From Candidatus Kerfeldbacteria bacterium (GTDB lineage Bacteria > Patescibacteriota > Patescibacteriia > UBA10025 > JAHIVO01): a stretch of DNA of 64,000 nt. This document shows, piece after piece, positions 1 to 64,000 of this stretch. How positions within the stretch are numbered: position 1 is the first letter of the stretch; the number at the start of each line of letters is the position of its first letter. A model generated the notes under the pieces. It did not search any database, had not been told where the DNA came from, and worked only from the letters and a program-made list of their open reading frames with translations. The translations under genes and the position numbers were made by a program. The DNA lies in assembly GCA_047946875.1 (NCBI GenBank), contig CP181398.1, positions 649,041-713,040 of the forward strand, read 5' to 3'.

Positions 1-129
1 TGATTATATAATCCTATAAGCACCCAGCCAATGAAGCCTACAACAACAGAAATAATACCTAATACTCCTAATACTATTACGAAAGGTTTTTTTTTACTGT
101 AATCTCGTTCGTTCATAAATTTTTTTAAT

Positions 130-1140
130 TTAAAATTGTTCTAAATAATTTAAATCTCCTTTGTAAGACAAGCGAATATCATCAATGCCATGATAGAGCA
201 TCATCAAACGTTCAATCCCACCCCCAAAAGCAAAACCAGAATACTTCTCGGGATCTACTCCCATATTCTTAAGAACTTTAGGATGGACCATACCTGCTCC
301 CAACATTTCTAACCAGCCAGTCTTCTTACATACAGAACAACCTTCTCCATGACAAATAAGACAACTCATTGATACTTCTAGCGACGGTTCTGTAAATGGG
401 AAATATGATCCATTAGCTTTGATCTTCACCTCTTTACCAAATAATGTTTGAAAGAAACTTTCCAGAGTACTTAATAAATTTCTAACGCTAATATTCTCAT
501 CTATAACTAATCCTTCATACTGATGAAATGTTGTTTCATGTGATGCATCAGTAGCTTCATGACGAAATGTCCTACCAGGTACTAATAATCTAACAGGTGG
601 TTTACGAGTTTCCATAGCTCTTAGCTGCATTGGTGATGTATGTGTTCTAAGAACTAAACCTTTTTCCAGATAAAATGTATCCCACATATCTCTAGCTGGA
701 TGATTCTTAGGAATGTTTAATAAATCAAAATTATACTTAGGTGTCTCTATTTCTCTGCCTTCTAATATTTCAAATCCCATGGATAGAAAAATATCTTCTA
801 TCTTTCTTTGGAATTGGGTAATCGGGTGAAGATGACCAATCTCAGCTGGTTCACCCGGCCAAGTCATATCTAGAGGCGTTGAAGATATTTTATCTGCCTG
901 AGAAAGTTCTACAATTTTATTCTTTATAATATCTACTATTTCATTCTTTACTTCATTAGCCATTTTACCTACTATTGGTTTCTGGTCATTGGGTAAATCT
1001 TTTACTTGCTTCAATAAATTTGTTAGTTCACCTTTACGTCCTAATAAATTTGTTTCGATAGTTTGCAAGAAATTCAAATCTTTTGCTCCTTCGAGCATTT
1101 TTAGTGCTTTATTTTTAATTTGTTCTAATTTATCTTTCAT
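130..1140 (-). CDS. pheS: phenylalanine--tRNA ligase alpha subunit
   Basis: 336 aa; class II aaRS core with the typical PheS C-terminal GFAFGGGIERL and CHGEGCSVC motifs. Confidence 0.9.
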   Translation of the reverse strand: MKDKLEQIKNKALKMLEGAKDLNFLQTIETNLLGRKGELTNLLKQVKDLPNDQKPIVGKMANEVKNEIVDIIKNKIVELSQADKISSTPLDMTWPGEPAEIGHLHPITQFQRKIEDIFLSMGFEILEGREIETPKYNFDLLNIPKNHPARDMWDTFYLEKGLVLRTHTSPMQLRAMETRKPPVRLLVPGRTFRHEATDASHETTFHQYEGLVIDENISVRNLLSTLESFFQTLFGKEVKIKANGSYFPFTEPSLEVSMSCLICHGEGCSVCKKTGWLEMLGAGMVHPKVLKNMGVDPEKYSGFAFGGGIERLMMLYHGIDDIRLSYKGDLNYLEQF

Positions 1141-1142
1141 AT

Positions 1143-1526
1143 CTATCTTCTAATAACTTTTCTGGATAAAAAGAAAAATTCAAGTAAAGTCATAAAAATT
1201 ATTAACAAAACTATACTCCACCATTGTAGAAATTCTGATGCTTGTAACATCAACGTTAAAACTATAAGACCAGAAAACCATAGTGACTGGCGAGTTGCTA
1301 CTCCCAAATGTCTAAATATTACCTGTTCTTTAGAAAACCAAACCCTCATAAAAAAACCAAGCAATGAAAATGTACCTAAAGAAGCAAAAAATATACTCAT
1401 GTAAAATAAGAGGAATCCGACTGATCCAGCCTCAAAAGGATCCATGAAATATAGGACAAAAAGCCAACCGATCCAACAAACCAGGGTCATTGAAAACATT
1501 GTAATAAGGTATTTTTTTAGAGACAT
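1143..1526 (-). CDS. hypothetical integral membrane protein
   Basis: 127 aa, several hydrophobic helices; 2 nt upstream of pheS, so probably co-transcribed. Confidence 0.5.
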   Translation of the reverse strand: MSLKKYLITMFSMTLVCWIGWLFVLYFMDPFEAGSVGFLLFYMSIFFASLGTFSLLGFFMRVWFSKEQVIFRHLGVATRQSLWFSGLIVLTLMLQASEFLQWWSIVLLIIFMTLLEFFFLSRKVIRR

Positions 1527-1718
1527 TTTTGTAAATTTATGATAAAAAATCAGGCCTGAACCTGACTATATTTTAACACATTTTTTGCTCTCTGACAAAC
1601 CCCAAAACCGCCCTTTTTTAATGCTAATATTAGCTAAAAATTAGAGGTGTTAGTAACCTAAATTTATAACCTCATTTTCCAAATAAAAAAAGTGAAAATA
1701 TCACAATTTACACCTTGA

Positions 1719-1747
1719 CAAAATTTGAATAGTGCGTTATTATTATA
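1719..1747 (+). promoter_or_regulatory. sigma70-like promoter TTGACA-N17-TATTAT
   Basis: Consensus -35 and -10 hexamers with 17-nt spacing, read directly from the sequence; no plus-strand ORF follows. Confidence 0.5.
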
Positions 1748-1754
1748 TATTGAA

Positions 1755-1958
1755 ATGGTGAGCAGTAGTCTTTAATGACGCTAGCTCAATGGGATTGACT
1801 AGAAAGAGACGTTATAGAGTCTTAAGACCTAATAACATGATAGGATTGAGTGATAACAAATTATCGCCATACCTTCAGTCTACTGACTGGCATTACCCAA
1901 ATCCATTTCATAAAATTTCCACCCAATAAGTATTTATACGTACGGGTGGTTTTTTTTA
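1755..1958 (+). ncRNA. candidate small RNA (~200 nt), family unknown
   Basis: Bounded by the consensus promoter above and an intrinsic terminator; no ORF longer than 6 codons; no match to tRNA, tmRNA or SRP motifs that I can see. Confidence 0.3.
1919..1958 (+). terminator. rho-independent terminator
   Basis: CCACCC...GGGTGG stem followed by T9. Confidence 0.6.
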
Positions 1959-2049
1959 TGACTATAATTTTAAAATATTGGAGAATGGGACTTTAATAAT
2001 TATCTTTAAAAAAATTATAACAAATATTTCGTATATATAATCAAACTCT

Positions 2050-2139
2050 GTCACTCTGAGCGAAGTCGAAGAGTCTCCTGACCTTTGGTCAGGGGATTCT
2101 CACGGTCGTTACGTTTCACGTAACTCCCTCAGAATGACA
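2050..2139. other. GC-rich nested stem-loop element (three-way junction)
   Basis: Outer 11-bp stem GTCACTCTGAG/CTCAGAATGAC encloses hairpins CCTGACC-TTT-GGTCAGG and GTTACG-TTTCA-CGTAAC; lies between convergent transcripts. Confidence 0.35.
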
Positions 2140-2147
2140 ATAGGTGG

Positions 2148-2441
2148 TTACATTAAAATCCTTATCTTTTTTACTTTAATAGCCCCAATTTTCTTATTTA
2201 ATGTTTCTAACAATTCATATTCATTCATCTTTACTTCCTGACCAGTTGCCGAACTAAGAACCGCTACTGTCATTGTTCCATCTTTTACATATTTTGCTTG
2301 AATCCTATCTTTAAATTTATCCCCCATTATCTTCACTACCAACTTATCAAATTCATCACAAATCATAGCGGCGCCAACTTCTTTGGCAGCACCAGTTCTA
2401 CCTAAGCTCTCTCCTAATAAATTTTTTATCGATATTACCAT
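2148..2441 (-). CDS. DUF721/DciA-like small protein
   Basis: 97 aa; the pattern IKNLLGESLG...GAAMICDEF...KDGTMTVAVLSSATGQEV matches the DUF721 family as I recall it. Confidence 0.5.
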   Translation of the reverse strand: MVISIKNLLGESLGRTGAAKEVGAAMICDEFDKLVVKIMGDKFKDRIQAKYVKDGTMTVAVLSSATGQEVKMNEYELLETLNKKIGAIKVKKIRILM

Positions 2442-2446
2442 TTTGA

Positions 2447-2851
2447 TTATACTTTCCTAACTCTAGTTATCTGATTTAATATATTTTCAATTACTCCTTC
2501 TATATTATTATAAATATCATAATTAGTAAAACGTAAAAAATCTATACTAAACGTCTCAATAAACTCTTGGCGCTTTTTATCATTGATCTTAGCTTCTTTG
2601 GTTAAAAAATGCGTTGGACCATCCACCTCTATAACCAACCTTAACTCTGGACAATAGAAATCTACCACATATCCACCGATGCTGTACTGACGACGAAACT
2701 TAAAATCTCCGATCTGACGACCTTTCAAATACCGCCAAAGAATCAATTCAGCCTTCGGCGACTCACGTCGTAGTTTTTGACGACGCTCTTTCATACTCGT
2801 GCAATTATATAATCTTGTCATATGATGGATTGACCTCCCCTTAATAGACAT
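2447..2851 (-). CDS. DUF559 endonuclease-domain protein (Vsr-like fold)
   Basis: 134 aa; ELILWRYLKGRQ...FRRQ...GGYVVDFYCPELRLVIEVDG..H is the classic DUF559 signature. Confidence 0.8.
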   Translation of the reverse strand: MSIKGRSIHHMTRLYNCTSMKERRQKLRRESPKAELILWRYLKGRQIGDFKFRRQYSIGGYVVDFYCPELRLVIEVDGPTHFLTKEAKINDKKRQEFIETFSIDFLRFTNYDIYNNIEGVIENILNQITRVRKV

Positions 2852-3092
2852 TTAATTATTATTCTCAACCCCTCCTTCATCCCCTCCTCAATTGAGGAGG
2901 GGAAAGGCATACACTATAAATATAACCATTTCATGGTGAGAGGTGGTGGAGTAAACAAAAAATCCCCATGGTTATTGGGGAAAGTATTATATATGTAAAT
3001 TACGATATTTTTATCTTCTAGTCAATTAATTACGATTTAATGTTTCTGGCATACATAATTTTACCTTTTATTAACAATAAACGAAAAAACAC

Positions 3093-3121
3093 TTGACGAA
3101 AGTATGAACAAGACTTAATAT
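3093..3121 (+). promoter_or_regulatory. promoter TTGACG-N17-TAATAT
   Basis: Hexamers with 17-nt spacing about 40 nt upstream of the 3160 gene; shares AAAGTATGAA(A)CA after the -35 with the promoter at 12805. Confidence 0.5.
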
Positions 3122-3159
3122 AATATAAATAAGTAAAAAATCAAAAAAGGAGGAAAACA

Positions 3160-3531
3160 TTGAACAGTGAACAATTAGTCCAACAAGTGCGTGATGGAGA
3201 TATTATGGAGTATACTCTGACCGGCGACATCGACGACCTTGTCGTGGACATGCTCGATTTCGCCATTACTTCCGAAAAAAACGAACATGAACTGCACCTG
3301 GTCAACCTGACAGCAGTCACCTCAATTACGGACTATGCAATCGGAAAATTCATCCTGATCCGAGAGATCCTGGATATTAAAAAGGAAAAGCTGGCTCTGA
3401 CACTGGGTGGCAGAGAACACCCACTTCTCGAGCGGCTAGCCTGTGCGTTTATGAACAAACAGGTTTATATCTACCCTTCAGCGGAAAAAGCGGTTGAAGT
3501 ACTACACCGCCCTCAGACTACTTCGACCTAA
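3160..3531 (+). CDS. STAS-domain-like protein (anti-sigma-factor-antagonist fold)
   Basis: 123 aa; TTG start 7 nt after an AGGAGG ribosome-binding site; GC-rich relative to surroundings; LTGDIDDLVVDML...LVNLTAV.SI.DYAIGKF resembles a STAS domain. Confidence 0.4.
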   Translation: MNSEQLVQQVRDGDIMEYTLTGDIDDLVVDMLDFAITSEKNEHELHLVNLTAVTSITDYAIGKFILIREILDIKKEKLALTLGGREHPLLERLACAFMNKQVYIYPSAEKAVEVLHRPQTTST

Positions 3532-3559
3532 CTCGAAATTCCCGGCTAAAAACAAACCA

Positions 3560-3590
3560 AGCTCGGCGTAACATCACCGAGCTTTTTTAT
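3560..3590 (+). terminator. rho-independent terminator
   Basis: AGCTCGG...CCGAGCT stem followed by a T-run. Confidence 0.6.
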
Positions 3591-3679
3591 TTATGTCTTG
3601 TAATCCGTCTACTTTTTTATCATCTTCTGGATTGTGACTTAATGTTTCTGACATATATTTGTATTTTTGATATAATTCT

Positions 3680-4771
3680 TCATTTATCATACCTCCCTAT
3701 CTCCTCCTTTATTGTCCTAGCAACTACTTCCGGATCCTGCTTTTCATCGAAAAATATATTATGATAATGCGTATTATCTATCCCCAGCACCCTCAACACT
3801 TCCCATACTTTATTCTGTTGATCTTTGAATGCCTCAGGCAATACTACCAAATGAGTAATATCTAGATTCTCTTTCTTAATATAAGATGACGCATCAAGTG
3901 CCTCACATAACCACCGTCCATTAGTCGTACGCAGAGGTATCTCACCATAGGCAGGGTTCTCAGCATCGGGGTTAGTAAAATATATAGCCTCCCCTTTCCG
4001 CCTGATATTCCCATTAGCCTCCAACTGTTTAACTAGTTCCTCTGCCTCAATTATCTTCTCACTTTCTGAGATCAATAAATATTCCTTACCCTCGGTGGCA
4101 TCTTCTGACATTACCCCTTTTTCTTTTAACAAACCTTCTACACTTCTTTTAAAATTTTCTTTTACCCCATCTGACAGTTGCAACTGCGGAGCATCAAGTG
4201 GATCTCCTTTTTCAGTAGTTATTGCATGACCCTGTTCATCTGTCTGTATTTTTTTTGGCTTACCTAACAGATCCGTAGCATCAGGCATATCCGTATTATA
4301 TTCATCATAAAGAGATATCAACCTAGCCTTGGGGAATGATTCCGTTAATGTCTTCGCCACCTCTATCCCCACCTTATCCGTATCAGTCAGCTTATCCGAC
4401 CATATCTTACCACTAGATAGATCATAATCCGCCAAGTAAGGGCTAAATGACTCAAACTCCACCTTACGACCACTTCGATAATCTTCCAGGATTTCATTCA
4501 TTTGGCATAAGGAAAAATCCACGCCTTCACGCATGGCTTCTTTTGATGCTTCCTCTATTTCTTCATCCAATTTATATTTCAATTGCTTATCTCCAGCAGC
4601 TATACTAAAAGCACTTTTGAATTTATCTCTAATACCATTCAATATCTTTCTGATTTGCGAAGGACTTTTCTCCTCTTCTGTTTCAACTTCTGGAGAATCA
4701 TAAACCACCTCGGTCCTTTCAACCTCGTCGTTCCGCTCCACCTCTGGATTGTGCTTTAATGTTTCTGACAT
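3680..4771 (-). CDS. acidic hypothetical protein; probable third gene of the ATPase/DUF4276 operon
   Basis: 363 aa, Glu/Asp-rich N-terminus, no recognisable domain; starts 27 nt downstream of the DUF4276 stop on the same strand. Confidence 0.5.
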   Translation of the reverse strand: MSETLKHNPEVERNDEVERTEVVYDSPEVETEEEKSPSQIRKILNGIRDKFKSAFSIAAGDKQLKYKLDEEIEEASKEAMREGVDFSLCQMNEILEDYRSGRKVEFESFSPYLADYDLSSGKIWSDKLTDTDKVGIEVAKTLTESFPKARLISLYDEYNTDMPDATDLLGKPKKIQTDEQGHAITTEKGDPLDAPQLQLSDGVKENFKRSVEGLLKEKGVMSEDATEGKEYLLISESEKIIEAEELVKQLEANGNIRRKGEAIYFTNPDAENPAYGEIPLRTTNGRWLCEALDASSYIKKENLDITHLVVLPEAFKDQQNKVWEVLRVLGIDNTHYHNIFFDEKQDPEVVARTIKEEIGRYDK

Positions 4772-4797
4772 TTAATATTATAGTTATATTTCAATAT

Positions 4798-5490
4798 TTA
4801 TCTACTGACAAAAGAATCAACCTCTGTAATAAATTCATTTAAGCTATTAATCTTAGATTTAACAGATAAATACAATTCGCTATAATCTAATGCTTTGATA
4901 GTTCTTTTTATGCTATTTTCAGTCTTTGTATATCTTAATCCCACAATTTTATATATATCGTCTAAATCTATTGATGGATGACTTCTACTCTCTGGATTAT
5001 CTCTAAAAGGATCAAAATCAACACCAGTGCTTACAAGTGATTCTGTAAGAGAAGGATGAATTTTTCTATAATGACTTACCTCACCTAAAAACCATGCTTC
5101 CACTTCCATAATCGCTAGTACAATCTTTATTGGGATATATTTAGTTGGAACACGGGTAGATAGACCCATTTTTAAAGCTGGAATTTCAGCATGCGTAAAT
5201 GGATATACATCTCTTAACCCTATGATCCTATCGTAACCGCTTTCTGATAACTTTTCACAATGCTCAATAATGTCCGATTTAACACTTGAGTCTCCGCCAC
5301 AATCACGTATTAAAACATAATATTCCTTTTTAGGATTAATTGATTTTGCTTCAATTATTGTTAATAAATTTTTTTCAAATCTTTTTGTTTTAGATACTGT
5401 AATATTATTTTGACCAATAACTTCAATTAATAGCCTTTCTGAAAAAATTTGTTCTGTTTTACCCTCGACAAATATTGCTAACTTTTTCAT
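4798..5490 (-). CDS. DUF4276 family protein (Toprim-like)
   Basis: 230 aa; N-terminal KLAIFVEGKTEQIF plus IRDCGGD look like a Toprim Glu and DxD motif; 4-nt overlap with the upstream ATPase gene. Confidence 0.65.
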   Translation of the reverse strand: MKKLAIFVEGKTEQIFSERLLIEVIGQNNITVSKTKRFEKNLLTIIEAKSINPKKEYYVLIRDCGGDSSVKSDIIEHCEKLSESGYDRIIGLRDVYPFTHAEIPALKMGLSTRVPTKYIPIKIVLAIMEVEAWFLGEVSHYRKIHPSLTESLVSTGVDFDPFRDNPESRSHPSIDLDDIYKIVGLRYTKTENSIKRTIKALDYSELYLSVKSKINSLNEFITEVDSFVSR

Positions 5491-6629
5491 TTAATATTTT
5501 CATCTCTTAAATAAAAATTATTTGTAAAGAAATCAAAATTATTAAGTCCAGTATATTTAAATTCATCAAATAGCTTCTTAGAATTTTCATAATTAAGGAT
5601 ACTACATTTTCCTCCTACTCTATTAATAATAAGCCATAACTCAATTGGGATATCATTCATGACAAAGCGATCATTCGTAGTCATTATTAATTGAGCGGGT
5701 GAATCATCAATTTTTTTCATTAACAATTTAATAAGTGCTTGAGATCTCTCAAAATCTAATCCTTCACCAATATCATCAATGAGTATACAGGTAGGTGTTG
5801 ACTCTAAATGTGAGTAATTCAATTGAATAACCAATGACAAAGCTCTAAACATACCTTGAGAGATATCTTGTTGGTTTGTTATTCCTTCAAGATCTTTTTC
5901 CTTAACTGATAAACCCTTTGCCTCTATCTTCATCCCAAAATCAGATATAATTGGTATAGTTTCTAAAAAAATATTTTCTAATTGATAATTAATTTTCTTC
6001 ATATCCTTTCTGATTACATTTACAAATTTCTGACCATATTTTTTTTGACCTGCATCAAAAATATCAATTAGTCTGTTTATATTTTTTAAATTAATTTTTT
6101 CAATATTTTTATTTTGATTAATTCCTGAAACCTGATCTTTCCCCATTTGACTTCCAAATGGATAATAAAGAGTTTGCTTTCCCCATTTATATAGGTCATT
6201 AAAAAATGGGTGCTGAATTAAATCTTTCCTTACTACACAGGCTAATTCATTATTCGATACTTGAAAATCAATACTTTTTTTAAGTTGTACTGCAAATATT
6301 TTTCCTTTACCATTACCCTTTCTTTCTAGAAATTTCTTTTTATCTACTATGAATTCTTCTTTTAGTACTTTAGAATTTTTATATTTCAAAATATATTTAA
6401 CAATTTGTTTTCCATTCTCAAATTCAATTTCATAATTTCCTGAATTATATATTAATTTTTGATCACCAGAAACTAATGCAGCGAATGCATTTATAATATT
6501 TAATATTCTTGTTTTACCTGACGCATTTTTTCCAACAAGTAAATTTTTCTTACCAACGTTAAACTTTTTAACATGCCATGCTTTGGGCGTATTTTCAAAT
6601 TGACTATACTTGATTGATTTTAATATCAT
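5487..6629 (-). CDS. AAA_21/AAA_15-type ABC-like ATPase (OLD/PARIS AriA-like)
   Basis: 380 aa; Walker A GKNASGKT; C-terminal ILIDDIGEGLD Walker B/D-loop and TTND H-loop. Confidence 0.7.
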   Translation of the reverse strand: MILKSIKYSQFENTPKAWHVKKFNVGKKNLLVGKNASGKTRILNIINAFAALVSGDQKLIYNSGNYEIEFENGKQIVKYILKYKNSKVLKEEFIVDKKKFLERKGNGKGKIFAVQLKKSIDFQVSNNELACVVRKDLIQHPFFNDLYKWGKQTLYYPFGSQMGKDQVSGINQNKNIEKINLKNINRLIDIFDAGQKKYGQKFVNVIRKDMKKINYQLENIFLETIPIISDFGMKIEAKGLSVKEKDLEGITNQQDISQGMFRALSLVIQLNYSHLESTPTCILIDDIGEGLDFERSQALIKLLMKKIDDSPAQLIMTTNDRFVMNDIPIELWLIINRVGGKCSILNYENSKKLFDEFKYTGLNNFDFFTNNFYLRDENIK

Positions 6630-6674
6630 ATATTTATTTATTTACTAATCTAAATCTAATCCATTTTTAACTTT

Positions 6675-6700
6675 AAATCAACCCTGCCATTTACCCTCAC
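6675..6700. repeat. partial copy (A1) of the ~75-bp island repeat
   Basis: AAATCAACCCTGCCATTTACCCTCAC matches 25 of 26 nt with the start of repeats A2 and A3; lies about 45 nt upstream of the ATPase start. Confidence 0.7.
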
Positions 6701-6722
6701 AAATATCCCAGAATATCTTATT

Positions 6723-7829
6723 TTATTTTCCTGACTTAGTTCGATTATCCTGTTTACACAACATTTGACAATTTTTTGCTGTTGTTTTACCTCCTTCATG
6801 CCATGGATCAATGTGATCAGCTTCCATTTCAGAAATATCCCACTTCTGTTTCTTTTTGTTCTGCTTTTTGCAATCAGGACATACACCCTTTTGCCTCTCA
6901 TACGCTTCTCGCTTCATTTTATCGGTGAACGCGCGAATAGAAAGGTGCTTCTCCTGCCCTGTGAGTACATAAGGATAGATACCATATTTTTTTGTCACAT
7001 CCTCATCCTGCATCAATTTAGCAATTTCTGTTTCAAGTTTTTTTACACTTAATTTATTATCTTTGAATTGATTATATAGTTCTCCCCAATTCACGCTAAC
7101 CATTTCTTTACGATAATTTGTAAAAGTCTTTCGCACCCATTCAATCACATCTTGAAAATATCTCCACAACTCGTCAGCGTTTTTATCGTGTTGGTGTTTG
7201 GCCATGTAATCTTCTATCTTACCTTCGTTGATCCAGAAAAGTGCAGTTTCTAAATAATCTTGTCGTATTGGTGATCCACTTACCAAATGTCCTCCGTCAT
7301 TTGCTAAAAGATATGCTGCACAGTTTGATTTACTAAATTTCAATTTAGCATCACTTAACCATGGCCCCGTATAAACCGCATTGCGTAACTCTTGGTCGGT
7401 CAATTTTTCACCTGCAATATTAATAATCTTGAACCAATCAAGTCGCTCCCGATCTGTACCTTCGCACCAGTAAATCATAAGTTCATAATTCAAAATCTGA
7501 TCTTGTTCCTCATCTGTTAAATTATGAAAATACTTTTCATCTAGTGAAAAATCACCATTTACATATTGACCGATACTAATAGTACGCTGTTGACCATCGA
7601 GCATTTCGAAACCATCCTCATTCTTCAACCAATACATCACATTAAGTGGAAATTTTTGTTTGATGGATATTATAACTTCTTTACGTTGTTTGTCATTATA
7701 GACAAATTCGCGTTGATACTTAGGGCGAATATCGAGCTTGCCACCATATGCCACAACACCTTCTTCGGCGCTGTCTTTATAATCAGCGATTACTTCACGC
7801 ACAGAGATTCGATGTAGTTCAATTTTCAT
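6723..7829 (-). CDS. DUF262 (ParB-like DGQQR nuclease) with C-terminal HNH endonuclease domain
   Basis: 368 aa; DGQQR motif at about residue 80; C-terminus ADHIDPWHEGGKTTAKNCQMLCKQDNRTKS is an HNH motif with CxxC. Confidence 0.75.
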   Translation of the reverse strand: MKIELHRISVREVIADYKDSAEEGVVAYGGKLDIRPKYQREFVYNDKQRKEVIISIKQKFPLNVMYWLKNEDGFEMLDGQQRTISIGQYVNGDFSLDEKYFHNLTDEEQDQILNYELMIYWCEGTDRERLDWFKIINIAGEKLTDQELRNAVYTGPWLSDAKLKFSKSNCAAYLLANDGGHLVSGSPIRQDYLETALFWINEGKIEDYMAKHQHDKNADELWRYFQDVIEWVRKTFTNYRKEMVSVNWGELYNQFKDNKLSVKKLETEIAKLMQDEDVTKKYGIYPYVLTGQEKHLSIRAFTDKMKREAYERQKGVCPDCKKQNKKKQKWDISEMEADHIDPWHEGGKTTAKNCQMLCKQDNRTKSGK

Positions 7830-7830
7830 A

Positions 7831-8874
7831 CTATTTTTTTACTTTCTTATTTTTTATAATAATTCGTGCATAAGTAACATTAACAATACCATTTACAATC
7901 ATATATAAATCACCATCAACAGCACCTCTTTTTTGAATTTCCTTCCTATATTTTTTATGCTCTTCTTTGTATCGTTTAACTCCAATTTCTATTCCTGAAT
8001 TAGATATACCTAAACCAATAATCTCGAATTGTTTCGGATTATATTTATCGAGAAAAGTGATTGGCACACCCATATCACCGCCATAGTCATAAGGGATATC
8101 AGTGTATTTATTTACATTAATTGCGTTATAGTTTTCATATTTAGGATATTCCTCAGATTTATATTTTTTATAAAGTGTAATATTCTCTTTATGTTTATCA
8201 ACTTCTAAGTTAGTGAACCAACATGAAGTTGATACACGAGCAATTTTATTACCACTCTCATCAATATGATGAAACTTTTCCCAATCTTCTGGTACAATAA
8301 AAAACATACCAACATTAAAATTAGTGTAGCCAGTTCGAATTCTATCCTCCTTAAATAGTTTGAAAATTTCCTTATAAGTCATTGAATTAGTATTGCCAAT
8401 AATCAAAAACTTTTTATCATATTCTCTCAGCTGTGCAACATACTCGCGAAACAAAGAAAAGGGCGGATTAGTTACGACAATATCAGCCTCTTTGAGTAGA
8501 TCTATACACTCATCGCTACGAAAATCACCAGTGCCAATCATCTCGGTTATGAATTCTTCTGGATCAGGAATACGGTTGCCATTTTTATCACCAGTATATT
8601 CCAATTTATAAGGTTGTTCTTGGGTAAATAAGCTTGCTTCTTTGTAATGTGTAGCAATCAATTTTTTCAATCCTAAATGTTCAAAATTCATGCTGAAATA
8701 CTTGACGAAATTACTTTCTTTCGGATCATCGCAGTTACAAAAAACTACTTTGCCACGAAATTGATCTTTATAATGTTTTAGCTCTTTTTCAATATCAGAG
8801 AGTTGAGTGTAAAATTCGTCTTTCTTTTCTTTGCTTGCTTTGTGCAAATTTTTATTTGAAGATTTTTTTTTCAT
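7831..8874 (-). CDS. EcoRI-family N6-adenine DNA methyltransferase
   Basis: 347 aa; N-terminal KNLHKASKEKKDEFYTQLSDIEKEL...VVFCNCDDP and DIVVTNPPFSLFREY closely parallel M.EcoRI as I recall it. Confidence 0.75.
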   Translation of the reverse strand: MKKKSSNKNLHKASKEKKDEFYTQLSDIEKELKHYKDQFRGKVVFCNCDDPKESNFVKYFSMNFEHLGLKKLIATHYKEASLFTQEQPYKLEYTGDKNGNRIPDPEEFITEMIGTGDFRSDECIDLLKEADIVVTNPPFSLFREYVAQLREYDKKFLIIGNTNSMTYKEIFKLFKEDRIRTGYTNFNVGMFFIVPEDWEKFHHIDESGNKIARVSTSCWFTNLEVDKHKENITLYKKYKSEEYPKYENYNAINVNKYTDIPYDYGGDMGVPITFLDKYNPKQFEIIGLGISNSGIEIGVKRYKEEHKKYRKEIQKRGAVDGDLYMIVNGIVNVTYARIIIKNKKVKK

Positions 8875-8900
8875 AAATTAATATTCCAACTTTTTTATTT

Positions 8901-8980
8901 AAAATCAACCCTGCCATTTATCCTCACCCCCCACACACCAATTTCACCTATAAACTATGGGGTAACCTTGTTTTTAATCC
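8901..8980. repeat. island repeat copy A2 (~80 bp)
   Basis: Near-identical to A3 (9186-9260) over about 70 bp; sits about 20 nt upstream of the methyltransferase start. Confidence 0.8.
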
Positions 8981-9064
8981 ATAATACACTTTTGAAAATA
9001 ACTTTAAGTTTTTCTCTCTTTTTCGAGCATCTTTTTCGGAAGAATAAGCTTCATAATAATATAT

Positions 9065-9169
9065 TTATGGTGAAAATAAAATTACAGCCATAACCACTAC
9101 AAAAATAATTACAAATAATACTATTCTTTTACCTGTACCACCAATCCAAAATTTATTATATTTTTCCAT
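9065..9169 (-). CDS. 34-aa single-TM peptide (MEKYNKFWIGGTGKRIVLFVIIFVVVMAVILFSP)
   Basis: Hand-translated; a repeat copy (A3) lies immediately upstream, as for the neighbouring genes; below the ORF-track length cutoff. Confidence 0.3.
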   Translation of the reverse strand: MEKYNKFWIGGTGKRIVLFVIIFVVVMAVILFSP

Positions 9170-9185
9170 ATTAGATAAATTTTAA

Positions 9186-9260
9186 TTACCCCTGCCATTT
9201 ATCCTCACCCCCACATACCAATTTCACCTATAAACTATAAGGTAACCTTGTTTTTAAACA
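9186..9260. repeat. island repeat copy A3 (~75 bp)
   Basis: CCCCTGCCATTTATCCTCACCCCCACA(C/T)ACCAATTTCACCTATAAACTAT..GGTAACCTTGTTTTTAA shared with A2; overlaps the 3' end of the RhuM ORF. Confidence 0.8.
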
Positions 9261-9680
9261 CCAATTCTCTAAACACCTTTTTAAATGAAAACTTTTATTA
9301 ATAATGTAGCCATCAATCATATGCTGTTTTAATACCTTTGTCGCCCAAATACGAAATTGCGTAGCGTGTTTAGAATTAACGCGATAACCTACAGAAATAA
9401 TTGCATCAAGATTATATAAATTAACATCACGCTCTATATATCGTTTTCCTTCTTTTTGAACTATCCGGAAATTCCGGATAGTTGCTTTATCTGTTAATTC
9501 ACCTGTTCTATAAATATTTTTTAAATGCTCATTAATCGTACGTACATCTACATCGAAAACTTCAGCGATCTGCTTTTGAGATGCCCAAATAGTCTCTAGA
9601 TTAAAATCTCCACGAAATTCAATTGCTCCAGTTTTAGCCTGGTAAATAACAATATTTTTAATAGATTTATTTTTATTCAT
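9228..9680 (-). pseudogene. 3'-truncated RhuM-family (virulence/Fic-associated) gene
   Basis: 150 aa versus about 330 aa for the family; homology (IVIYQ..G.IEF...ETIWASQKQIAEVF...QFRIWATKVLKQHMIDGY) ends where repeat A3 begins; the last ~24 residues are read from sequence in and next to the repeat. Confidence 0.6.
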
Positions 9681-9744
9681 ATTATGTTAAAATGGTCTTT
9701 TAATTTTTAGTTCTTCATAATAACTAACCAAATTGATGTTAGGG

Positions 9745-12700
9745 CTAACCTTCCCACTTGTCTTCGCAGATTTCTTTAAAATCACAGGTCTTACACCAGA
9801 AGCCTGGATTTGCCTTAAAATCACTCTTCCTTATTTCCAAGATCTTATCTACTAATTTATCTTTCAATTTATCAAGTTCAGAATCCTTAGCAGTAAATGA
9901 GATCGGTTGATTTGCATTAACATAAAGATAAGTTAACTTAGCTGGTTTTAGTTTAAGAATATCCTTAGCAGCTAATGCATAGATCATCAACTGTTCTTTC
10001 TCATCCACTGACAACTTACCATTTTTTGGAACTTTACCAGTTTTGTAATCTATAATTTCTACTCCAGCGGAGCTGGACCCCGGTTTGCGGGGATCATTTC
10101 CATTAACATCACCAATTGGGTCTACTCTATCTATGACCCCTTTGAATGTATGTTCACCTAGTTTCAAATGAAATGGTTGTTCTAAGAATAATGGTACTGG
10201 AAAATCACCAGCTAATGAATCGTAATACATCTTCAATGACTCTCGACCCTGTTCATAATATTCTTCTTTATGCTGAACTGACAAATACCAATCCTCTATC
10301 CACTCTTGCTCATACAGTCCCATTAGTTCATCAAAACCAATTTTGACTTGGCCTTTGGCTGATCGATCTTGTACCATTTTGAAAAACTTAAATAAGGTAT
10401 TGTGAATTGTCTTACCATAACTAAACATATGCTTACCTTCTACTGGTATACGTAATAGATGTGCGTATTTGAATTGCTTAGGACAATTTTTGAAAGCCCG
10501 AAGTTGAGTATAGCTTGATTTCTCTGGAATTACTTTTCGTAAGTAATCTAACTCTTTAATTTTCTCTTGTTTAACATTATCGGTAGCTTTGAGTCTTTCT
10601 GTCTTATCTACCTCCCCTGTCCCTTTCTTCACTTCGAAACCAGTCTCGATCAAAAATCTGGATGGTTTTTTCTTGCGAGAGCCACCGTAATCATCTGCGG
10701 AAGTAAAATATAATCCCTCCTTAGCTCTGGTCATCGCTACATAGAATAATCGTCTCTCCTCCTGCAAATGAATATCCCCTTCTGGGATAATTTCTTTTAC
10801 CAATTCATCAGGTAGTTCAATCGGCTCTTTTCTTTCTATGGTTGGGAATCTTTTATCAACCAAATTTACTATAAATACATTTTTGAATTCCAATCCCTTA
10901 GCGCCATGAATAGTCATGATCTTAACTGCATCAGGCCCTTCATCCCAAGTTTGATTCATCGATCCAGATTCCCCTGCATCCTGAGATTGCTCAAATTCAT
11001 AAAGAAAATTCTTAACTGACTTATCATCATTAACTGCTTCAAAATCCTCTATCTTCCTGAAGAACTGATTAAGATGAATTATGCGTTCCATATTTTCTGG
11101 ACTATCTTTTGCAGTGATCTCTTTGAAATATCCAGAATCTTTCATAAATCTTAGAGCTACTGATAGTACATTTTTATCTCTAGTTAGCTGGGTATGCTTC
11201 TCTATCATGCCTAAGATTTTCTCAATGACATGATGTCCGCTTGATGAAATGCCAGGAATCCCTCTAACTTGTCCCATTGCTTCAAATAATGACATACGCT
11301 TCATAGCTGCATAACGTGATATAGACATCAGATAATCAGTTGGCAATTTAAACTGCTTAAAATTGAGCACTCTCCACATAGCAGCGCTCTCATGATAGTT
11401 ATCCAACATTTTCATATAGGCTACGATATCCATAATCTCTGGTTGACCATACAAACCTTTGGATGCCAAAAACTGATGCGGTATGTCTAGACGTGATAAT
11501 GAATTTATAAACTCCGCAGCGTATGAATTTGCCCTGATCAGGATAGCAAAATCACTCCATAATAATTTTCCGGCAGAGCCGGATCCCGCTTTGCGGGGCT
11601 TATTTCCAGTTTTCAGTTCTAATATTTTCTTAGTAACTCCACTTGCTTCGTCTAAATACGAATTGAAATGTAGATGCCGAATAACACCATCTTTACCAAT
11701 AGCTGATTTTAGCTTCTTACTTATTTTATTCTTTAGTGGAGCGCCCTTGGGATCTATCTTCCCTTTGGTCAGCTGATACTCAAGACGATTTGGGTCATTC
11801 TGTTTAATAAATTTATATGACAAATCTAGGATATTTTGTTTGGTACGATAATTGTCAGTTAGCACAATCTCATCAGACTCAGGAAAATCTTTTTTAAATT
11901 CCAAAATATTACTAATAGCAGCACCACGAAATTTATAGACAGATTGGTCATCATCCCCTACTACTGTAAGATTATTTTTTGGAGCAGATAATAATTTGAT
12001 TAATTCATACTGTGCGTAATTAGTATCTTGAAACTCGTCTACCAATATGTATTTGAACTGTTCTTGATATTTCTTTAATATTTTTGGACGCGTCTTGAAT
12101 AGCTTAATGGTATAAAGTATCAGATCACCGAAGTCCATGGCACTATTTTCTAACAGCAACTGCTGATAAACCTTGTAAGCATTAGCTACTTCCTGAACTC
12201 TTTTGTCTTCTGAAATTTCTTCGTCAACATCATCCTGACTACTATCTGGCTTTAGCTTATTAGCATATTCAATATATTCATCAGGTAATATGTTCTCATC
12301 TTTGGCTCGAGAAAAATGCCTAACTAAGGCTTGAACAAACTTGGTTGGATTACCTAAAGGACGATAGTAATCAAGATCAAATTTATCAAAATTCTTTTGA
12401 ATTAATAGAACTTGGTCTGTAACACTCAATAATTTAAAGTCAGGCGGTAAGCCAATCTCCAAGGCATTATCTTTCAATATTCTTTCACAAAAAGCATGAA
12501 AGGTAGATACCCAAAGATCAACATATCCCATTGGTAATAATACATCTATCCTCTCTTCCATCTCAGCCGCTGCTTTCTCTGTAAAAGTCAGAGCTAATAG
12601 ATGGTCAGTGTTTATCTTCTTCTCTAATATTAACCAAGCTATTCTCTCTGTAATCACGGTTGTTTTGCCAGTACCCGCTCCTGCTACAATTAGCAAAGGA

Positions 12701-12759
12701 CCCTCACCAAATGTGACGGCTTTTTTCTGGGCAGGATTAAGATTATCAGTAATGTTCAT
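9745..12759 (-). CDS. UvrD/PcrA-type SF1 helicase fused to a C-terminal PD-(D/E)XK (Cas4/AddB-like) nuclease
   Basis: 1004 aa; Walker A GAGTGKTT, helicase motifs, C-terminal EIIDYKTGK and a Cys cluster (C..C......C). Confidence 0.8.
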   Translation of the reverse strand: MNITDNLNPAQKKAVTFGEGPLLIVAGAGTGKTTVITERIAWLILEKKINTDHLLALTFTEKAAAEMEERIDVLLPMGYVDLWVSTFHAFCERILKDNALEIGLPPDFKLLSVTDQVLLIQKNFDKFDLDYYRPLGNPTKFVQALVRHFSRAKDENILPDEYIEYANKLKPDSSQDDVDEEISEDKRVQEVANAYKVYQQLLLENSAMDFGDLILYTIKLFKTRPKILKKYQEQFKYILVDEFQDTNYAQYELIKLLSAPKNNLTVVGDDDQSVYKFRGAAISNILEFKKDFPESDEIVLTDNYRTKQNILDLSYKFIKQNDPNRLEYQLTKGKIDPKGAPLKNKISKKLKSAIGKDGVIRHLHFNSYLDEASGVTKKILELKTGNKPRKAGSGSAGKLLWSDFAILIRANSYAAEFINSLSRLDIPHQFLASKGLYGQPEIMDIVAYMKMLDNYHESAAMWRVLNFKQFKLPTDYLMSISRYAAMKRMSLFEAMGQVRGIPGISSSGHHVIEKILGMIEKHTQLTRDKNVLSVALRFMKDSGYFKEITAKDSPENMERIIHLNQFFRKIEDFEAVNDDKSVKNFLYEFEQSQDAGESGSMNQTWDEGPDAVKIMTIHGAKGLEFKNVFIVNLVDKRFPTIERKEPIELPDELVKEIIPEGDIHLQEERRLFYVAMTRAKEGLYFTSADDYGGSRKKKPSRFLIETGFEVKKGTGEVDKTERLKATDNVKQEKIKELDYLRKVIPEKSSYTQLRAFKNCPKQFKYAHLLRIPVEGKHMFSYGKTIHNTLFKFFKMVQDRSAKGQVKIGFDELMGLYEQEWIEDWYLSVQHKEEYYEQGRESLKMYYDSLAGDFPVPLFLEQPFHLKLGEHTFKGVIDRVDPIGDVNGNDPRKPGSSSAGVEIIDYKTGKVPKNGKLSVDEKEQLMIYALAAKDILKLKPAKLTYLYVNANQPISFTAKDSELDKLKDKLVDKILEIRKSDFKANPGFWCKTCDFKEICEDKWEG
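10064..10104. repeat. GC-rich palindromic in-frame mini-insert, copy 2
   Basis: CCAGC-GGA-GCTGG followed by CCCCG-GTTTG-CGGGG; encodes NGNDPRKPGSSSAG on the gene strand. Confidence 0.6.
11570..11609. repeat. GC-rich palindromic in-frame mini-insert, copy 1
   Basis: CCGGC-AGA-GCCGG followed by CCCGC-TTT-GCGGG; encodes TGNKPRKAGSGSAG; about 80% nt identity to the copy at 10064. Confidence 0.6.
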
Positions 12760-12786
12760 AACATTATTTTATCAAAAAAACCAACG

Positions 12787-12833
12787 TTTGTCATACATCA
12801 TACCTTGACAAAAAGTATGAAACAGTATACGAT
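12787..12833 (+). promoter_or_regulatory. promoter with an operator-like inverted repeat TTTGTCA-N12-TGACAAA over the -35
   Basis: 26-nt block identical to 13090-13115; TTGACA at 12805, TACGAT at 12828. Confidence 0.5.
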
Positions 12834-12871
12834 CAATTGAAAACATTTTTAATACTGTGGAGGCTGGCATA

Positions 12872-13060
12872 ATGATGATTGATCGGAAACGCTGGAAACA
12901 ACTAATAACCCTAAAAGAAGCAGGGTTGCCTCGACCCACATTTCAAATGTCAGAAAAAGACATTCTATCAGGTGATGATCGCTGGAAAAAATTTTGGGAC
13001 TACTGCATAACCAGCGGTGGACCAATAACCCTACCATTACCGGAGCCTATCAATTTTTGA
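12872..13060 (+). CDS. hypothetical small protein (~62 aa)
   Basis: ATG 8 nt after a GGAGG ribosome-binding site; GC-rich. Confidence 0.35.
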   Translation: MMIDRKRWKQLITLKEAGLPRPTFQMSEKDILSGDDRWKKFWDYCITSGGPITLPLPEPINF

Positions 13061-13089
13061 TAGGTTTTTTTTAATCAAATAATATGTTA

Positions 13090-13136
13090 TTTGTCATACA
13101 TCATACCTTGACAAATAAGTAATCCCGTGATATTAT
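13090..13136 (+). promoter_or_regulatory. second copy of the promoter/operator: TTGACA-N17-TATTAT with the same inverted repeat
   Basis: Perfect hexamers; about 70 nt upstream of the 13207 gene. Confidence 0.6.
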
Positions 13137-13206
13137 AATTAGTTCATTCAAACTGACGGTGATAATAAAGTCACTGCGGTAAACATCGAATGGACAAGGA
13201 GTTAAC

Positions 13207-13677
13207 ATGTATATTTACATTAAGCCGGAAGCGGTCGAAGAACTGAAAAAGTACTTAGAAGGTCTTGATCAGGTCAAGATTGCCATTGAGTATGGCACGG
13301 AATCGGGTAGGAATTTGATAAGTACCCATCAAAATCCGTTCGGTATTACTTTTTCCATGGTAGATATTCCCGAAGAATTCATCGAAGAGATCACTATCCA
13401 GGACCACCAAATTGATAATGAAAATTGCACCCGGATAGAAGGGATCTACCGACATGAAGGTGCGGTATTGCAGTGCCATTTGCAAATCATATTAACTAAC
13501 AATGGTATGAATGAATGTGCTAGAGATATTATGGTAATCTCTATCACCGCTCCCAACTTGAAATCTCTTCAGACGATTTACACCCAGTTCCGATTGGGAA
13601 AAATTGAACCCGAAGAAAACTGGGAAGTTGACCAAGTAGGTCAAGAAAGTCCTTCTGATGAGGACAAAACAGAATAG
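13207..13677 (+). CDS. hypothetical protein
   Basis: 156 aa, GC-rich, acidic C-terminus. Confidence 0.5.
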   Translation: MYIYIKPEAVEELKKYLEGLDQVKIAIEYGTESGRNLISTHQNPFGITFSMVDIPEEFIEEITIQDHQIDNENCTRIEGIYRHEGAVLQCHLQIILTNNGMNECARDIMVISITAPNLKSLQTIYTQFRLGKIEPEENWEVDQVGQESPSDEDKTE

Positions 13678-13700
13678 CGAATAATCGCACAAAATAGAAT

Positions 13701-13739
13701 AACCCCGTTTGTATTTATACACTCGGGGTTAATTTTTTA
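13701..13739 (+). terminator. rho-independent terminator
   Basis: AACCCCG...CGGGGTT stem followed by T6. Confidence 0.65.
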
Positions 13740-13744
13740 TTCCA

Positions 13745-14477
13745 AAAAATTGAATAAAAAAAAGACCGTCCCCACCATGTTGCATCAGTATGCTACTAGC
13801 GGGAACGGTTAATCTAATATTCTATAATAATTTTTTGATCTAAACGAATCCAGTGGGAAACGGCATTTGAATGCCTCCGAGGTTTACCCTTTTTTGCTGG
13901 GCCGGCTGTATCTAATGTGTCCCCTACGTATACATTAACGCGGGGTGTGGAAAACAGGACTACGGATCACTAGGTGAATCCGTAAGTGGCCATATACGAC
14001 TTGCGTGTCATAGTAGCTTCCCTTTCGGGGGTCTAACGTATGGGTTTGTGGGCCATGCCGCTCTTTTTTTGGCGGCTGTGTTTCTGTCTTCTTTTTTCCG
14101 GCTGAGGCCAGATAGAGTCTGGCGGCCAGGTGCCGGATTTTTGTTTCAGTCTTCTTTTTGTCGACGAATTGTCGTCGCGCAATGGCCAGCGGCGCTAGCT
14201 TTTTCTTTTTTTTTGAACTACTGCTAGGGTCGCAGGACTACTCGGCGGCGACATACGACGGCCGGGTCGGTGAAAGTTTAATTAAAATGCGCTTTGCGCA
14301 GGTGGTTGCCGAAATTCGGCGATCCTCGGTTGAACATTTTTTTTACTCCTTTCTACCCTGGATGGTCATGTGTTAGGTTAATTCTTTCAATGAACGCGTA
14401 CTACACATATACATGCTCTACCGGTGCCAATTTAGGCGTATTACTCACGGTTATGGCATGTTATTGCGTAACCAATA
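13745..14477 (-). ncRNA. candidate large structured ncRNA (~700 nt), class unknown
   Basis: About 50% GC in a ~30% GC genome; no ORF longer than 74 aa; many GC stems; minus-strand promoter TTGACA-N17-TAGTAT at 14478-14506; minus-strand terminator (9-bp stem plus T10) at 13753-13809. Confidence 0.3.
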
Positions 14478-14527
14478 ATACTAGCGCATATTGCATAACT
14501 TGTCAAGGGGTAATATAAAGATATAAA

Positions 14528-14553
14528 AAAAGCATCTTTTATTCAAAGATGCT
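14528..14553. terminator. bidirectional hairpin terminator
   Basis: AGCATCTTT-TATTC-AAAGATGCT flanked by A-runs and T-runs. Confidence 0.5.
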
Positions 14554-14903
14554 TATCGTTTTAACAGTCGCTCTAGCTCAACAGACAAAGAATCATCGTA
14601 CTTGCTCACTTTTTCACAAGTAAAATTTTGTCCATTAATCCAACACTTCCAAACTATATTGTTTTCCCAAAATTTACGGTTCTGCTTCCAAATTAAGAAA
14701 AAAGATTTGGCTGTCGGACCCGATTTACAAAGAATACTAATCTTGCCTTTAGCAGTATTACCTGAGCTTTGAATAACTCTTCCATAGAAAGGCTCTCTAT
14801 GTCCATCTATGTAAATCTCTACTACATCCCACATTTTTGGGATATAATCCGGTCCATTTTCATGGAAAGTACGCATAATATCCTCCAATGTATAAAAGAT
14901 CAT
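14553..14903 (-). CDS. hypothetical protein
   Basis: 116-aa ORF. Confidence 0.45.
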   Translation of the reverse strand: MIFYTLEDIMRTFHENGPDYIPKMWDVVEIYIDGHREPFYGRVIQSSGNTAKGKISILCKSGPTAKSFFLIWKQNRKFWENNIVWKCWINGQNFTCEKVSKYDDSLSVELERLLKR

Positions 14904-14999
14904 TTTCGATTATAGCTTACATTCTTAAGTAAATATCGTCAATTACAGTTTTTGTAACAAAAAAGACCCTTTAATCTAGAGGGTCTTCAATTCATTAAT

Positions 15000-15329
15000 T
15001 TACATTTCTCCGCCTTCACCTTCAATAGCAGAGCGGAGTGACTCTACCATATCATCGACTCTAGACCTCTTGTCACCAGACATCGCTATATAGTTCTCCT
15101 GATCCATTGCCAAACTCAACCACTCACTTTCATCACTATCTTCTTTAATACCAATCTGCTGGTAAATAGCAATTAATTCCGTTGGATTTTTACCATTTAA
15201 ATTTTCCTTTAGAAATTGAGCCGTGGCAGTAGCTTTTTCCCACATGGCCCTGCCCTCAGGTGATTTCCCAGCTTCACTCATATATTTAAATATTAGTTTA
15301 TTATAATTTAATTTTAAACCATATATCAC
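15000..15329 (-). CDS. hypothetical protein
   Basis: 109-aa ORF; the true start may be an internal Met. Confidence 0.45.
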   Translation of the reverse strand: MIYGLKLNYNKLIFKYMSEAGKSPEGRAMWEKATATAQFLKENLNGKNPTELIAIYQQIGIKEDSDESEWLSLAMDQENYIAMSGDKRSRVDDMVESLRSAIEGEGGEM

Positions 15330-15360
15330 TTAATATCAAATCGCCCTTTTACGCTAGGGG

Positions 15361-15389
15361 TTGACAAATAACAATAAAGGTGATACTAT
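15361..15389 (+). promoter_or_regulatory. promoter TTGACA-N17-TACTAT
   Basis: Hexamers upstream of the 15446 operon. Confidence 0.55.
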
Positions 15390-15445
15390 GTTTAGTTAAC
15401 TATTTTTGAAAGAAACTTGAAATAATAATACAAACGGAGGTAACA

Positions 15446-15955
15446 ATGAAGTTACATCACACCATTTTGACCATAATTTTGGTCATCAGTTTAGCAACCT
15501 TCTTTGGTTGCAATGGGGAATCATCAAACATGTCAACTGAAGCTCAGTTGGAAGAAACTATTAGAAACCTTCCTACCGGGTATAACGACATGATGGTTCT
15601 TTATTCGGAAATTCTCAACCTAGAAGATGGTTTTATAAAACTATTGGACAGTTACGATGAATTCCGAGTAACTATGGACTCCATTCGTGCATGTACACCG
15701 GAAGAAGAGCTACTACCGGATTCGATCTATGTGCAGAATGGCAGGTTCAACGACGACATTTTCAGTGTGGAGAACCTTTGGAATAAGAAGGTATACCAGT
15801 ACAACGAAATGGGTGGAGTAATGCATCCTGACAGTTTGATGGCAGGCAATACCGCCATGAACATCGAACTACCGGCTGGTATCAACATCCAAGCCGAAGA
15901 GTCAAAGACTGATGAAGAAAAAGTTCAAAAAATCTTAGAATCATTGAATCAGTAA
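15446..15955 (+). CDS. putative lipoprotein
   Basis: 169 aa; signal peptide with lipobox FFGC. Confidence 0.55.
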   Translation: MKLHHTILTIILVISLATFFGCNGESSNMSTEAQLEETIRNLPTGYNDMMVLYSEILNLEDGFIKLLDSYDEFRVTMDSIRACTPEEELLPDSIYVQNGRFNDDIFSVENLWNKKVYQYNEMGGVMHPDSLMAGNTAMNIELPAGINIQAEESKTDEEKVQKILESLNQ

Positions 15956-15974
15956 CAAGAAGGGAGTTCAAAAA

Positions 15975-16451
15975 ATGAGACATGAAAAGTATTTCATCGA
16001 AAGTACTGGCGAAGTTAAACTCGCTAAAATCATTTTCCATGTATTCGGCCTTATTTGCCTGATCGTCTTGCTTAGTTTCGTGGGCAAAGTGGTCTTCTTT
16101 CCAGCGCAAGTAGCGCAGGAAATCGCTGAAGAGACTTTCGACGGTAGTCGGATGATCTATGTCTACGAAGACTTCTTCAACAAGTACGAAGCGGCCAAAG
16201 CAACAGCCATCAAGGTGAAAAATCACCAGAGGGCTCTGGATGACTTCAAATTCGGCCATCCGGACCCGGATAATTGGGATTATAATGATCGTCAAGAGTA
16301 TGATCGTTTATCCTCAATGATTCCAGCCGTGATGAATTTATTGGCCGACCAAGTCGGACAGTATAACGCCGACGCCGCGAAGATCAACCGCGCTTTTCTG
16401 AAAGGCGATAAATTGCCTGACAGTCTGGTCATTGAAGAACTCACGCAATAA
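15975..16451 (+). CDS. membrane-anchored hypothetical protein
   Basis: 158 aa with an N-terminal TM helix. Confidence 0.5.
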   Translation: MRHEKYFIESTGEVKLAKIIFHVFGLICLIVLLSFVGKVVFFPAQVAQEIAEETFDGSRMIYVYEDFFNKYEAAKATAIKVKNHQRALDDFKFGHPDPDNWDYNDRQEYDRLSSMIPAVMNLLADQVGQYNADAAKINRAFLKGDKLPDSLVIEELTQ

Positions 16452-16469
16452 CCCAAGGAAGGAAGAAAG

Positions 16470-17048
16470 ATGAAAACGAGAAAAATTCTCATTCTAACTT
16501 GTATGGCTTTGTTCGTCCTGATGGCGAATGGAGTCGTCCTGGCGGATAACGATTTTGAAGCGTCCTCCAAAGCTGTCAGTAGAATTCAGGCTCAGGACCA
16601 ATTGCAAACCGCTCAGAATTTCGAACGGTTATACAATGCGGTCCCGCCACCCGAAATGCAGGACTCCCAGGAACGACGCCAGCTGGTCAAACGGCTGAAT
16701 CGTTTCAATGTTTCTTCAAAGATCAGTTATATTTATCTGATCGACCGGGGAATCATCATGGCCTTCTTTACGGTCAAGGGAAAAGTCAGCTCAGTTAACT
16801 CCATGCTGACCTGCACAAAACAATTGGTTTACGATGGTTACGGTACCAGCTATGGCCGAGGTGGCGTTCACGCGGTTGCTAGTCCTGATCTCGACGGTAG
16901 CTATGGTACCAATGGTAATGGAGTATTCTTCTTCACCGATCTCGATACTTATATCGAATGGAACGGCAAGTACCTACTCTGTGATCAGTACATAAAGCTC
17001 AACCAACCGCCGGTCCTCGTTCTCGAAACTGAGGAAGGAGGCAAATAA
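16470..17048 (+). CDS. secreted hypothetical protein, tandem paralog A
   Basis: 192 aa, signal peptide; about 70% identical to the next gene. Confidence 0.6.
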   Translation: MKTRKILILTCMALFVLMANGVVLADNDFEASSKAVSRIQAQDQLQTAQNFERLYNAVPPPEMQDSQERRQLVKRLNRFNVSSKISYIYLIDRGIIMAFFTVKGKVSSVNSMLTCTKQLVYDGYGTSYGRGGVHAVASPDLDGSYGTNGNGVFFFTDLDTYIEWNGKYLLCDQYIKLNQPPVLVLETEEGGK

Positions 17049-17049
17049 G

Positions 17050-17631
17050 ATGAGATTGAACAAAAATCATATCATCTTCATCGCCATCGCTATGGCTATA
17101 CTCCTTCTGACTATCGGTTGTGGAAAGAATAAAGAATTTTCCAACTCATCCAAAGCCGTCAGTAACATTCAGGCCAAGGACCAGCTGAAAACCGCTGAAA
17201 ATTTCGAACGGTTATACAAAGCGGTCCCACCTCCGGAACTTCAGGATTCCCAAGAACGGCGTCAGCTGGTTAAACGGCTGAACCGATTCAATGTAGCCAA
17301 CAAGATCAGCTTTATCTACATCATTGACTTCGGGAAAATCATTGGATTTTTCACGGTCAAAGGTAAAGTCAGTTCAGTTAACTCTATGTTAACTTGTACT
17401 GAACAGCTGGTTGATGATGGATTTGGGACGGGTACTGGTGAAAATGGACGCGATAATGTCCATATTGTTCCCAGTCCTGATCTTGACGGTAGCTATGGTA
17501 CCAATGGTAAAGGAGTATTCTTCTTTACTGATCTCGATATCTATGTGGAATGGAATGGCACTTATATGCTTTCCGACCAGTACATCAAACTGGATCAACC
17601 ACCGGTCCTTATGCTCAAAGTGAAAGCCTAG
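17050..17631 (+). CDS. lipoprotein, tandem paralog B
   Basis: 193 aa; lipobox TIGC; shares the conserved KGKVSSVNSMLTCT motif with paralog A. Confidence 0.6.
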   Translation: MRLNKNHIIFIAIAMAILLLTIGCGKNKEFSNSSKAVSNIQAKDQLKTAENFERLYKAVPPPELQDSQERRQLVKRLNRFNVANKISFIYIIDFGKIIGFFTVKGKVSSVNSMLTCTEQLVDDGFGTGTGENGRDNVHIVPSPDLDGSYGTNGKGVFFFTDLDIYVEWNGTYMLSDQYIKLDQPPVLMLKVKA

Positions 17632-17670
17632 AGCAAAAGAGGCTAGTTAACATAACGTTCTTTATTATAA

Positions 17671-17705
17671 AGGTCTGTGCGATACGCTCCACAGACCTTT
17701 TTTAT
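17671..17705 (+). terminator. rho-independent terminator
   Basis: AGGTCTGTG...CACAGACCT followed by T7. Confidence 0.65.
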
Positions 17706-17761
17706 TTGTAAAATTTAAAAAGACTAAGCAATAAAGTTTAGTCTTATATTTTTTTTACCCT

Positions 17762-18190
17762 TTAACTAATGACTTCAAAATCAATTACATCCTTACCATC
17801 TATATTTTCAATTCTAGCTAGAACTTTCTTGATTTCGATATTAGGGAAATCAGTTTTTACTAATTTTTCTGCTATTACCATATCATCAATCTGCTTTTTC
17901 TTTTCTGCTTCAATATCATCGAAGGCATCATGACCACCATAGGCACCACAATCCATATGATGAATGATGTACAGTTGGTCAACACTATGCAGACGATTAG
18001 CAATGTCGATTTGCTTCAATATTAATGGTTTACCATGTTGGTCGTTTTCTACCAAATCTTTGGTAGCTCCAGCCAAGCTGACCATATCATAATCACCCTT
18101 CAAATCATTTGAGATCAAAAAATCTCTAATCGCTGAACGAAAACGATAATCAATACAAACTACAACCAATGCTCTACAATGACCACCCAT
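17762..18190 (-). CDS. small beta-carbonic-anhydrase-like protein
   Basis: 142 aa; CIDYR (CxDxR) and HHMDCG (HxxC) zinc-ligand motifs with beta-CA-like spacing; directly downstream of atpC. Confidence 0.4.
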   Translation of the reverse strand: MGGHCRALVVVCIDYRFRSAIRDFLISNDLKGDYDMVSLAGATKDLVENDQHGKPLILKQIDIANRLHSVDQLYIIHHMDCGAYGGHDAFDDIEAEKKKQIDDMVIAEKLVKTDFPNIEIKKVLARIENIDGKDVIDFEVIS

Positions 18191-18215
18191 AAAATTTTCT
18201 CCTTTTTATTTTTAT

Positions 18216-18656
18216 TTAAATTGTTGGATTAATATCTTTTCGATGTCTTCTTCTCTTTACTACTTTTATTCTAATTAATTCTTTCTCAATCTTAGCAGAT
18301 AATGCGGCGAATTCTTTGGCGTCTGTTCTCTTCTCAGTCAATAACTTCTCAGCCTTCTGTCTAGCTTCTTCTGCCTTTGCTTCATCAATATCGTCTGACT
18401 TCTCAGCTGAATCAGCCAAAACTACCACCTTGTCAGGTCGCACTTCTATGAATCCTCCGGACACAGCCAGATACTCCTCTTCTTTACCTTTCTTAATCTT
18501 TAATTCTCCTGGTTTCAGAATAGAAACCAATGGAATATGATTTGGCAATATACCAATTTCACCCTGCACAGTCGGCAAAACAACCTCATCTACCTGATCA
18601 GAATATACTACTTTTTCAGGAGTTATTATTTCAAAATTAAGTTTTTTTTCTGCCAT
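18216..18656 (-). CDS. atpC: F0F1 ATP synthase epsilon subunit
   Basis: 146 aa; beta-sandwich plus helical hairpin; operon position. Confidence 0.85.
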   Translation of the reverse strand: MAEKKLNFEIITPEKVVYSDQVDEVVLPTVQGEIGILPNHIPLVSILKPGELKIKKGKEEEYLAVSGGFIEVRPDKVVVLADSAEKSDDIDEAKAEEARQKAEKLLTEKRTDAKEFAALSAKIEKELIRIKVVKRRRHRKDINPTI

Positions 18657-18666
18657 ACAAAAATTA

Positions 18667-20064
<1,398 letters not shown>

Positions 20065-20173
20065 TTATTATTAATTTATTTATTGTTTAAAACTCTTGAC
20101 AAATTTATGTATTTATAATTAGATATAGTAATTGTTCAAATTGTACATTGATAAAATAAACTAGGAGGAATTC

Positions 20174-20653
20174 ATGAATACGGATGTTTTACAACCATTA
20201 CCAGATGAGTATAAAGATAAAACTAGTAGCGAAATAGCGGTTTTATTGTTTGACTCATCAAAAATTAATAATACTGAGTTAGCAAATATACTTGGTATCG
20301 GCAGGACAACTCTGTGGCGATATCGGAAGAAAAAATTCTCAAAACTGATTATGGCTAATGCTATCATTCAAGCTTTGGGTTATATTCCACCTAATCTACC
20401 TCAACGGAAAATGCCTGCTACGACTTCAGATGATCAACAGCTCTACTCTGGTACAATAGTATATAGCTATTTAAATGGTACTGTAACCTACATCAAATGG
20501 TTAGAGAAAAAATCAGAGACGCTCTGTAAGGTAAAATTAGACAAATATGATAGAGAAATAGTAATAATATTTCCTTATGATATTACTGATCGTGTCTTCC
20601 GTGAGTCTAAAATAATACTAGTCAATGAAATGGTTGGTAAAATCAAACTCTAA
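20174..20653 (+). CDS. HTH-domain protein (paralog 1)
   Basis: 159 aa; LANILGIGRTTLWRY helix-turn-helix. Confidence 0.5.
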   Translation: MNTDVLQPLPDEYKDKTSSEIAVLLFDSSKINNTELANILGIGRTTLWRYRKKKFSKLIMANAIIQALGYIPPNLPQRKMPATTSDDQQLYSGTIVYSYLNGTVTYIKWLEKKSETLCKVKLDKYDREIVIIFPYDITDRVFRESKIILVNEMVGKIKL

Positions 20654-20672
20654 AATAACGGAGGTAAGAGTG

Positions 20673-21164
20673 ATGAACGATCAAGGATTGAACAATTCAT
20701 TTCCTATTATCGATCTAAATCAAGACGATGCAACATTACTTGAAACAATTTATCAAGCATTCTTATTAACTGGTGAAAACGACGTTGTTCTATCACGTAG
20801 ACTAGGAATTTCTCGTAACACCCTCCGATCTATAAAAAATGGTAACCACGGAATTCTGTCAAAATCTCTATCTATCTTGCGTAGTCTTGGATATTGCCTC
20901 ATCCTCCCGATAACTGATTCAGCATTCGAATTTCGACAGTTACCTATTGTGGTAACCTCGGCTATTGAAAATCCCGATCCGGATTGTTTTGAAGAGGTTA
21001 CTAGATGTAAGCAATATCTGGTAGATGATGGATGGGAAATTGTTCTGATTAATCGCCGTCCAATAGATGATGACAGGTATCAGTTCACTTTACATGCTCG
21101 CCGGTTGGTCCCTGAAGATTTTAAAGAAAAATCATCAAATACCCAATCTGTGGCTGCAGTATGA
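20673..21164 (+). CDS. HTH-domain protein (paralog 2)
   Basis: Start moved to the ATG 8 nt after GGAGG; LSRRLGISRNTLRSI helix-turn-helix; shares the (A/S)LGY motif with paralog 1. Confidence 0.5.
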   Translation: MNDQGLNNSFPIIDLNQDDATLLETIYQAFLLTGENDVVLSRRLGISRNTLRSIKNGNHGILSKSLSILRSLGYCLILPITDSAFEFRQLPIVVTSAIENPDPDCFEEVTRCKQYLVDDGWEIVLINRRPIDDDRYQFTLHARRLVPEDFKEKSSNTQSVAAV

Positions 21165-21291
21165 CTCCTTTGTTTATTATAAAGCGCTTTTAAGATTATT
21201 ATCTTAGGCGCTTTTTTTATTTAATGTACTTTCCAATTACTGGATAAAATCTATATTCAATAATTAAATACAAATTTCAGCCAATAACTTA

Positions 21292-22212
21292 TTATTTGAC
21301 TGCTGCAGCCCCGGCACTAATTTCTGCTATCTCTGATGTAATTGCCTGTTGTCTAGCTTGGTTGAATGTTAGATTCAAATCATCAATCATATCTCCAGCT
21401 GCATCAGATGCATTACGCATGGCTACCATTCGTGAAGAATGTTCAGATGCATTTGATTCTAACAATGCTTGATATACTTGCAACTCAATCAAACGATGCA
21501 ACATCTGATCCAAAACTACATCAGGAGATGGTTCGAATGTATATTCCAAATCTGTAGTTTCAGCTTCTACATTATCCTTCTTATCTTTTATAACATGACC
21601 CAACTCATTATCTTCTTTTGAAATAGGTAATAATTTTCTAATATAAGCTTCTTGAGATACGGCAGATTTATAATCAGTATAAGCAATTACTACTCTTTCA
21701 TATTTTCCAGATAAATAATCTGTGATAACCATCTTTGCTATAGCGCTTATTTCCGTAACACTTTCTGCAGTTTCTGGTTTAGGAAAGTTAGCAATAATCT
21801 TATGATTATATTGATGCATAATATCTTTACCACGATCACCCATCAAAAATATGTCCGCTATCTCTTCAATATTTTTTTCTTTTTTCTTTTTATCTAAATA
21901 CCCTGCAACTTTTTCAACAATCTCACGATTAAATCCGCCACATAAACCACGGTTTGAATTAATCATTATTATGCCTATTTTTCCGTCTTTTGATTCTTTT
22001 CTTTCTAATAAAGGATGGTGAGAAGCATCTGTCTTGGCAGATAGATTCTTAACAATATCCCAAGCCGTATTTGCATAATGACGGGTTTCCAAAACAGACT
22101 TCACTGCTTTTCTCATTTTTGAAGCAGCAACCAACTCCATAGCTTTAGTAATTTTTTTAGTACTACTTATGGAGCGAAGACGTCTTTTTATTTCTTTAGT
22201 TGCTAGGGGCAT
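21292..22212 (-). CDS. atpG: F0F1 ATP synthase gamma subunit
   Basis: 306 aa; N-terminal KEIKRRLRSISSTKKITKAMELVAASKMRKA. Confidence 0.9.
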   Translation of the reverse strand: MPLATKEIKRRLRSISSTKKITKAMELVAASKMRKAVKSVLETRHYANTAWDIVKNLSAKTDASHHPLLERKESKDGKIGIIMINSNRGLCGGFNREIVEKVAGYLDKKKKEKNIEEIADIFLMGDRGKDIMHQYNHKIIANFPKPETAESVTEISAIAKMVITDYLSGKYERVVIAYTDYKSAVSQEAYIRKLLPISKEDNELGHVIKDKKDNVEAETTDLEYTFEPSPDVVLDQMLHRLIELQVYQALLESNASEHSSRMVAMRNASDAAGDMIDDLNLTFNQARQQAITSEIAEISAGAAAVK

Positions 22213-22262
22213 AATTTATTTCTTTCAGGCATAGCCTGATCCGGCTCTGCCGGAATCTTTAT

Positions 22263-23810
22263 TTAATTATTAACCTTTTTAGTCTCTTTCTCTTCTTCTT
22301 TTACAACAAAATTTGTTGTTTTTTTAAAGTCTTCTATTGTTTGTCTTAATTTCTTATCAATATCTTCAGTAATATCTCCGGCATCAGAAATTTCTTTCAG
22401 TAAATCTTTTGCTGACATATTTAGATATTTATCAAATTCAGTTTCAAATTCTTTGATTTTCTCTACTGGAATATCAGACAACAATTCATTAACCGCAGCA
22501 AATAATATTGCTACTTGATTTTCCATCGGTACTGGCGCAAATAAACCTTGTTTCAATATTTCAGTTAACCTTTTACCTAATTCTAATTGTCGTTGTGTAG
22601 CATCATCAAGATCAGAACCAAACTGTGCGAAAGCTGCTAATTCTCTAAACTGAGCTAAATCCAAACGTAATTTGCCGGCTACTTTTTTCATAGCTTTGGT
22701 TTGGGCAGCAGAACCAACACGAGACACTGACAAGCCAACACTAATCGCTGGTCTAATACCTTGATAAAATAAATCTGGCTCCAAAAATATTTGACCATCT
22801 GTAATAGAAATTACATTGGTAGGAATATAGGCAGAAATATCTCCTGCTTGAGTTTCGATAATTGGCAAGGCTGTTAATGATCCACCACCATAATCTTTAT
22901 TTAATTTAGCAGATCTTTCTAATAGTCTTGAATGTAAATAAAATACATCACCTGGATAAGCTTCACGGCCTGGAGGTCTCCTTAATAACAATGAAATCTG
23001 TCGATATGCCCAAGCATGCTTGGATAAATCATCATAAATAACTAGAGCATCTTTACCCTGCTCCATGAAATATTCTGCCATTGCACATCCAGAGTAAGGG
23101 GAAATATATGATAAACTTGCTGGATCAGAAGCACCAGCTACTACTACAATAGTATGTTCCATTGCTCCATGTTTTTCCAATTCAGTAACAATCTTAGCTA
23201 TCTTTGATTCCTTCTGACCAATAGCCACATAAACACAAGTTACACCTTTACCTTTTTGATTGATAATAGTATCTATAGTCAAAGCTGTTTTACCTGTCTG
23301 ACGATCACCAATAATCAACTCACGTTGGCCACGTCCAATAGGTATCATTGAATCAATAGCCTTAATACCAGTTTGTAGTGGCGTATCTACTGATTTTCTA
23401 GTAATAACACGAGGGGCAATTTTTTCTACTGGGTAATATTGGTCAGTATTAATATCACCTTTACCATCAATAGGCTCACCTAGTGGATTCACAACTCTAC
23501 CAACTAAAGCATCGCCAACAGGTACCTGTAAAATTTTACCAGTACTTTTAACAGTATCTCCTTCATTAATACCTTCATTACCACCAAGGATAATAGCACC
23601 AACAGAATCTTCTTCTAGGTTCAAGGCTACACCATATTTTCCGCCAGGAAATTCTATCATCTCCATAGCCAAAACATCAGACAGTCCAGAAATCATAGCG
23701 ATGCCATCACCTATTTCTTCGACTGTACCAACTTTTTCAGTTGAGACAGATGTTTTGAAATCAGTAATCTGTTTTTTTAGTTCTTCGATAACGAAATCTT
23801 TGCTTGACAT
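22263..23810 (-). CDS. atpA: F0F1 ATP synthase alpha subunit
   Basis: 515 aa; GDRQTGKT Walker A. Confidence 0.95.
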
Positions 23811-23863
23811 ATTTTTTAAATTAATTTATATTATTATTTATATTATTATTCTTTATTAACATT

Positions 23864-24262
23864 TTATTTTAAAGTTTCTGCTAGCAACTCTATTCTTCTC
23901 TGTACGCTTCCATCAATTATAGTATCATTATATTTGATTACCATACCACCAATCAATTTCTCATCCGTTCCTGTTTTGATTTCAATTTCTTTATTTAATG
24001 ATCCACTTAACTTATTCTTAATCATATCCAATATATTCTGGTCAATTTTCTCAGCAGTTGTAACAGTAATTTCAAGATTATTTTCTTGTTCATTATAATA
24101 ATTTCTAAAAGCTTTGATAATTTTTTCTACTTTGTTTACATCTTTATTCTTTATCAAAATTCCTACAAAAGATTTTAGAATATCAGAAAGCTTATGCTCA
24201 TCTACATTTTTTATAGACTCATATAAACTGATTGCGTATTTTTTTGGAGGAATATTCTTCAT
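23864..24262 (-). CDS. atpH: ATP synthase delta (OSCP) subunit, short form
   Basis: 132 aa; operon position; OSCP-like C-terminus. Confidence 0.7.
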   Translation of the reverse strand: MKNIPPKKYAISLYESIKNVDEHKLSDILKSFVGILIKNKDVNKVEKIIKAFRNYYNEQENNLEITVTTAEKIDQNILDMIKNKLSGSLNKEIEIKTGTDEKLIGGMVIKYNDTIIDGSVQRRIELLAETLK

Positions 24263-24267
24263 TATTT

Positions 24268-24765
24268 CTAATTTACTTGATTTATTGTATCTTCGATTAG
24301 TTTTTTGTTGCTTTCTTTATCTATCTCTTTTCCAATAATCTTGGAGCTGGCTATGACAACTAAATCAGCTACTTCTTGTTTTGCTTCCTTAATTATTTTT
24401 TCTTTCTCATCTTCTAAATCAGCTTTTGTTTTAGCAACAATTTTTTCTACCTCTTCTCTTGTCTGCTTCAATTTCTCATCACGAGTATGGTCAGATTCTT
24501 TATGAACTGTTTCCATAATTATCTGAGCTTCTTTTTTTGCTTCAATAACTATTTTTTCTTTAGTATCACCTGCTTCTTTTAATTTCTTTTCAATCTCTTC
24601 AGCATCTTTTAAACTTTTCTCAATATCATCACTACGTTTATTCATCACTTTCATCAATGGCTTTATAGCGAAGAACCATAAAACTCCTAAGACAATCGCG
24701 AAATTAATAATTTGAGCTATTAATAATTTCCAGTCAATATGAAATGTTTTTACTAATTCGTCCAT
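24268..24765 (-). CDS. atpF: ATP synthase F0 subunit b
   Basis: 165 aa; single TM helix followed by a charged coiled coil. Confidence 0.8.
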   Translation of the reverse strand: MDELVKTFHIDWKLLIAQIINFAIVLGVLWFFAIKPLMKVMNKRSDDIEKSLKDAEEIEKKLKEAGDTKEKIVIEAKKEAQIIMETVHKESDHTRDEKLKQTREEVEKIVAKTKADLEDEKEKIIKEAKQEVADLVVIASSKIIGKEIDKESNKKLIEDTINQVN

Positions 24766-24840
24766 AAATTTTAAATTAAGTTAATTGTATAACTATAGAA
24801 GGCCTAATCTCGAAAACAAGACCTTCTAGACGTCATAAAA

Positions 24841-25089
<249 letters not shown>

Positions 25090-25150
25090 TTATATTTTTA
25101 GTTTATTGTCGGTGTAAACAAACAAATTTATTAGTTATTATTTATTAATA

Positions 25151-26062
25151 TTAATGCTCTTCGTCTGTAGAAGCAATAGTGAAATAGACCAATGTTAGCA
25201 TAGCGAAAATCAATGCCTGAATAATGCCAACTATTACTTCCAAAAATATAAACGGGATTGGCAATGCATAAGCAAATATTACTGCCATCGAAGATAGCAA
25301 TACCTCACCAGCAAAAACATTACCAAAGAGACGAAATGACAAGGAAGCAATTTTGGCTACCTCACCAATAATCTCAATTATACCGACAAAAAACTTTATC
25401 GGATTAATTAAAACAATTGTTGGTTCTTTCATTATCTTTTTTGGAATTTCTCCTAATGTTTTTAGGTTTATAAACTTATTAAAATGTTTCCATGCTCCAA
25501 CCATAAAAATACCAAATACATTAGATCCAATCACAGCGAACAAAGCTAATGCTAAAGTAGTATTCAGATCTGCAGTACCACCTCTAAAAAATGGCACAAA
25601 CAATGCTGCACCATGCCCTTCTTCTATAAAACCTATAGAACCAATCCCAGGAATCAATCCTAACCAGTTGTTAACCAAAATGAATATAAATATAGCAAAT
25701 ACAAATGGGAATATCTTCATTGTTTTTTTTCTGTCTCCAGTTACAGAGTCAGCCATATCCATAGCTCCGTCAACTATAATTTCAAAAGCATTTTGGATGC
25801 CACGAGGAATTTTTTTTATACTTCTACCTATTACTACAGCTAAAATAACGATAATAAAAACTGCCAACCAACTATTAATTAGCGAGTTGGTGACATTAAA
25901 ACCTCCTATATTAAATACTGGCTCAGCATGCAACGTCACCTCGTGGGCAACTTCTTCGTGCGTTTCTTCAACACCTTCTTCGTGAGTATCTACGACTACT
26001 TCTTTATGAGAATCTTCTGTTGTCGTATCTTTAATTTCAGTTGTTTCTTCTAGCAAATCCAT
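25151..26062 (-). CDS. atpB: ATP synthase F0 subunit a with an acidic/His-rich N-terminal extension
   Basis: 303 aa; polytopic; operon position. Confidence 0.85.
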   Translation of the reverse strand: MDLLEETTEIKDTTTEDSHKEVVVDTHEEGVEETHEEVAHEVTLHAEPVFNIGGFNVTNSLINSWLAVFIIVILAVVIGRSIKKIPRGIQNAFEIIVDGAMDMADSVTGDRKKTMKIFPFVFAIFIFILVNNWLGLIPGIGSIGFIEEGHGAALFVPFFRGGTADLNTTLALALFAVIGSNVFGIFMVGAWKHFNKFINLKTLGEIPKKIMKEPTIVLINPIKFFVGIIEIIGEVAKIASLSFRLFGNVFAGEVLLSSMAVIFAYALPIPFIFLEVIVGIIQALIFAMLTLVYFTIASTDEEH

Positions 26063-26067
26063 TTTAG

Positions 26068-26343
26068 TTATTTATTGTCAGTCTTATCTGACTTAGTTTC
26101 TTTTTTAGCTTCTTTTTCGATTTGATTTATATATTTACCTGCTACTTTTATTATCCCTATTGTAGTAATGATGAAAGCGGCAGCAGTAAGCCCTAGAAAA
26201 TACCAAGGTTCAGAATCATTCTTCTCATCCAAATACCTACCTAAAAATAATGCCGCAATAATTGGTGCAGCTATCCATCCAATTACTTCTCCAAATACTG
26301 TCATACCGGCATGCCACCATGCTTGTTCTGGTTCTTTTTTCAT
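26068..26343 (-). CDS. AtpZ/AtpI-family small membrane protein
   Basis: 91 aa; two TM helices; first gene of the atp operon. Confidence 0.6.
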   Translation of the reverse strand: MKKEPEQAWWHAGMTVFGEVIGWIAAPIIAALFLGRYLDEKNDSEPWYFLGLTAAAFIITTIGIIKVAGKYINQIEKEAKKETKSDKTDNK

Positions 26344-26544
26344 ACAAATATATAAAATAACACTAACTCATGAATTACCATTTTTTACTTTAAAATAAGG
26401 CTAAAATTAGTTTGTTTATCCACAAGTTGGCTATATTCTAGAGTAATATGAGTTAAAAGTCAACCCCCCTCGAATTTAGATTTGATTGTAAATAGATTTT
26501 TAACCTAACATTAGCCAATTTAATAAAAAACCTCCATATATTTA

Positions 26545-26892
26545 CTATAAGGAGGCTATATTTGTGTGAATCTTTGGATGATTTTGTAACAACCAAAGAG
26601 TGATAGATATAGACATATCCCTGACTGAATGACCAAAGTCAGCAAGCTCGTTGAATGGCGGGAACTCATCTTGCATGTCCCAACAGACAGGAATTCTATA
26701 GATAATATTGTGCGGGATTTCTGGTATATCCAACATAATATTTAAATCTATCCTCATTAATTCAGAGATAAAATCAGACAAACTAAGTTCTGAAAAAAGT
26801 GTATAACCAGATACACTATTGTTATTACTGTCTGCCCGTAAAATCCCAATCATCTTTCTAAGGATTACCGTTTGGACGCAGTTTATATCCAT
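26545..26892 (-). CDS. hypothetical protein
   Basis: 115-aa ORF; 2-nt gap after the fabD stop. Confidence 0.4.
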   Translation of the reverse strand: MDINCVQTVILRKMIGILRADSNNNSVSGYTLFSELSLSDFISELMRIDLNIMLDIPEIPHNIIYRIPVCWDMQDEFPPFNELADFGHSVRDMSISITLWLLQNHPKIHTNIASL

Positions 26893-26894
26893 AA

Positions 26895-27845
26895 TTACCT
26901 CACCTGGTTAATTGCTGCTGTTAGAGTTTTTAGATCATCAATTCCATAAACAGGAATTGATTTGTCTATCTGACGCATTAAATTAACAATAACTTTACTT
27001 GGACAGGGTACATATAATTCTTGAGCACCCATTCGAATTAAGCTATTTACAGACACGTCCCATAATACAGGAGATGTCGCTTGATAAGATAAAGTTTGAG
27101 GCACTTCCCAAGCACCACGATATGGCATCGCATCAGTATTCTTGATTACTGGTATTCTCGGTTTATGAAAATTAGTATTTTCAAATTGCTTCAACAATAC
27201 AGATTCCACCGGTTCCATTATACTACTATGAAATGGCGCAGAAACTTTCAAAGGAATTAATTTTCCTTTTAGCTTCCTAACTTTTTCACCAGCAGCCAGT
27301 ACAGATCTACTGTGACCAGAGATAACCACTTGCTTTGGTGAATTATAATTTGCAATGCTAAGTACATCACCTTCAATTGGTTCGTCACAAATTGTATTAA
27401 TTTGATCGTAACTCAATCCAATAATCGCAGCCATCATAGTATCGCCCGCTTTATCTGCAGCTTCTTGCATGGCCAAGCCACGCAAACGAACAATGCTAAT
27501 CGCATCTTCAAAAGAAATTACCCCAGATACTACCAAAGCAGAATACTCCCCTAAAGAATGTCCCGCCATACCAATAACATTTATTTTCCCAGCAGTTTCT
27601 TCATAAAAAACTCGCCAAGCTGCAATAGATGCTGTTAATATTACCGGTTGTGTATTAGACGTCAAAGATAGATCTTCATCAGTGCCATTAAAACACAAAT
27701 CAGCAATATCAATCCCTAATACAAGAGATGATATTTTGAAAGTATCTCTAACAACTTGGTACTTATCATAAAGCTCTTGATAACCGTCGGCAAATTCTGA
27801 TGCTTGCCCAGGAAATAAAAAAGCAATAGGTTTTACATTTGTCAT
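26895..27845 (-). CDS. fabD: ACP S-malonyltransferase
   Basis: 316 aa; FLFPGQ...GHSLGEYSA. Confidence 0.85.
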   Translation of the reverse strand: MTNVKPIAFLFPGQASEFADGYQELYDKYQVVRDTFKISSLVLGIDIADLCFNGTDEDLSLTSNTQPVILTASIAAWRVFYEETAGKINVIGMAGHSLGEYSALVVSGVISFEDAISIVRLRGLAMQEAADKAGDTMMAAIIGLSYDQINTICDEPIEGDVLSIANYNSPKQVVISGHSRSVLAAGEKVRKLKGKLIPLKVSAPFHSSIMEPVESVLLKQFENTNFHKPRIPVIKNTDAMPYRGAWEVPQTLSYQATSPVLWDVSVNSLIRMGAQELYVPCPSKVIVNLMRQIDKSIPVYGIDDLKTLTAAINQVR

Positions 27846-27923
27846 GTCAATGAACCTCCAATATATTTATTTTTATTTTTCTGTTAGTAGCTTAGTTAAT
27901 ACTACGGTAATTGTCAAGAATTT

Positions 27924-28709
27924 CTAATTAATTATTTCCTGCAACTTCTTCCATGATTTAACGATATCGTCATCTCCTAATACTTCTAAAGTGAAATAAT
28001 TTTTATAACCCGTCTTTTTAAGAAAGCTTATAAATTCTTTCAGGTCCAAATCCCCTTTTTTATCAAAACCAAAATGAGCTCTGCCTTTTGTAAATGCATT
28101 ATGTACATGAATATTTAATATCTTATCAATATTGTCCTCAAAATATTCTTTGTAGTCATCCTCGTTTTGCATACAATGTCCAATATCTACAGTAGATACT
28201 AACCGTGGAACTCTTTTTATTATTAATTCTAATTCATTAAGTTTGATGGGGTATCGTAAACTTGTCCCAGTACTAACAGGTAAATTTTCTATTGCCAACT
28301 CAAATCTTCTATCTACGAATTCTGCCAATCTTTCTAAATATGGTATCGCCATTTCGCGCGCTTCATCATCAGTGATATACATAGGCTTTCTACCAACATG
28401 TACTGTCATCACTTTACCCTCCAATATTTCTACATGCTTTACTGCCTCTTGCAAAGCTACTAAAGAAGCTTCATTAATAACTGTATTCATTGTAACAAAA
28501 GAGAAACCAATAAAAGGCGCATGAACAATAATTTCATATCCTGCTAATTTTTCTTTTAACCACTTTGAATCATCCAATGTCCATTCACCATATTCCAGCC
28601 ATACTTCTATATGCCCTAAGTTATTTAGTTGCTTCAAAAAAGCAATGCGCTGTTCAATGATACTTCTATCGTTTGTTATTATATTTAGAAAAGCTCCGTA
28701 TGATTTCAT
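27924..28709 (-). CDS. xylose-isomerase-like TIM-barrel protein (sugar phosphate isomerase/epimerase family)
   Basis: 261 aa; TIM-barrel pattern with His/Glu/Asp metal ligands. Confidence 0.5.
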   Translation of the reverse strand: MKSYGAFLNIITNDRSIIEQRIAFLKQLNNLGHIEVWLEYGEWTLDDSKWLKEKLAGYEIIVHAPFIGFSFVTMNTVINEASLVALQEAVKHVEILEGKVMTVHVGRKPMYITDDEAREMAIPYLERLAEFVDRRFELAIENLPVSTGTSLRYPIKLNELELIIKRVPRLVSTVDIGHCMQNEDDYKEYFEDNIDKILNIHVHNAFTKGRAHFGFDKKGDLDLKEFISFLKKTGYKNYFTLEVLGDDDIVKSWKKLQEIIN

Positions 28710-29776
28710 TATTCTTCTTTTGGTTTATCTATTTCAACTAGATCAAAATCGCCTCCTACTCCAGCAATCTTGTTGGTATCTTTATCCAACTTTTTAAATT
28801 CTTTATAAGCCGTATTATATGTATTTACAGTTGTACCTATCTGAACTCCCAACTTATCCATATAAGATTTGTAACTCATTATATGTTTAGACAGATTACC
28901 TACTCCTTTTTTAATTTCTTGAGCTGATTCCTCGATCTGCAAAGCACGTAAACCTTGTAATACAGTTTGCAAATAAGCTAGGAAACTTGTTGGTGATACT
29001 ATAATTACATGTTTTTCTTTGAATGCGTATTCAATCAAATCTCGAGTAGCCACTTTGACTGCACCAACTTTATTGACTAATAGATCATAATAAATAGCTT
29101 CCGACGGAATAAACATAAAAGCAAACTCCATTGTTTTTTCCCTTGGTCGCACGTACTTACTTGTTTCATCAATTCTATTTTTCAAATCTTGTTTAAATGC
29201 TTTTTCAAATTCTTCTTTTCTTATTGGATCAGTCTCTTCAACTATCCGTTTATAATTTTCCAAAGAAAATTTAGAATCAACAGGGATAATTTTTTCTTTT
29301 ACAAAAACAACCGCATCTACAATATCACCATTTTTAAACTTGTACTGCATTTGATAAGAATTTGGGGGTAGAACATTTTTTAATGTTTCTTCTAGATAAT
29401 ACTCTCCTAATATTCCACGTTGCTTAGGATTGTTTAATGTGTCCTGTAATTTATTTAGTTGCTCAGAAAAACCCAAGACTTGCTTATTAGTTTCGTCCAA
29501 CTTGGTAAGTCTCTCTGTGACATCTTGAACAATCTTTGCTGAATGCCCAAACTGATCTTGCATAGCCTTGGTTGATTCGGCCATTTTATTATCAAGCATC
29601 TTTGTCATCTCTCCACTTTTTTCGTTTAGATGACCTATCCTCTCTTCTAGACGTAATATTTTTTCATAAGTTTCTTTATCTTGCGGAGCTACTTGTTGTG
29701 ATTTACGAGTACTTATGAAAGTTAGGACTGTCCCCGCTAGAATCAAACCTGCCATTATTATTAATAGTGTATCCAT
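28709..29776 (-). CDS. rmuC: DNA recombination protein RmuC
   Basis: 355 aa; N-terminal TM helix and coiled coil; QRGILGEYYLEE...DAVVF...PVDSKF. Confidence 0.8.
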   Translation of the reverse strand: MDTLLIIMAGLILAGTVLTFISTRKSQQVAPQDKETYEKILRLEERIGHLNEKSGEMTKMLDNKMAESTKAMQDQFGHSAKIVQDVTERLTKLDETNKQVLGFSEQLNKLQDTLNNPKQRGILGEYYLEETLKNVLPPNSYQMQYKFKNGDIVDAVVFVKEKIIPVDSKFSLENYKRIVEETDPIRKEEFEKAFKQDLKNRIDETSKYVRPREKTMEFAFMFIPSEAIYYDLLVNKVGAVKVATRDLIEYAFKEKHVIIVSPTSFLAYLQTVLQGLRALQIEESAQEIKKGVGNLSKHIMSYKSYMDKLGVQIGTTVNTYNTAYKEFKKLDKDTNKIAGVGGDFDLVEIDKPKEE

Positions 29777-29779
29777 ATA

Positions 29780-30619
29780 TTACTTTAGATTAAAAAATTT
29801 ATTTGCATTATTAGTTGTTGCTATAGCAACTTCATCATAACTTATTTTTTTTATTTCAGCTACTCGATCTGCTACATACCTAACAAATCTTGGTTCATTT
29901 CTCTTACCGCGTACCATCTGTGGAGCTAGATATGGAGCATCTGTTTCTACCATCATTCTATCTAATGGAGTTTTCCTAACTACTTCCTCTAGTTTACTAG
30001 TTTTAGGGTATGTAATAATCCCCGTAAACGAAATCATAAATCCAGCATCCAGAAATTTCTTGGCAATTGGCCAATCAGCTGTAAAACAATGCACTACCCC
30101 ATTATTAAAATCAGCTTCTTTCAAAACAGCTAGCATATCATCGTAGGCTTTAACAATATTATCATTTGACCCACGACAGTGCATGATCAATGGCAAAGAT
30201 AATTTTTTTGCCATCTGAGCTCCTTTCAAAAATGTCCAATGTTGTTTATTTTCAAATTCTTCTTTAGGGATACCATCAGGCACATGAAAATAATCTATTC
30301 CCATCTCTCCGATAGCAACAACCTTAGGATTCTTTGCTAATTCTTCGTATGCATCACTTTTGAAATCTTCTTCTCTAGATGTAAAAGCAATTTCTGATTC
30401 ATCAACTTCTGTAGAAAAAAGATGGATAGGATGAAGTCCAATAGCCGCATAACAATTGTAAGGATATTTCTCAGCTATCTCTATGGCTCTTTTACTGGTT
30501 GATAGTTGAGAGCCAACATTAATAACTTTAGTATTTTCTTTGGCAATTCTATCTACTACTGCTTCTAGATCATCTTTATAGGCAGAAAAATTAAGATGAG
30601 CATGTGTATCTATGAGCAT
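29780..30619 (-). CDS. tatD: TatD-family metal-dependent DNase/hydrolase
   Basis: 279 aa; begins MLIDTHAHLNF. Confidence 0.85.
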   Translation of the reverse strand: MLIDTHAHLNFSAYKDDLEAVVDRIAKENTKVINVGSQLSTSKRAIEIAEKYPYNCYAAIGLHPIHLFSTEVDESEIAFTSREEDFKSDAYEELAKNPKVVAIGEMGIDYFHVPDGIPKEEFENKQHWTFLKGAQMAKKLSLPLIMHCRGSNDNIVKAYDDMLAVLKEADFNNGVVHCFTADWPIAKKFLDAGFMISFTGIITYPKTSKLEEVVRKTPLDRMMVETDAPYLAPQMVRGKRNEPRFVRYVADRVAEIKKISYDEVAIATTNNANKFFNLK

Positions 30620-30719
30620 AGTTCTAAAACAATTAATAAAAAGTATTTATTTATATTAAACATGGATTATTAAATACACTTCTCGTCCCGCCCCTGAAGC
30701 GGAACAGAATAGTGCGGGA

Positions 30720-31250
30720 TCAATTAACATAATTTGTAGGAATAGTATTTTGTATATTAGCTGTCATTGATTCAGGTATCAATGGAACTAATACTTTTGA
30801 TATTGTTGTAAATAATGTTGCCATTGCTGAGTTATCTATGGCTTGCATCACCTCTGGTGAAAATTCAAAAGTTGTAATCACATACAATATTGTACCTAAC
30901 ACCAAAGCTCCTTCTAAAAATCCGAGTAATCCACCAGCTAAACGATTAACCATAGTAGCAAAAGGTATAAGCCTAGCAAGTTTGAATCCTTGGTCGATCA
31001 TATGTACCATATATCCTACTAACCTACTAATACCTACAAATACAACTATAAAAGCAATAACGTCGGCTACGTTTTCTTTGACCATAAAGAATTGAACAAA
31101 AGTTGATATTTCTGGATATAAATTTGAGGCTGCCACTATACCAACAACAACTCCAATGATTGCGCCAAGTGTATGAATTAAACCAAGATAAAATCCAGCT
31201 CCAACGAAGCCAAAGAAAATTATTAATAAAACTAAATCAAGTGTACCCAT
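30720..31250 (-). CDS. cvpA: CvpA-family membrane protein
   Basis: 176 aa; four TM helices with the CvpA pattern. Confidence 0.65.
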   Translation of the reverse strand: MGTLDLVLLIIFFGFVGAGFYLGLIHTLGAIIGVVVGIVAASNLYPEISTFVQFFMVKENVADVIAFIVVFVGISRLVGYMVHMIDQGFKLARLIPFATMVNRLAGGLLGFLEGALVLGTILYVITTFEFSPEVMQAIDNSAMATLFTTISKVLVPLIPESMTANIQNTIPTNYVN

Positions 31251-31265
31251 AAATATAAACTTAAA

Positions 31266-32693
31266 TTATAATCTTTTGAAAAGTGGATCTCCTTTTACAA
31301 TCTTATCACTACTTAGACTACCAATAATTATATCGGCTGTATGTGGCATAAATGGTTTTATCTCAGCTGCAAAGGCAAATAAGAAACTTGCCAAATCACT
31401 AAGTAAATCCTCTAGCGCAGTTTGTCTGTCCGGGTCTTTTGCCATCTTCCAAGGCTCATTCTCATCGATAGTTTGATTTGCTTTAGCTATCGTCTGCCAT
31501 AACTCTTTCAAAGCTTCATCAAATTGCAATTTTTCAATTCTTTCTCCGATAAGCTCAAGGCTGATTGGTGAATCTACTTGTTTAGGAATTTTACCGTCTG
31601 TATATTTCTCAATCATATTCAAAACTCGACTAACTAGATTACCAAGATTATTTGCAAGATCGGCATTATATTTTTCTTTGAACAAAGATTTTTTTATATC
31701 ACCATCATTACCAAATGGAAATTGAGTTAATAGTAAATACCTAGTTGCATCAACACCAAACTCCTCTATCATCTCATTGGGATGTATAACATTGCCAAGC
31801 GATTTACTCATTTTCTGGCCATCCAAACTAAAAAATCCATGTGCATAAATTAATCCTGGTAATTTTTCTCCTGCCGCTAACAACATGGCTGGCCAATATA
31901 CTGCATGAAATTTAATAATATCTTTAGCCATTAGATGTACATCGGCAGGCCACCATTTATTAAATTCCTTATCATCGCGACCATAACCAATAGCAGAAAT
32001 GTAATTTTGTAATGCTTCTACCCAAACATAAACTTTTTGCGTTTTATCTACAGAAAAATCAAGTCCCCACTTCACTCTCTCTCTAGTCACCGAAAAATCT
32101 TTAAGCTCTTGCTTTATCAAACCGAGTACCTCATTTTTTCTTGCTTCTGGAAGTACTTTTATTTTATCAGTTTCAATTAATTTTTTTACTTCAGGTAAAT
32201 ATTTTTCTAATCGAAAAAACCAGTTCTTCTCTTTCACTACTTCTGGCTTTTTATTATGATCTGGACATTTACCATCTACTAATTCTTTTTCCGTAAGAAA
32301 ATCTTCACAACCATTACAATACAACCCTTCATAGTCCCCTTGATATAAAGCATCAACTTTTTCCAATTTCTCCAAAAATTTATTTACTGACTCCTGGTGT
32401 TTAGGATCAGTTGTCCGCATAAAAATATCATTAGTGATATTAAGTTTCTGAAAAGCATCCTTAAAATCATTAGCATTCTTATCGACAAAATCTTGTACAT
32501 CTACTCCATTTTTCTCAGCGCTTTCTGCTACCTTGTCGCCATGCTCATCAGTACCGGTCAAGAAAAAAACATCATAATCTTTCTGACGATAATAACGTGC
32601 CAAAACATCCGCCGCAATCGTAGTATAAGCACTACCGATATGTGGCTTATCATTTACATAATATATAGGCGTAGTTATGTAGAACTTTTTCAT
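31266..32693 (-). CDS. metG: methionine--tRNA ligase
   Basis: 475 aa; HIGSAY (HIGH) and KMSKS motifs. Confidence 0.95.
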   Translation of the reverse strand: MKKFYITTPIYYVNDKPHIGSAYTTIAADVLARYYRQKDYDVFFLTGTDEHGDKVAESAEKNGVDVQDFVDKNANDFKDAFQKLNITNDIFMRTTDPKHQESVNKFLEKLEKVDALYQGDYEGLYCNGCEDFLTEKELVDGKCPDHNKKPEVVKEKNWFFRLEKYLPEVKKLIETDKIKVLPEARKNEVLGLIKQELKDFSVTRERVKWGLDFSVDKTQKVYVWVEALQNYISAIGYGRDDKEFNKWWPADVHLMAKDIIKFHAVYWPAMLLAAGEKLPGLIYAHGFFSLDGQKMSKSLGNVIHPNEMIEEFGVDATRYLLLTQFPFGNDGDIKKSLFKEKYNADLANNLGNLVSRVLNMIEKYTDGKIPKQVDSPISLELIGERIEKLQFDEALKELWQTIAKANQTIDENEPWKMAKDPDRQTALEDLLSDLASFLFAFAAEIKPFMPHTADIIIGSLSSDKIVKGDPLFKRL

Positions 32694-32881
32694 GTTTTTT
32701 GATTAAACTTGTAGTAATACTTGTCCCGTCACCTTGAGCAAAGAGATGTGGTACGGGATAGAATTTCTTTGACATATTTTCTTTATTATAACTAAAAAAC
32801 TGCTTTTTTTCAAATAAAAATAACCTCACTTTATAATAAAATGAGGCTACATAAATGTACGAATATCTAGATTAATAAATA

Positions 32882-33676
32882 TTAATCATCATCACCGGGC
32901 GTATATGGTTCGATGTTAATCTTATCAACGATAGTTGATTTTGAAACTTTAGTCCCGGCAGCTACTACAACATCGGCTATCAAGAAGCTTTCATCAACCT
33001 TGCAATTTTTTCCGACCTCAACATCATTGATAATTGTAGAACCATCTACTTTTGTATTATCGCCAATTTCAGCTGAGTTCAGAATAACAGAATCTTCAAC
33101 ATCACATTTTTCGCCGATTTCAACATCACCGATCAAAATTGAATCCTCAACTTCAGCACCTTTATCGACATTTGTATGTTGACAAATAATCGAGTCTTCA
33201 ATTTCAGCACCTTCACCGATTGTTGCATCATTTGTTAATGTAGAACCTTCAACTTCAGCTTTGTCGTTGACTTTAACATTATCAATTAATAACGAATCAT
33301 CGACTTTTGCACCTCCCCGAATGATCACATTATTTGCAACGATTGAAGCTGTTACTTTTGCACCTTCCTGAATTTGAGGTGATCCAGTAATAGTAGATTC
33401 TCTGACGATCGCTTCGTCTCCAATCCTACAGCTACCATCAATTTTGCATTTCTGAATAACAACATTAACGCCGATTCTAATAGCAGTATTACCACTGTCA
33501 GCAAAAATTAATGATTCTGCAACCATCGTACCTGCACCAATATACACATTGGGGCCAACAATAGAACCGACACCAATTGACGCCGAATCATCCACATGAG
33601 CATCTTTTGCAACCAACCCACCACCACTATGGATAGTGTATTCATCACCAAATAGGTTAAAAACTTGAGTTTCCAT
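32882..33676 (-). CDS. bactofilin-like beta-helical repeat protein
   Basis: 264 aa of repeated (D/E)S.I.G.V.IG...V motifs. Confidence 0.5.
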   Translation of the reverse strand: METQVFNLFGDEYTIHSGGGLVAKDAHVDDSASIGVGSIVGPNVYIGAGTMVAESLIFADSGNTAIRIGVNVVIQKCKIDGSCRIGDEAIVRESTITGSPQIQEGAKVTASIVANNVIIRGGAKVDDSLLIDNVKVNDKAEVEGSTLTNDATIGEGAEIEDSIICQHTNVDKGAEVEDSILIGDVEIGEKCDVEDSVILNSAEIGDNTKVDGSTIINDVEVGKNCKVDESFLIADVVVAAGTKVSKSTIVDKINIEPYTPGDDD

Positions 33677-33816
33677 CTCGTTTCTCCTGAGATTAAAGTG
33701 TTTTAATGATATATAAAATAGCTATTTGTATTTTTTATAATTAAATCATCTTAATTAAATAATGATTTCTTGTCAAATAAAAAAAGACTCGGTTTCTATA
33801 CGAGTCTTTATACGGA

Positions 33817-34008
33817 TCATTTCTTAATAATTCTCTCAGATATTGTTCCAGCAACTATCAAAGCTACTATTGCAACAAAAACAACATATCCACCTGTAAC
33901 TTTTGTAAGTGTTGCCACAATATAAACTATTGCACCAACTCCAATCCATGAAATTAGAATTCCGAGAAAATCACAAAATCCTAATTTTCCGTGTTTTTCA
34001 ACACTCAT
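33817..34008 (-). CDS. 63-aa membrane protein, tandem paralog
   Basis: KLGFCDFLGIL motif; own hairpin terminator (AAAGACTCG...CGAGTCTTT) downstream. Confidence 0.5.
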   Translation of the reverse strand: MSVEKHGKLGFCDFLGILISWIGVGAIVYIVATLTKVTGGYVVFVAIVALIVAGTISERIIKK

Positions 34009-34121
34009 GCAAATCCCTCCTTGTTTAGAAATGAACTTTTTACGTTAATTAAAACATATATTTTTTATAGAACTTTGTCAATAAAAAAAGACTCGTTTAT
34101 GATAAACAAGTCTATAAGGAG

Positions 34122-34313
34122 TTATTTTTCTACAATTTTACCGGTAGTTAAACCAGCAGCTATCAGGGCTACAATACCGGTGAGAAATGAAAGAAGTCCT
34201 CCTACTTCGTCACTGGATGCAACAGCAAATGTAACGCCTGCAGCTCCTCCCCATACAGCAAGGATCCCGAGAAAATCACAGAATCCTAATTTTCCACGTT
34301 TCTCGCTGCCCAT
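34122..34313 (-). CDS. 63-aa membrane protein, tandem paralog with GC-richer codons
   Basis: Same KLGFCDFLGIL motif; own terminator. Confidence 0.5.
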   Translation of the reverse strand: MGSEKRGKLGFCDFLGILAVWGGAAGVTFAVASSDEVGGLLSFLTGIVALIAAGLTTGKIVEK

Positions 34314-34454
34314 AATATCCCCTCAAGTTAAAAATGAACTTTTTTCAATTTAATTAACTTAAGTCATATATACATATTTGTCAAGAATATATAAGGCTAG
34401 CATAAACAACTTAGTTGTGATATAAAATAATGTTACTTTTTTATTCATAAAATA

Positions 34455-35204
34455 TTATTCTGGAAATGCTATTGCTAGTATTATAAACACTAAAACGCTT
34501 GCTAGCAAACCAGTAGTTAGATAAATTGGCTTACGATATTTATGAGCCATTGGTAATAATTCATGAATAGATATGTAAACCATAATCCCAGCAGAGAAAG
34601 CTAACATATAAGCATTCAAACCAGTGAAAAAACTAACCGCTAACAAACCGATCACAGCTCCTACTGGCTCAGCCAATCCAGAAACTATAGCAATCTTAAT
34701 TAATGATTTTTTATTCTTACCAGCTGTAATCAAAGGTACGGCCATAGCAAATTCTTCAGGAATATTATGAAGGGCAATAGCAATAGCTACCATTATACCC
34801 AATGAAGGAGAATTAACGAATGAGTTAGCCATAGCAAAACCTTCAGGAACATCATGTAATATCAAACCAAAAGCTAACAAATAAGCAGCAGCAATAATCG
34901 GCCTATTCGCTCCTTCTCTCTCTTTTATCAAATGAGTATGGGGAATTATATAATTAAGAATAGCAGAAAATCCGAATCCAATTATTCCAGTTAATATAGC
35001 TTTCGTCCAACCTGCCTCATCTATAGCTTCGGGGAATAATTCAAAAAACGAAATCAAAATCATAATACCAGTAGAAAACCCTATACCCACAACTATCAAA
35101 TATGATTTATTTTTTATACGATAAGCTAGCCAGACCCCGATCAAGGTGGTCATGCCAGACAATAATGCTAATACTATTATTGCTAAATATGTAGATGAAT
35201 CCAT
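34455..35204 (-). CDS. ZIP-family metal transporter
   Basis: 249 aa; HNIPEGFAMA and HELP motifs. Confidence 0.8.
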   Translation of the reverse strand: MDSSTYLAIIVLALLSGMTTLIGVWLAYRIKNKSYLIVVGIGFSTGIMILISFFELFPEAIDEAGWTKAILTGIIGFGFSAILNYIIPHTHLIKEREGANRPIIAAAYLLAFGLILHDVPEGFAMANSFVNSPSLGIMVAIAIALHNIPEEFAMAVPLITAGKNKKSLIKIAIVSGLAEPVGAVIGLLAVSFFTGLNAYMLAFSAGIMVYISIHELLPMAHKYRKPIYLTTGLLASVLVFIILAIAFPE

Positions 35205-35206
35205 TT

Positions 35207-35749
35207 TTATTTTATTTTATACTTCCATCCCGGTTGCCACTGACCTACTTTTCTCCAATCAGTTTCTATCGACTGCTTCCAAGTTTTATTATTTAATAAT
35301 ACCTCTATAGCTAACTGTGGGGCTTGATGAGCTACTAGAGCCACCTTCTTACCGTCATATTCTTTTTTTAAATAGTTTAAAAAATCTTTAATTCTATTTT
35401 CTATTTGCTTATAACTTTCACCATTCGGAAAAGCATTGGAGATATATTTATTCAAATTATTCTTAAAATGCTCATCTCCTCCATTCCAATCTCCATAATT
35501 TGCTTCACGCAATCTTTTGTCCTGTATAATTTCATACTTATCTTCAAAAGCACACTTAGCAGAATCAATCGCTCGCTGTAAATCTGAACTTATCACTACA
35601 TCAAATTTTTTGTCTTTAACTAGCTCCCCTAATTCTTTAGATTGTTGAATACCTAAATCAGACAACTCACCAGGTAACCAACCAGTGGCTTTTCCTGTTT
35701 CATTATCAATAGTTGTCCCATGCACAAAATATGTTATTTCTACACTCAT
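35207..35749 (-). CDS. histidine phosphatase family protein
   Basis: 180 aa; N-terminal F.HGTT with downstream R/H residues. Confidence 0.55.
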   Translation of the reverse strand: MSVEITYFVHGTTIDNETGKATGWLPGELSDLGIQQSKELGELVKDKKFDVVISSDLQRAIDSAKCAFEDKYEIIQDKRLREANYGDWNGGDEHFKNNLNKYISNAFPNGESYKQIENRIKDFLNYLKKEYDGKKVALVAHQAPQLAIEVLLNNKTWKQSIETDWRKVGQWQPGWKYKIK

Positions 35750-36027
35750 AAAGTAATTTTACCTTTTATTGACTAATCATTCAAATAAAAAAACCGTCAA
35801 TAATAATTATTAATATAGAGACATAGTTTTTGACTTATTATATGGTATTTGTTAATGTAATCTAAACATGTTCATTAAGTTTGTTAGAAAACTTACAAAA
35901 TGGAAGCTTGAGATGAGTGCTGGAAAAATGGAACTAAAATCCAGAAACCAGACGTTACAAGTTGGCAACCGGATATGTATAACCTACACAAGACAAAACA
36001 TTAAAAAATATTAACATCTATATCCAT

Positions 36028-36069
36028 TCTATTCCAGCAACTAACAAGAGTTAGTTTTTGAAATAGAAG
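36028..36069. repeat. ~40-bp direct repeat with an internal ACTAAC..GTTAGT hairpin, copy 1
   Basis: Matches 36849-36890 at about 80%; upstream of lepB. Confidence 0.55.
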
Positions 36070-36099
36070 TAAGTTCTTTGAAATATATTGGAGGTGATC

Positions 36100-36792
36100 A
36101 TGAAATCACATGTTCATGTAGAAAAGTATAGTCGAGCTGAGTCCAATAGAAGATCAAATTGGTTGAGACATCTCATAATACCAGTGATCATTATAATTGG
36201 TGCAATTTTAGTGAGAACATATTTTGTAAGAGCATATTATATAAAATCCGGTTCAATGGAAGGGGAGCTATATGAAGGTGATTTTATTTTTGTGAATCAT
36301 CTTATATATAATTTCAGTCTTCCCGAAAACGGAGATATAATTGCCTTTAAGTACCCAAATAATCCTACTAGAGATTTCCTTAAGCGAGTTGTCGCCGGAC
36401 CTGGTCAGATTGTTGAAGTCAGAGACAAAATTTTATATGTAGACCATGTAATCGCTTCATGGCCAAAACATGCTAAGTATGTTGATTCTACTCGAGTACT
36501 ATCAGGAGAATTTTCTTTCCGTGATAATTTCGGACCATATGAAGTTCAACCAGACAATTGGTTTGTTATGGGAGACAATCGTGATGCCAGTCGTGATAGT
36601 AGATTCTGGGGAACTATTCCCAAAGAAAATATAAAAGGAAAAGCCATGATTATTTATTGGTCTTGGCAATCTAACCCAGATGCTCCTGGATGGGAATTTC
36701 CATATATTATTGATATAGTCCGCTGGACAGGTTATATCATTTGGAATTTTCCAACTCATGTCCGTTGGGAACGGCTATACACTTCCTTGTAA
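36100..36792 (+). CDS. lepB: signal peptidase I
   Basis: GSMEGEL (catalytic Ser), K box, GDNRDASRDSRFWG; start set 3 nt after GGAGGTG. Confidence 0.9.
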   Translation: MKSHVHVEKYSRAESNRRSNWLRHLIIPVIIIIGAILVRTYFVRAYYIKSGSMEGELYEGDFIFVNHLIYNFSLPENGDIIAFKYPNNPTRDFLKRVVAGPGQIVEVRDKILYVDHVIASWPKHAKYVDSTRVLSGEFSFRDNFGPYEVQPDNWFVMGDNRDASRDSRFWGTIPKENIKGKAMIIYWSWQSNPDAPGWEFPYIIDIVRWTGYIIWNFPTHVRWERLYTSL

Positions 36793-36848
36793 GCACATTT
36801 GTTTTTGTGCAGAGGCAGTACTTAGAAATAAGTATTTGTCTCTGCACA

Positions 36849-36890
36849 CTCTATTCTAGTCACTAACGAAAGTTAGTTTCTGAAACAGAG
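36849..36890. repeat. ~40-bp direct repeat with hairpin, copy 2
   Basis: Downstream of lepB, between convergent genes. Confidence 0.55.
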
Positions 36891-36900
36891 AATGTTTATA

Positions 36901-38130
36901 TTACTCAGCTGAAAATTTCTTATCCAACTCAGTAACTTGTGGATCTACTTGCAAAGATTTCTCATTATATCCTATCAAACTTAATCCATTGAGAGATCTA
37001 ACTCTTGATAATGCTACATACCCCATCCCATATTCAAAAGTCTTACTAAGATCTATTTCTGTAAGATCCAAACTCATACCCTGACTTTTATGCACAGTAA
37101 TAGCCCAAGCCAAACGTAATGGCACTTGTGCTATCTCAGCCAAGACATCATCTTGCTCATCTATTGTCCAAGAAACTGGTTTTACTTTGATTGTTTTACC
37201 TTCTACAGTTTTGACTATTGGATAATTATCTTCATCATCAAAATCAATCACCTCTCCCATCGTCCCATTTATATATTCTTCTTTAAAATTATTTTTTACA
37301 AACATTACTGCCGCACCTCTCTTCAATATCAAGTCCTCTGGAGCTAAACAATTTTTCTTTAATGTCTGTACCAAATTTTCTATCCCATTAGATTTCATTT
37401 GGTATATTTTTGGTTTTCTATTTATTTTTGCCAGCTCCATCGAGTTTAATGAATCGACATCAGTATTATGTGTATAAATTTTTATTGGTTTGATGCGACT
37501 CTTGAGCTTAGCGCCAACCCTACTTTGCAATAGAGTGAGGTCAGCTGGGGTACATGTCTGTGATCTAATATTTTTTAATAATGTAAGAAACTTTTTATCT
37601 TGATGACGATGTTGTTCAGTCAAATAGCAAATCTCAGGATCTAGTTCTGGCCAAGCATGTGAATTCACTACAAAACTTCTAAAGCCCATTCCTCTGACCG
37701 GTTGAAGCTGAAAAAAATCTCCACTCAAAATTACTTGCAATCCTCCAAATGGTCTTACGTCCTGCCTAAAATATTTACAAACCTTATTTATAAGATCAAA
37801 CTGGTTAGCATGTAACATTGATATCTCATCAATAATCAAAATGTCATTATTTTTTATATGCTGTCGCAAGTAATCTTTCTTCATCATTTTGGATATCTCA
37901 CCATCAGTCAAAGTAGTTTTCAGCTGAATCCCAGACCATGAATGTATTGTTTTCCCACCTATATGCGTAGAGGCAATCCCAGTAGAAGCAGTTACAGCGA
38001 CAGCTTTACCTTCACTCTTTGCCCATTTGATAAATTTATTTAACAAAAAAGTTTTACCAGAGCCTGCGGCGCCGGTAATGAATGCGTTCCCACCATCTTT
38101 TAGTGCTTCTAGAGCTTCTTTTTGTTTCAT
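36901..38130 (-). CDS. PIF1/RecD-family SF1B helicase
   Basis: 409 aa; GAAGSGKTFLL, DEISML, C-terminal LSRVRSLNGL. Confidence 0.8.
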   Translation of the reverse strand: MKQKEALEALKDGGNAFITGAAGSGKTFLLNKFIKWAKSEGKAVAVTASTGIASTHIGGKTIHSWSGIQLKTTLTDGEISKMMKKDYLRQHIKNNDILIIDEISMLHANQFDLINKVCKYFRQDVRPFGGLQVILSGDFFQLQPVRGMGFRSFVVNSHAWPELDPEICYLTEQHRHQDKKFLTLLKNIRSQTCTPADLTLLQSRVGAKLKSRIKPIKIYTHNTDVDSLNSMELAKINRKPKIYQMKSNGIENLVQTLKKNCLAPEDLILKRGAAVMFVKNNFKEEYINGTMGEVIDFDDEDNYPIVKTVEGKTIKVKPVSWTIDEQDDVLAEIAQVPLRLAWAITVHKSQGMSLDLTEIDLSKTFEYGMGYVALSRVRSLNGLSLIGYNEKSLQVDPQVTELDKKFSAE

Positions 38131-38178
38131 GTTTATTTTTTTAAATATATGTAAATGTATCTTACTATTATTTTAATA

Positions 38179-38610
38179 CTAAAACAAGTTTTCTATTTCT
38201 TTATTATTAAAATATTGATATGGTAGCTCATGATACTTGCGTGGTAAATCCTGTTTGATGGGATTGTATTTTATATAACTAGTAACTGCTCTTAGATATT
38301 TACCTGTATCTATAATACGAGTGTAGAAACGACGTTGCCAAATATTACCCATATGTAATTTTCGGGAAAAATTTCCCTTGATTGATTGAATCAAATTCGA
38401 GATAGTATATTGATTGGCTGGTCGCACGTTGGAAAACGTGCTCTTGTTTGATGGCACAAACTGTTGAATATCCTTCGAGAGCACCCTTTCTAGGGTGCGA
38501 TCAACATATACCAACAAATGAATATAATCTGGCATTATTTGATATGCTAAAATATTATACCCTTTTAATCTACCCACATTGAATATGATGTCCGATAATA
38601 ATTTCGTCAT
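38179..38610 (-). CDS. IS200/RAYT-like transposase-family protein, N-terminally truncated, HuH degenerate (YIH)
   Basis: 143 aa; PDYIHLLV where an HuH motif is expected; WQRRFYTRII motif. Confidence 0.55.
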   Translation of the reverse strand: MTKLLSDIIFNVGRLKGYNILAYQIMPDYIHLLVYVDRTLERVLSKDIQQFVPSNKSTFSNVRPANQYTISNLIQSIKGNFSRKLHMGNIWQRRFYTRIIDTGKYLRAVTSYIKYNPIKQDLPRKYHELPYQYFNNKEIENLF

Positions 38611-38706
38611 TTTTTAATCCTCAAATAATTGATATCCTTCCCTGATACGAAAGGTAATAAAATATGGATATTTATTTTGATATATTCTACGTTGTGTCAT
38701 AAAAAA

Positions 38707-38733
38707 CTTCCCTTTTCTATTTGGGAAGGTTTT
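38707..38733. terminator. bidirectional hairpin (possible IS200-like end hairpin or terminator)
   Basis: CTTCCC-TTTTCTATT-TGGGAAG followed by T-run; about 100 nt upstream of the transposase-like start. Confidence 0.45.
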
Positions 38734-38863
38734 ATACTATTATCTTACCACTCGTTCCAAATATATTCAATCATTATTGACAAAGTATATTATTTATTAT
38801 AAGTTTAGTTGAAAATATTAAACAGTTCTTTAATAATCATCAACCTCGAAAGGAGGTAATATC

Positions 38864-39532
38864 ATGAAACAAGAGACTAAGAAAAAACTCTACAAATTCT
38901 TAGCAATAGGAACCTTAATTCTTAGCCTTATAGCATTTATCATTTATGCTATTTATCGTTTTTTTAAATTTGTTACCTCTGGAACTCTTGAGGGTACTTT
39001 ATGGGGAATTGGTGTTATCATCGTTCCAATTCTCTTGTTTATCCTTATTTCAAGGATACGTGGTGAGTTATACCAACAAGAACGAGCTAAAATAAACCAA
39101 CAACGAAAAGAGAGAGAAGAAAAATTAGAGAGAGAAGAACGCAAGAGAAAAGCCGAAGCAGAAGCAAGAGAAAAATCAGAGAGAGAAGAACGCAAGAGAA
39201 AAGCCGAAGCAGAAGCAAAGGAGGCAAAGAGAAGAGGTATCTGCGTTTGCTGTGAAAAACCATCCAAAAATTTAGATTCTTTGGCATGGTGTAATAATTG
39301 TATTCTTGAGGTTGAACGTATAAAAAGAAAAAGAAAAGAGAAACCGCTACGTGATGCTGAAGAAGCTGGTAAGGATGTATGTTGGGAATGCGAATCTATT
39401 AACCCTAATAGATTCAGAACAGGTGAATGCATACAATGCTCAAATAGATGTCGCTGTGGAGCACCCTTCACTAGACACAACCCTAGCTTAGGCGGAGAAT
39501 GCGTTGACTGTTTTCTTGATTATGATGACTAA
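38864..39532 (+). CDS. membrane protein with charged coiled coil and a Cys-rich (6x CxxC) C-terminal domain
   Basis: 222 aa; two TM helices, ER/K-rich repeat, CVCCEKP..CNNC..CWEC..CIQC..CRC..CVDC. Confidence 0.6.
   Translation: MKQETKKKLYKFLAIGTLILSLIAFIIYAIYRFFKFVTSGTLEGTLWGIGVIIVPILLFILISRIRGELYQQERAKINQQRKEREEKLEREERKRKAEAEAREKSEREERKRKAEAEAKEAKRRGICVCCEKPSKNLDSLAWCNNCILEVERIKRKRKEKPLRDAEEAGKDVCWECESINPNRFRTGECIQCSNRCRCGAPFTRHNPSLGGECVDCFLDYDD
39127..39228 (+). repeat. perfect 51-nt in-frame tandem repeat x2 (EREERKRKAEAEAREKS)
   Basis: Identical 51-nt units at 39127 and 39178. Confidence 0.85.
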
Positions 39533-39596
39533 AAAGCCTGGTAGTTTACTACGAGGCTTTTATTATTTCTATAAAAAATAGAAAACTTTAATCTTA

Positions 39597-40259
39597 TCAT
39601 TTATAAATTGTTGTATTCTCAGAGCTCATCGATCCTGAATTCATAATCTTAAAATGCTCCTTGGTATGTAATATGTAATCAAGAATGATTTTTGCAATAA
39701 TCAATAGACCGGCCAATATCCGGCCTGCTCCCAGTATTCCGATCAAAAAACCACTCCCCATAATTATGGCATGCATGACAACGACTCGGCCGTATGGCTT
39801 GAACATTTGTTCCCCGGGGGAAATCTTTTTATACTCCCCTCGCTCAATGAAATTAGTCTTATATGAAACACCGTGACTAATAAGCAGACCCGTGAACATT
39901 ACTACTATTCCCCAAATTGAAACATCCATACTGCTGCCTGAAAATGTATCTGATCCGAAAAGCGCGAAGACAAAAATACCATGAACCAAAGTAAAAATAC
40001 CGAAATGCATGATGAAAAAAGCGATCAGTGGTTTTTTAGTTCCGGGTTTTAAAGGTTTGCCATTCATGGAAATACTCGAAGGATTCGGCGCCTCGGCCTT
40101 ACTCATTTTGATAATGTTATATAGGCCAATAACCAAATTTTCCATCCAATAAGCAATCATGATGGAAAAAATGCTCCAATCAAAAATTAATACCCCTAGC
40201 AACGGTACTATGTTCGCGCCTATTAATACAATTATTGCTTTTTGACTTTTCTGTTCCAT
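39597..40259 (-). CDS. hypothetical polytopic membrane protein
   Basis: 220 aa, about six TM helices. Confidence 0.5.
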   Translation of the reverse strand: MEQKSQKAIIVLIGANIVPLLGVLIFDWSIFSIMIAYWMENLVIGLYNIIKMSKAEAPNPSSISMNGKPLKPGTKKPLIAFFIMHFGIFTLVHGIFVFALFGSDTFSGSSMDVSIWGIVVMFTGLLISHGVSYKTNFIERGEYKKISPGEQMFKPYGRVVVMHAIIMGSGFLIGILGAGRILAGLLIIAKIILDYILHTKEHFKIMNSGSMSSENTTIYK

Positions 40260-40316
40260 TAATAAATTATTTAAATCTAACCGATGAACTTCCCACGACT
40301 GAAACCTAATATGGCT

Positions 40317-41354
40317 TCACAGTGCGGACAACTTTTGTTCAACACCTCGCATAGTAGCACGTGCGCCCTCCATATCAGGCGGGATCTTGGTTGCGAAATA
40401 CATACCATTACGCCATGCCTGCCACGCTTGATAAAAATCAATGTCTTCTTTTTTAATATCCATATCTTGACCATACCCTTCGAGAAATGCTTCTTTGTAT
40501 TGTTCAAACTGTTCTTCATTAGCTATATTCCTATATTCGAGTATTCCCTTGGTCTGTTCTAAGAATCCACCAACATCTCTTGCTCGAGGCGCGATCGCCA
40601 CATCAGTAAAATCAACCATACCAACATTATCACCATCTGTAGCTAGTAAATTACCTGGATGAAGATCTCCATGATTAATAACTAGTTCTTCTGACTCGCG
40701 TATTTCTTTTTCTCTGGCTACGAGAATATCATACTGAGCCTTCATACCTTGATAAAATTCTGGGTCATATGCCCTAATCTCTTCAAAACTATCTGCATTG
40801 ATTGTTTGCATAATCATTTCTATGGAGCTGTTAACCTCGTTTGAGTCACGATGAATATCTTTTGTATCTACACTATGAAGTTTTTTTGTCAGCTCCCCTG
40901 CTTGGCGAAAAAATTCCAATCGTTTTGTTTCATCTGCCTCGACTAGTGCATCTACAAAATTTTCACCGGCCAATTCCTCATAAGCTAGAGCATCCAACTT
41001 TTCTGAATAAGCGACTGGCCTAGGGACTGATCCTTCGGGCAAAGCTTGGTGAACTACACTAAGATTATCAAAAGCTGGTTTTATCTGATAGTTAGTATTA
41101 CGGGTTAGATAATATATACCATTTTCGGTTTCGTATTTAATAAGGTATTTTTCCAAGGAACCATCATGTTTAGCAGCTAGACTTTTGAACTCCTGCTCAG
41201 TTATCGCACCTCCATCATTTAATAAATCCTTAATATAGTCAAAATCAAAAACTTCTGGAACTTCTTGCCGTAATTGTTCTACACTAAATTCGGGAGTCGA
41301 TGGGGACTCTTTTTTTTCTACTTCAATTGGAGGAGAAGCTACTTCTAGATTCAT
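40317..41354 (-). CDS. APH/ChoK-type phosphotransferase family protein
   Basis: 345 aa; INHGDLHPGNLL...VGMVDF. Confidence 0.7.
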   Translation of the reverse strand: MNLEVASPPIEVEKKESPSTPEFSVEQLRQEVPEVFDFDYIKDLLNDGGAITEQEFKSLAAKHDGSLEKYLIKYETENGIYYLTRNTNYQIKPAFDNLSVVHQALPEGSVPRPVAYSEKLDALAYEELAGENFVDALVEADETKRLEFFRQAGELTKKLHSVDTKDIHRDSNEVNSSIEMIMQTINADSFEEIRAYDPEFYQGMKAQYDILVAREKEIRESEELVINHGDLHPGNLLATDGDNVGMVDFTDVAIAPRARDVGGFLEQTKGILEYRNIANEEQFEQYKEAFLEGYGQDMDIKKEDIDFYQAWQAWRNGMYFATKIPPDMEGARATMRGVEQKLSAL

Positions 41355-41449
41355 TTATCTAATAGGTTATTAAAATTAGTTTAACATTTTGATTTTGTCA
41401 CGTTTTCCATATATACATTTATCCTACGTTTATTTTTTTTGTTATTAAT

Positions 41450-41896
41450 TCATTTATTATATAATGTTTCTGTTTTTATTTCCTGAGATCTCCGCCAAGC
41501 CATAAGGAATAATATTCCCGGCAAAGCGATGATTAACAATAAAACTAAAGGTACTATAAATTGTGCTTCTAAAGTAATGGGTTTATACATTAATAAGACT
41601 ACAATAGCTAAGCATGAAAAACTAAGATTAATTATCCCCCCTATTTTCTCATAACGCCAAGCGATCGCCAAACCTACAATAGCCAAAAACATTAAAATAG
41701 GTGGCAAGTTCTCAATGAATGGATAATCTTCTACTGCATAAGGGTCAGCTGTTCCAGTTGTCATCCAACTTATTAGATAACCGATCATCATCAAAATTGC
41801 ATAAGCAGTAAAAAAAGTAGACAAAATTCGCGCAATCAGACGAATCCGTTTCGTTGTTTTATCAGATGATTTTTGCTCTTGTTGTTTATCATCCAT
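41450..41896 (-). CDS. hypothetical membrane protein
   Basis: 148 aa; four TM helices. Confidence 0.5.
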   Translation of the reverse strand: MDDKQQEQKSSDKTTKRIRLIARILSTFFTAYAILMMIGYLISWMTTGTADPYAVEDYPFIENLPPILMFLAIVGLAIAWRYEKIGGIINLSFSCLAIVVLLMYKPITLEAQFIVPLVLLLIIALPGILFLMAWRRSQEIKTETLYNK

Positions 41897-41922
41897 ACGT
41901 TTATATTTGATTAATTATTTAT

Positions 41923-43512
41923 TTATCTTACTGGATTATGAATTAATACAAAATTGGTATCTTCTGTAATAGGCACAGGACCAGATCCTGTTCTCTTATA
42001 TTCTTTTTTTGCAAAAACATCTGACGAGCCAACATATTCCCAGTTTTTAATCAAATAAGCGGTTTCCGACCATTCGAAATTTGGTATGGTTGAAATTTCC
42101 GGACCGACATATTCATCTTCAAAATGAAGTTCATCAAAATCACCTAACCAGCCAAAACCAGCAAACTCACCAACACTTCCTCCCCCATAATCACAACGGT
42201 GATCATAATATGGCAAATATTCACCAGCATCAACCTCAATAATCAGAGCTACCTCGACATTACCCCCGGTAAATTTAATATCTCCAAGTCCTACATTTAA
42301 TGGAAATGTTACATTAGTAGTAGGTTCACAAATATCACCACCTAATTCCCAAGAAACTTCTGTATGTTCTCCTTTACCGACCCAGCCAGAAAAATTTTCA
42401 TTCAAAGAAATATTTGGAATAGAGCCACTCTCAATAATAATAGTGGTAAGAGCTTGCATGGTAGATTCTAGAGTCAATGAAAACTGAGCACATGATTTTA
42501 CCTGTTCTTTAATCGTATCTATATCAAGGCCTCCCCGATCATCAAGTCCTAGTAACATCGCTGCCTTGGCCCAAAAAATCATATCCTCCACCTCAGTCGG
42601 ATCACTATTAACCACGCATTCATCACTTGAAGAACTAATAGCATTCTTGATTCCCTTAGCCATAGAATCCATAGCTCTAGAATCTTCATCAGAAAACTGA
42701 TCGTCGTGACCATATATTTGTACCTGCCCTAACCATGAAAGATAATTCCGAATTGCATTTTTTAATAAATTTTCTTTAGTCTCGGCGGCAGCGAGATCTT
42801 TTTGAACACTATTATCAAACCAGTCCTGCAATACCTCAACACTTCCTTCGGAAACTGCCGTCTGTGTCTCATAATCAGATTGAGTAACCGGGTCGGAATG
42901 CAAACTACCATCTACTTCTGCATCTGAAATATCAAGTACTCCATATCCACTGAAATGAGTAATATTCATTATTACTTTACCATCTGCTACGGTCACTGGA
43001 TAAAGATGAAAATTTTCTCCATCCCCTTCATAAGTAAATCCAACCAACTTTCCCTTAGGATTTATTTGCTCAAGATTAAACGTTAATGTTGACGGTAAAA
43101 TCATTTCTGTGCCATTGGGTTGGAGATCAACTCCCGCTACCATAGAATCGTCAAATGATGAACCGGCTATGGATCTCATAGGAGTCAGATCAATTTCTTT
43201 TGACATAACGAACGAATCAGCAGGCACTGTCAGTGTAACGCCGATATCCACTACGTAACTTCCTCCTTCATCAGCATTGATAAAACTATTAACTGTTTCT
43301 GTTTCATCAACGGTTGTGGTAACTGAAACGGCTGGGGTGGCAGATTTTGATGCACTGTCAGTCGTACTGGTAGACGTAGTCTCCGATGTTATATCGTTTC
43401 CACCTTGCGTAGCAAAGTAGATGCCCGCACCTGCACCGATTACCATAATAATTACAATTATGATCAGTAGTGTTTTATTAGATTTTTTACCTTGCATCGG
43501 TTGATCTTCCAT
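41923..43512 (-). CDS. membrane-anchored extracellular protein
   Basis: 529 aa; N-terminal TM helix, Ser/Thr-rich linker. Confidence 0.5.
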   Translation of the reverse strand: MEDQPMQGKKSNKTLLIIIVIIMVIGAGAGIYFATQGGNDITSETTSTSTTDSASKSATPAVSVTTTVDETETVNSFINADEGGSYVVDIGVTLTVPADSFVMSKEIDLTPMRSIAGSSFDDSMVAGVDLQPNGTEMILPSTLTFNLEQINPKGKLVGFTYEGDGENFHLYPVTVADGKVIMNITHFSGYGVLDISDAEVDGSLHSDPVTQSDYETQTAVSEGSVEVLQDWFDNSVQKDLAAAETKENLLKNAIRNYLSWLGQVQIYGHDDQFSDEDSRAMDSMAKGIKNAISSSSDECVVNSDPTEVEDMIFWAKAAMLLGLDDRGGLDIDTIKEQVKSCAQFSLTLESTMQALTTIIIESGSIPNISLNENFSGWVGKGEHTEVSWELGGDICEPTTNVTFPLNVGLGDIKFTGGNVEVALIIEVDAGEYLPYYDHRCDYGGGSVGEFAGFGWLGDFDELHFEDEYVGPEISTIPNFEWSETAYLIKNWEYVGSSDVFAKKEYKRTGSGPVPITEDTNFVLIHNPVR

Positions 43513-43529
43513 ATAATTTATATTAATTA

Positions 43530-45533
43530 TTATTTACTTTCATAAATCCTAATAGAGCTATCACCAAATCCGGAAGCTATATATTTACCGTCATCAGAAA
43601 TTGTTACAGTTATAACTCCAGTTTGATTATGATCAAATTCTATACCAGCTTGGGCAGAAGGTCGATCATTAGTATGCTGTTTCTCCCATAACAAAGTTCC
43701 ATTTTTATTATACAGATGTATGTAACCACTCATATCATTTACGCCCGCAGTACCCACAACAATATACTCACCATCTGGAGTCATATCGAGAGCATTATGT
43801 CCTTGAAGTTCACCTTTCAAAGTTCGTTGCCATAAAATTTCTCCATCAGGATTAAATGCCATTACTTTTGCTCCGACCGTACCTATTACAATCATACTTC
43901 CATCTGCGCTCATATTGTCAGCCCCAGCCGTAACTACATGGTTACCAATCCTGCGACGCCAATTTAGATTACCAACCACATCATAACTGAATAACTCCCT
44001 ATTTTTACCAGCGGCATACACATTATATTCATCGTCAATTTCCAAAACCATAGGAAATTCACCAATATACTTTGTCCAAACTAATGTACCGTCAGATTTA
44101 TACAACATAGTGGTTCCCCCTGCTAAACCTACGACAATATATTTATCATCAGCTGACCAACGAGCTGCCCTTAACCAATTATCAACATTTGATCCCGCCC
44201 ATAATAATGTACCATCGGAAGTGTTTAATATGGCAAAATCAGCCTTGGTATTTTGGTCTTGATATGGACCAACCAATACTTGAGTGCCATCATTACTAAA
44301 TTCTATATCACGGGACATACCAGCACCCTCGAGCGTCCATTTTGTATTTCCGTCACTATCAACCATATAAATTGTACCTTCATGACAAGCCGCTGCAATC
44401 ATACCATCTTGAGAGACATCCATCCCCCAACACTCATCTTTGGTATCTATTCTCCAATTTTCATTCCCAGTTTTATCTACTGATATAATATGACCTGGCT
44501 GATTTAACTCAGACGGATGTCTACCTTGAACAGCAGCAAAATTAGTAAAATTATCATAAGACATTATCCACCAATATCCAAATATTCCATCTGTTTGTGT
44601 TTCCCCGATTATTTCATAATCCAAGGCCTCGACTTTAGACAAAGAAAAATCTACCGTTTCCGTATCGCCTCTATCCAAAACTATTTCATCTTGATACCCA
44701 ATTTCATAGCCATCTTTTTCAGCATAAACGAAAAAACCAAGTGTATCATAAGCTCGTTCTCTATCACCTAATAATGCTTCTACATCTTCTGATGAAGGAA
44801 CATTAATAGTATAATTTCCATTATCATCGGTACGTTCTTCAAAAACTCGTTCGCTATTGAAATAATTTGTAGATACGACTACACCCGAAAGAGGATTACC
44901 AGATTCATCGGAAATTGTTCCGTTTATAGTAGCAGTGAACGGTAATTCAACTGGGCCCCGATCTCGTCCCTGATTATTACCAACAGTGACAGTGACGGTT
45001 TCTGTTATATTTGATTCTACTATCGTAAACTTTACGTCAAAGGTAAGATTACCCTCCTTAAACGGAGCTGACATATATTCAATTGTCTCCTCAGCTCCAC
45101 CAGCAATAGCTACTGATGAATTGGTCATAGAATACAGATGCATATCCGAACCACCATCGACACTCTGTGTTATTACTGGTTCATGTAATAATGTTACCGT
45201 AGTTGAACTTGAATTCTTAGCCGAAAAATAAATATTAGTACTATTCTCCAAACCAGTAATGGTGATAGGATTATAAACAGAAATTTCTACATCTCCTATA
45301 CTGTATATTTTTATTTCCTCAACCGACGCTGTTGGCAAAGGAGCATTAAGATCGGGTGGCGGTGAAAAAATTGGCGGTTGGCCATTTGGTTCTAGACCAG
45401 GACCTGGTACAGGTTGAGAGTTATTTGTAACTGGTTTTACTTCTTCAATATCACTTGCAAAATAAAAATACCCACCAATTCCAAGGGCGAGAACAATTAA
45501 AGTAATAACTGTAATAATAGTTGTTTTATTCAT
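43530..45533 (-). CDS. membrane-anchored PQQ-like beta-propeller repeat protein with a CarboxypepD_reg-like domain
   Basis: 667 aa; repeated DGTLLW/DGEILW blades; Pro-rich linker. Confidence 0.6.
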   Translation of the reverse strand: MNKTTIITVITLIVLALGIGGYFYFASDIEEVKPVTNNSQPVPGPGLEPNGQPPIFSPPPDLNAPLPTASVEEIKIYSIGDVEISVYNPITITGLENSTNIYFSAKNSSSTTVTLLHEPVITQSVDGGSDMHLYSMTNSSVAIAGGAEETIEYMSAPFKEGNLTFDVKFTIVESNITETVTVTVGNNQGRDRGPVELPFTATINGTISDESGNPLSGVVVSTNYFNSERVFEERTDDNGNYTINVPSSEDVEALLGDRERAYDTLGFFVYAEKDGYEIGYQDEIVLDRGDTETVDFSLSKVEALDYEIIGETQTDGIFGYWWIMSYDNFTNFAAVQGRHPSELNQPGHIISVDKTGNENWRIDTKDECWGMDVSQDGMIAAACHEGTIYMVDSDGNTKWTLEGAGMSRDIEFSNDGTQVLVGPYQDQNTKADFAILNTSDGTLLWAGSNVDNWLRAARWSADDKYIVVGLAGGTTMLYKSDGTLVWTKYIGEFPMVLEIDDEYNVYAAGKNRELFSYDVVGNLNWRRRIGNHVVTAGADNMSADGSMIVIGTVGAKVMAFNPDGEILWQRTLKGELQGHNALDMTPDGEYIVVGTAGVNDMSGYIHLYNKNGTLLWEKQHTNDRPSAQAGIEFDHNQTGVITVTISDDGKYIASGFGDSSIRIYESK

Positions 45534-45614
45534 AATATTTTTTTATTATTATATTTTTTATATATTAATCGTACCGTGATTTACATAAATAATCAAATAA
45601 ATTTGAATATTTTT

Positions 45615-46115
45615 TTATTTATCTAACTTTGGTAAACGAGATATTATTTTTTTATGAGTCTCCTCCAAACTACCCTTAGCATCAATCATAATACCAAATC
45701 TATTTCTAACCACCAATTTATATACTGCTCTAGTTGCATCCTCACCAAGAGTTTTTTTTCTTTCTTTATCTCTTCTTATACAGACATCAACTGGTACCCG
45801 CAAAGTAAATATATAGCCAGGATGTAACATATTTCTGATTAAATAATCCATAGCCTCCCGATGATAAAAACATCCATCAAAAATAACAACCTGCCCTTTT
45901 TTCAAAGCAAGTTTGGCTATTGGCATAGCAATATCTAATGCTTGGATAAATCTATCAGCTGGGACAGAAGCAGAGTCTGGATCTCTATCTAAATTATATT
46001 TAGTTAGTATATTATCCATGATTATAAGTCTAGCATTAAGAACCTGGGATAATTTCTCAGCATTTGTTGACTTCCCAGAACCCAGCGGTCCATTTATAAC
46101 AATATAATAACTCAT
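45615..46115 (-). CDS. P-loop NTPase/kinase-like protein
   Basis: 166 aa; GPLGSGKST Walker A. Confidence 0.55.
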   Translation of the reverse strand: MSYYIVINGPLGSGKSTNAEKLSQVLNARLIIMDNILTKYNLDRDPDSASVPADRFIQALDIAMPIAKLALKKGQVVIFDGCFYHREAMDYLIRNMLHPGYIFTLRVPVDVCIRRDKERKKTLGEDATRAVYKLVVRNRFGIMIDAKGSLEETHKKIISRLPKLDK

Positions 46116-46199
46116 ATTAATATGATAAACTTTATTTACTACTTAAACAAGGTATGTGCTTCAATTAATAATATTTGAAACCGTTTATTATTTAAATAA

Positions 46200-46335
46200 C
46201 ATTGGGGTCTGGGGTGCTTCATTAAGCCAATTCAAAAAGAGATAACTCAAATTTCTGGTTGCGCATTGAAGCCCCCAGTGTTCCTTCACTTCATTCAGGA
46301 CAAGCTTTGGTACTTTCTGGTGTCAGAAAGTACAT
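46200..46335. other. structured leader region: long-range stem CTGGGGTGCTTCA/TGAAGCCCCCAG and a 10-bp hairpin GTACTTTCTG/CAGAAAGTAC
   Basis: Complementary segments read directly from the sequence; 5' of the kinase-like gene. Confidence 0.3.
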
Positions 46336-46351
46336 AAAAAACTGAATCAGA

Positions 46352-47029
46352 TTATTCCCCCTCAATAATTACAACAAACTCTCCCTTTGTTTCCCCTGCA
46401 TCTAATTTTGATTTAACTTCTTTAATATTTCCTCGATAAATAGTTTCAAACTTTTTTGTTAATTCACGACCAATTACCACTCGCCTACTATCATCTAATA
46501 ACTCGACCAGCGCATCCACTGTTTTCATAATACGATGAGTAGATTCATAAAAAATTATTGTTTGTTTTGACTCACTTATATATTTAAATAAAGTCTGGCG
46601 TCCTTTTTTATGTGGGATAAATCCCAAAAATTCAAATTTGTCAGTAGGAACTCCTGCTACCGATATCAAAGTAGTCAAAGCTGACACTCCAGGTATAGGA
46701 ATTATCTCTACTTCATCTTTCAACTCCTCAATTACTTTTTCTACCAAAACTCCTCCCGGATCAGATAAAGACGGTGTACCAGCATCAGAGACCATTGCCA
46801 AACTCTTCCCTTGTTTTAGCAACTCTATAATTTTATCTATCTTATGTAATCCGGAATGTTGATGATAACTTAATAATTCTTTTTTAATATCGTAATGATT
46901 TAATAAAATAATAGTATGTCTAGTATCTTCACATAAAATAATATCAACCTCCTTGAGAGTATTAATGGCCCGTAAAGTTATATCTTCTAAGTTACCTATA
47001 GGAGTAGCGACGATAAATAATTTGGACAT
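46352..47029 (-). CDS. rsmI: 16S rRNA (cytidine1402-2'-O)-methyltransferase
   Basis: 225 aa; tetrapyrrole-methylase fold; N-terminal IVATPIGNLEDIT...EDTRHT. Confidence 0.85.
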   Translation of the reverse strand: MSKLFIVATPIGNLEDITLRAINTLKEVDIILCEDTRHTIILLNHYDIKKELLSYHQHSGLHKIDKIIELLKQGKSLAMVSDAGTPSLSDPGGVLVEKVIEELKDEVEIIPIPGVSALTTLISVAGVPTDKFEFLGFIPHKKGRQTLFKYISESKQTIIFYESTHRIMKTVDALVELLDDSRRVVIGRELTKKFETIYRGNIKEVKSKLDAGETKGEFVVIIEGE

Positions 47030-47158
47030 ATATATAATTATACTTCAAAATAATATGTTTTTCAATAGAATATTGACACTAATATTAAATCATACTATAC
47101 TAAATTGAAAAATATATTTAATAAAAAAATTGTTCATATAAAAAGAAAGGGACGAATA

Positions 47159-47512
47159 ATGTCACAAAGCAACCAATCAGACATTACTCCTAAGAGTTTG
47201 CATGAAAAATCGAATTCAACGACTGATGAATTATTTCAGCAAGTATTAGATAAAATCAATGCTGTTTTAAAAGAATGGGATCCTCGTAAGGCAGGTAGTA
47301 GAAAAGTTGTTGTATCTTTTAAACAAAAACATGCTAACGACAAACTGGGCAATTTACTTGATGAAAGTGACAAAACCAGGATTGTCAAGCATTACAAAAA
47401 GTTAGGATTCAAGAAAGTCAAATGGACCACTGAAAGCTACAAGTATCAGGGTCAGGTTGAAAAAAATGGAACAACTTGGTGTGATTTCCATCTGACAGTC
47501 CCAAAATCCTAA
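47159..47512 (+). CDS. hypothetical protein
   Basis: Internal ATG chosen (MSQSNQ...); an upstream in-frame start at 47105 is also possible. Confidence 0.4.
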   Translation: MSQSNQSDITPKSLHEKSNSTTDELFQQVLDKINAVLKEWDPRKAGSRKVVVSFKQKHANDKLGNLLDESDKTRIVKHYKKLGFKKVKWTTESYKYQGQVEKNGTTWCDFHLTVPKS

Positions 47513-47525
47513 AATATCTACTAAC

Positions 47526-47559
47526 AAAGCGTCAAATATTTTATTAGACGCTTTTTTAT
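47526..47559 (+). terminator. rho-independent terminator
   Basis: AAGCGTC...GACGCTT followed by T6. Confidence 0.65.
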
Positions 47560-47626
47560 TTGACATTATAAGTTTACTGCATTAAACTAAATTAAACAAA
47601 TTAATAGTATAAATAGGAGGTAATTT

Positions 47627-47842
47627 GTGGCCAAAGCGAATCTTTTTGTAAAAGTACGCGAAGGCGAATCTATTGAAAAATCTCTAAGACACTTTCGAAA
47701 AATGTGTGAGAAGACTAAAATATTCTCAGATATTAAAAGAAATCTTTTTTACTCTAAACCTAGCGTAATCAAAAAAGATAAAAAAAAGAGAGCCATTAAA
47801 GCTCAACAAAAATTTGTCAGAAGTGAAAAAGTAAACTACTAA
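47627..47842 (+). CDS. rpsU: 30S ribosomal protein S21
   Basis: 71 aa; GTG start after AGGAGG; VKVREGESIEKSLRHFRK...YSKPS. Confidence 0.85.
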   Translation: MAKANLFVKVREGESIEKSLRHFRKMCEKTKIFSDIKRNLFYSKPSVIKKDKKKRAIKAQQKFVRSEKVNY

Positions 47843-47882
47843 ATCCATACAATAAACAATATGGCTTTTTTATTTTACAAAT

Positions 47883-48941
47883 TTATTCTTCCAATTTAAA
47901 TTCTTTTTCTTCTTTATTAGCAAAAAAATCTTCAGCAAATGCTTTAAATATAAGAGTAACAGGGACTGCTAATAAAATACCTACGATACCTGCTAATTTT
48001 GCACCAATAAGCATAACCACTATTACCACCAGCGGATTCATCCCAACTGTTTTTTGCATAACTTTAGGGACGAGAATAGAATTTTCAAGTTGTTGGATAA
48101 CGATATACCAAATAATCACGATCAAAGTAATCATGAACCCTCCAGTAGTCATAGAAATAAATATTGCAGGAACTGCACCAAGCAATGGTCCAAGATAAGG
48201 AATAAACTCTGTCAGACCTGCCCACAATGCCAACACCAATGCATATTTCACTCCAAGAATAGTTAAACCAAGATAGGCCAATAAAAAAATTATAAAACTC
48301 AAAATCAGCTGACCCTTCAACCAAAGTCGTAATTTTTCTTGAGACCTATTCACCAGTTGAAAAACATATGGCTGATATTTGGTTGGTGTCAGAGAACGAA
48401 TAAATTTCTTCACAGCATGCTCTTCCAAAATCATATAGAAAGTAATTACGATAACTCCAAGGAATGAGAAAAGACCGCCAAAGACACTTGCTGCTGCTCC
48501 AAAAATTCCAGATGCTGTCTGTGAAAGATTATTTTGCAATGAATCCAAAGTAGAATTTAGTGAATCTAATAAATTTTGTTGCAGTGAAAATTCTCTAAAT
48601 TGCTCAAAATCATTTACTACCCGATTATAATACTCGGGAAAATTATGTGCGATATCACCTATCTGTGTAGCAATAGGAGGAATCATTAAAATAAATATTA
48701 AAATAAATGATCCAAAAAATGCTAAATAAATAAATATTGTAGCCAAAATTCTGGGCACTCTACGTCTTTGCAATGCATTGACCCATGGATTCAAAGCGCT
48801 AGCTAAAACAACTGAAACTAATAAAATCATCAGCACATCCCGTAATGTATAAATCAAACCAATTGCTAATAAAATCAATAAAAATTTTACAAGTGTATTA
48901 GTCGAAATATTTATAGTCATTTGACCTTTTGCTTCTGCCAT
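47883..48941 (-). CDS. AI-2E family transporter
   Basis: 352 aa; eight TM helices; PerM-like pattern. Confidence 0.75.
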   Translation of the reverse strand: MAEAKGQMTINISTNTLVKFLLILLAIGLIYTLRDVLMILLVSVVLASALNPWVNALQRRRVPRILATIFIYLAFFGSFILIFILMIPPIATQIGDIAHNFPEYYNRVVNDFEQFREFSLQQNLLDSLNSTLDSLQNNLSQTASGIFGAAASVFGGLFSFLGVIVITFYMILEEHAVKKFIRSLTPTKYQPYVFQLVNRSQEKLRLWLKGQLILSFIIFLLAYLGLTILGVKYALVLALWAGLTEFIPYLGPLLGAVPAIFISMTTGGFMITLIVIIWYIVIQQLENSILVPKVMQKTVGMNPLVVIVVMLIGAKLAGIVGILLAVPVTLIFKAFAEDFFANKEEKEFKLEE

Positions 48942-48985
48942 AATATATTACACATTTTATAATTACTTTTAGTATACCCTATCTC

Positions 48986-50251
48986 TTAGAGCTTTAAAAG
49001 TCCCTTAAATTCTGAATTATTTTTATACGGTCCAATCAATGATAGATTAATTCTATTTGTTTTAATCAATTCATTGGCAACTTTACTTACATCCTGAACT
49101 GTAACTTTTTCTAACTTTTTAACTAGCTCTGCGGGAGTAATTATCTTATTCTCCAATAATTCCTGCCTACTCAACCAAGAAGCAACACTATCAGACGCTT
49201 CTAGCTGGAGAGTTAGTTTACCTTCCAAATAATCCTTAGCTTTGCATAATTCATTTTTAGTAACACCAGATTGTTTCAGTTTCTTTAATTCTTTCAAAAT
49301 TTCTGTAATAGCTGGTGATAAACGTGATTTATCTAAACCTGCTTGTATCATTAAAGTACCAGTATCTTGGTAAAGATTAACAGATGAACGGATAAAATAA
49401 CACAAACCTTTTCTTTCTCGAATAGTTGTAAATAAACGTGAACTCATATTACCACCCAAGATCACACTTAGTAAATAAAGAGGGTAAATTTTATTGCTAG
49501 TGAATGAGTATGCAGGGAAGCCAAGAGCAAGTTGCGCTTGTTCCGTGTCCTTATATTTAATCTTAATCTGAGGCTTTGTTTGTTTAATTGAAATTTTTCT
49601 ATAATTACCCAGCTTATCTTTTTTTGTATTATTACTAAAATATTTTTTTACCAGGTCAATTGTCTTATTGTCTATCCTGCCAGCTACTGCCACAAGCATA
49701 TTTTTTGGTTGATAATATTTTTTGTAATAAGAATACAATTTAGCTCTACTAACTTTTTTAATAACTTCCTTAGGTCCTGCTATATTCCATCCAAGTGGAT
49801 GATCTCCATATACTGTCTGCTCAAAAAGATCTTCCATATACATCATTGGATTATCTTCATACATATTTATCTCCTCGACTATTACTCCACGTTCTCTGTT
49901 CATCTCGTCAGCTTCAAATTTGGAATTAAATAACATATCAGACAACATTTCCAAAGCTAACTCTGCCTTATCTGCTCTTGTCTTAATATAATATCCAGTA
50001 TGATCTTTAGAAGTAAAAGCGTTATAATCTGCTCCAATACCATCCAACTCCTTAGAGATATGCTTAGTTGTTGGTCTTTTTTTAGTTCCTTTGAACATTA
50101 GATGCTCTACAAAATGCGAAGCCCCATTAATATCTTTAGTCTCATATCTAGAACCGACTTTTGTTAAAACTAGCACTGTTACAGCTTTTGTATCTGCCAT
50201 CGGCGCTAATAATACTCTTAAACCATTATTTAATTTTTGTTGTTTGAACAT
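48986..50251 (-). CDS. M16-family zinc peptidase
   Basis: 421 aa; HFVEHLMFKGT (inverted zincin HxxEH motif). Confidence 0.85.
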   Translation of the reverse strand: MFKQQKLNNGLRVLLAPMADTKAVTVLVLTKVGSRYETKDINGASHFVEHLMFKGTKKRPTTKHISKELDGIGADYNAFTSKDHTGYYIKTRADKAELALEMLSDMLFNSKFEADEMNRERGVIVEEINMYEDNPMMYMEDLFEQTVYGDHPLGWNIAGPKEVIKKVSRAKLYSYYKKYYQPKNMLVAVAGRIDNKTIDLVKKYFSNNTKKDKLGNYRKISIKQTKPQIKIKYKDTEQAQLALGFPAYSFTSNKIYPLYLLSVILGGNMSSRLFTTIRERKGLCYFIRSSVNLYQDTGTLMIQAGLDKSRLSPAITEILKELKKLKQSGVTKNELCKAKDYLEGKLTLQLEASDSVASWLSRQELLENKIITPAELVKKLEKVTVQDVSKVANELIKTNRINLSLIGPYKNNSEFKGLLKL

Positions 50252-50265
50252 TATTATATCTTTCG

Positions 50266-50601
50266 TTAATTATTTTTTATTATTTTTTTTGTGACAGCAT
50301 CCTGGAATATACGGAAAGCTTTACGCTTTTCTTTATCATAGATATAAGGCATTCCCATAATAAAACCACATTTATTGCATTTCAGTGGTGATATTTTTTT
50401 AATATCTTTCTTATGTAATTCTACAAGACTACTTGGGCTGAAAATACGATCCATATATAAACGGCGCAAATTGCCTGGACCATCTTTTTGATAAACAAGA
50501 ATCTTATTGTTACATTTTTGACAACTTATATCCAAAAGTCTTGAATACCCTCCTCTTGAACTTTTATATTTATCCTTTTTAATTTTTAATATTTTTTCCA
50601 T
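50266..50601 (-). CDS. hypothetical Zn-ribbon-like protein
   Basis: 111 aa; CQKC...CNKC. Confidence 0.4.
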   Translation of the reverse strand: MEKILKIKKDKYKSSRGGYSRLLDISCQKCNNKILVYQKDGPGNLRRLYMDRIFSPSSLVELHKKDIKKISPLKCNKCGFIMGMPYIYDKEKRKAFRIFQDAVTKKIIKNN

Positions 50602-50790
50602 TTTTTAATACAAAATATTCATAAATATACATTGAATCTTCATTACCATGAGTCTTAGCTATCTTAGTAAAAAAATCCGAAACTAGTTTACTATTAGTCT
50701 ATTGGTCAACTCAAACTTCTAAGTCAACCAAATTAACTATAGCACAATGGATAAATATTATACATTACACAAAATTAAATAAAAAAAAGC

Positions 50791-51168
50791 CTAACTTATG
50801 GTTAGGCTTATGACAGAGTTATTGGAATTGAAGAACCAATTCCTGAAACTGTAGACCCAAGAGTCTAATTTACGCTTAATAAGTTTCAATCTGTCCAACT
50901 GACGAGAAATCCTAAAAGCGGTTCTCATCTTCAATCTGGACGGTCCATAGTCAGGACTGACATAGGGAATATTAAATCCATGAATAGACATTCCATTGAA
51001 ATGTCCACAAGGACAGATATACCCCGGACCGCCACCCAAAACATTGGCTGTTTTTTTGCAGTGGTGACACCTTGTTGCGGTGAAACCGTTGAAATTAGCC
51101 CAATGCTGGCAAGCATCGACAATGTCCCTGATTGTGAAACCCATCTGTTCGGGTGTGGTATGAGGCAT
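50791..51168 (-). CDS. hypothetical Cys/His-rich protein
   Basis: 125 aa; GC-rich; the 3' end overlaps a hairpin terminator (AAGCCTAAC...GTTAGGCTT) so the C-terminus is uncertain. Confidence 0.4.
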   Translation of the reverse strand: MPHTTPEQMGFTIRDIVDACQHWANFNGFTATRCHHCKKTANVLGGGPGYICPCGHFNGMSIHGFNIPYVSPDYGPSRLKMRTAFRISRQLDRLKLIKRKLDSWVYSFRNWFFNSNNSVISLTIS

Positions 51169-51304
51169 AAAAACCCCTTTCTGTATTTACAATCAATACT
51201 TTTTTACCATATTTGAAAGGACAAAACGAACTAGGAATATTATCATGCTTTTATACATTTGTCAAGATTACAAGCTAAATAAATATTCAAAAATTCAATA
51301 AAAA

Positions 51305-51337
51305 AATCGTCCTATTTATTAGAACGATTTTTACTGC
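51305..51337 (-). terminator. rho-independent terminator
   Basis: Hairpin AATCGTTC...GGACGATT followed by T7 on the minus strand. Confidence 0.55.
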
Positions 51338-51721
51338 TTACTCTGTTAATGAACTTTCAATGAAGTTAAGCTCCCCGATTTCACCGAATGCTTTGGCAAG
51401 TACCTCGCGAATTTTGGGATCAATCACCTCCCAACTGGCATTGTCGTTTATAAAAACGGTGTAGTTGGGACTCGCAAACGTAATCATTCCAACGCCATCA
51501 ATCTGCTGCAATTGAGCAACAATATTATGTTTGGGTTCGTCTCCGGGAGTCTCCATACCCAAATCATTTGATAAAGCAGAGCCTATGAAAGAATCCATAG
51601 TGTCCATAAATGCTTCTTCAGCTATTTTATCATCAAGCTGGTACACTCTTTGGTCGGGCATCTTCGGATCTGCATATACTATCAACTTATCCATTAAATC
51701 ATCTCCTATTTCAAAGTACAT
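51338..51721 (-). CDS. hypothetical protein
   Basis: 127-aa ORF. Confidence 0.45.
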   Translation of the reverse strand: MYFEIGDDLMDKLIVYADPKMPDQRVYQLDDKIAEEAFMDTMDSFIGSALSNDLGMETPGDEPKHNIVAQLQQIDGVGMITFASPNYTVFINDNASWEVIDPKIREVLAKAFGEIGELNFIESSLTE

Positions 51722-51847
51722 AACTTTTTATACAGTTTGGGGCTTTTCAATACAAAAGTCAACCCTCTTTAAACTTTTGATTAATCCATCCTTACCAAAT
51801 ACAATTTGTTTAGTTTCCTTGGTGCTTGGCAACTTAATTTAATTTTT

Positions 51848-52282
51848 TTATAACTCTAAAGCCATTTCATTCTCCTTCTTCTTGTAACCGTATTTTTCAT
51901 AAAATTTAATATTATCATCTGAACAATTCAGTACTATACGATAGCAATCTTCTTTTTTCGCCACCTTTTTTGCTTTTTCTATCAAAGCACCACCGATACC
52001 ATTCCCTTCAAAACCTTCTCTTACTACAACATCCTCAATATGACCAAGTTTACCAAATTCATGAATAAATTTTCTTTCAATAAGTAATGTGGTTAAACCG
52101 ATTACTTGTTCATCTTCATTGATTGCTACAAATATTCGATGATTTTTATTCTTCTGAATATGTTTAAAAGCTTTCCTGCCTTTTTTAATATTCTTTTTTA
52201 CAGTCTTTGATAAGTTATTTAAAGTAGTAAAAAATTCTGATGTTATATTTTTTTTTGAAAATTCCTTAATTTTATATTTCAT
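51848..52282 (-). CDS. GNAT-family N-acetyltransferase
   Basis: 144 aa; acetyl-CoA-binding motif GNGIGGALI. Confidence 0.7.
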   Translation of the reverse strand: MKYKIKEFSKKNITSEFFTTLNNLSKTVKKNIKKGRKAFKHIQKNKNHRIFVAINEDEQVIGLTTLLIERKFIHEFGKLGHIEDVVVREGFEGNGIGGALIEKAKKVAKKEDCYRIVLNCSDDNIKFYEKYGYKKKENEMALEL

Positions 52283-52283
52283 A

Positions 52284-53075
52284 CTATTTACTATTAATAA
52301 ATGAAATCATCTTGTCATGTATGGGTTGACTGGCAGCTACAAAAGAATAATCCTGTAAATAATTTTCTCTATCAACTTTGAAATCAAATTTATTACTGAT
52401 AATATCAGTAGCTAACCCACCTGCTTCTTCTACTATCAAGCTGGTCGCTGCTACATCCCATATTTTAGCAGTTCTATAAACACAACCACCAAGCCGTCCA
52501 TCAGCTACATAACACGAGTCTATCACACTATTTGTTGATCTAAAGTTTCGTGCATTTTGTACTATCGAAACTATTGGGTTAACCTCCTCTTTTATTTTTT
52601 CAATATCCTCAGAAAAATCTAAAGAATAAGCTATCAAAAGATTTTGCATTTCTTCGTCCTCAGTCACGCCAATTTCCTGGCCATTTTTTGTCACACCTTC
52701 TCCTAATTCTGCCAAATATATTTCCTTAGTAGCAGGTAGATGAACACCAGCCAAAAGTACCTTACCTTTTTTTACTAAAGCTATCATACTCCCAAACCAA
52801 GGAATTCCAACTGCATAATTCGAAGTGCCATCCAACGGATCAACAATCCATGTATACTCAGATTCATTATCAACAAAACCACTCTCCTCAGCAATGATGT
52901 TGTGTTTCGGATATTTATTTTTAATTAATTCTACGATTACTTGCTCTGATTCAATATCAGCTTTAGTGACAATATTACTCTGATCTCCTTTTACTGAGTA
53001 ATCATCAAATTCGCCAAAATATTTCATCAATACTTCGCCGGATTTAATTAATGATTCATTAATTAATTCTTTCAT
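52284..53075 (-). CDS. inositol monophosphatase family protein
   Basis: 263 aa; WIVDPLDGTSNY. Confidence 0.85.
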   Translation of the reverse strand: MKELINESLIKSGEVLMKYFGEFDDYSVKGDQSNIVTKADIESEQVIVELIKNKYPKHNIIAEESGFVDNESEYTWIVDPLDGTSNYAVGIPWFGSMIALVKKGKVLLAGVHLPATKEIYLAELGEGVTKNGQEIGVTEDEEMQNLLIAYSLDFSEDIEKIKEEVNPIVSIVQNARNFRSTNSVIDSCYVADGRLGGCVYRTAKIWDVAATSLIVEEAGGLATDIISNKFDFKVDRENYLQDYSFVAASQPIHDKMISFINSK

Positions 53076-53125
53076 AACTAAATTTTATACTCAGTAGTTA
53101 ATTAAAATTAGGATAATAAATATTT

Positions 53126-54466
53126 TTAACTATCTAACTTGTGTTTTAAATAATTAACCAATTCATCAACAGAAATTCTCTCTTGTTCCATAGTATCTCT
53201 ATCTCTGACTGTTACTTTTTTATCATCATTACTATCGAAATCGTAAGTCACACAATATGGCGTACCTATTTCATCCTGTCTTCGATATCTCCTACCTATA
53301 GAGGATGCATCGTCATATGCCACCATCCAATATTTTTGTAATTCTTTGTACAAATCTTTAGCTGATCCACTTACTTCTTCTTTCTTGGACAATGGTAATA
53401 TTGCTACTTTATATGGAGCCAAATCTTTGTGTAATTTTAAAACCATTTCTTTTTCTTTGTTACTCTCTGTAGTAGTAGATCTGCCACCATCTATCTCTTC
53501 ATAGGCATCCAATAAAAATGCTAACATAGCTCGATCTACTCCAGCTGATGGCTCAATCACATATGGAACAAATTCTTCTTTATCAACATCGTCTTTGTAT
53601 GTTATCCCATGTGCCTTCAAGTCATAGTCTGTACGATTGGCAATCCCCATTAATTCTGCAAAGCCTTTGTCAAAAGGAAAATTATATTCTAGATCAATAG
53701 TCTCTTTGGAATAATGTGCCAACTCTTTTCCTTTTTGTTCATACTTACGAATATTTTCTTTTTTTATTCCTAAATCTATAAAAAAATTATAGCTAGCATC
53801 TACAAATTCTTTGAAATATTTTTTATCATCCTTTGGGTTAACAAAAAATTCTAACTCCATCTGTTCAAATTCACGTGAACGAAATATAAAATTACCTGGA
53901 GTAATCTCATTACGAAATGCTTTGCCAATCTGAGCAATACCAAATGGAACTTTTTTTCTCATTGACTGACGAATGTTATCAAACTGCACAAAAATATTCT
54001 GAGCAGTTTCCGGTCGTAGATAAGCAGTACTTGCCGTATCTTCGGTCGGACCGACAAAAGTCTTAAACATGGTATTAAAATCCTTCGGTTTGGTTAAATC
54101 ATCACTTTGACAATACGGACATTTTAAAAAACCTGGTTCATTAGAAAAATCAGCTTCCTTAAAACGTTGATGACATTTCTTGCATTCAACAAGTTTGTCT
54201 GAAAAACCTTGGACATGACCACTATTTTTCCAAACAGTTGAATTTGTAATAATACTGGAATCAAGTCCAACCACGTCATCTCTTTGCTGAACAAATTTCT
54301 TCCACCAGACTTTCTTGATATTATTCTTAAGTTCTACTCCCAATGGACCATAATCCCAAAATCCCTGCAGGCCACCATAAACTTCTGCAGATTGAAAAAT
54401 AAAACCCCGCCTTTTACAAAGTGAAATCAGTTTTTCCATTTTTGTGTTTTCTTGTTTCTTTTCCAT
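53126..54466 (-). CDS. glyQS: glycine--tRNA ligase (alpha2 dimeric type)
   Basis: CKRRGFIFQSAEVYGGLQGFWDYGPLG; start uncertain, an internal Met at 54466 or 54439 is more likely than the longest ORF. Confidence 0.85.
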   Translation of the reverse strand: MEKKQENTKMEKLISLCKRRGFIFQSAEVYGGLQGFWDYGPLGVELKNNIKKVWWKKFVQQRDDVVGLDSSIITNSTVWKNSGHVQGFSDKLVECKKCHQRFKEADFSNEPGFLKCPYCQSDDLTKPKDFNTMFKTFVGPTEDTASTAYLRPETAQNIFVQFDNIRQSMRKKVPFGIAQIGKAFRNEITPGNFIFRSREFEQMELEFFVNPKDDKKYFKEFVDASYNFFIDLGIKKENIRKYEQKGKELAHYSKETIDLEYNFPFDKGFAELMGIANRTDYDLKAHGITYKDDVDKEEFVPYVIEPSAGVDRAMLAFLLDAYEEIDGGRSTTTESNKEKEMVLKLHKDLAPYKVAILPLSKKEEVSGSAKDLYKELQKYWMVAYDDASSIGRRYRRQDEIGTPYCVTYDFDSNDDKKVTVRDRDTMEQERISVDELVNYLKHKLDS

Positions 54467-54544
54467 AAATATAGATATATTATAACGATTATATTGCATT
54501 TCAGCAAATAAAAAAGTCGAACTAAAAAGTTCGACTTATAAAAA

Positions 54545-55108
54545 TTATGAAACGATATCAGAACTCTGCAGAACTGAACCAACAAACTCATTACTTGAGA
54601 TAGTTGAATATTCACTAAATCTCAAAAAAGAAGGCTGATCACTAGAAAGAAATTTACTGCTTGCATCCTCCATAAATCCAGCAGTTAATTCAAAATGTCC
54701 AACATTTTCTCTGTTATCGATCAATGATTCAGCTAACTCACTCTCAGTATCGAATACAGCTCCAATAATAACACTGGTTAATGGAATAGAATAATCCAAA
54801 TATGGTGCAGTCTCTGCATTTGAAATACATCGGATTATTTCTAAGTCAGCTGGAGTAAAGAGAAATCCCTCTTTGCGAAAACATTCTAAATAGATTGCTA
54901 TTTGAGCACATCTTGGAACTGATAAATCAATATTAAGATGGACCATATTCGTACTGCCGGTAATAATTTGACTATTAAGAAAATCGCATTGCTGTGAATC
55001 ATTACACATCAACAGTATCGGCATAGCTAATGAACTGTCATCAGTATCACAGTAACGAGAAATAAAAATTTGCGGAACTCCAAAATTCATAACTGCATGG
55101 TTCGACAT
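54545..55108 (-). CDS. hypothetical protein
   Basis: 187-aa ORF. Confidence 0.45.
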   Translation of the reverse strand: MSNHAVMNFGVPQIFISRYCDTDDSSLAMPILLMCNDSQQCDFLNSQIITGSTNMVHLNIDLSVPRCAQIAIYLECFRKEGFLFTPADLEIIRCISNAETAPYLDYSIPLTSVIIGAVFDTESELAESLIDNRENVGHFELTAGFMEDASSKFLSSDQPSFLRFSEYSTISSNEFVGSVLQSSDIVS

Positions 55109-55180
55109 ATGTCCTCCTTATTATTTTTTGAATGATCATTTAATTAAACAATCTTCTCATATTGAAATAATTAAGTCAAT

Positions 55181-55211
55181 AAAAAAACTGGCGGTGCAAA
55201 GCAACGCCAGT
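55181..55211 (-). terminator. rho-independent terminator
   Basis: ACTGGCG...CGCCAGT followed by T7 on the minus strand. Confidence 0.6.
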
Positions 55212-55236
55212 TTAAAGAACAAAATTAGATTTTCGA

Positions 55237-55950
55237 TTAGTTAACGGTACAGAGACCACTTGGAGGTTTTTTTACAACTTCCGTGATTTGTGGAATATCC
55301 GATACCACCTTTGGCTCTGGTGCGACATAATCAACACCCATAACCAAGCAAATCATCTCATTGTAATCTACTGGCCGAATCTCGGCCGCAGAAGCTATGT
55401 AATTCCACTGACCTTCAACCAAATGAAATCTACGATTATCTTCCAAGATAATAACCGCATTACTTTGGCGAAGCCATCTAGAATTATTAACTAGCGTAAT
55501 AAGTTTCACGCGTAACGACCAGTCATCAGTAAAGAGACAGACCATATTATATGGAGTGATCGGGTTCGGCAAACGATTAGCAAAAATACTTTGCCTAACC
55601 ATGTTTCTCACTTCATAAGTAACTGTTTTCTGATCCAGTGAATCAGCAGTTAATTTCTCCATACTCACAGAAACCACTTCAAGATAATGAGCACGAAGCG
55701 AATCATGATTCGGTGCGTCCTCCCAGATTGCCATACCGCTTGATGTAGCACCGACAACTACTTTATCAGCCGCACTTGAATTGCTAGCAAATATCATAAC
55801 AATAATTGCTAATACTGCGAATGCAATCATTCTTCCCTTACCATGTCCACCTGCTTCGTGTTTCTCATTGTCCTGATCAATCTGTTTGGACACTTTTTGA
55901 GTTCGGCATCTTTTTTCATCCACCGAACCAGATGTTAAATCGTAAGTCAT
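55237..55950 (-). CDS. membrane-anchored hypothetical protein (GC-rich)
   Basis: 237 aa; TM helix at about residue 40. Confidence 0.5.
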   Translation of the reverse strand: MTYDLTSGSVDEKRCRTQKVSKQIDQDNEKHEAGGHGKGRMIAFAVLAIIVMIFASNSSAADKVVVGATSSGMAIWEDAPNHDSLRAHYLEVVSVSMEKLTADSLDQKTVTYEVRNMVRQSIFANRLPNPITPYNMVCLFTDDWSLRVKLITLVNNSRWLRQSNAVIILEDNRRFHLVEGQWNYIASAAEIRPVDYNEMICLVMGVDYVAPEPKVVSDIPQITEVVKKPPSGLCTVN

Positions 55951-56171
55951 ATTGACTCCTTGTCATGTTTGTACTTTCCTTAAGTACGTTTTTTGAATTT
56001 CATTATCCTATAATAATTATTCCTATTTTGTTATTATTTTAACGTGCAAAATAACTCAATACATTAACATTATATTGATTTTTTGTCAAGAGGTAATAAA
56101 AAAAACACACTCTTTGATTACAAAAGAAACATTGAAATTAGATAATTGCCGTATCTCATACTTGTCAAACT

Positions 56172-56200
56172 TTGACATTGTCCCTATTAAGAAATATAAT
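56172..56200 (+). promoter_or_regulatory. consensus promoter TTGACA-N17-TATAAT producing a leaderless mRNA
   Basis: The -10 hexamer ends 6 nt before the ATG at 56207; there is no ribosome-binding site. Confidence 0.6.
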
Positions 56201-56206
56201 TAGATT

Positions 56207-56581
56207 ATGAATAAATCACAAAAAATATTAATTTTTGCTTTCGCATTATTGCTAGTATTATCACCTATTTTTCTTTATGCTGCGACTTTTGAATTTGATC
56301 CAGATAATCGCATAAAAAATGGACTAGAAGGAGAAATTACCACTGTAAATCCAGAAGATATTACAACAAATACTATGAGCTGGATACTAGGTTTATTAGG
56401 ACTAATATCTGTAATAATTGTACTATATGGTGGATTCAGTTGGATGACTGCAGCTGGTAATGAAGAAAAATTATCAAAAGCAAAAAAATTATTAACCTAC
56501 TCAATCATAGGACTAATAGTTATTCTTTTTGCTTGGGTTATGGTTTCTTTTGTATTTGATACAGCAAACAATAGCTTCTAA
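56207..56581 (+). CDS. VirB2/TrbC-like (T4SS pilin-like) small membrane protein
   Basis: 124 aa; signal peptide plus two TM helices with LYGGFSWMTAAGNEEK between them. Confidence 0.45.
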   Translation: MNKSQKILIFAFALLLVLSPIFLYAATFEFDPDNRIKNGLEGEITTVNPEDITTNTMSWILGLLGLISVIIVLYGGFSWMTAAGNEEKLSKAKKLLTYSIIGLIVILFAWVMVSFVFDTANNSF

Positions 56582-56594
56582 AAAATATATTTCC

Positions 56595-59363
56595 TTATAT
56601 TTCTCTGGCTTGCCTAACACTTATCTTACCGCCGGATTCTAAGACCGCAACATCACGACGGCCTATTTTACCTTGCAATAAATAATTTGCCAATGCATTA
56701 TCGACTGTATCTTGAATAGCTCTACGTAATGGTCTTGCTCCAAATTGAGGATCATATCCCTTTTGTGCTAATTCTTCTTTTGCCTTATCAGTAGCTTCCA
56801 AACGTATACCTTTTCGAGCTAAACGTTTTTCGACTTTTTTTAACATCAAATCTACAATCATTAAAATATGTTGCAAGGTAAGAGGCGTAAAGACTACAAT
56901 ATTATCAAAACGATTTAAAAACTCAGGTCTAAAATATGGCTTAAGAGCTTCATTAATTAATTCTTCTTTAATTTGATCCATTTTAATTTTTTGATTAATT
57001 CTATCTTGAATTAATGAAGTACCGGCATTGGAAGTAGCAATAATAATTGTATTTGTAAAATCAATAGTACGTCCCAAAGTATCTGTCAATCTACCATCAT
57101 CCATTACTTGTAAAAATATATTCAAAATATCAGGATGTGCTTTTTCAATTTCGTCCAATAGCACTAATGAAAAAGGCTTAGCTCTAACTGCTTCAGTCAA
57201 AAATCCACCACGAGCAGAGCCGTCATACCCAGGAGGCGCACCTATCAATCTATTGATAGACGACTTCTCCTGATACTCAGACATATCCAATCTGATCATA
57301 TTGTCTTCCGATCCAAAATATACATCAGCAACTGTCTTGGCGAGTTCTGTCTTACCTACACCGGTTGGTCCAAGGAATAATAGATTAACAATTGGACGTT
57401 TAGCATCACGAAGCTCAGCTCTGGCACGTCTCAATGCAGTTGATACAGCCTTCACTGCCTCTTCTTGATTTACCATTCGTTTATGAATAAGCTCTTCAAG
57501 ATTCAAAAGCTTTTCAGTTTCTTTTTCGTTAATTTTTGTTACGGGGACATTTGTCTTTCCTGATATAACTTCTGCGACATCTTCACCAGTGACAATCGCA
57601 TTTTTTCCTTTTTTCCTTCTAGCATATACTGCTACCTCTCCTAATAAAGTAATAGCTTTTTCTGGAAAATATCGATCCTGAATATAACGACCAGACAATC
57701 TAACAGTCTTTTGAATAGAATCATAAGAAAAGAAAATTTGGTTTTTTGCTTCCAACGTTCCAGCCTTAGCTTCCAGCACTCGAATTGTCCCATTAATATC
57801 TAATTCTTCTATCGGTACTTTTTGGAATACAGAAGTTAGAGCAGTACTACTCTCAATATATCTAGTGTAATCCATCGGTGAAGTAGTCGCGATACTATAA
57901 AATAACCCATGTTGTAAAGCATTCGCCAAAATATCAGAGATGTCCAAATTTTCAGCACCTTGCGTAGAAACTCCTACCATATTCTGAATATTATCAATAA
58001 TTAATACTATATTTCCAGAACGTGTAATTTCATTAATTATTTGCATTAACAAGCCTTCTAATTCACCTTGCCGACCAGCTGCACTAACTAAAGACGGTAC
58101 AGATAGACTAACCATCCTCATATCTTGTAACATTTCTGGTACTTCTTCTGAAGCCATTAGCTCTGCAATACCCTCTATAATACTTGTCTTACCAACACCT
58201 GGATTACCAGAAAGAATAACACTTTTACCACCCTCTAAAATTCGTAGTGTTGTCTCTATCTCTCTATCTCTACCAATACAAGGTGACGTTACTCCTTGTC
58301 TAGCCAAACTGGTAATATCTCTACTAAATCTATCCAACAAAGGAGTTGCTTGAGATGTCATTGATTTATTCATTACCCCTTTTGATTTATAAGATGCTTT
58401 ATTTCTCCAACGACGCAACTTTTCAGCCAAACGTTGATGAATATTTATCCATTCTGCAACATTAATTATTTCATCTAACTCTATTTCTAAATCAAAAAAT
58501 ATTTCACTAGATAATTTATCAACTTTGACTAAAGCTGTAAGTAAATGTGGAATCTGTACACGTGACTGTCTTGATTGATGCGCCTCATTATAAGCGCTTA
58601 TTAATATTTTTCTAAAATCTGACGATAATATAATATCCTTTTTACCAACTCTTTTTGGTATTCTATTCAAACTCCTTGAAATTTTATCAATCATCAATTG
58701 ACCATCAATACCTAGACGACCTAGTATTGTTTGTGTTTCACTATAAGATAATAAAGTTGCTAACAAATGAATAGGATGAGCCTGTTGATGATCAAATTTT
58801 TTAGCTAATTCCCATGACTTATCTATAGCACGTCTTGCTTCCATAATATAAGTCGGCGAAACATCAATAATTTGTTTTTTGTTTAGTGCCATCACTTGAT
58901 CAAATAAGACCTCAGGTAATGTCTCAGTCAATATAGGATCGAATTTTTTAGCTATAACTTTTTTCTCTAAAATTGATTCTCTCTGAATTCGATAATAGGC
59001 ATACAAATCTGTAAGTAATGTTATAGCAAAAATACCCATCAAACCATTTTTTGTTTTAATAAGTTCAATAAATATCTCATCACCTTTGATAAATTCAATA
59101 TAGGTTACAGCTAAAGCAACTATTCCAATTATTCCAAAAAATATTAAAAATCCGTTTATTAAAGCTTTTACTGTTCTTTCAATTTGTTCCTCAAAAATAT
59201 TCAAAGTATCAACTTTGGATCCCCAAAAAATAAAATTACCATCAAGCCAACCATAAACACCTTTCTCACGGCAACATCCACAATTTTTATCAGCTTCAAG
59301 ACCTGTCCCCTGACAAATAGGGCAATCTATAATGACAAAATTTTTACCTGTCTCAGTCGGCAT
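56595..59363 (-). CDS. ClpA-like double-AAA+ unfoldase with N-terminal zinc ribbon and TM anchor
   Basis: 922 aa; CPICQGTG...CGCC; TM segment; two Clp_N repeats; GNPGVGKTS and GPTGVGKTE Walker A motifs; no M-domain. Confidence 0.8.
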   Translation of the reverse strand: MPTETGKNFVIIDCPICQGTGLEADKNCGCCREKGVYGWLDGNFIFWGSKVDTLNIFEEQIERTVKALINGFLIFFGIIGIVALAVTYIEFIKGDEIFIELIKTKNGLMGIFAITLLTDLYAYYRIQRESILEKKVIAKKFDPILTETLPEVLFDQVMALNKKQIIDVSPTYIMEARRAIDKSWELAKKFDHQQAHPIHLLATLLSYSETQTILGRLGIDGQLMIDKISRSLNRIPKRVGKKDIILSSDFRKILISAYNEAHQSRQSRVQIPHLLTALVKVDKLSSEIFFDLEIELDEIINVAEWINIHQRLAEKLRRWRNKASYKSKGVMNKSMTSQATPLLDRFSRDITSLARQGVTSPCIGRDREIETTLRILEGGKSVILSGNPGVGKTSIIEGIAELMASEEVPEMLQDMRMVSLSVPSLVSAAGRQGELEGLLMQIINEITRSGNIVLIIDNIQNMVGVSTQGAENLDISDILANALQHGLFYSIATTSPMDYTRYIESSTALTSVFQKVPIEELDINGTIRVLEAKAGTLEAKNQIFFSYDSIQKTVRLSGRYIQDRYFPEKAITLLGEVAVYARRKKGKNAIVTGEDVAEVISGKTNVPVTKINEKETEKLLNLEELIHKRMVNQEEAVKAVSTALRRARAELRDAKRPIVNLLFLGPTGVGKTELAKTVADVYFGSEDNMIRLDMSEYQEKSSINRLIGAPPGYDGSARGGFLTEAVRAKPFSLVLLDEIEKAHPDILNIFLQVMDDGRLTDTLGRTIDFTNTIIIATSNAGTSLIQDRINQKIKMDQIKEELINEALKPYFRPEFLNRFDNIVVFTPLTLQHILMIVDLMLKKVEKRLARKGIRLEATDKAKEELAQKGYDPQFGARPLRRAIQDTVDNALANYLLQGKIGRRDVAVLESGGKISVRQAREI

Positions 59364-59365
59364 AA

Positions 59366-59833
59366 TTAATTCTCAAAAAATATTAAAGGTATATCTGTAG
59401 TCTGATAAACAATATAATAAATAATTATTAATGGAAGTATTAACCAGCTAATAAACAATAAAAATAATATTATCAACCAAAGTATCGTAGCAATTAGTTT
59501 CCATACTAGAACTATCAACCTCATAAAGAAACTGATAATTCTACCTTCCCGTGTATAGTCCCCATACATTGGCTTAAATATATTTTTTAACCAGATAACC
59601 AAAGCAAGGCGACGATTGATATGAAAGGTCGCACTTTGAATACAATAGTTACCTACTATTTTTAATCCTTTTGTATACCACCAAATCGGAAAATAAATAA
59701 TATCCCAAATAATTTCTATCGCAATATATTTAAGTGTAGCTATGATAATATGATCAGACATAGTAAAATTGTCTCCTTTATATATATATTCTAACACATT
59801 TTTTTGATTTTGTAAAGGAAAAAAGAACCACAA
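59366..59833 (-). CDS. hypothetical membrane protein
   Basis: 155 aa; Trp-rich TM helices. Confidence 0.45.
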   Translation of the reverse strand: MWFFFPLQNQKNVLEYIYKGDNFTMSDHIIIATLKYIAIEIIWDIIYFPIWWYTKGLKIVGNYCIQSATFHINRRLALVIWLKNIFKPMYGDYTREGRIISFFMRLIVLVWKLIATILWLIILFLLFISWLILPLIIIYYIVYQTTDIPLIFFEN

Positions 59834-59870
59834 TCTTGGTTCTTTCTTTATTTTTTTTAAAAAATTATTC

Positions 59871-60344
59871 CTAGTTAAAAAAAAGTGAGAAAACTAATTC
59901 ATCTTTACCTGCATGAAAATGATTCTTTAAGATCGCCTCTTGATGCATACCCTTATTTTCAAAAAAGTTTTTTATCTGAATATTGTCTGTATGTATCATA
60001 GAAAAAACTTTGCGTAATTTTGAATTATGTTTTTTATAAAAATAATCAGCCTCTGCAACCATAACATCAAATAACATTTCTTTTACTTCTTCAGACTCAG
60101 ATATATCTTGTAAAACTGTTATTTTAGTTAATTCAGCCACTCCATGTTTTTCTGTACCTTGTGTTCGCCAACTTATTATACCAACTACCTTATCACCATT
60201 ATGAGCGATACGATAATGTTGATACATACATTCATACTCAAAAACGCTTACCGCTTCTTCTTTTGTAATATAACTGTACTTACTTTTTAGCAGTTCTGAA
60301 ACCGCCTGGCCATCTTTACAGTTGGCCTTACGTATTTTTATCAT
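59871..60344 (-). CDS. GNAT-like acetyltransferase
   Basis: 157 aa; weak GNAT pattern. Confidence 0.4.
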   Translation of the reverse strand: MIKIRKANCKDGQAVSELLKSKYSYITKEEAVSVFEYECMYQHYRIAHNGDKVVGIISWRTQGTEKHGVAELTKITVLQDISESEEVKEMLFDVMVAEADYFYKKHNSKLRKVFSMIHTDNIQIKNFFENKGMHQEAILKNHFHAGKDELVFSLFFN

Positions 60345-60373
60345 GAAACTTATTTTTTTATTTTTATTAAATA

Positions 60374-61135
60374 TTATTCAGTTGTATCTGTCGTAACAGG
60401 AATATCAGTATTAGAATTTAATTCTTCTTCAATAATTTCTTTAAAATCATCCAATGTCTTAGGACTTATCTTCTCCCCATTCAAAAAGAATGATGGAGTT
60501 GAATTTACTTTAGCTCCTATACCACTTGTATAGTCACCATCTACTTTATTTTTAACTGTGCTAGATGTTAAGTCAGTTGTAAATTTCTCTACATCCAATT
60601 CTAATTCTGTAGCATATGTAACAAACATTTCTTCAGGATTTGATTCATTTGACCAACTATTTTGTCCTTCGAATAATTTATCATGCATCTCCCAAAATTT
60701 ACCTTGAACTCCCGCAGCCTCTGATGCCTGAGCTGCTATCTGTGCATTACTATGTATACTTCTGAGTGGAAAATGTCTATATGAAAAATATATATCATCA
60801 CCATATTCATCCATTACTTGATTCATTATATTATAATATGTTGAACAAGCAGGACATTGAAAATCACTATATTCTATCAAAACTATTTGACTCTCTTCAT
60901 TACCCTTAGTTTGGTCTATTTCAGAAATATCATTTACTGTAGTTGTGCTAGTATTATCACCGTCTCCCTGACTTAACCAATATATACCGCCAATAACAAT
61001 TATGATTATTATAGCCCAAGTAGTATATCTAATAATCTTTTTTTTTGAATCATTTTTTTTTCTATTTTCAATCTTCCCTTGTCGTTTTAATTCTCGTCTT
61101 TGTTTTTTTGTTAAAACTTGATCTTGATTATCCAT
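60374..61135 (-). CDS. DsbA-like thiol:disulfide oxidoreductase, membrane-anchored
   Basis: 253 aa; CPAC active site in a thioredoxin fold; N-terminal TM helix. Confidence 0.75.
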   Translation of the reverse strand: MDNQDQVLTKKQRRELKRQGKIENRKKNDSKKKIIRYTTWAIIIIIVIGGIYWLSQGDGDNTSTTTVNDISEIDQTKGNEESQIVLIEYSDFQCPACSTYYNIMNQVMDEYGDDIYFSYRHFPLRSIHSNAQIAAQASEAAGVQGKFWEMHDKLFEGQNSWSNESNPEEMFVTYATELELDVEKFTTDLTSSTVKNKVDGDYTSGIGAKVNSTPSFFLNGEKISPKTLDDFKEIIEEELNSNTDIPVTTDTTE

Positions 61136-61196
61136 ATATAAAAAAATAATTATTAATTAGCCTATATTGTATCAAATGATAAAAAAAGGTCAACTG

Positions 61197-62789
61197 TTAA
61201 TAAATTTCGTCTTTTTTTTCTTTTTGATATGTTATCCAATCTTCTACTACTTCAATAAATATTTTGAATGGTGCTTCAATAATAAAATCAAAAATAAATA
61301 GGAAAACATTAATTTTAGGTACTTTGGCTGACAACCACTGTCCAACACGCAGAATCGGTAAAGTAAATAAATTTAACAATGCTGAGAAAAAACTATCTCG
61401 CTCATTAACAATTACTAATTCTTTAACTTCATTTCTTAGCTTAAGACCAAAGAAACTAACCGCTGTTAAGAAAAATATAAAGAAAATTATACTTACAATA
61501 TTAAAATTCAATAACCCTAAAGCCCAAACTAAAACACCAAATGATAATAAGAATGTTAAGGCATATAATAAATTAAATACTACTTCTACTACCTTACTAC
61601 GATTAAATACCTTTTTCTTACGATATAAAAATCCTGGATGAGGCTCAGAATAAACAATTCTCATTAATAAATTAGTTATTGTTTGGGTATTTTTTTCTGA
61701 AGGTAATTTTATTGAAGAAGCAATGAATAACATAAGTAGTGGATGAAAAATGATATTAACTAATAAAGGTGTATAAAACGTTAAACCTAATATAAATAAC
61801 TCATAAGGCAGCTCCAAAGCTAAAGCAAGTAACATCTTTGTTATAAAAATATATATTATAGTTCTAATATAACTACGTTTTAATTTTAGTTTAGCTTTTT
61901 GATAACGAAGATTACAATGACGAACAATTTCTTGCTCAAATTGTTTTGGGTGATTGACCAACCCAGTAAAATTTTCTTTATACTCGTCTATAATGTCTTT
62001 CAATATTATAAATATAACTGAGAATTGTCTAACAAATCTAAATAACCGATCATAAAAAGGATGGTTAATCTGGTATTCAATTTTATCTTTAATAGTAGAA
62101 AACTCATTATAAAAACGTTCAATCGCATCTGCATCACCAGATAGCCAGCCGGGCACCAAAAAATCTAACAAATGAAATCTAATTATCCCAAAATCTGATT
62201 TTATTAAAACACGATGTATAGCTATATAAACTTGTAAATCTCTTTCAATCGGATCAACAATATCCTCAGCCAAATCTACATCTTGCCTGATAATTTTATA
62301 CATATATTCAACTAAAGCATCTTCTCTGGTCGGCGGAACTAAATGATGCTCAATCTCAGTTGCTAAGACTGAAAGAATCCAATTTGCATCCTTACGTCTC
62401 TCTTTAGTCAAAAGATTGGGAGCAACACGTCTCAATAAATTCAAATGCTTCTCAATAATATTTTCCACCTCACCAATAACTCTCTCAGGAACTATGTTAT
62501 TTGGTAGATATTTTGCTCGTATCAACTCCGTAATTAATAAATTACCAAAATTTGATTTACGATCTTCAGTATAGAATCTTCTTTTTAACATTCGTTCAAT
62601 CGCATTCTTACGCAATAAATGCTCATCTTTATAATCGATAGCATTCCTAATTCTTTCATAAACAGAAGCGGCTCTACTTATCGTCATTTGAATCTTTATT
62701 TTTGATTCATCACTATCGTATTGATTCTGAGTTGATACTTGTTGAAAAGTATCTATAAATTTAATTGTTGGTTGTGAGATGTTGCTCAT
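61197..62789 (-). CDS. hypothetical membrane protein
   Basis: 530 aa; C-terminal half polytopic. Confidence 0.5.
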   Translation of the reverse strand: MSNISQPTIKFIDTFQQVSTQNQYDSDESKIKIQMTISRAASVYERIRNAIDYKDEHLLRKNAIERMLKRRFYTEDRKSNFGNLLITELIRAKYLPNNIVPERVIGEVENIIEKHLNLLRRVAPNLLTKERRKDANWILSVLATEIEHHLVPPTREDALVEYMYKIIRQDVDLAEDIVDPIERDLQVYIAIHRVLIKSDFGIIRFHLLDFLVPGWLSGDADAIERFYNEFSTIKDKIEYQINHPFYDRLFRFVRQFSVIFIILKDIIDEYKENFTGLVNHPKQFEQEIVRHCNLRYQKAKLKLKRSYIRTIIYIFITKMLLALALELPYELFILGLTFYTPLLVNIIFHPLLMLFIASSIKLPSEKNTQTITNLLMRIVYSEPHPGFLYRKKKVFNRSKVVEVVFNLLYALTFLLSFGVLVWALGLLNFNIVSIIFFIFFLTAVSFFGLKLRNEVKELVIVNERDSFFSALLNLFTLPILRVGQWLSAKVPKINVFLFIFDFIIEAPFKIFIEVVEDWITYQKEKKDEIY

Positions 62790-63023
62790 TTTATTTTTTT
62801 TGATTTAAAATATTTCTCTTGAAAATTTACCTTTTATTAATTTCTTCATCAGTATATATTATGCCATTAACTTGATTTCCTGATCACCAGTACTCCTCTT
62901 AATAACTGCAGTTATTATACCATTAAATTTATCTATTGACTTATAAATTATATTTATATATTTTGAATGTTTACTTCCCAATCTTCTATCCACAACTACC
63001 TATACTTTTTTCCTAACCAATCT

Positions 63024-64000
63024 TTATAATTTTCCATTACCTATAGCCTTTCTTATTTTTCTCATCAATGTCAAATAAAAATTGAGATTATGTATAGTTG
63101 CCAATCGATATGAAAGTGGATCAGAAGTCATAAATAAATGACGAATATAGCTCAATGAGAAATTTTTACATGTATAACAATCACAATATTTATCTATTGG
63201 CTTCATATCTGATAAAAATTTAGATTGTTTGATACGTATCTCTTTATAAAAATTTCCTCTTATCTTATCCCCAGACCAAGCATAAAGCAATCCATGTCGA
63301 GCATGTCTTGTAGGAATAACACAATCAAACATATCTACTCCTCGCTTGACTGATTCTACTATCTGTTCTGGTTTACCGACTCCCATCAAATATCTTGGTT
63401 TATTTTCTGGTAATACAGGTACTGTATAATCTAATATCTTATACATTATATCAACAGGTTCACCTACTGCTAAACCTCCTACTGCATATCCATCAAAATT
63501 CATTGCTACTAATTCTTTAGCGCTTTGGATTCTTAAGTCTTTAAAACTAGAACCTTGAACAATCCCGAATAATTTTTGTTTATTGTTCGGATTTTTTTTC
63601 TTCTTAAAATAATCTTTTCCTTGTTTTGCCCAACGACTAGTCAATTCTAAAGAATCACTTGCATACTTCCTCGTAGAAGGATATGGTGGGCACTCATCAA
63701 AACTCATCATTATATCTGAGCCTATTGTCATCTGAATTTCTAGAGCTTTTTGGGGAGTTAAAAAATATCTCTGCCCATCTAATTCTGAATTAAATTCTAC
63801 TCCTTTTTTAGTTAACTTTCGTCTTTTTGATAATGAAAAAACTTGGTAGCCTCCAGAATCAGTTAATATTGGACCGTCCCAATTCATATAATTATGTAAA
63901 CCTTTTGCTTTTTTTAATACTGAAAGTCCCGGTCTCTGCCAGAGATGGTAAGTATTTGATAAAATTATTTGCCCACCCAAATTTTTTATATCATCTGGTA
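63024..64000 (-). CDS. tgt: tRNA-guanine transglycosylase (partial; 5' end beyond the window)
   Basis: LTDSGGYQVFSL, zinc site CDCYTC...H. Confidence 0.85.
   Translation of the reverse strand, partial: PDDIKNLGGQIILSNTYHLWQRPGLSVLKKAKGLHNYMNWDGPILTDSGGYQVFSLSKRRKLTKKGVEFNSELDGQRYFLTPQKALEIQMTIGSDIMMSFDECPPYPSTRKYASDSLELTSRWAKQGKDYFKKKKNPNNKQKLFGIVQGSSFKDLRIQSAKELVAMNFDGYAVGGLAVGEPVDIMYKILDYTVPVLPENKPRYLMGVGKPEQIVESVKRGVDMFDCVIPTRHARHGLLYAWSGDKIRGNFYKEIRIKQSKFLSDMKPIDKYCDCYTCKNFSLSYIRHLFMTSDPLSYRLATIHNLNFYLTLMRKIRKAIGNGKL

Follow-up and report, generated by a model that had tools for sequence, protein, structure and literature searches.

We find that positions 3680-6629 of the window (the whole stretch of DNA analysed here, 64,000 nucleotides of a Candidatus Kerfeldbacteria genome) very probably hold two independent things: a self-contained cassette made of an ABC-type ATPase gene and a DUF4276 gene, and a vertically inherited third gene. 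Candidate anti-phage pairs of the kind seen in the cassette have been catalogued before, and this genome carries a divergent CPR member. A sequence-only reading had joined the three genes into one split OLD/PARIS-like candidate system; the ATPase and Toprim-fold pair of that proposal stands, while the PARIS effector (DUF4435/AriB) is absent and the third partner has to be rejected.

The three minus-strand open reading frames lie where that reading had placed them, and they are real genes, since strong homologues of each protein are numerous: homology searches gave 147, 873 and 3656 matches, and the best matches outside the window's own genome reach, in the same order, E = 1e-191, 1e-76 and 1e-132. 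The features of the region are as follows.

3559-3584, minus strand: terminator-like hairpin downstream of the third gene, with a stem of 10 bp and then a T-run
3680-4771, minus strand: conserved Patescibacteria gene outside the module, 363 aa, pI 4.7, predicted class I aminoacyl-tRNA-synthetase-like catalytic fold
4772-4797, minus strand: spacer of 26 nt between the DUF4276 stop and the third-gene ATG, with a -10-like TATAAT 5 nt before the ATG
4798-5490, minus strand: DUF4276 protein with an OLD-type Toprim fold, 230 aa
5487-6629, minus strand: ABC-type ATPase of the AAA_21 family, 380 aa, assigned from Pfam and PADLOC matches and family-invariant motifs
6664-6700, no strand assigned: 37-nt direct repeat, with more copies at 8891-8927 and 9172-9208
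6723-7829, minus strand: candidate Type II restriction endonuclease, GmrSD_N/DUF262 plus HNH (Pfam GmrSD_N 1e-14, HNH 2e-10)
7831-8874, minus strand: EcoRI-type adenine methyltransferase (Pfam EcoRI_methylase E = 3e-126; PADLOC MTase_II 9e-114)
9228-9680, minus strand: truncated RhuM-like gene, N-terminal part only, 150 aa (positions 1-65 of 252 of the Pfam Virulence_RhuM profile)

The ATPase and its Toprim partner

The 380-residue protein belongs to the AAA_15/AAA_21 group of ABC-type ATPases. It matches Pfam AAA_21 (E = 4.5e-8, 34 bits against a 27-bit cut-off) and several PADLOC models, namely AbiLi (4e-21), AriA (7e-14), mad3 (1e-8) and HEC-01A (2e-8). Its family keeps invariant a Walker A motif (G33-K39), Q139 of the Q-loop, a signature S257-Q-G259, a Walker B D285-D286 followed by G-E289-G-L-D292, and a T-N-D at 318-320, in the place of the H-loop. 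The motifs quoted from the translations beforehand, GKNASGKT and ILIDDIGEGLD here and VEGKTE and RDCGGD in the DUF4276 protein, are all present. Within the two-gene module, this ATPase would serve as the subunit that senses or regulates.

The 230-residue protein passes the Pfam DUF4276 cut-off closely (E = 2.5e-7, 31.5 bits against 30.2). That DUF4276 has a Toprim-like fold, a point on which the earlier proposal had staked itself, is borne out by fold comparison, which gives an OLD-type Toprim and ties the protein to OLD and AriB; this was the only source of the link, a PDB profile search with the DUF4276 alignment having returned nothing. The protein is thus a separate, adjacent Toprim-fold partner with a conserved acidic metal site. 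The metal-binding cluster is probably formed by residues among E9, E13, D94, E129 and E131, and the Toprim DxD may correspond, judging from the sequence, either to D63/D67 (the RDCGGD motif) or to D94. We infer that this protein is the nuclease effector.

The two genes are strictly paired. The ATPase gene immediately precedes DUF4276, in the same orientation, in four genomic loci and in 76 of the 80 metagenomic ones; in the remaining four, the upstream sequence is shorter than 105 nt. When these 84 pair loci were clustered, no family recurred besides the ATPase and DUF4276 themselves. The open reading frames usually overlap across loci; the 4-nt overlap that had been noted in the window reads ATGA and is identical in four genomes of different phyla, which suggests translational coupling. 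The gene downstream of the pair is often on the opposite strand in the 84 loci. This survey covers about 100 loci, many of them on short contigs, with at least 1100 nt downstream in 42 of the 80 metagenomic loci and at least 2.4 kb upstream in 31.

The adjacent genes are inherited together, with a distribution that is patchy across phyla and a nearest relative at most about 55% identical, which indicates horizontal transfer of the pair. No member of the family occurs in 50,697 phage records, and only 2 of 72,556 plasmids carry one. One distant pair sits within a capsule biosynthesis locus of Bacteroides, and toxin-antitoxin genes are frequent neighbours of the pair in other genomes.

By analogy with OLD, PARIS and AbiL, this horizontally mobile two-gene cassette would work as a complex in which the ATPase, translationally coupled to the Toprim protein, probably holds or gates it and senses a trigger. 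Once released or activated, the Toprim subunit would probably cleave nucleic acid, either DNA or tRNA, through its acidic metal-binding cluster, and the pair would have a putative role in defence.

Known ATPase-Toprim systems and rival readings of the pair

The pairing of an ABC ATPase with DUF4276 is already known, from the PADLOC candidate HEC-01, from Mad3/Mad4 of MADS and from the DUF4276 effector domain of Menshen. DUF4276 has been described as a Toprim member of which Mad4 is a homologue, and as the C-terminal effector domain of NsnC; it is also listed in the literature as a partner of AAA15/21 ATPases. HEC-01 is a two-gene pair of an ABC ATPase, formerly mis-annotated as AAA, and a small separate TOPRIM that shares the metal-binding site of OLD; it gave no protection in E. 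coli against the phages tried (Payne et al., bioRxiv 10.1101/2024.01.29.577857). The window pair has this same organization and both of its proteins match the HEC-01A and HEC-01B models. The database searches that had been suggested recovered AAA_21 and DUF4276 as expected. The HEC-01 matches are weak and incomplete, at best E = 1.7e-8 for HEC-01A and E = 4e-5 over 35 residues for HEC-01B, so we consider the window pair as a subfamily divergent from the HEC-01 that was tested.

The other systems are more distant. PARIS combines the AriA ABC ATPase with AriB, a DUF4435 Toprim, whereas the effector here is DUF4276, and neither DUF4435 (Pfam) nor AriB or AbiLii (PADLOC) matches the 230-residue protein; the likeness is at the level of the fold only. 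The AriA match is taken as generic, because the length of the model (304 positions) and the matched range equal those of Pfam AAA_21. PARIS is further characterized by a hexameric AriA scaffold, an Ocr trigger and tRNA cleavage, while the window pair is described from sequence and fold. AbiL also consists of two genes, an ATPase and a protein of the Toprim superfamily, and AbiLi is the best PADLOC match of our ATPase, but only positions 68-251 of the 326 in the AbiLi profile are matched, and the AbiL partner, AbiLii, is of the RloB type. The OLD family and Gabija GajA (classes 1 and 2) carry ATPase and Toprim in one polypeptide, in contrast to the separate genes of the window, where the GajA models match only about 70 residues; Gabija additionally requires the GajB helicase. 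A UvrD-like helicase-nuclease encoded 3 kb upstream was considered as a GajB-like partner and rejected, since it is a backbone gene conserved (73% amino-acid identity) in a close relative that lacks the pair. MADS and Menshen share with the window pair an AAA15/21-type ATPase and a DUF4276 Toprim domain, but both are larger systems. A MADS assignment (mad1-8, with equivalog-level Mad3/Mad4) that would include the upstream DUF262-HNH and methylase genes was rejected, because the domain content does not fit and the 84 loci lack neighbours of this kind; PADLOC finds no other mad gene among the window neighbours, and the match to the NCBIfam model antiphage_MADS3, whose cut-off is 420 bits, reaches 14.9 bits.

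It is unlikely that the pair is not anti-phage at all and is rather a selfish module of the addiction type, or a housekeeping nuclease for DNA or RNA, residing in variable regions. The lack of protection by HEC-01, the absence of the family from phages and its near absence from plasmids, and the capsule and toxin-antitoxin neighbourhoods seen elsewhere would all suit such a role. The patchy spread and low identity, which speak of horizontal transfer, argue against it, as do the placement of the pair, with a restriction-modification system on one side and a slot filled by CBASS in a relative on the other, and the fact that its closest validated relatives (AbiL, PARIS, OLD, Gabija and MADS) are all defence systems.

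We find it quite improbable that the pair works with the DUF262/GmrSD_N-HNH protein (6723-7829) as a Menshen-like sensor, transducer and effector (NsnA-NsnB-NsnC). [quoted passage not shown] But the DUF262-HNH protein fits the PADLOC Type II endonuclease model (REase_II) over its full length (E = 7.5e-128) and already has a partner, its gene being 1 nt from that of the EcoRI-type methylase, and two copies of the 37-nt repeat bracket these two genes and set them apart as a separate unit. No upstream family recurs in the 84 pair loci, of which the 31 metagenomic ones mentioned above are those with long upstream sequence, and tblastn with the window endonuclease found no relative in 89 pair loci. 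The Menshen hallmarks are also missing at the window locus, where we found no ParBDB domain of NsnA, no DUF3696 in the ATPase (Pfam search) and no inactive-PIN domain ahead of the nuclease, as the DUF4276 protein opens directly with its Toprim strand.

The third gene and the variable slot

The self-contained cassette is the reading that the surroundings of the third gene also favor. This gene was expected to be a conserved partner of ATPase-DUF4276 pairs, an expectation that the neighbourhood survey contradicts in both directions: it is carried by none of the 84 pair loci, searched with its HMM and by tblastn, and the pair is found at none of the 22 loci of homologues of the 363-residue protein (tblastn, HMM). 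These 22 loci share no conserved neighbour, and all-against-all clustering of open reading frames at 20 genome loci gave no conserved or immunity-like partner either.

The comparison with two close relatives shows where the boundary lies. In one of them (L022), the orthologue of the third gene is 82% identical in amino acids, and DNA homology spans window positions 3689-4795, so that it runs through the 26-nt spacer and stops at the DUF4276 stop codon (about 4795). In the other (L021), it spans 3729-4779 and returns at the UvrD gene (9752-12796). At the same place in the backbone, orthologues of 75-82% identity have CBASS or unrelated genes on their upstream side. The GC content is 26.0% in the ATPase gene, 29.7% in the DUF4276 gene and 40.0% in the third gene, a rise of 10-14 points from the pair to the third gene. 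We read the latter as a conserved Patescibacteria gene that is vertically inherited and borders a variable defence hotspot.

The conserved backbone runs orf13207, UvrD, a variable part, the third gene, a second variable part, DciA, a membrane protein and PheS, and a hypervariable slot lies between the UvrD/PD-(D/E)xK helicase-nuclease gene and the third gene. Its cargo in the window is the restriction-modification system together with the ATPase/Toprim pair; in L022, it is a CBASS cyclase (E = 7e-80) with NucC (E = 4e-71), and in L021 unrelated open reading frames. The restriction-modification-like module that had been pointed out next door is real, with the EcoRI-type methylase beside the GmrSD_N and HNH protein. 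The truncated RhuM-like gene also matches PADLOC PDC-S05 (1e-53), and its 3' end runs into a repeated element.

The closeness of the third gene to DUF4276 results from the site at which the cassette was inserted. The gap between them, previously given as 27 nt, measures 26 nt. The hairpin at 3559-3584 is the sole strong terminator-like site on the minus strand below the ATPase gene; a weaker site with a 6-bp stem lies at 4536-4519, within the third gene, and the scan of this strand found none between DUF4276 and the third gene. Because of this and of the short gap, co-transcription of the three genes is likely here. The -10-like box ahead of the third gene is no more than suggestive, since the promoter consensus scan found 40 sites where shuffles give an expectation of 34, which is not above background. 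Transcription may read through into the third gene, from which a functional partnership would not follow, and a local functional link in this genome keeps a residual chance.

It is very improbable that a single three-component defence system is built from the ATPase, DUF4276 and the acidic 363-residue protein, the last being a new accessory, sensor or effector, and the neighbourhood survey of the sequences already largely refutes this. The single strand, the 26-nt gap free of terminator-like sites and an aminoacyl-tRNA-synthetase-like fold beside a Toprim nuclease, which recalls the tRNA-cleaving PARIS, are outweighed by the mutual absence at 84 and 22 loci, the close orthologues at the same backbone place beside other cargo, the homology that breaks off precisely where DUF4276 has its stop codon, and the GC difference.

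Fold and family of the 363-residue protein

The third protein is acidic, as had been said (pI 4.69, with 78 Asp and Glu against 50 Lys and Arg), and the remark that it has no recognisable domain also holds, as Pfam gives no match. Searches of NCBIfam, PADLOC, PHROGs and the PDB (phmmer and profile) gave nothing meaningful either. Its predicted structure contains a Rossmann-fold catalytic domain of class I type, and we regard it as a predicted enzyme of the class I aminoacyl-tRNA-synthetase fold. The closest known proteins are the catalytic domains of these synthetases and their paralogues (MshC, GluQRS/YadB, BshC and the cyclodipeptide synthases), but there is no sequence-level similarity to any PDB chain. 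The family has 29 invariant and 24 nearly invariant residues with no Lys among them, and no invariant His or Lys stands where HIGH and KMSKS would lie. D132 and G135 are conserved in place of HIGH, in the segment before helix 130-145, and the only conserved His residues, H307 and H337, are in late strands. The protein has no anticodon-binding domain, as its chain ends about 25 residues past the last core strand.

The family is small, with 172 representatives among 1.84 billion and no Pfam or NCBIfam model matched, and nearly all of its members come from Patescibacteria, the others from a few Actinomycetota. The domain is recurrently fused to methyltransferases of the NNMT/PNMT type, and it occurs at the extreme C-terminus of WXG100/CpnT-like proteins and of giant HopA1-containing proteins, the usual place of a toxin domain. 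We found nothing specific in the literature on such a family in Patescibacteria or in polymorphic toxins. We tentatively suggest, as one possibility, that the 363-residue protein represents, free of any fusion, an enzymatic domain not described before, with a HIGH- and KMSKS-less synthetase-type fold. Its substrate would be tRNA, aminoacyl-tRNA or an amino-acid-like metabolite, and it would be a new enzyme of the effector or toxin type that episymbiotic CPR bacteria perhaps use. Far less likely still is a functional recruitment of this protein by the upstream ATPase/Toprim pair in this genome.

As for the pair, its occurrence in Kerfeldbacteria adds a divergent CPR member to a known kind of module, which changes little for the finding that had been proposed. 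The family of the 363-residue protein, with its predicted fold and its toxin-like fusion contexts, merits a study of its own. Finally, three related Kerfeldbacteria-like genomes carrying different cargo in one slot define a hotspot of defence genes in a CPR lineage for which few maps of such islands exist, and the unrelated open reading frames in this slot are candidate new systems.

A two-gene module beside a third gene

Three minus-strand genes had been read from the sequence alone as a split OLD/PARIS-like candidate defence operon with a novel third partner.

Features in the window
5487-6629, minus strand, ATPase, 380 aa
4798-5490, minus strand, DUF4276 protein, 230 aa
3680-4771, minus strand, third protein, 363 aa

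All three ORFs were present with every motif quoted for them, and each is backed by numerous homologues at very low E-values, so that they are real genes. The ATPase and DUF4276 ORFs do overlap by 4 nt (ATGA), but the gap to the third gene is 26 nt and not 27. The third protein is indeed acidic, with a pI of 4.69.

The 380-aa protein is an ABC ATPase of the AAA_21 type (Pfam, E = 4.5e-8), and its PADLOC matches are AbiLi (4e-21), AriA (7e-14), mad3 (1e-8) and HEC-01A (2e-8). Across an alignment of 19 homologues, the Walker A motif (G33-K39), Q139, the signature S257-Q-G259 and the Walker B D285-D286, followed by G-E-G-L-D, are invariant, as is a T-N-D at the usual place of the H-loop His. The Toprim-like label of the DUF4276 protein is correct, and its family alignment shows invariant acidic residues at E9, E13, E23, D94, E129 and E131. 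The proposal that RDCGGD is the DxD motif is less convincing, because about one in four aligned family members has Asn in place of Asp63, and RDCGGD comes after the second core strand, not the third. Beyond the window's own genome, the closest homologues of the pair reach only about 55% identity and are spread over many phyla, a pattern consistent with horizontal transfer.

The conserved unit is the pair. In a metagenome scan starting from DUF4276, HMM searches placed an ATPase gene immediately upstream on the same strand in 76 of 80 loci; in the remaining four, the sequence 5' of DUF4276 is shorter than 105 nt. The identical 4-nt overlap recurs in four further loci (Deltaproteobacteria, Cyanobacteria, Paceibacterota and another MAG). 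Clustering the ORFs of 84 pair loci gave two recurrent families only, the ATPase and DUF4276; the gene 3' of DUF4276 differs between these loci and is often on the opposite strand. Room for a third gene (at least 1100 nt downstream) exists in 42 of the 80 metagenomic loci, and neither the third-protein HMM nor tblastn found the third protein at ATPase-DUF4276 loci. Conversely, tblastn and HMM searches found no ATPase or DUF4276 homologue near the third gene in 20 genome loci (flanks up to 10 kb) or in two close relatives, and no neighbouring gene is conserved across the 20 genome loci. The third gene is thus not kept beside ATPase-DUF4276 pairs, which refutes the novel third partner by the criterion set in that first reading. 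The earlier interpretation is borne out in part: both the defence island and the split OLD-like pair within it are real.

An insertion boundary and a variable slot

Decisive evidence for an insertion boundary comes from the third gene's two nearest relatives, at the related loci L021 (75% identity) and L022 (82%). L021 and the window share a backbone of orf13207, a UvrD/PDDEXK helicase-nuclease gene, some 5 kb of variable DNA, the third gene and, further on, DciA, a membrane protein and PheS. At the DNA level, L022 is homologous to window positions 3689-4795, including the spacer 5' of the ATG, and the similarity ends at the DUF4276 stop codon; homology with L021 picks up again only at the UvrD gene (9752-12796). 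These two limits therefore define the variable island.

Variable slot from the UvrD/PDDEXK gene to the aaRS-like third gene
Window, about 4796-9745
L021, 4858-10000
L022, 1-3354

The GC contents of the ATPase (26.0%), DUF4276 (29.7%) and third (40.0%) genes, against a window average of 34.0%, support a separate history for the two sides of the boundary. The window's slot carries a RhuM fragment, a Type II restriction-modification pair and the ATPase-DUF4276 pair. In L022 the two genes immediately 5' of the third gene encode an oligonucleotide cyclase of CBASS (PADLOC E = 7e-80) and the endonuclease NucC (E = 4e-71). The slot of L021 holds a response-regulator gene and small unrelated ORFs; these uncharacterised ORFs (283 aa, 383 aa and others) have no PADLOC match and are candidates for unknown systems. 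With cargo differing in three related genomes, the slot looks like a CPR defence hotspot.

Read-through from DUF4276 into the third gene is plausible, because no terminator-like site lies between them and the sole strong one on the minus strand (3584-3559) follows the third gene, which itself contains a weaker 6-bp site. A TATAAT, a -10-like consensus match only, stands 5 nt 5' of the third-gene ATG, within the spacer homologous to L022. Co-transcription through an accident of insertion is no evidence for partnership.

Repeats and small fragments also occur in and around the slot.

Repeats and fragments
Window 4743-4781, 39-nt direct repeat, spanning the third-gene ATG and first 10 codons (MSETLKHNPE)
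Window 3626-3664, 39-nt repeat, second copy, 85% identical, just 3' of the third gene
Window 3024-3062, 39-nt repeat, third and weaker copy, 600 nt further on
Window 6664-6700, 8891-8990 and 9172-9270, direct repeats of 37 nt (three copies) and about 100 nt (two copies)
Window 2447-2851, minus strand, DUF559 (Vsr-like endonuclease) protein
Window 3160-3531, plus strand, 123-aa ORF
L021 5225-5293, 7891-7944 and 9852-10007, DUF559 C-terminal fragments

From the positions of its first two copies, the 39-nt repeat brackets the third gene. The second copy, absent from L021 and L022, opens a 26-codon mini-ORF (MSETLSHNPEDDKKVDGLQDINKKAR*) that ends at the terminator; a duplication remnant and a recombination scar are both possibilities. 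The 123-aa ORF, antisense to the main gene direction, lies in a locally GC-richer stretch between that terminator and the DUF559 gene, and has no Pfam match and no homologue in L021 or L022. The L021 fragments, which match the C-terminal 20-50 residues of the DUF559 protein, lie between genes at three junctions in the variable region, one directly 5' of the third gene. Such a distribution points to small endonuclease genes, or what remains of them, as markers of cassette edges in this lineage.

Known equivalents of the pair

The pair is a split OLD-like ABC ATPase and Toprim module. By analogy with PARIS, OLD and AbiL, a dimer or oligomer of the ATPase would sense the trigger and control a metal-dependent Toprim nuclease. 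DUF4276 has been explicitly placed in the Toprim superfamily, is the effector domain of Menshen NsnC and is listed in the PARIS paper among the partners of AAA15/21 ATPases, and MADS Mad3/Mad4 is a published equivalent of the pair. Another is HEC-01, an ABC ATPase with a TOPRIM protein found embedded in Hma systems, which gave no protection in E. coli. The PADLOC HEC-01 models match the pair weakly, which makes it a divergent subfamily and a new addition to an already known kind of candidate system. It falls outside PARIS (which requires DUF4435), Gabija (a fused GajA plus GajB), Menshen (the NsnA ParBDB, DUF3696 and inactive-PIN domain) and MADS (equivalog scores and the other mad genes).

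It could be argued that the upstream DUF262/GmrSD_N-HNH gene completes a Menshen-like trio, since the order of the three genes mimics that of Menshen and the NsnA model matches the DUF262 part (E = 6.7e-25). We consider this very improbable, because the same protein is matched over its whole length by a Type II REase model (E = 7.5e-128), an EcoRI-type methylase gene lies 1 nt away, 37-nt direct repeats flank this endonuclease-methylase pair, and related ATPase-DUF4276 loci have no recurrent upstream gene family and, by tblastn, no relative of the endonuclease. Two repeat copies flank the restriction-modification pair; the third enters the truncated RhuM ORF, supplying its last codons (...KTRLPYSL*), and the copy at 8891-8990 comes after the 3' remnant of an apparent small GIY-YIG-type gene (...YYEAYSSEKDARKREKNLKLFSKVYYGLKTRLPHSL*), identified by eye. 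The repeats look like junction scars of cassette insertions.

As for the function of the pair, we infer a defence role and go no further, because its family is absent from the phage collection, occurs on 2 of 72,556 plasmids and includes a pair in a capsule locus. That pair (L111 4935-6726, Bacteroides finegoldii plasmid NZ_OY725969.1) has a distant DUF4276 (28.6% identity over 97% of the query) adjoining an 'ATP-binding protein' gene, between a tyrosine kinase and a sugar transporter of a capsular polysaccharide biosynthesis locus, an unusual setting for a presumed defence module.

The family of the third protein

Searches of Pfam, NCBIfam and PADLOC gave no match to the third protein, and those of PHROGs and PDB sequences gave, respectively, only a chance-level match and no meaningful one. 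The protein is nevertheless strongly conserved, with 29 positions invariant across 24 sequences of 38-75% identity, and its model (pLDDT 88.4) matches class I aminoacyl-tRNA synthetase catalytic domains. At the expected HIGH place, D132 and G135 are conserved with no conserved His; the family has no invariant Lys, and the protein has no anticodon-binding domain. Only 172 of 1.84 billion representatives were matched in an exhaustive profile search. They include fusions to NNMT/PNMT/TEMT-type methyltransferases (at least nine representatives), GNAT or Fic, and giant fusion proteins carry HopA1, HEAT/TPR, GGDEF or metallophosphatase domains; the Nocardia homologue P0412 has 6643 aa. In homologues P0405, P0420 and P0444 (the last from Sphaerisporangium flaviroseum), an N-terminal WXG100-like domain is combined with the third-protein domain at the extreme C-terminus; P0493, a 1137-aa protein of the same species in the 90%-identity cluster of P0444, is annotated as a 'CpnT-like N-terminal domain' protein. 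Fusions of this kind suggest that the domain is an enzyme of effector or toxin type, which we take as a lead and not as a result. Beyond the pair itself, the chief value of the locus lies in a CPR defence hotspot, as the slot appears to be, and in an uncharacterised aaRS-fold family.

What the first reader, a model, noticed from the sequence alone, without database searches (positions are those of the whole stretch)
6675..9260. ~75-bp repeat present three times immediately upstream of defence-island gene starts; one copy truncates a RhuM gene
A core (GTGAGG(A/G)TAAATGGCAGGGTTGATTT on the gene strand) sits 20-45 nt upstream of the ATPase, the methyltransferase and a 34-aa TM peptide gene. Copies A2 (8901-8980) and A3 (9186-9260) are near-identical over about 70 bp; A1 (6675-6700) keeps only the core. 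A3 abuts the point where RhuM homology ends, so the last residues of that ORF are read from the repeat. This implies that recombination or insertion at the repeat truncated the gene. The pattern resembles cassette boundaries or a shared promoter-operator mediating modular exchange of defence genes.
Basis: seen in the sequence. Interest (0 to 1): 0.75.

Follow-up and report, generated by a model that had tools for sequence, protein, structure and literature searches.

The report
Duplicated addA gene-end insertion scars
The three repeats are leftover copies of the last codons of the neighbouring DNA-repair gene addA, left behind as blocks of defence genes were inserted one after another at this spot; this is a known kind of insertion scar, not a new regulatory or recombination element.

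Summary
A 19-nt core occurs three times within 2.6 kb and nowhere else in the 64-kb window. A2 and A3 share about 75 bp. A3 starts exactly where RhuM homology stops (9261/9260).

The repeat is neither a promoter motif, an attC site nor an RNA. In the closest relative found (contig L039, AddA 92% identical) addA is followed almost directly by dciA, with no defence island. The core is the end of that addA gene: ...ATT TGT GAG GAT AAA TGG CAG GGA TAA (ICEDKWQG*). A1 is a decayed copy of the whole native junction, that is, the addA end plus the start of the next gene. A2 and A3 keep the last ~20 nt of addA plus a 55-nt arm of unknown origin.

The start of the native downstream gene is also triplicated. 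The addA-dciA interval is variable in six lineages. One of them (L053) carries a single SDR gene bracketed by a perfect 25-bp duplicate of its own addA end.

The repeats are therefore scars of serial insertions at a hotspot. A2 and A1 bracket a minimal restriction-modification (R-M) unit, as in "insertion with long target duplication". No integrase is present. The catalyst is unresolved: host recombination, or an integrase acting in trans.

The parts
9745..12759 (-). addA-like helicase-nuclease (UvrD + PD-(D/E)XK, 1004 aa). It is the conserved left anchor of the hotspot. Its last 33 nt (9745-9777) are unusually diverged from the closest relative.
   Evidence: Pfam. Synteny addA...dciA-pheS holds in six lineages. 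The last 33 nt have 13 mismatches to L039 against 6 in the preceding 87 nt, Fisher p=5.5e-5.
9228..9680 (-). Truncated RhuM-family ORF (150 aa). RhuM homology ends at 9261, and the last 10 codons plus the stop come from repeat A3.
   Evidence: Pfam profile positions 1-65 of 252 only. Alignment with homologues. tblastn end points at 9261. No further RhuM remnant in the window.
9180..9260 (-). Repeat A3. It consists of a 52-nt arm of unknown origin (9209-9260) plus the addA-terminus relic (core 9190-9208, with a stop-codon-like GTAA just after it).
   Evidence: 24/25 identical to L039 6596-6620, the addA end.
9065..9169 (-). 34-aa ORF with a hydrophobic stretch. It sits in the 281-bp segment bracketed by A3 and A2. 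Whether it is a real gene is unknown.
   Evidence: No family hit.
8884..8982 (-). Repeat A2. It consists of the same unknown arm (8928-8982) plus the addA-terminus relic and the following spacer (8884-8927). It is the upstream direct repeat of the R-M insertion.
6720..8879 (-). Minimal type II R-M unit: an EcoRI-family methylase (7831-8874) and a DUF262-HNH restriction enzyme (6723-7829).
   Evidence: Pfam and PADLOC. Nucleotide homology (76-84%) to the same two-gene unit in 7 contigs from other contexts spans exactly 6720-8879.
6655..6714 (-). Repeat A1. It is a decayed copy of the whole native junction: the last ~38 nt of addA (ICEGKWQG*), the spacer, and a trace of the next gene's start. 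It is the downstream direct repeat of the R-M insertion.
   Evidence: Aligns to L039 6581-6639. blastn 80% over 54 nt, E=3.6e-6.
4798..6629 (-). AbiLi-like AAA ATPase (5487-6629) plus a DUF4276 protein (4798-5490). This block is inserted between relic A1 and the start of the native downstream gene.
   Evidence: Pfam and PADLOC. Absent from L039, L051, L053 and L054.
3680..4771 (-). Native gene downstream of addA (363 aa, function unknown). Its first ~10 codons belong to repeat family D4 (4743-4781).
   Evidence: 55% identical over 286 aa to the 299-aa protein that follows addA in L053. D4 repeats. The N-terminus matches the gene after addA in L039.
3595..3664 (-). D4b: a relic copy of the start of the native downstream gene (MSETLSHNPE...), truncated after ~26 codons.
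   Evidence: 76% over 63 nt to L039 6622-6684..
3024..3062 (-). D4a: a third, weaker copy of the same gene start (MPETLNRN...).
   Evidence: 67% to the reference copy.
2148..2441 (-). dciA, the conserved right anchor of the variable interval.

Best explanation
A1, A2 and A3 are relic copies of the native junction at the end of addA, namely its last 20-38 nt, the stop codon and the short spacer. They were duplicated each time foreign DNA was inserted at the addA/downstream-gene junction, which is an insertion hotspot in this Kerfeldbacteria lineage. Shown: the sequence identity to addA, the empty site in relatives, and the nesting of the repeats around discrete inserts. Inferred: each event was an insertion with long target duplication carried out by host recombination. 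Incoming DNA from a related donor recombined homologously in addA (or, in mirror image, in the downstream gene). Its other end was joined illegitimately a few tens of nt inside the recipient's junction. This left a complete addA, then the insert, then the displaced old addA terminus. Serial events pushed older termini downstream, with A1 the oldest. RhuM is truncated because an incoming or rearranged fragment ended inside it. The repeats have no demonstrated function of their own. At most they carry along whatever translation or transcription signals the native junction held.
For: (1) The core equals the addA terminus of the closest relative: 19/19 for A2 and A3, 18/19 for A1, at the syntenic position. 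(2) L039 has addA-73aa-142aa-dciA with no island. L054 has addA followed directly by dciA. The interval holds 0.15 to 8.3 kb of unrelated content across six lineages. (3) A1 aligns across the whole native junction, on both sides of the stop codon. (4) The other half of the junction, the start of the next gene, is also triplicated (D4 copies). (5) A2 and A1 bracket an R-M unit whose homology to other genomes ends at the ORF limits. The same unit elsewhere has no flanking repeats. This meets the published criteria for R-M insertion with long target duplication (PMC2853133). (6) Repeat lengths and left limits vary: -38 for A1, -20 for A2/A3, -25 in L053, plus an 82-bp and a 39-bp pair. That is expected from illegitimate joins. 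(7) There is no integrase or transposase domain in any ORF scanned in the 64 kb, and none is listed among the precomputed Pfam families for the genes of the L053 locus. (8) The window's own addA end is abnormally diverged from position -33, as expected if the current terminus came in with donor DNA. (9) Homology-facilitated illegitimate recombination is documented in naturally competent bacteria (PMC3240628, abstract). Natural competence has been shown in cultivated Patescibacteria (PMC10633639 and PMC10187176).
Against: The 55-nt arm shared by A2 and A3 has no detectable origin: it is not addA and has no match elsewhere. The 19-nt core is perfectly kept in A2 and A3 while everything around it differs, which could indicate a defined crossover site. 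In L053 the duplicated 25 bp covers the same codons and is perfect, which looks like a classical att duplication. Only one close relative was available. The rest of the 1.31-Mb genome could not be searched. No microhomology at the joints could be assessed because the donors are unknown.
Confidence: 0.55

Rival explanations
1. The repeats are att sites from tandem accretion. Small integrative elements, now decayed to integrase-less, CIME-like remnants, integrated by site-specific recombination into an attB formed by the last ~20-25 nt of addA. Each integration into the previous attL/attR added one more core copy. The 55-nt arm shared by A2 and A3 is the P arm of one element family. The recombinase acts in trans or has been lost.
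For: The direct repeats are identical to the 3' end of a conserved gene. The arms reassort exactly at the core: A3 is arm-core-x, A2 is arm-core-R and A1 is addA-core-R. An independent lineage (L053) has a perfect 25-bp duplicate of the same addA codons around a single gene. Accretion with decayed CIMEs is well described (PMC5704250).
Against: No integrase domain was found in any ORF scanned in the 64 kb, and none is listed for the L053 locus. The window's actual addA end is only 20/33 identical to the relics, so there is no attL with the core. The left limits of the addA-derived part differ (-38, -20, -25). A second repeat family on the other side of the junction (D4) is not explained by a single att core. 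The inserts are bare ORF units. The arm-core unit is absent from 2.9 M viral contigs. The 19-nt core gave only chance hits in the genome and metagenome collections; the arm itself could not be scanned there.
Confidence: 0.3
2. The repeat is a functional shared promoter/operator, or a dedicated cassette-exchange site, that co-regulates or mobilises defence genes.
For: All three copies lie 16-52 nt upstream of a start codon. A1 and A2 contain TTGATT followed 17 nt later by a weak -10-like hexamer (read from the sequence). The duplicated native junction may carry the signals that served the native downstream gene.
Against: The origin of the sequence is coding: the addA C-terminus. No site in the repeats reaches the promoter scan threshold. 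There is no dyad symmetry or fold. Distances to the ATGs differ about three-fold. One copy precedes only a doubtful 34-aa ORF. The R-M unit lacks this sequence in other genomes.
Confidence: 0.08
3. The repeat is a small mobile repeat (MITE), an integron attC-like site or a structured RNA gene.
For: The ~80-bp unit has sharp ends and weak terminal inverted similarity (12/17, read from the sequence).
Against: No Rfam family and no tRNA. Fold z-scores range from -0.85 to +1.15 on both strands for RNA and DNA. There are only two full copies, both at this locus. There is no IntI. The core is explained by addA.
Confidence: 0.03

Closest known systems
Insertion of restriction-modification units with long target duplication (Nobusato/Furuta/Kobayashi; PMC2853133)
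   Same: A bare R+M unit of 2.16 kb with no mobility gene is bracketed by direct repeats longer than 30 bp. The repeat occurs once at the empty site of a related genome and overlaps the 3' end of the upstream gene. The paper's H. influenzae case is a 46-bp repeat overlapping 15 bp of a gene's 3' end.
   Different: Here the repeats are 89% rather than ~95-100% identical. The comparison genome is a related species (addA 84% nt), not a strain of the same species. The same junction has been used several times, also by non-R-M cargo (AbiL-like pair, RhuM fragment, 34-aa ORF; an SDR gene in L053), giving a nested series of relics.
Tandem accretion of integrative elements and CIMEs at the 3' end of a protein-coding gene (e.g. 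ICESt1/ICESt3 in fda; review PMC5704250)
   Same: There are multiple direct copies of the 3' end of a conserved target gene, separated by integrase-less cargo blocks. The newest insert lies next to the target gene.
   Different: No integrase or related intact element was found. The target gene's present end does not carry the core. The repeat limits are not constant. The opposite flank is duplicated too.
Homology-facilitated illegitimate recombination in naturally transformable bacteria (PMC3240628)
   Same: Integration has one homologous anchor and one illegitimate joint. This explains the variable duplication lengths, the truncated cargo gene (RhuM) at a joint and the replaced addA terminus.
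   Different: It has not been demonstrated here. The donors and the microhomologies are unknown. It is usually described with deletion rather than duplication of recipient DNA.
Defence-island hotspots between conserved core genes
   Same: The interval between two core genes (addA and dciA) is variable. It is empty in some relatives and filled with defence systems (R-M, AbiL-like, RhuM, DUF559) here.
   Different: This is only a descriptive category. The present case adds sequence-level scars that show the order and position of the insertions, in a Patescibacteria genome.

Membership tests
R-M insertion with long target duplication (criteria of PMC2853133) | The insert contains both an R and an M gene | tested here: met
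   EcoRI-family methylase plus a DUF262-HNH enzyme matching a full-length type II REase profile (E=7.5e-128).
R-M insertion with long target duplication (criteria of PMC2853133) | Insert shorter than 20 kb and without other mobile-element genes | tested here: met
   The unit is 2.16 kb, and its homology to other genomes stops at the ORF ends. No integrase or transposase was found.
R-M insertion with long target duplication (criteria of PMC2853133) | Flanking direct repeat longer than 30 bp | tested here: met
   37 nt, 33/37 identical, score 25 against a shuffle maximum of 16.
R-M insertion with long target duplication (criteria of PMC2853133) | The repeat is present once at the uninterrupted site of a related genome | tested here: met
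   Single copy at L039 6581-6640, at the addA end. Caveat: L039 is a related species, not the same species.
Site-specific att accretion / CIME | Direct repeats derived from the 3' end of the target gene | tested here: met
Site-specific att accretion / CIME | A tyrosine or serine recombinase in the island or in a related intact element | tested here: not met
   None in any ORF scanned in the 64 kb. None among the genes of L053, L039 or L040. Related intact elements elsewhere could not be searched.
Site-specific att accretion / CIME | Same core and same crossover limits in all copies, including attL at the target gene | tested here: inconclusive
   The core is identical in A2 and A3 and 18/19 in A1. 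However, the left limits are -38, -20 and -25, and the window's own addA end is only 20/33 identical. L053 has a perfect 25/25 pair.
Site-specific att accretion / CIME | Excision to a circular form / empty attB in the population | not testable with these tools
   This needs read-level metagenome data.
Integron cassette array | attC sites: imperfect inverted repeats that fold as hairpins, with R''/R' boxes | tested here: not met
   DNA and RNA folds of both strands are no better than shuffles (z from -0.85 to +1.15).
Integron cassette array | IntI integrase and attI next to the array | tested here: not met
   No integrase domain was found.
Shared promoter/operator | Recognisable -35/-10 elements or operator symmetry at a fixed distance from the starts | tested here: not met
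   No site in the repeats passes the scan. The distances from core to ATG are 52, 34 and 20 nt.
Shared promoter/operator | Transcription initiation or regulator binding | not testable with these tools
   This needs RNA-seq, 5'-RACE or footprinting.
Known structured RNA / tRNA-derived att | Match to an Rfam family or a tRNA gene | tested here: not met
   0 Rfam matches and 0 tRNAs in the window.

The most novel reading that the evidence does not exclude
The end of addA is a dedicated capture site in Kerfeldbacteria and related Patescibacteria. A recombinase encoded elsewhere, or an unknown mechanism that makes long staggered target duplications, would load single genes and small defence cassettes there. 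The 55-nt arm plus core would be its recognition site. This would be an integron-like gene-capture platform without attC hairpins and without a local integrase.
Probability: 0.1. Interest if true: 0.65.

Novelty: new member of a known kind. Interest (0 to 1): 0.3.

Why it matters
The result turns an apparently mysterious "defence-cassette motif" into a readable history. The relics show where and in what order foreign blocks entered a hotspot between addA and dciA in an uncultivated Patescibacteria lineage, and they show that RhuM was cut at one of the joints. It is a clear example, in a CPR (candidate phyla radiation, Patescibacteria) genome, of defence-island growth by repeated insertion with target duplication and without any visible mobile-element machinery. 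The recurrence in a second lineage (L053) suggests a process that could be surveyed systematically. It does not reveal a new type of element or regulation.

Tried and rejected
1. Structured RNA, riboswitch or tRNA-derived att: no Rfam match and no tRNA. RNA and DNA folds of both strands are no better than shuffles.

2. Integron attC: no hairpin and no IntI.

3. Widespread element: the exact 19-mer core was scanned in GTDB representative genomes, JGI metagenome contigs and IMG/VR. It gave 8, 26 and 0 loci. All inspected hits were chance matches in unrelated, mostly GC-rich contigs or inside coding genes, such as queE in L016 or next to a tRNA in L013.

4. Two scans of viral contigs with the 55-nt arm found nothing.

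5. The hypothesis that the 55-nt arm is decayed addA coding sequence: local alignment scores are no better than shuffles (p from 0.28 to 0.99). MAFFT's apparent alignment is therefore not evidence.

6. The hypothesis that the repeat belongs to the R-M cassette: rejected, because homology with seven other contigs stops at the ORF ends and those copies have no flanking repeats.

7. Looking for the missing RhuM C-terminus elsewhere in the window: none found.

8. Contexts of the closest RhuM homologues (L048-L050) are not next to addA, so they say nothing about donors.

9. L040, L051 and L054 have no relic copies of their own addA ends.

10. Sigma-70 promoter scan: nothing in the repeats above threshold.
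Full report
**Observation.** All relevant genes lie on the minus strand. In gene order they are:
- an addA-like UvrD/PD-(D/E)XK helicase-nuclease (9745-12759)
- a 150-aa RhuM N-terminal fragment (9228-9680)
- a 34-aa ORF (9065-9169)
- an EcoRI-family methylase (7831-8874)
- a DUF262-HNH type II restriction enzyme (6723-7829)
- an AbiLi-like ATPase (5487-6629)
- a DUF4276 protein (4798-5490)
- a 363-aa protein of unknown function (3680-4771)
- a DUF559 nuclease (2447-2851)
- dciA (2148-2441)
- pheS (130-1140)

The core CCCTGCCATTTAYCCTCAC occurs at 6682-6700, 8909-8927 and 9190-9208 and nowhere else in the window. That is 3 matches against 0.02 expected. A2 and A3 share a further ~55 nt (94% over 50 nt). 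A1 and A2 share the core plus ~18 nt on the other side. RhuM homology ends at 9261 and the repeat begins at 9260. The arrangement is identical in two independent assemblies.

**What it is not.** There is no Rfam family and no tRNA in the window. Neither strand of any copy folds better than shuffled sequence, as RNA or as DNA. This excludes attC-like hairpins and structured RNAs. No promoter-like site within the repeats passes the scan. The exact core was scanned in GTDB representative genomes, metagenome contigs and viral contigs. It gave only chance hits in unrelated organisms. It is therefore not a widespread element.

**The key comparison.** The organism is a Candidatus Kerfeldbacteria bacterium. 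The closest AddA homologue (92% aa identity) lies on contig L039. Its gene order is addA, a 73-aa gene, a 142-aa gene, dciA, pheS, with no defence genes. blastn of the window against L039 matched all three repeats to one place, the very end of addA. That sequence reads ...GAG ATT TGT GAG GAT AAA TGG CAG GGA TAA, encoding EICEDKWQG*, and is followed 4 nt later by the next gene's ATG.

A2 and A3 match the L039 addA terminus 19/19 and A1 matches 18/19. A1 aligns with the whole junction (L039 6581-6639 = window 6655-6714). This covers ~38 nt of addA, the stop, the spacer and a trace of the next gene's start. In A2 and A3 the addA-derived part starts about 20 nt before the stop.

The 55-nt arm to their left is not detectably related to addA or to anything else I could search. 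Its origin is unexplained.

**The other half of the junction is repeated too.** Repeat family D4 lies at 4743-4781, 3626-3664 and 3024-3062. It is the start of the gene that follows addA: MPEILEHNPE in L039 and MSETLKHNPE here. The 363-aa protein is the orthologue of the 299-aa protein that follows addA in another lineage, L053 (55% identity over 286 aa). It is therefore the native downstream gene. D4b is a truncated relic of that gene's start.

**A hotspot.** The addA-dciA interval differs in every lineage examined:

| Lineage | Interval | Content |
|---|---|---|
| L054 | 0.15 kb | none |
| L051 | 0.57 kb | one 66-aa gene |
| L039 | 0.7 kb | 73-aa and 142-aa genes |
| L053 | 1.9 kb | SDR gene and 299-aa gene |
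| L040 | 8.3 kb | unrelated genes |
| window | 7.3 kb | defence genes |

L053 gives an independent, clean instance. A single short-chain dehydrogenase gene is bracketed by a perfect 25-bp direct repeat, TTGCGAAGATCGCTGGAATGGGTAA, at 13042-13066 and 13909-13933. This is that genome's own addA terminus and covers the same codons as the A core.

**Anatomy of the inserts.** The R-M unit shares 76-84% nucleotide identity with the same two-gene unit in seven contigs from other contexts. The homology spans exactly 6720-8879, from the M start to the R stop. Those other copies have no flanking repeats, whereas here the unit is flanked by the 37-nt A2/A1 pair. The repeat therefore belongs to the locus and not to the cassette.

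The 281-bp segment with the 34-aa ORF is bracketed by the 82-bp A3/A2 pair. The AbiL-like pair lies between A1 and the native gene start. The window's own addA end is abnormally diverged from L039 over exactly the last 33 nt: 13 mismatches against 6 in the preceding 87 nt, p=5.5e-5, with ~85% identity gene-wide. This suggests the present terminus arrived with foreign DNA, while the older L039-type termini were displaced downstream as relics.

No integrase or transposase domain was found in any ORF scanned in the 64 kb or in the related loci.

**Mechanism.** Three things are shown:
- The repeats are duplicated target sequence from the addA/next-gene junction.
- They bracket discrete inserts.
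- The site is empty in relatives.

The A2-[M,R]-A1 structure satisfies the published criteria for "insertion with long target duplication" of R-M units: R+M in the insert, under 20 kb with no mobility genes, a repeat over 30 bp, and a single copy at the empty site. That work includes a 46-bp example overlapping a gene's 3' end (PMC2853133).

The rest is inference. I favour host recombination, with a homologous anchor in addA (or in the downstream gene for the D4 series) and an illegitimate joint a few tens of nt inside the recipient junction. This is homology-facilitated illegitimate recombination (PMC3240628). It is plausible in Patescibacteria, where natural competence has been demonstrated (PMC10633639). 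It accounts for four features: the variable repeat lengths and left limits, the duplication on both flanks, the replaced addA terminus, and the truncation of RhuM at a joint.

The main rival is att-site accretion by a recombinase acting in trans, leaving CIME-like remnants (PMC5704250). It is supported by the perfectly kept core, by the reassortment of arms at the core, and by the perfect 25-bp pair over the same codons in L053. It is weakened by four points: no integrase was found, there is no core-bearing attL at the present addA end, the limits are not constant, and there is a second repeat family. I cannot exclude it.

**Comparison and verdict.** The motif, however, is a scar made of the neighbouring gene's end, which is a known phenomenon. 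It is a new and unusually legible example in a CPR (candidate phyla radiation, Patescibacteria) genome, not a new kind of element. The unexplained residue is the 55-nt arm and the recurrence over the same addA codons in two lineages. These keep a small probability alive for a dedicated capture mechanism.

Noticed in passing
window 3024-3062, 3626-3664, 4743-4781: There are three copies of a gene start (MSETLKHNPE-like) with its upstream bases. They correspond to the start of the gene that follows addA in relative L039. One heads the native 363-aa gene and two are truncated relics. They mirror the addA-end relics on the other side of the hotspot.
   Followed up: yes
window 9745-9777: The last 33 nt of the window's own addA are far more diverged from the closest relative than the rest of the gene (13/33 against 6/87 mismatches). 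The changes are mostly synonymous, as if this terminus had been replaced by a foreign allele.
   Followed up: partly
L053 13042-13066 and 13909-13933: In a different Patescibacteria lineage a single adh_short (SDR) gene sits just after addA. It is bracketed by a perfect 25-bp duplicate of the addA terminus. A 7-bp-stem hairpin (CCGTACT..AGTACGG) lies just after the first copy.
   Followed up: partly
proteins P0002, P0003, P0010 and others; loci L048-L050: Many Patescibacteria RhuM homologues on long contigs are also short (160-250 aa) and end in non-homologous tails. RhuM genes therefore seem to be truncated often in this phylum, not only here.
   Followed up: no
window 16470-17048 and 17050-17631: Two adjacent paralogous genes (192 and 193 aa, ~75% nucleotide identity) have no Pfam match. 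L039 appears to lack this block.
   Followed up: no
window 39118-39218: There is a near-perfect 51-bp tandem duplication (98%) inside a Glu/Lys/Arg-rich ORF (38864-39532) with no Pfam match.
   Followed up: no
window 9459-9483: A perfect 11-bp-stem palindrome, AACTATCCGGAAATTCCGGATAGTT, lies inside the RhuM fragment's coding region. It was flagged as terminator-like on the + strand.
   Followed up: no
window 2447-2851 and 3160-3531: A DUF559 (Vsr-like) nuclease gene and a 123-aa plus-strand ORF also lie in the variable addA-dciA interval and are absent from L039. The island therefore extends beyond the repeats to about 2450.
   Followed up: partly
proteins P0123, P0142, P0145, P0166, P0230: Several AddA orthologues in related Patescibacteria are ~1320-1385 aa and carry Hint/intein domains. 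The window's AddA does not.
   Followed up: no

Follow-up and report, generated by a model that had tools for sequence, protein, structure and literature searches.

The window, the whole 64,000-nucleotide stretch of Candidatus Kerfeldbacteria DNA that was analysed, carries an intact two-gene restriction-modification (RM) cassette, in which the gene of an EcoRI-family adenine methylase precedes that of a ParB-like/HNH nuclease. Both open reading frames were found on the minus strand where the first-pass annotation had placed them, and their features are as follows.

7831..8874, minus strand: EcoRI-family (gamma-class) N6-adenine DNA methyltransferase, 347 aa (ORF, Pfam, PADLOC, identity to M.EcoRI)
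8458..8469, minus strand: NPPF, catalytic motif IV of the methyltransferase, aa 136-139, inside DIVVTNPPFSLFREY (read from the sequence)
7829..7833, minus strand: methylase-nuclease junction with stop TAG, one spacer base and start ATG (sequence AAAAAAATAG-T-ATGAAAATT)
6723..7829, minus strand: DUF262(ParB/Srx-like)-helical-HNH nuclease, 368 aa, the restriction component (ORF, Pfam, PADLOC, AF2 model)
7350..7829, minus strand: N-terminal DUF262 / ParB-Srx-like putative NTP-binding domain, aa 1-160
7707-7718, minus strand: YQRE of the N-terminal domain
7584-7598, minus strand: DGQQR of the nuclease, aa 78-82
6930..7349, minus strand: middle region made up of helices, aa 161-300 (AF2 secondary structure)
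6726..6929, minus strand: C-terminal zinc-finger HNH nuclease domain, aa 301-368
6870-6881, minus strand: CPDC of the HNH domain
6813-6818, minus strand: catalytic DH of the HNH domain
6756-6770, minus strand: N353/CQMLC of the HNH domain, which also contains N362

The methylase gene lies upstream of the nuclease gene on the same strand, and the spacer between them is a single nucleotide (TAG-T-ATG) rather than the two nucleotides reported at first. Owing to this one-base separation, both genes are probably co-transcribed and translation of the nuclease is probably coupled to that of the methylase. A stop codon plus one nucleotide, recorded as gap value 5 in our survey of related loci, is the commonest methylase-nuclease spacing in that sample. 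A promoter and terminator scan around the cassette yielded matches no more numerous than in shuffled sequence.

The proposed parallel between the methyltransferase and M.EcoRI was borne out. All three peptides on which it had been based, KDEFYTQLSDIEKEL (aa 18-32), VVFCNCDDP (aa 43-51) and DIVVTNPPFSLFREY (aa 131-145), are present in the protein. The Pfam family EcoRI_methylase (PF13651) spans the whole methyltransferase (E = 3.3e-126, profile positions 1-345 of 345) with 421.7 bits at a curated cut-off of 26.4, and the PADLOC model MTase_II PDLC03297 matches with E = 8.7e-114. BLASTP against true M.EcoRI, represented by the E. coli plasmid protein encoded beside 'type-2 restriction enzyme EcoRI', revealed 48% identity across the whole protein (E = 5e-103), so that the alignment is full-length and not poor. 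The NPPF block is identical in M.EcoRI and invariant across the family, and most conserved C-terminal positions are shared as well. Judged by its sequence, the protein is a real M.EcoRI-family enzyme.

The locus further resembles the EcoRI system in consisting of two genes, one for a methylase and one for a nuclease. R.EcoRI, however, is a PD-(D/E)XK enzyme, whereas the window nuclease combines DUF262 with HNH and is unrelated to it. The gene order differs too, with nuclease then methylase for EcoRI on E. coli plasmids and methylase then nuclease in the window.

A Pfam scan of the nuclease identified only the GmrSD_N/DUF262 (aa 34-153, E = 1.4e-14) and HNH (PF01844, aa 317-366, E = 1.7e-10) families, with neither an EcoRI-endonuclease family match nor DUF1524. 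The earlier description of a protein that is not R.EcoRI-like and carries a DGQQR domain with a C-terminal HNH motif is therefore correct; this C-terminal HNH belongs to PF01844 and contains a Cys4 zinc site. From end to end the nuclease matches the PADLOC model REase_II PDLC03418 (E = 7.5e-128, 1-372 of 372), whose label, 'Type II restriction enzyme', goes back to seed sequences that may be characterised or merely predicted REBASE entries. The AF2 model has a pLDDT of 84, and the nearest solved folds are BrxU, SspE and DndI; a sequence search of solved structures gave only a marginal McrA HNH match. DGQQR, DH..N..N and the four cysteines are invariant across the family, in which the nuclease is better conserved than its methylase partners; these vary widely (45-96% identity). 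An invariant DGQQR pocket is a hint that a nucleotide takes part. The helical middle region, whose invariant aromatic and charged residues include R189, Q190, W199, Y208, W231, W248 and D275, is a candidate DNA-binding or site-reading domain.

A cutting module of the HNH / beta-beta-alpha-metal type together with a separate methylase is also found in the Type II systems of KpnI, NlaIII, SphI, Hpy99I and PacI. Unlike the window nuclease, the HNH-type Type II families of the 2008 classification are presented there without mention of a ParB/DUF262 domain, and this fold census names no DUF262-type HNH family.

The first-pass annotation considered the nuclease architecture usual for Type IV enzymes, which holds for one half of the protein. 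An N-terminal DUF262 with DGQQR is shared with GmrSD-type enzymes, but GmrSD and BrxU continue into a C-terminal DUF1524, whereas the window nuclease ends in a PF01844 zinc-finger HNH. According to reviews, GmrSD and BrxU are single-gene enzymes directed against modified cytosines; the window nuclease family, in contrast, is always paired with an adenine methylase, and its 368 aa compare with 580 residues in the matched BrxU chain. If the nuclease were nevertheless a Type IV modification-dependent enzyme, the methyltransferase would be unrelated or antagonistic and its adjacency a by-product of defence-island clustering. The common DUF262, a weak PADLOC mREase_IV match confined to the HNH region (E = 0.0027) and the location of the cassette within a defence island are compatible with this view.

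The distribution of the pair argues strongly to the contrary. An EcoRI-family methylase was found upstream on the same strand in 76 of 80 related loci and the remaining four lack upstream sequence, so that all 76 informative loci carry the methylase upstream of the nuclease. The pairing is kept across 38-100% identity, usually with a 1-nt gap, and it is retained with homologues only 38-60% identical on plasmids, small ones included, of four phyla (Bacillota, Pseudomonadota, Actinomycetota and Bacteroidota). In two representative proteins (P0383 and P0509) EcoRI_methylase and GmrSD_N are even fused in a single ORF, one of which also contains HNH. The linkage between methylase and nuclease is thus strict and ancient. 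Moreover, the nuclease lacks DUF1524, the pair has no other conserved neighbour, and co-transcription with an m6A methylase would make a nuclease that depends on m6A self-destructive. An assignment to Type IV is accordingly extremely improbable, and the linkage data come close to refuting it. The pairing, which had been called unusual, is instead the rule for this nuclease family wherever its co-occurrence could be checked, and it extends to plasmids of four phyla and to phages. A methylase that protects against a modification-sensing nuclease, as also suggested at first, is conceivable, and no finding here points that way.

The cassette has spread horizontally and widely. Near-identical nucleases (75-83% identity) occur in lineages as distant as Patescibacteria, Omnitrophota, Bacteroidota, Gammaproteobacteria and a bin labelled archaeal. 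Within this sample, EcoRI-family methylases outside Enterobacteriaceae are mostly partnered by a DUF262-HNH protein, and an R.EcoRI partner was seen solely on Enterobacteriaceae plasmids. The methylase-nuclease junction of related loci is often interrupted by inserted cargo genes, and genes for serine recombinases belong to those most often found nearby. The whole cassette is present in Flavobacterium phage laban6-1, and in the mycobacteriophages Hami1, Marchy and Norz the match is restricted to nuclease residues 1-43 beside an annotated methyltransferase. The methylase of Hami1 is 52% identical to the window methylase, and its nuclease remnant is a 50-aa ORF with 67% identity. Decay of RM modules usually leaves the methylase, which is harmless alone and protective; a methylase next to a nuclease stump in Hami1 therefore corresponds to the usual decay pattern of such modules.

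This mobility could also be that of a selfish addiction module, in which an HNH nuclease similar to homing or post-segregational-killing enzymes is held in check by the methylase as antidote and phage defence is secondary. Near-identical nucleases in very distant lineages, carriage on small plasmids and in phages, and the frequent serine recombinases would fit such a module. Many Type II systems behave alike, however, so that these observations are compatible with an RM system too; a target-site or homing signature was not found, and the neighbours of the cassette include other defence genes. We consider it quite unlikely that addiction is the primary function.

The immediate surroundings of the cassette form a defence island, in which an ATPase and DUF4276 pair and a RhuM remnant adjoin it. 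A third conserved component was rejected, as the downstream ATPase/DUF4276 pair and a 363-aa ORF are absent from the 80 related loci, and the best cluster of neighbours beyond the pair itself was conserved in only 7 of 76 loci. For the same lack of a conserved neighbour, a Menshen-like or MADS-like four-gene system was dismissed. Menshen comprises NsnA (DUF262 and a ParB DNA-binding domain), the ATPase-DUF3696 protein NsnB and the effector NsnC. The DUF262 of the window nuclease is similar to NsnA (PADLOC NsnA, E = 6.7e-25, aa 30-157), but the match is confined to this part, and NsnA is without HNH and acts with NsnB and NsnC. The nuclease also matches the PADLOC model PD-T4-2_A (E = 2.5e-10). 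The ABC-type ATPase and DUF4276 Toprim genes lie directly downstream in the window by chance.

Because of the Pfam and PADLOC families, the strict linkage, the fused ORFs, the phage remnants and the intact catalytic residues, we interpret the cassette as a Type II-like RM system with a probability of about 0.75: the methylase would mark host DNA and the nuclease would cut unmarked DNA, where blocking of cleavage by the mark, the site and NTP dependence are parts that we infer. The methylase would modify host DNA at its target, GAATTC being the most likely one. In the nuclease encoded by the downstream gene, the ParB/Srx-like DUF262 domain and the helical middle region may bind DNA and probably a nucleotide, and would allow only DNA that lacks the methyl mark to be cut, the cut itself being made by the Cys4-zinc HNH domain. 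Type II enzymes cleave sequence-specifically at or near a fixed site, are blocked by cognate methylation and need only Mg2+. The cassette shares with them separate, adjacent and co-oriented methylase and nuclease genes, the conservation of the pair and a nuclease family catalogued as Type II in PADLOC; a nucleotide-binding domain would be atypical for a Type II enzyme. The characterised DUF262 enzymes that we found (GmrSD, BrxU and SspE) all sense modified, not unmodified, DNA, and the methylation-blocked mode of the nuclease is therefore an assumption.

These precedents invite a different mechanism modelled on SspABCD-SspE, where a multi-gene pathway writes a phosphorothioate mark that is sensed by SspE. 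Here, the methylase would write m6A and the DUF262 domain would read this self mark and tune an NTPase and an HNH nickase. Unmarked invading DNA would then be nicked or cut largely irrespective of its sequence, and the mark would serve as a licence or allosteric signal, not as a per-site block. The closest solved folds, BrxU, SspE and DndI, are all modification-sensing DUF262 enzymes, reviews describe DUF262 as an NTPase module that senses modification or DNA, and a conserved nuclease accompanied by variable methylases is easier to understand if a generic mark rather than a sequence is read. However, the nuclease is much smaller than SspE or BrxU (368 aa versus 560-580 residues in the matched chains) and carries a classical PF01844 HNH instead of DUF1524. 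The Hami1 methylase beside its nuclease stump also fits simple protection by methylation. The mark would differ as well, being a putative m6A made by a single Type II-style methylase here and a phosphorothioate for SspE and DndI. We regard the SspE-type mechanism as unlikely.

Within the Type II-like interpretation, one may tentatively envisage the nuclease as a small ParB-like switch or clamp, gated by a nucleotide, that senses whether the methylase target carries m6A and only then releases the HNH domain, although we hold this to be rather doubtful. If true, orthodox RM and the GmrSD, BrxU and SspE sensors would be connected by a Type II-like system that is both methylation-sensitive and NTP-dependent, and the conservation of the nuclease above that of the freely exchanged methylases would reflect a demanding multi-state mechanism.

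Methylation of the second A in GAATTC would be the activity expected of an M.EcoRI-family member. The partner methylases share 43-59% identity with true M.EcoRI, which is nested within their neighbour-joining (NJ) tree, and GAATTC is the REBASE prediction for EcoRI-like methylases; on these grounds, GAATTC is the most likely candidate target. M.EcoRI shares 31 of 35 conserved C-terminal (target-recognition) methylase columns, but members with other or no partners do so likewise, and these columns were rejected as a specificity marker because they do not separate the subgroups. The statement that GAATTC is not obviously depleted, originally based on at least six sites, agrees with the 19 sites counted in the window, two of them within the methylase gene (observed/expected 0.80). 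The pooled flanks of 80 host loci (1.25 Mb) give a ratio of 0.82, which ranks 15th of 64 hexamer palindromes and resembles the values of many others. No palindrome stands out as avoided in the window or the pooled flanks, GAATTC being mildly low. In two strains of Blow et al., methylation was not detected for EcoRI-like methylases with GAATTC as predicted target, whose genes may or may not lie beside a nuclease of this family.

The two-gene arrangement had also been presented as a possibly new architecture. PADLOC already contains a full-length Type II model for the nuclease (PDLC03418) and a Type II model for the methylase, and would label the pair RM type II. The cassette occurs very frequently in bacteria, on plasmids and in phages, is already represented in defence-gene libraries and belongs to ordinary defence equipment. 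In the literature searched, we found no account of an EcoRI-type methylase with a DUF262-HNH nuclease as its partner, and no biochemical or methylome evidence for this family. The main partner of EcoRI-family methylases outside Enterobacteriaceae in our sample is thus one for which no characterising paper was found.

Mechanistically, a restriction enzyme of the Type II style with a ParB/Srx nucleotide-binding domain would be of interest. With GAATTC as its site, the nuclease would be an EcoRI isoschizomer of wholly different fold and probably of other cut geometry, and a cut unlike that of EcoRI could make it a new reagent enzyme. The cassette family is abundant in Patescibacteria, and its abundance in their very small genomes shows where such organisms invest in defence.

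In the first-pass annotation, an M.EcoRI-like methyltransferase had been described next to a nuclease unlike that of EcoRI. ORF calling located both genes on the minus strand, with the nuclease gene downstream of the methylase gene:

7831..8874, minus strand: EcoRI-family N6-adenine methyltransferase (methylase), 347 aa
6723..7829, minus strand: DUF262-HNH nuclease, 368 aa

The methylase covered the whole Pfam EcoRI_methylase profile (E 3.3e-126) and showed 48% identity, end to end, to the true M.EcoRI, represented by the E. coli plasmid gene adjoining 'type-2 restriction enzyme EcoRI'. All three methylase peptides quoted earlier were present, including the NPPF catalytic block. A Pfam scan of the nuclease revealed no resemblance to R.EcoRI; instead, it carries a GmrSD_N/DUF262 domain (residues 34-153) with DGQQR at residues 78-82 and a C-terminal PF01844 HNH domain (residues 317-366). 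Adjacency on the same strand was borne out, with a spacer of 1 nt rather than 2, as the sequence reads from the methylase stop codon TAG through one T into the nuclease start codon ATG. Because ORFs, domain matches and quoted peptides were all verified, the two-gene observation is confirmed apart from small corrections, and its factual description was correct. An identical nuclease protein has been recorded on a 1.31-Mb contig of a Candidatus Kerfeldbacteria metagenome-assembled genome.

Alignment of the nuclease with two groups of homologues, about 80% and about 40% identical, revealed three sets of invariant residues: the DUF262 signature (P36, Y38, Q39, R40, E75 and D78-G-Q-Q-R82), aromatic and charged residues of the middle region (including R189, Q190, W199, Y208, W231, W248 and D275), and residues of the HNH domain including a Cys4 zinc site (C317, C320, D338, H339, N353, C354, C358 and N362). 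The AlphaFold2 model was confident (mean pLDDT 84.3, pTM 0.62): its N-terminal domain is alpha/beta, the middle region is helical and a beta-beta-alpha module forms the C-terminus. The protein is thus related to the DUF262 sensor-nuclease enzymes but compact, its 368 aa being far fewer than the 560-580 residues of the matched BrxU and SspE chains. Unlike GmrSD it lacks DUF1524; this, together with its small size and the fact that it never occurs without a methylase, ruled out membership of the GmrSD family.

The pairing had been considered unusual and possibly a new architecture, a view that the PADLOC defence-gene models and gene order in related loci do not support. PADLOC model PDLC03418, 'Type II restriction enzyme', matched nuclease residues 1-368 over profile positions 1-372 of 372 (E 7.5e-128), and a Type II methylase model matched the partner (E 8.7e-114). 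Defence-annotation libraries already class the family as Type II restriction-modification (RM), an assignment in which the seeds of PDLC03418 may be characterised enzymes or context-based predictions; REBASE is among the references cited by PADLOC and presumably the source of its RM models. Scanning one genome per species yielded at least 560 close nuclease relatives. Among the best 80 of these, an EcoRI-family methylase gene lay upstream on the same strand in 76 loci, the remaining four having less than 1 kb of upstream sequence, and the commonest spacing was stop plus 1 nt, as in the window. The linkage data all but exclude a Type IV enzyme that simply happens to lie next to a methylase, and we consider that reading highly improbable.

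Co-occurrence of DUF262-HNH and EcoRI-family methylase genes elsewhere, for which a check had been suggested, was seen in genomes, plasmids and phage. On plasmids, the gene of a nuclease homologue (38-61% identical) still came right after that of an 'adenine-specific methyltransferase EcoRI family protein' in hosts including Macrococcoides, Ligilactobacillus, Enterococcus, Aeromonas, Variovorax, Gordonia and Chryseobacterium. Searching all of 1.84 billion representative proteins at E <= 1e-30 gave 466 nuclease clusters (50% identity level); almost all consisted of 360-410-aa proteins that share this architecture from end to end. Two representatives, P0383 (688 aa, also with HNH) and P0509 (515 aa, a fragment), combined EcoRI_methylase and GmrSD_N in a single ORF. 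They may be real fusions, or products of read-through or of sequencing or assembly errors across the spacer, and we count them as weak support because a 1-nt spacer allows such read-through or sequencing errors. The pair in the window thus belongs to a family that is very large and moves horizontally.

Flavobacterium phage vB_FspS_laban6-1 (L091:1778-4140) carries a complete cassette of PF13651 methylase and DUF262-HNH nuclease as a moron-like insert, running against the direction of the tail and structural genes on either side. Wide horizontal spread and carriage by plasmids and phage are compatible with a mainly selfish, addictive role of the cassette, which we regard as quite unlikely and which would leave RM possible too. 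In the mycobacteriophages Hami1, Marchy and Norz the match was limited to nuclease residues 1-43 and lay next to a gene annotated as methyltransferase. For Hami1 (L092:1425-2653), the one covered by methylase comparison and annotation, the EcoRI-family methylase was 52% identical to that of the window and was followed by a 50-aa ORF holding the 43-residue match, 67% identical to the nuclease N-terminus. Judged from these sequences, the Hami1 methylase looks like an orphan derived from the cassette, an arrangement familiar from decay of RM modules into orphan, self-protecting methylases.

Linkage, the orphan-methylase decay in Hami1, intact catalytic residues and the PADLOC label make RM the best supported reading, with a probability of roughly three in four. 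The methylase would mark host DNA and the HNH nuclease would attack unmarked DNA, with cleavage possibly gated by a nucleotide bound in the DGQQR pocket. This gating is suggested by the invariant pocket in analogy to GmrSD, BrxU and SspE, for which nucleotide-gated cleavage was reported. In an SspE-like mode, the nuclease would sense the self mark instead of being blocked by it; we consider this unlikely. The DUF262-HNH enzyme is missing from recent accounts of defence proteins with DUF262, which name GmrSD, SspE, PD-T4-2, Dazbog and Menshen. We found no published characterisation of the family's nuclease in the literature searched, where it appears uncharacterised, so that its mechanism and target site retain a modest interest.

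GAATTC is weakly indicated as the leading candidate target site by the similarity of M.EcoRI to the partner methylases, by its placement in their tree and by assignments in REBASE. The true M.EcoRI shared 43-59% identity with the partner methylases, and these were 45-96% identical among themselves. In a midpoint-rooted neighbour-joining distance tree it fell inside the partner methylases, adjoining two that have DUF262-HNH partners. EcoRI-like methylases are given GAATTC in REBASE by similarity. The case is weakened by two strains surveyed by Blow et al., in which no methylation was detected for EcoRI-like methylases with GAATTC as predicted target. Nor did a comparison of conserved C-terminal methylase columns separate subgroups. 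The earlier impression that GAATTC is not obviously depleted agrees with an observed/expected ratio of 0.80, its 'at least six' sites in the window being corrected to 19, and no noticeable avoidance was found in the window and pooled host loci.

Among 69 close loci (L006-L085), picked by nuclease similarity and hence bounded in nuclease divergence, the nuclease was more similar than the methylase in 98% of locus pairs, with mean pairwise identities of 80.7% and 61.8%, respectively. RM systems usually show the opposite. Despite the choice of loci, the methylases are truly diverse: where nucleases were more than 88% identical, methylases ranged from 53% to 96%, and the two distance matrices correlated weakly (Mantel r 0.29, p 0.001). 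These values suggest that methylases of equal specificity have been swapped as partners or, alternatively, that the nuclease is far more tightly constrained.

Between the methylase and nuclease genes lies a hot spot for insertions. In about 14 of the 76 loci (listed: L010, L022, L032, L035, L038, L050, L053, L055, L069, L071, L072, L081 and L085) the two genes were 0.35-1.9 kb apart, with unrelated cargo between them: RhuM-family, Bro-N-like, GIY-YIG/T5orf172-like and DUF2130-like genes, an AAA ATPase and small membrane proteins. Full-length RhuM genes occupied the junction in L050, L053 and L071, and a RhuM match of about 70 residues filled the 0.35-kb gap of L069. As the junction often holds cargo, tight translational coupling is not essential. 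Neighbour clusters of the 76 loci contained no third gene conserved with the pair.

In the window, the cassette sits in a small defence island with the following neighbours:

9228..9680, minus strand: truncated RhuM-family remnant upstream of the methylase, matching residues 22-140 of homologues of about 330 aa, C-terminal half missing
5487..6629, minus strand: ABC-type AAA_21 ATPase downstream of the nuclease, 93-nt gap
4798..5490, minus strand: DUF4276 Toprim protein, 4-nt overlap with the ATPase gene
3680-4771, minus strand: acidic ORF, 363 aa, 26 nt downstream of the DUF4276 gene
2447-2851, minus strand: DUF559 (Vsr-like/MTES_1575) endonuclease-fold protein, 134 aa, Pfam E 1.2e-30

The ATPase matched PADLOC AbiLi (E 4e-21) and also AriA, mad3 and HEC-01A, and the DUF4276 protein matched HEC-01B; in the Menshen paper, DUF4276 is one of the effector domains and is identified with Mad4. 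Together they look like an independent OLD/PARIS/HEC-01-like defence pair. Since this pair was not found in the other 80 related loci, we regard it as a neighbouring module of its own, outside the RM cassette. Searches of Pfam, NCBIfam, PADLOC and PHROG gave no match for the 363-aa ORF, and none of the 80 loci has a relative of it. The DUF559 gene is another small nuclease-like gene near the cassette. Within the RhuM remnant, an 11-bp inverted repeat without mismatches, AACTATCCGGA-AAT-TCCGGATAGTT (9459-9483), was the sole terminator-like match in a scan of 4600-9800. Plus-strand GC skew was persistently negative over the window (1-64000; cumulative -11 over 64 kb) and all large ORFs of the first 13 kb lie on the minus strand, as would fit a replichore with a strong strand bias.

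Follow-up and report, generated by a model that had tools for sequence, protein, structure and literature searches.

Two in-frame copies of a 30-bp double-hairpin repeat within a helicase-nuclease gene of a Patescibacteria genome

Introduction

The Rickettsia palindromic elements (RPEs) are hairpin-forming repeats of ~100-150 bp (30-50 amino acids) that comprise ten families and occur in Rickettsia only (Ogata et al. 2000/2002, summarised in PMC10969869). They lie in frame within many unrelated housekeeping ORFs, at positions compatible with the protein fold, and are not known to have a transposase of their own. Their end tag is CGTC (PMC3733652). REPs, in turn, are GC-rich stem-loops of 20-40 bp that often occur as adjacent dimers, and whose sub-families differ by complementary stem changes (PMC3733652, PMC5581495). 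Some REPs are intragenic, with genes for replication and repair prominent among their sites, and recB of two Xanthomonas species carries different REPs at about the same site (PMC3733652, PMC5581495).

Here we analyse two in-frame palindromic inserts in a helicase-nuclease gene of a Candidatus Kerfeldbacteria bacterium. The gene lies in a window of 64,000 nucleotides, by which we mean the whole stretch of DNA that was analysed. Among the literature searched, no description of in-frame palindromes in Patescibacteria was found.

Results

The nuclease domain of the host protein is AddB/Cas4-like with four cysteines, and Pfam UvrD-helicase, UvrD_C and PDDEXK_1 were matched on the helicase orthologues. 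The host protein itself aligned with PcrA (1pjr) at E 2e-102 and scored 489 bits against the NCBIfam PcrA model, below its cutoff. The genes around it make up a defence-type island that contains no transposase, and a local mobilising gene adjoining the helicase was rejected. Coordinates of the features discussed are collected in Table 1.

Table 1. Features referred to in the text; positions are those of the window unless another locus is named.
Feature	Position	Strand	Sequence or product	Remarks
Helicase-nuclease gene	9745..12759	-	UvrD/PcrA-like SF1 helicase fused to C-terminal PD-(D/E)XK nuclease	ORF, 1004 aa
Copy A	10063..10092	-	CCCCG-CAAAC-CGGGG / TCCAGC-TCC-GCTGGA	30-nt double hairpin; PRKPGSSSAG, residues 890-899; covariance model 44 bits
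9-nt flank upstream of copy A	10093..10101	-	GGAAATGAT	In variable loop; one extra codon relative to L001
Copy B	11569..11598	-	CCCCGC-AAA-GCGGGA / TCCGGC-TCT-GCCGGA	30-nt double hairpin; PRKAGSGSAG, residues 388-397; covariance model 49.5 bits
9-nt flank upstream of copy B	11599..11607	-	GGAAATAAG	Resembles copy A's 9-nt flank; partly ancestral (AAT AAG = N-K)
atpG	21292..22212			Flanks copy C
Copy C	22225..22254	+	TCAGGC-ATA-GCCTGA / TCCGGC-TCT-GCCGGA	Intergenic, atpA/atpG; covariance model 48.3 bits; fold z -5.4
atpA	22263..23810			Flanks copy C
RAYT-like gene	38179..38703	-	Y1 (HUH) transposase family, decayed	PF01797, 33 bits
Fourth copy, same genome	L141 20045..20074			In another gene, ~9 kb beyond the window

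The original prediction of two related GC-rich segments in this gene was confirmed on the minus strand, where its 38-nt pattern matched exactly twice in the 64 kb (10064..10101 and 11570..11607), with none expected from 100 shuffles. The contrast in composition was borne out, the 30-nt cores of copies A and B having 73% GC, whereas the remainder of the gene has 35% and the window as a whole 34%. The two cores are identical at 25 of 30 positions, in line with the ~80% foreseen, and a compensated pair is among the five differences. As single-stranded DNA each copy folds into two adjacent short hairpins, as had been proposed (fold z-scores -3.6 and -4.0 for A and B), and both copies are in frame close to the expected residues 390 and 890. 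The inserts are written in the codons least used in this genome (e.g., CGC 4%, TCC 5%, CCC 7%). The junction between insert and host can be exemplified by the peptide ...NKPRKAGSGSAGK...

The size of the insert, taken to be 42 nt (14 amino acids), had to be revised by comparison with the closest orthologue (P0001, locus L001), which is 95% identical at the amino acid level and is without both copies; the true unit is 30 nt (10 amino acids). At site 1 (copy B), L001 reads AAC AAG / AAA and the window AAT AAG / 30 nt / AAA, a gain of exactly 30 nt at a codon boundary, and the preceding N-K, earlier counted as part of the insert, is ancestral host sequence. GGAAAT.A. upstream of A and B is likewise flank, outside the family consensus. 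There was no target-site duplication at site 1, the sole clean empty/filled pair. This alignment shows, at the sequence level, that copies A and B entered the helicase gene after its split from the closest known relative. Copy A is missing from all 21 aligned orthologues, and 116 of 121 helicase orthologues carry no family member at all.

Copies A and B probably derive from one another, by local re-insertion or ectopic gene conversion, judging from the rare stem-1 type and the similarity in the 9 nt upstream that are common to both. A more specific version, to which we give slightly less than an even chance, has one arrival from outside, the other helicase copy being made within the gene by ectopic gene conversion, template switching or short-range re-insertion; it is a rival solely to two independent arrivals and is compatible with the main explanation given below. 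The shared stem-1 type (CCCCGC-AAA-.CGGG) and upstream GGAAAT.A. fit such copying, as does the clustering of copies at other loci (three in 8 kb of L085, two of them in one ORF; two in L041; two in L081). So does the rarity of the A/B subtype, of which the metagenome collection holds one further copy only (L128), a count that also argues against a burst of the subtype. On the other hand, the flanks agree at just 7 of 9 nt and are partly ancestral, and the A/B differences at 5 of 30 positions, compensated pair included, indicate that any copying was not recent.

Mapping of the insertion sites onto a predicted structure gave the anticipated result, in that both helicase copies sit in modelled loops of low confidence. 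Copy B lies just upstream of helicase motif IV (the PcrA alignment resumes at residue 396), in a loop with pLDDT<50 (residues 387-396) between H368-385 and E404-408. Copy A is in a β-hairpin loop of the nuclease domain, between the catalytic D and D-x-K, and its predicted loop (residues 884-897, pLDDT<50) falls between E870-881 and E900-906.

The 121 helicase orthologues together hold six copies (~1 per 60 kb), a rate near background, and enrichment across the whole helicase gene was therefore rejected; the site-1 loop alone stands out, with family members in four orthologues. Its distant carriers (P0005, P0006 and P0003) have members with other stems and a patchy distribution, so that the site-1 segment is not the conserved functional motif in distant orthologues that would have told against mobility. 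Recurrence in this loop points either to an insertion hot spot or to an old insertion followed by many precise losses.

Further copies, for which a search had been proposed, do exist: one is intergenic in the window, one lies in another gene ~9 kb outside it, and more than 25 are inside unrelated genes of other Patescibacteria. With the covariance model run with filters off, the window holds exactly three copies. Copy C is oriented opposite to both its flanking genes, and the orthologous atpA-atpG spacer in L130 is 11 nt long with no element. Together with the fourth copy, the source genome has four copies in the ~83 kb scanned, three of them intragenic. The ~85 kb around five orthologous helicase loci yielded none.

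The family unit is 30 bp, made up of two adjacent 15-nt hairpins, each with a 6-bp GC stem and a 3-nt loop; the consensus, TCCGGC-GAA-GCCGGA / TCCGGC-TCC-GCCGGA, is nearly its own reverse complement. Members occur in at least 25 Patescibacteria loci of 38-64% GC, within unrelated housekeeping genes and in spacers, and full copies span Uhr-, Kerfeld-, Doudna-, Parcu- and Saccharibacteria loci. The genome-collection scan was seeded by one hairpin-2 sequence, so these taxon counts are minima biased toward that variant. Hosts among the matches listed include TsaD, SOD, MiaA, RecJ, GyrA, RpoC, MetK, GrpE, PheT, HolB and MraY, which share no function, and positions within host genes are unrelated. 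The flanks show a preference for G at -1 (21/31), A at +1 (27/31) and A at +2 (27/31). Copies within a genome diverge as much as copies from different phylum-level lineages, which is not the pattern of a MITE or REPIN family after a recent burst. Rfam covariance models gave no hits in the window at the gathering threshold, and a known RNA family was rejected. A phage vector was also rejected, none of seven viral-contig matches to an 18-mer having hairpin 1.

That the inserts reflect assembly error, adaptors or synthetic linkers in metagenome assemblies has a negligible likelihood. GGATCC (Gly-Ser) linkers are common in constructs, and sub-strings of the sequence turned up in the literature solely as primers or linkers. 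Four contigs of different lengths nevertheless carry the exact double-insert protein, in-frame copies occur in genuine genes across many independent studies and assemblers, and the stems vary by covariation. No plasmid record covers ≥80% of the query, and an origin from a plasmid, vector or linker was rejected for want of a full-length match.

Stem pairing is maintained across the family: 96.7% of cells are paired, and six pairs (22 cells) are changed on both sides, a covariation score reached by none of 500 shuffles, with one-sided (G.U) changes absent. A single 30-nt palindrome or cruciform was rejected as the conserved structure, its covariation being no better than that of shuffles, and arm-to-arm symmetry is lost when one hairpin changes. 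Paired stem changes alter residues 2 (G/R/A/T) and 4 (A/G) with base pairing kept, which places the constraint on nucleic-acid structure and not on the peptide.

Translation of the unit (3 × 10 nt) in six frames meets no stop codon. Copies in recognisable genes are all in frame 0 and encode S-G-x-A-G-S-G-S-A-G in either orientation; one offset-frame copy lies in a long ORF without recognised homology at a locus of 62% GC. The alternative frames would read RRSRIRLRR or PAKPDPAPP. The constant frame and the recurrence of SGxAGSGSAG(K) could be taken to mean that the G/S/A-rich decapeptide, which is similar to a GxxxxGK P-loop once the following Lys is counted in, serves as a functional loop evolved or retained at the protein level. 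We regard this as very improbable, since the same 30-mer is also intergenic, is encoded by the least-used codons in a genome of 34% GC and varies freely at residues 2 and 4 under kept pairing, the closest orthologue has no decapeptide, and the hosts are without common function.

A signal maintained by the host is a less remote idea, albeit an unlikely one. The 30-mer would then be a useful binding or processing site for conserved CPR machinery; it might act in mRNA as a stem-loop, in DNA uptake or repair as a signal, or in recombination as a 12-6-12 recombinase-type site with GGATCC at its centre. Conservation of the DNA sequence across lineages of 34-64% GC and of stem pairing is consistent with this, as is the recurrence of DNA-repair and replication hosts, known also for REPs and uptake sequences (PMC3733652); furthermore, intergenic copies cap longer inverted repeats, at whose apex they lie. 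The patchy distribution tells against it, given the 95%-identical orthologue without both copies and the 116 of 121 orthologues without any, as do the unrelated positions within hosts and the dropping of arm-to-arm symmetry upon change of one hairpin. At ~1 per 20-60 kb, the element is also far sparser than DNA uptake sequences, which number hundreds to thousands per genome (~1 per kb). An intrinsic terminator was rejected, the stems being followed 3' by A-runs and by no T-run.

The source genome contains a RAYT-like gene, which scores 55 bits against NF047646 (REP-associated tyrosine transposase), below the cutoff of 80. It has an in-frame TAA, and its HUH motif reads YIH; intact homologues exist. 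No element was found near this gene or within ~6 kb of RAYT-like genes at six loci in four genomes (L132-L137), and linkage to RAYT genes was thus rejected at the loci checked. Hairpins inside the RAYT-like ORFs are confined to those ORFs and are not dispersed. The gene stands only for a candidate class of mobilising enzyme.

Discussion

The insert-free orthologue, the further copies and the loop locations together uphold the proposal of a mobile palindromic insert that keeps the reading frame. Copies A and B are likely members of a dispersed, non-autonomous, REP/RPE-like palindrome family of Patescibacteria (CPR) that has been filtered by selection to a benign frame. In such a scheme, the element would insert nearly regardless of frame, beside A(A/T)G / AA sites, and purifying selection would retain only those copies that read as a flexible Gly/Ser/Ala linker and lie in loops or termini able to tolerate it, a step we put forward by argument only. 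The insertion chemistry might be a hairpin-recognising single-strand reaction in trans of the IS200/IS605 or RAYT (Y1 HUH) kind, a guess prompted by the hairpin substrates, the lack of a target-site duplication and the short preferred 5' target; genes of this kind occur in these genomes, but none was found in physical association with the element. Counting against the overall explanation are the low apparent copy number, the absence of any observed transposition event, the single clean empty/filled pair, the wide divergence of copies within a genome, the decayed state of the RAYT-like gene, the elements' absence from the surroundings of RAYT-like genes at the six loci, the absence of a GTAG/CGTC tag and the recurrence in the site-1 loop.

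The likeness to RPEs that was originally suggested holds in part. Like RPEs, the 30-bp family is an in-frame palindromic repeat in unrelated ORFs of a host-dependent bacterium with a reduced genome. Its size, sequence and hosts nevertheless place it outside the RPEs: a unit has 30 bp (10 amino acids) versus ~100-150 bp (30-50 amino acids), the flanks are A(A/T)G and AAA and lack a CGTC, and the hosts are Patescibacteria of several CPR classes. The unit is also palindromic almost throughout and encodes a peptide of the same kind whichever way round it lies. REPs and REPINs offer a closer match in dimensions (palindromes of 20-40 bp, stems of 5-13 bp, adjacent dimers; here the stems are 6 bp), the same-site REPs of Xanthomonas recB parallel the site-1 loop of the helicase, and a RAYT-like gene is present in the source genome. 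The family differs from REPs in having no GTAG/CGTC tag (the one GTAG seen is a variant of the loop, in L081), in not flanking a RAYT gene (REPtron) at the loci checked, and in lacking the G.T stem pairs that are frequent in REPs. Moreover, its copy number looks low and the sampled copies are mostly intragenic, whereas REPs are high-copy and mainly extragenic.

The unit is compatible with IS200/IS605 elements in three respects: its ends are hairpins and not terminal inverted repeats, the target is not duplicated at the one clean site, and insertion is on the 3' side of a short preferred sequence (G at -1 in 21/31). Known minimal ends of these elements need tens of nucleotides beyond each hairpin, whereas the present unit is just two abutting hairpins, and no cognate TnpA was found. 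MITEs, at 50-500 bp, have terminal inverted repeats and target-site duplications, unlike the 30-bp unit at its one clean site. The mobile GC clusters found in yeast mitochondria (e.g., GC42; PMC4478555) are similar as GC-rich hairpin islands of ~30-45 bp within AT-rich DNA; they too are sporadically distributed, change under structural constraint and have no known mobilising enzyme. They differ in being mostly intergenic and in having AG/ACT direct repeats (PMC4478555), for which the 30-bp family has no counterpart duplication. Finally, byp elements are skipped by the ribosome, whereas the length of the 30-bp insert is a multiple of three and its frame is open, making ordinary translation the simplest case.

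Palindromic repeats within ORFs, repair genes included, are already known from Rickettsia and Proteobacteria, and the family extends these cases with no new principle. A bolder reading, which we hold only tentatively and judge rather less probable than not, is of a phylum-wide 30-bp 'nano-element' that evolved to be translation-neutral and spreads between classes via a conserved hairpin-specific ssDNA enzyme or horizontal exchange. Being a multiple of three, stop-free in six frames and palindromic, such a unit could live within essential genes, and its palindromy would yield a Gly/Ser/Ala linker from either orientation. If true, no smaller selfish repeat that codes for protein has been described, and the sites of insertion would amount to a natural map of where CPR proteins have permissive loops. 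Should a Y1/RAYT-like enzyme move the element, hairpin-directed single-strand transposition would be extended to a minimal 30-nt substrate.

Some of the G/S/A/P-rich inserts in CPR proteins that still lack an explanation may stem from this family, and recognising it could help to avoid mis-annotation and to flag insertion-tolerant loops, for instance for tagging in the few cultivable Saccharibacteria. Since the covariance model finds copies cleanly, the 30-mer could also serve as a marker for tracking gene flow among uncultured lineages. For the organisms themselves, a repeat tolerated inside essential genes would allow repetitive DNA to persist in tiny CPR genomes with almost no intergenic space.

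Two in-frame 30-nt double hairpins in a helicase-nuclease gene

The helicase-nuclease gene encodes a Patescibacteria protein in which a UvrD/PcrA-like helicase is joined to a PD-(D/E)XK nuclease. A degenerate 38-nt pattern matched the window exactly twice (10064..10101 and 11570..11607; 0 matches expected from 100 shuffles). The two segments align without gaps, and their 30-nt cores, copies A and B, are identical at 25 of 30 positions, with a GC content of 73% compared to 35% in the remaining gene and 34% in the window. As single-stranded DNA, each folds into two abutting hairpins (z-scores −3.6 and −4.0). The pattern matches, GC content and folds confirm the related, GC-rich, two-hairpin segments of the original prediction, and, as it anticipated, orthologues without them exist: P0001, the nearest in an alignment of 22 sequences (95% identity), has neither.

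At site 1, L001 (the locus of P0001) reads AAC AAG AAA TTA, and the window reads AAT AAG-CCCCGCAAAGCGGGATCCGGCTCTGCCGGA-AAA TTA, a gain of exactly 30 nt that falls between two codons and lacks a target-site duplication in this comparison. The 30-nt core recurs at site 2, within a variable loop that also differs from L001 by one codon. Host genes share 85.8% DNA identity with L001 (66.7% at third codon positions). Because the DNA comparison gives a 30-nt unit, the inserted peptides have 10 residues each (388-397 and 890-899), not 14, and the predicted length of 42 nt was too long. The exact double-insert protein is encoded by four contigs of differing lengths, so the double insert is not a one-off assembly error.

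Coordinates of the elements and associated features
Feature	Location	Remarks
Helicase-nuclease gene	9745..12759	minus strand; 1004 aa
Copy A (site 2)	10063..10092	minus strand
Copy B (site 1)	11569..11598	minus strand
Copy C	22225..22254	between atpA and atpG; orientation opposite to neighbours
Site-1 copy, window		stems CGC/GCG + GGC/GCC
Site-1 copy, L002 (P0005)		decayed GCC/GGC-type stem (CCCACC...GGCGGA) + GGC/GCC
Site-1 copy, L129 (P0006)		GCC/GGC in both hairpins; offset by one or two codons
Other inserts	L130 12404..12460, 12683..12770; L131 8245..8330	orthologues P0019, P0013; in alignment A2 also P0004, P0011, P0016, P0028, P0074
Y1-family protein gene	38179..38610	'REP-associated tyrosine transposase', 55 bits (curated cutoff 80)
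REPIN-like arms	window 38410..38500; L135 6208..6290; L132 6229..6311
RAYT-like neighbours (PIF1-family helicase, DUF7670)	36901..38130, 41450..41896
DUF559/Vsr-like	2447..2851
DUF4276	4798..5490
AAA_21 ATPase	5487..6629	with DUF4276
GmrSD-N + HNH type IV restriction-like protein	6723..7829
EcoRI-like adenine methyltransferase	7831..8874	no obvious cognate endonuclease
RhuM-family protein	9228..9680	truncated

Position in the protein

An AlphaFold2 model of the helicase-nuclease had a mean pLDDT of 69.7 and domain cores predicted with confidence. The stretches that hold the two inserts have pLDDT < 50, in keeping with the loop positions expected beforehand, and both sites vary in length in the 22-sequence alignment. 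Site 1 follows helix 368-385 and precedes strand 404-408, and the alignment to PcrA (1pjr) restarts at residue 396, shortly ahead of motif IV. Between the catalytic Asp and the nuclease D-x-K, site 2 occupies the tip of a β-hairpin formed by strands 870-881 and 900-906.

Element-type peptides occur in only 5 of 121 orthologues: at site 1 in the window protein, P0005, P0006 and P0003, at site 2 in the window protein only, and at a third position in P0106 only. The three site-1 copies that were read as DNA all have different stems. To explain this recurrence, one must assume either a hot spot for insertion or an ancient insertion followed by compensatory drift and many precise losses. There is a precedent for the site-1 loop in recB of two Xanthomonas species, where different REPs occupy about the same site (PMC3733652).

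In other orthologues, variable sites that recur, site 2 among them, hold different G/P/S/A/R-rich inserts (e.g., ...GPSGRQAPSGHSA..., ...LP(V/I)ARSK..., ...GLLRRPDEIGTPRND...), whose DNA has further short GC hairpins such as CCC-TTC-GGG and GCCC-TCA-GGGC; CPR genomes may harbor several families of in-frame GC-rich mini-inserts. P0003, P0022, P0025, P0046 and P0110 (~1320-1385 aa) contain intein domains (PF14890/PF01079), P0003 together with its site-1 element peptide.

Two gene blocks beside the helicase are missing at the syntenic L001 locus. One (2447..9680) is a defence-type island. The other (13200..17650, between the helicase and a Pro_CA_2 gene) has eight ORFs of ~110-190 aa without a Pfam match, no Rfam family match, and GC-rich patches (14096..14325 and 16349..17251, locally up to 77%) that include a long hairpin, TCCGGCT-[28 nt]-GCCGGA (14097..14137); it may be acquired DNA or unannotated RNA.

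Further copies in the source genome and across Patescibacteria

The original prediction called for further copies, and these were found in the window, beyond it and across Patescibacteria loci. With a family-built covariance model run with filters off, the window holds exactly three. The orthologous atpA/atpG spacer of another genome (L130) is 11 nt long and has no element. Searching the source genome ~19 kb further, past the window ends, gave a fourth, more diverged copy (TCCACC-CAA-GGTGGA followed by TCCGCC-TCT-GGAGGA, flanked by AAG and AAA), which encodes STQGGSASGG in frame near the C-terminus of a protein assigned by Pfam to DUF5671. The source genome has 4 copies in the ~83 kb covered, and there are none in the ~85 kb around five orthologous helicase loci. 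Copies A and B have the same rare stem-1 subtype and resemble each other upstream; therefore one is probably the source of the other.

A scan of species representatives with hairpin 2 plus flanks returned at least 118 stretches, with the full double hairpin at no fewer than about 25 loci among the matches listed. The family consensus is TCCGGC-GAA-GCCGGA followed by TCCGGC-TCC-GCCGGA. Nearly all these loci (38-64% GC) are labelled Uhr-, Kerfeld-, Doudna-, Parcu- or Saccharibacteria or 'Patescibacteria group', and the element is a member of a family of in-frame double hairpins that spans CPR. The covariance model added copies (L081 2922, L129 10703) that the pattern missed because hairpin 2 varies too. 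Hairpin 1 is absent from the matches in GC-rich genomes, which resemble random hits or unrelated sequence. Viral contigs and plasmids yielded no family member, and Rfam gave no match.

Perfect CPR-type elements also lie in frame in MiaA, S8 peptidase and GrpE genes of MAGs auto-labelled 'uncultured Gammaproteobacteria' (L074, L104 and L120, CAYHWG01...; L094, CAZFGG01...; locus GC 44-52%); either these MAGs are mislabelled or the element also occurs outside CPR. Opitutales MAGs (L003, L018, L039, L049, L058, L082, L089, L096) have an unrelated dispersed repeat with the same 18-mer, ...AACAACGCTTCGCTT-GATCCGGCTCCGCCGGAA-CAGGATCGCTTCGCG..., at several sites per genome. Local clustering is exemplified by a Parcubacteria contig (L085, 6141..6251 and 6959..6988) with three copies in 8 kb, two in a Lys/Ala-rich histone-like ORF and one in MetK. 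The gene for a Xer-type tyrosine recombinase in a Patescibacteria MAG (L044, 3326..3383) contains the 27-nt unit GATCCGGCTCTGCCGGAAAAACTGTGA twice in tandem, each with the element's hairpin 2, translated as SGSAGKTVR repeats. Intergenic copies at L004 (~815..870), L020 (~3970..4025) and L093 (~6910..6970) cap longer flanking inverted repeats (e.g., CCACGGCT...AGCCGTGG); either they inserted into the loop of a hairpin already present, or the palindrome has expanded outward.

Structure and reading frame

Among 30 copies, 96.7% of cells in the two-hairpin structure are paired, versus 10-49% when partners are slid. Six of 12 pairs changed on both sides (22 cells), giving stem variants GGC/GCC, CGC/GCG, GCC/GGC, AGGC/GCCT, AGC/GCT and others, and none of 500 shuffles reached the covariation score. 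A single 30-nt palindrome, tried as the conserved structure, paired at shuffle level. No one-sided changes occur among the 30 copies; this lack of G.U intermediates is easier to reconcile with pairing in DNA or on both strands than with an RNA structure formed by one strand. Since the paired changes alter encoded residues (position 2 G/R/A/T, position 4 A/G), the constraint is not on the peptide; judged from these alignments, what is conserved is the nucleic-acid structure. The insert codons are the rarest synonymous ones in this 34% GC genome (CGC 4%, TCC 5%, CCC 7%, GCG 9%).

The consensus is free of stop codons in all six frames. Being a near-palindrome of 30 nt, it yields similar frame-0 peptides either way (SGEAGSGSAG forwards, SGGAGSGFAG backwards); other frames give PAKPDPAPP and RRSRIRLRR. 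All copies inside recognisable genes are in frame 0 (>20, against 0 in the other two frames), which excludes chance, as (1/3)^20 < 1e-9. By sequence inspection, the hosts resemble TsaD, SOD, MiaA, S8 peptidase, RecJ, a YhhQ-like protein, GyrA, RluD, RpoC, MetK, a Lys/Ala-rich protein (two copies), DHH phosphoesterase, GrpE, PheT, HolB and MraY, plus helicases. The sole off-frame copy in a long ORF is at a 62% GC locus without recognised homology. The preferred flanks, A(A/T)G upstream and AA downstream (G at −1 in 21/31, A at +1 in 27/31), do not alone fix the frame, so a codon-aware insertion mechanism seems unlikely; we infer by argument that selection against the Arg-rich and Pro-rich frames would explain the bias.

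Possible mode of spread

The element might spread by single-strand transposition of the IS200/IS605 or RAYT kind, which it resembles in its hairpin ends, lack of duplication and preference for a short 5′ sequence. A Y1-family protein encoded in the window matches REP-associated tyrosine transposase far better than IS200. This gene is decayed: an in-frame TAA cuts off ~30 N-terminal residues, and its HUH motif is YIH (HVH in intact homologues). Intact homologues occur in other CPR genomes, at some loci in pairs and once ~700 nt from a helicase orthologue. No 30-nt element lies within ~6 kb of intact homologues in six loci, so the REPtron arrangement is not seen, and a Y1/RAYT-like enzyme as mobiliser would be a guess. 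Copies within a genome are as divergent as copies between classes; together with the modest copy number, this argues for slow turnover rather than a recent burst, and is what most weakens the idea of a simple selfish transposon.

The RAYT-like ORFs themselves contain a REPIN-like pair of 28-nt inverted arms in frame, each arm a hairpin (GCGCACCCT-CGAA-AGGGTGCGC and GCGCACGTT-TTCC-AACGTGCGC), which are translated as the conserved peptides DRTLExVRS and ERTFSNVRS. Within the DNA examined these hairpins are confined to RAYT-like genes. Many homologues are on ~1 kb contigs, as though repeats broke assemblies. A PIF1-family helicase gene is directly downstream of the window pseudogene, and DUF7670 genes adjoin RAYT-like genes repeatedly (window, L132, L135).

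Relation to known elements

The feature is real and reproducible, and its initial interpretation, as reminiscent of Rickettsia palindromic elements (RPEs), is correct in spirit. In behaviour the element matches RPEs and intragenic REPs (PMC10969869, PMC3733652), but it cannot be counted among them on grounds of size, end tags, host range and transposase linkage; we class it as a REP/RPE-like intragenic palindrome. Yeast mitochondrial GC clusters are similar in size and as GC islands in an AT genome, and have flanking direct repeats and a mainly intergenic location (PMC4478555). We found no description of such elements in Patescibacteria in the literature searched, the coverage of which was incomplete. 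The element stands out for its minimal size, its translation-neutral design and its breadth across CPR classes.
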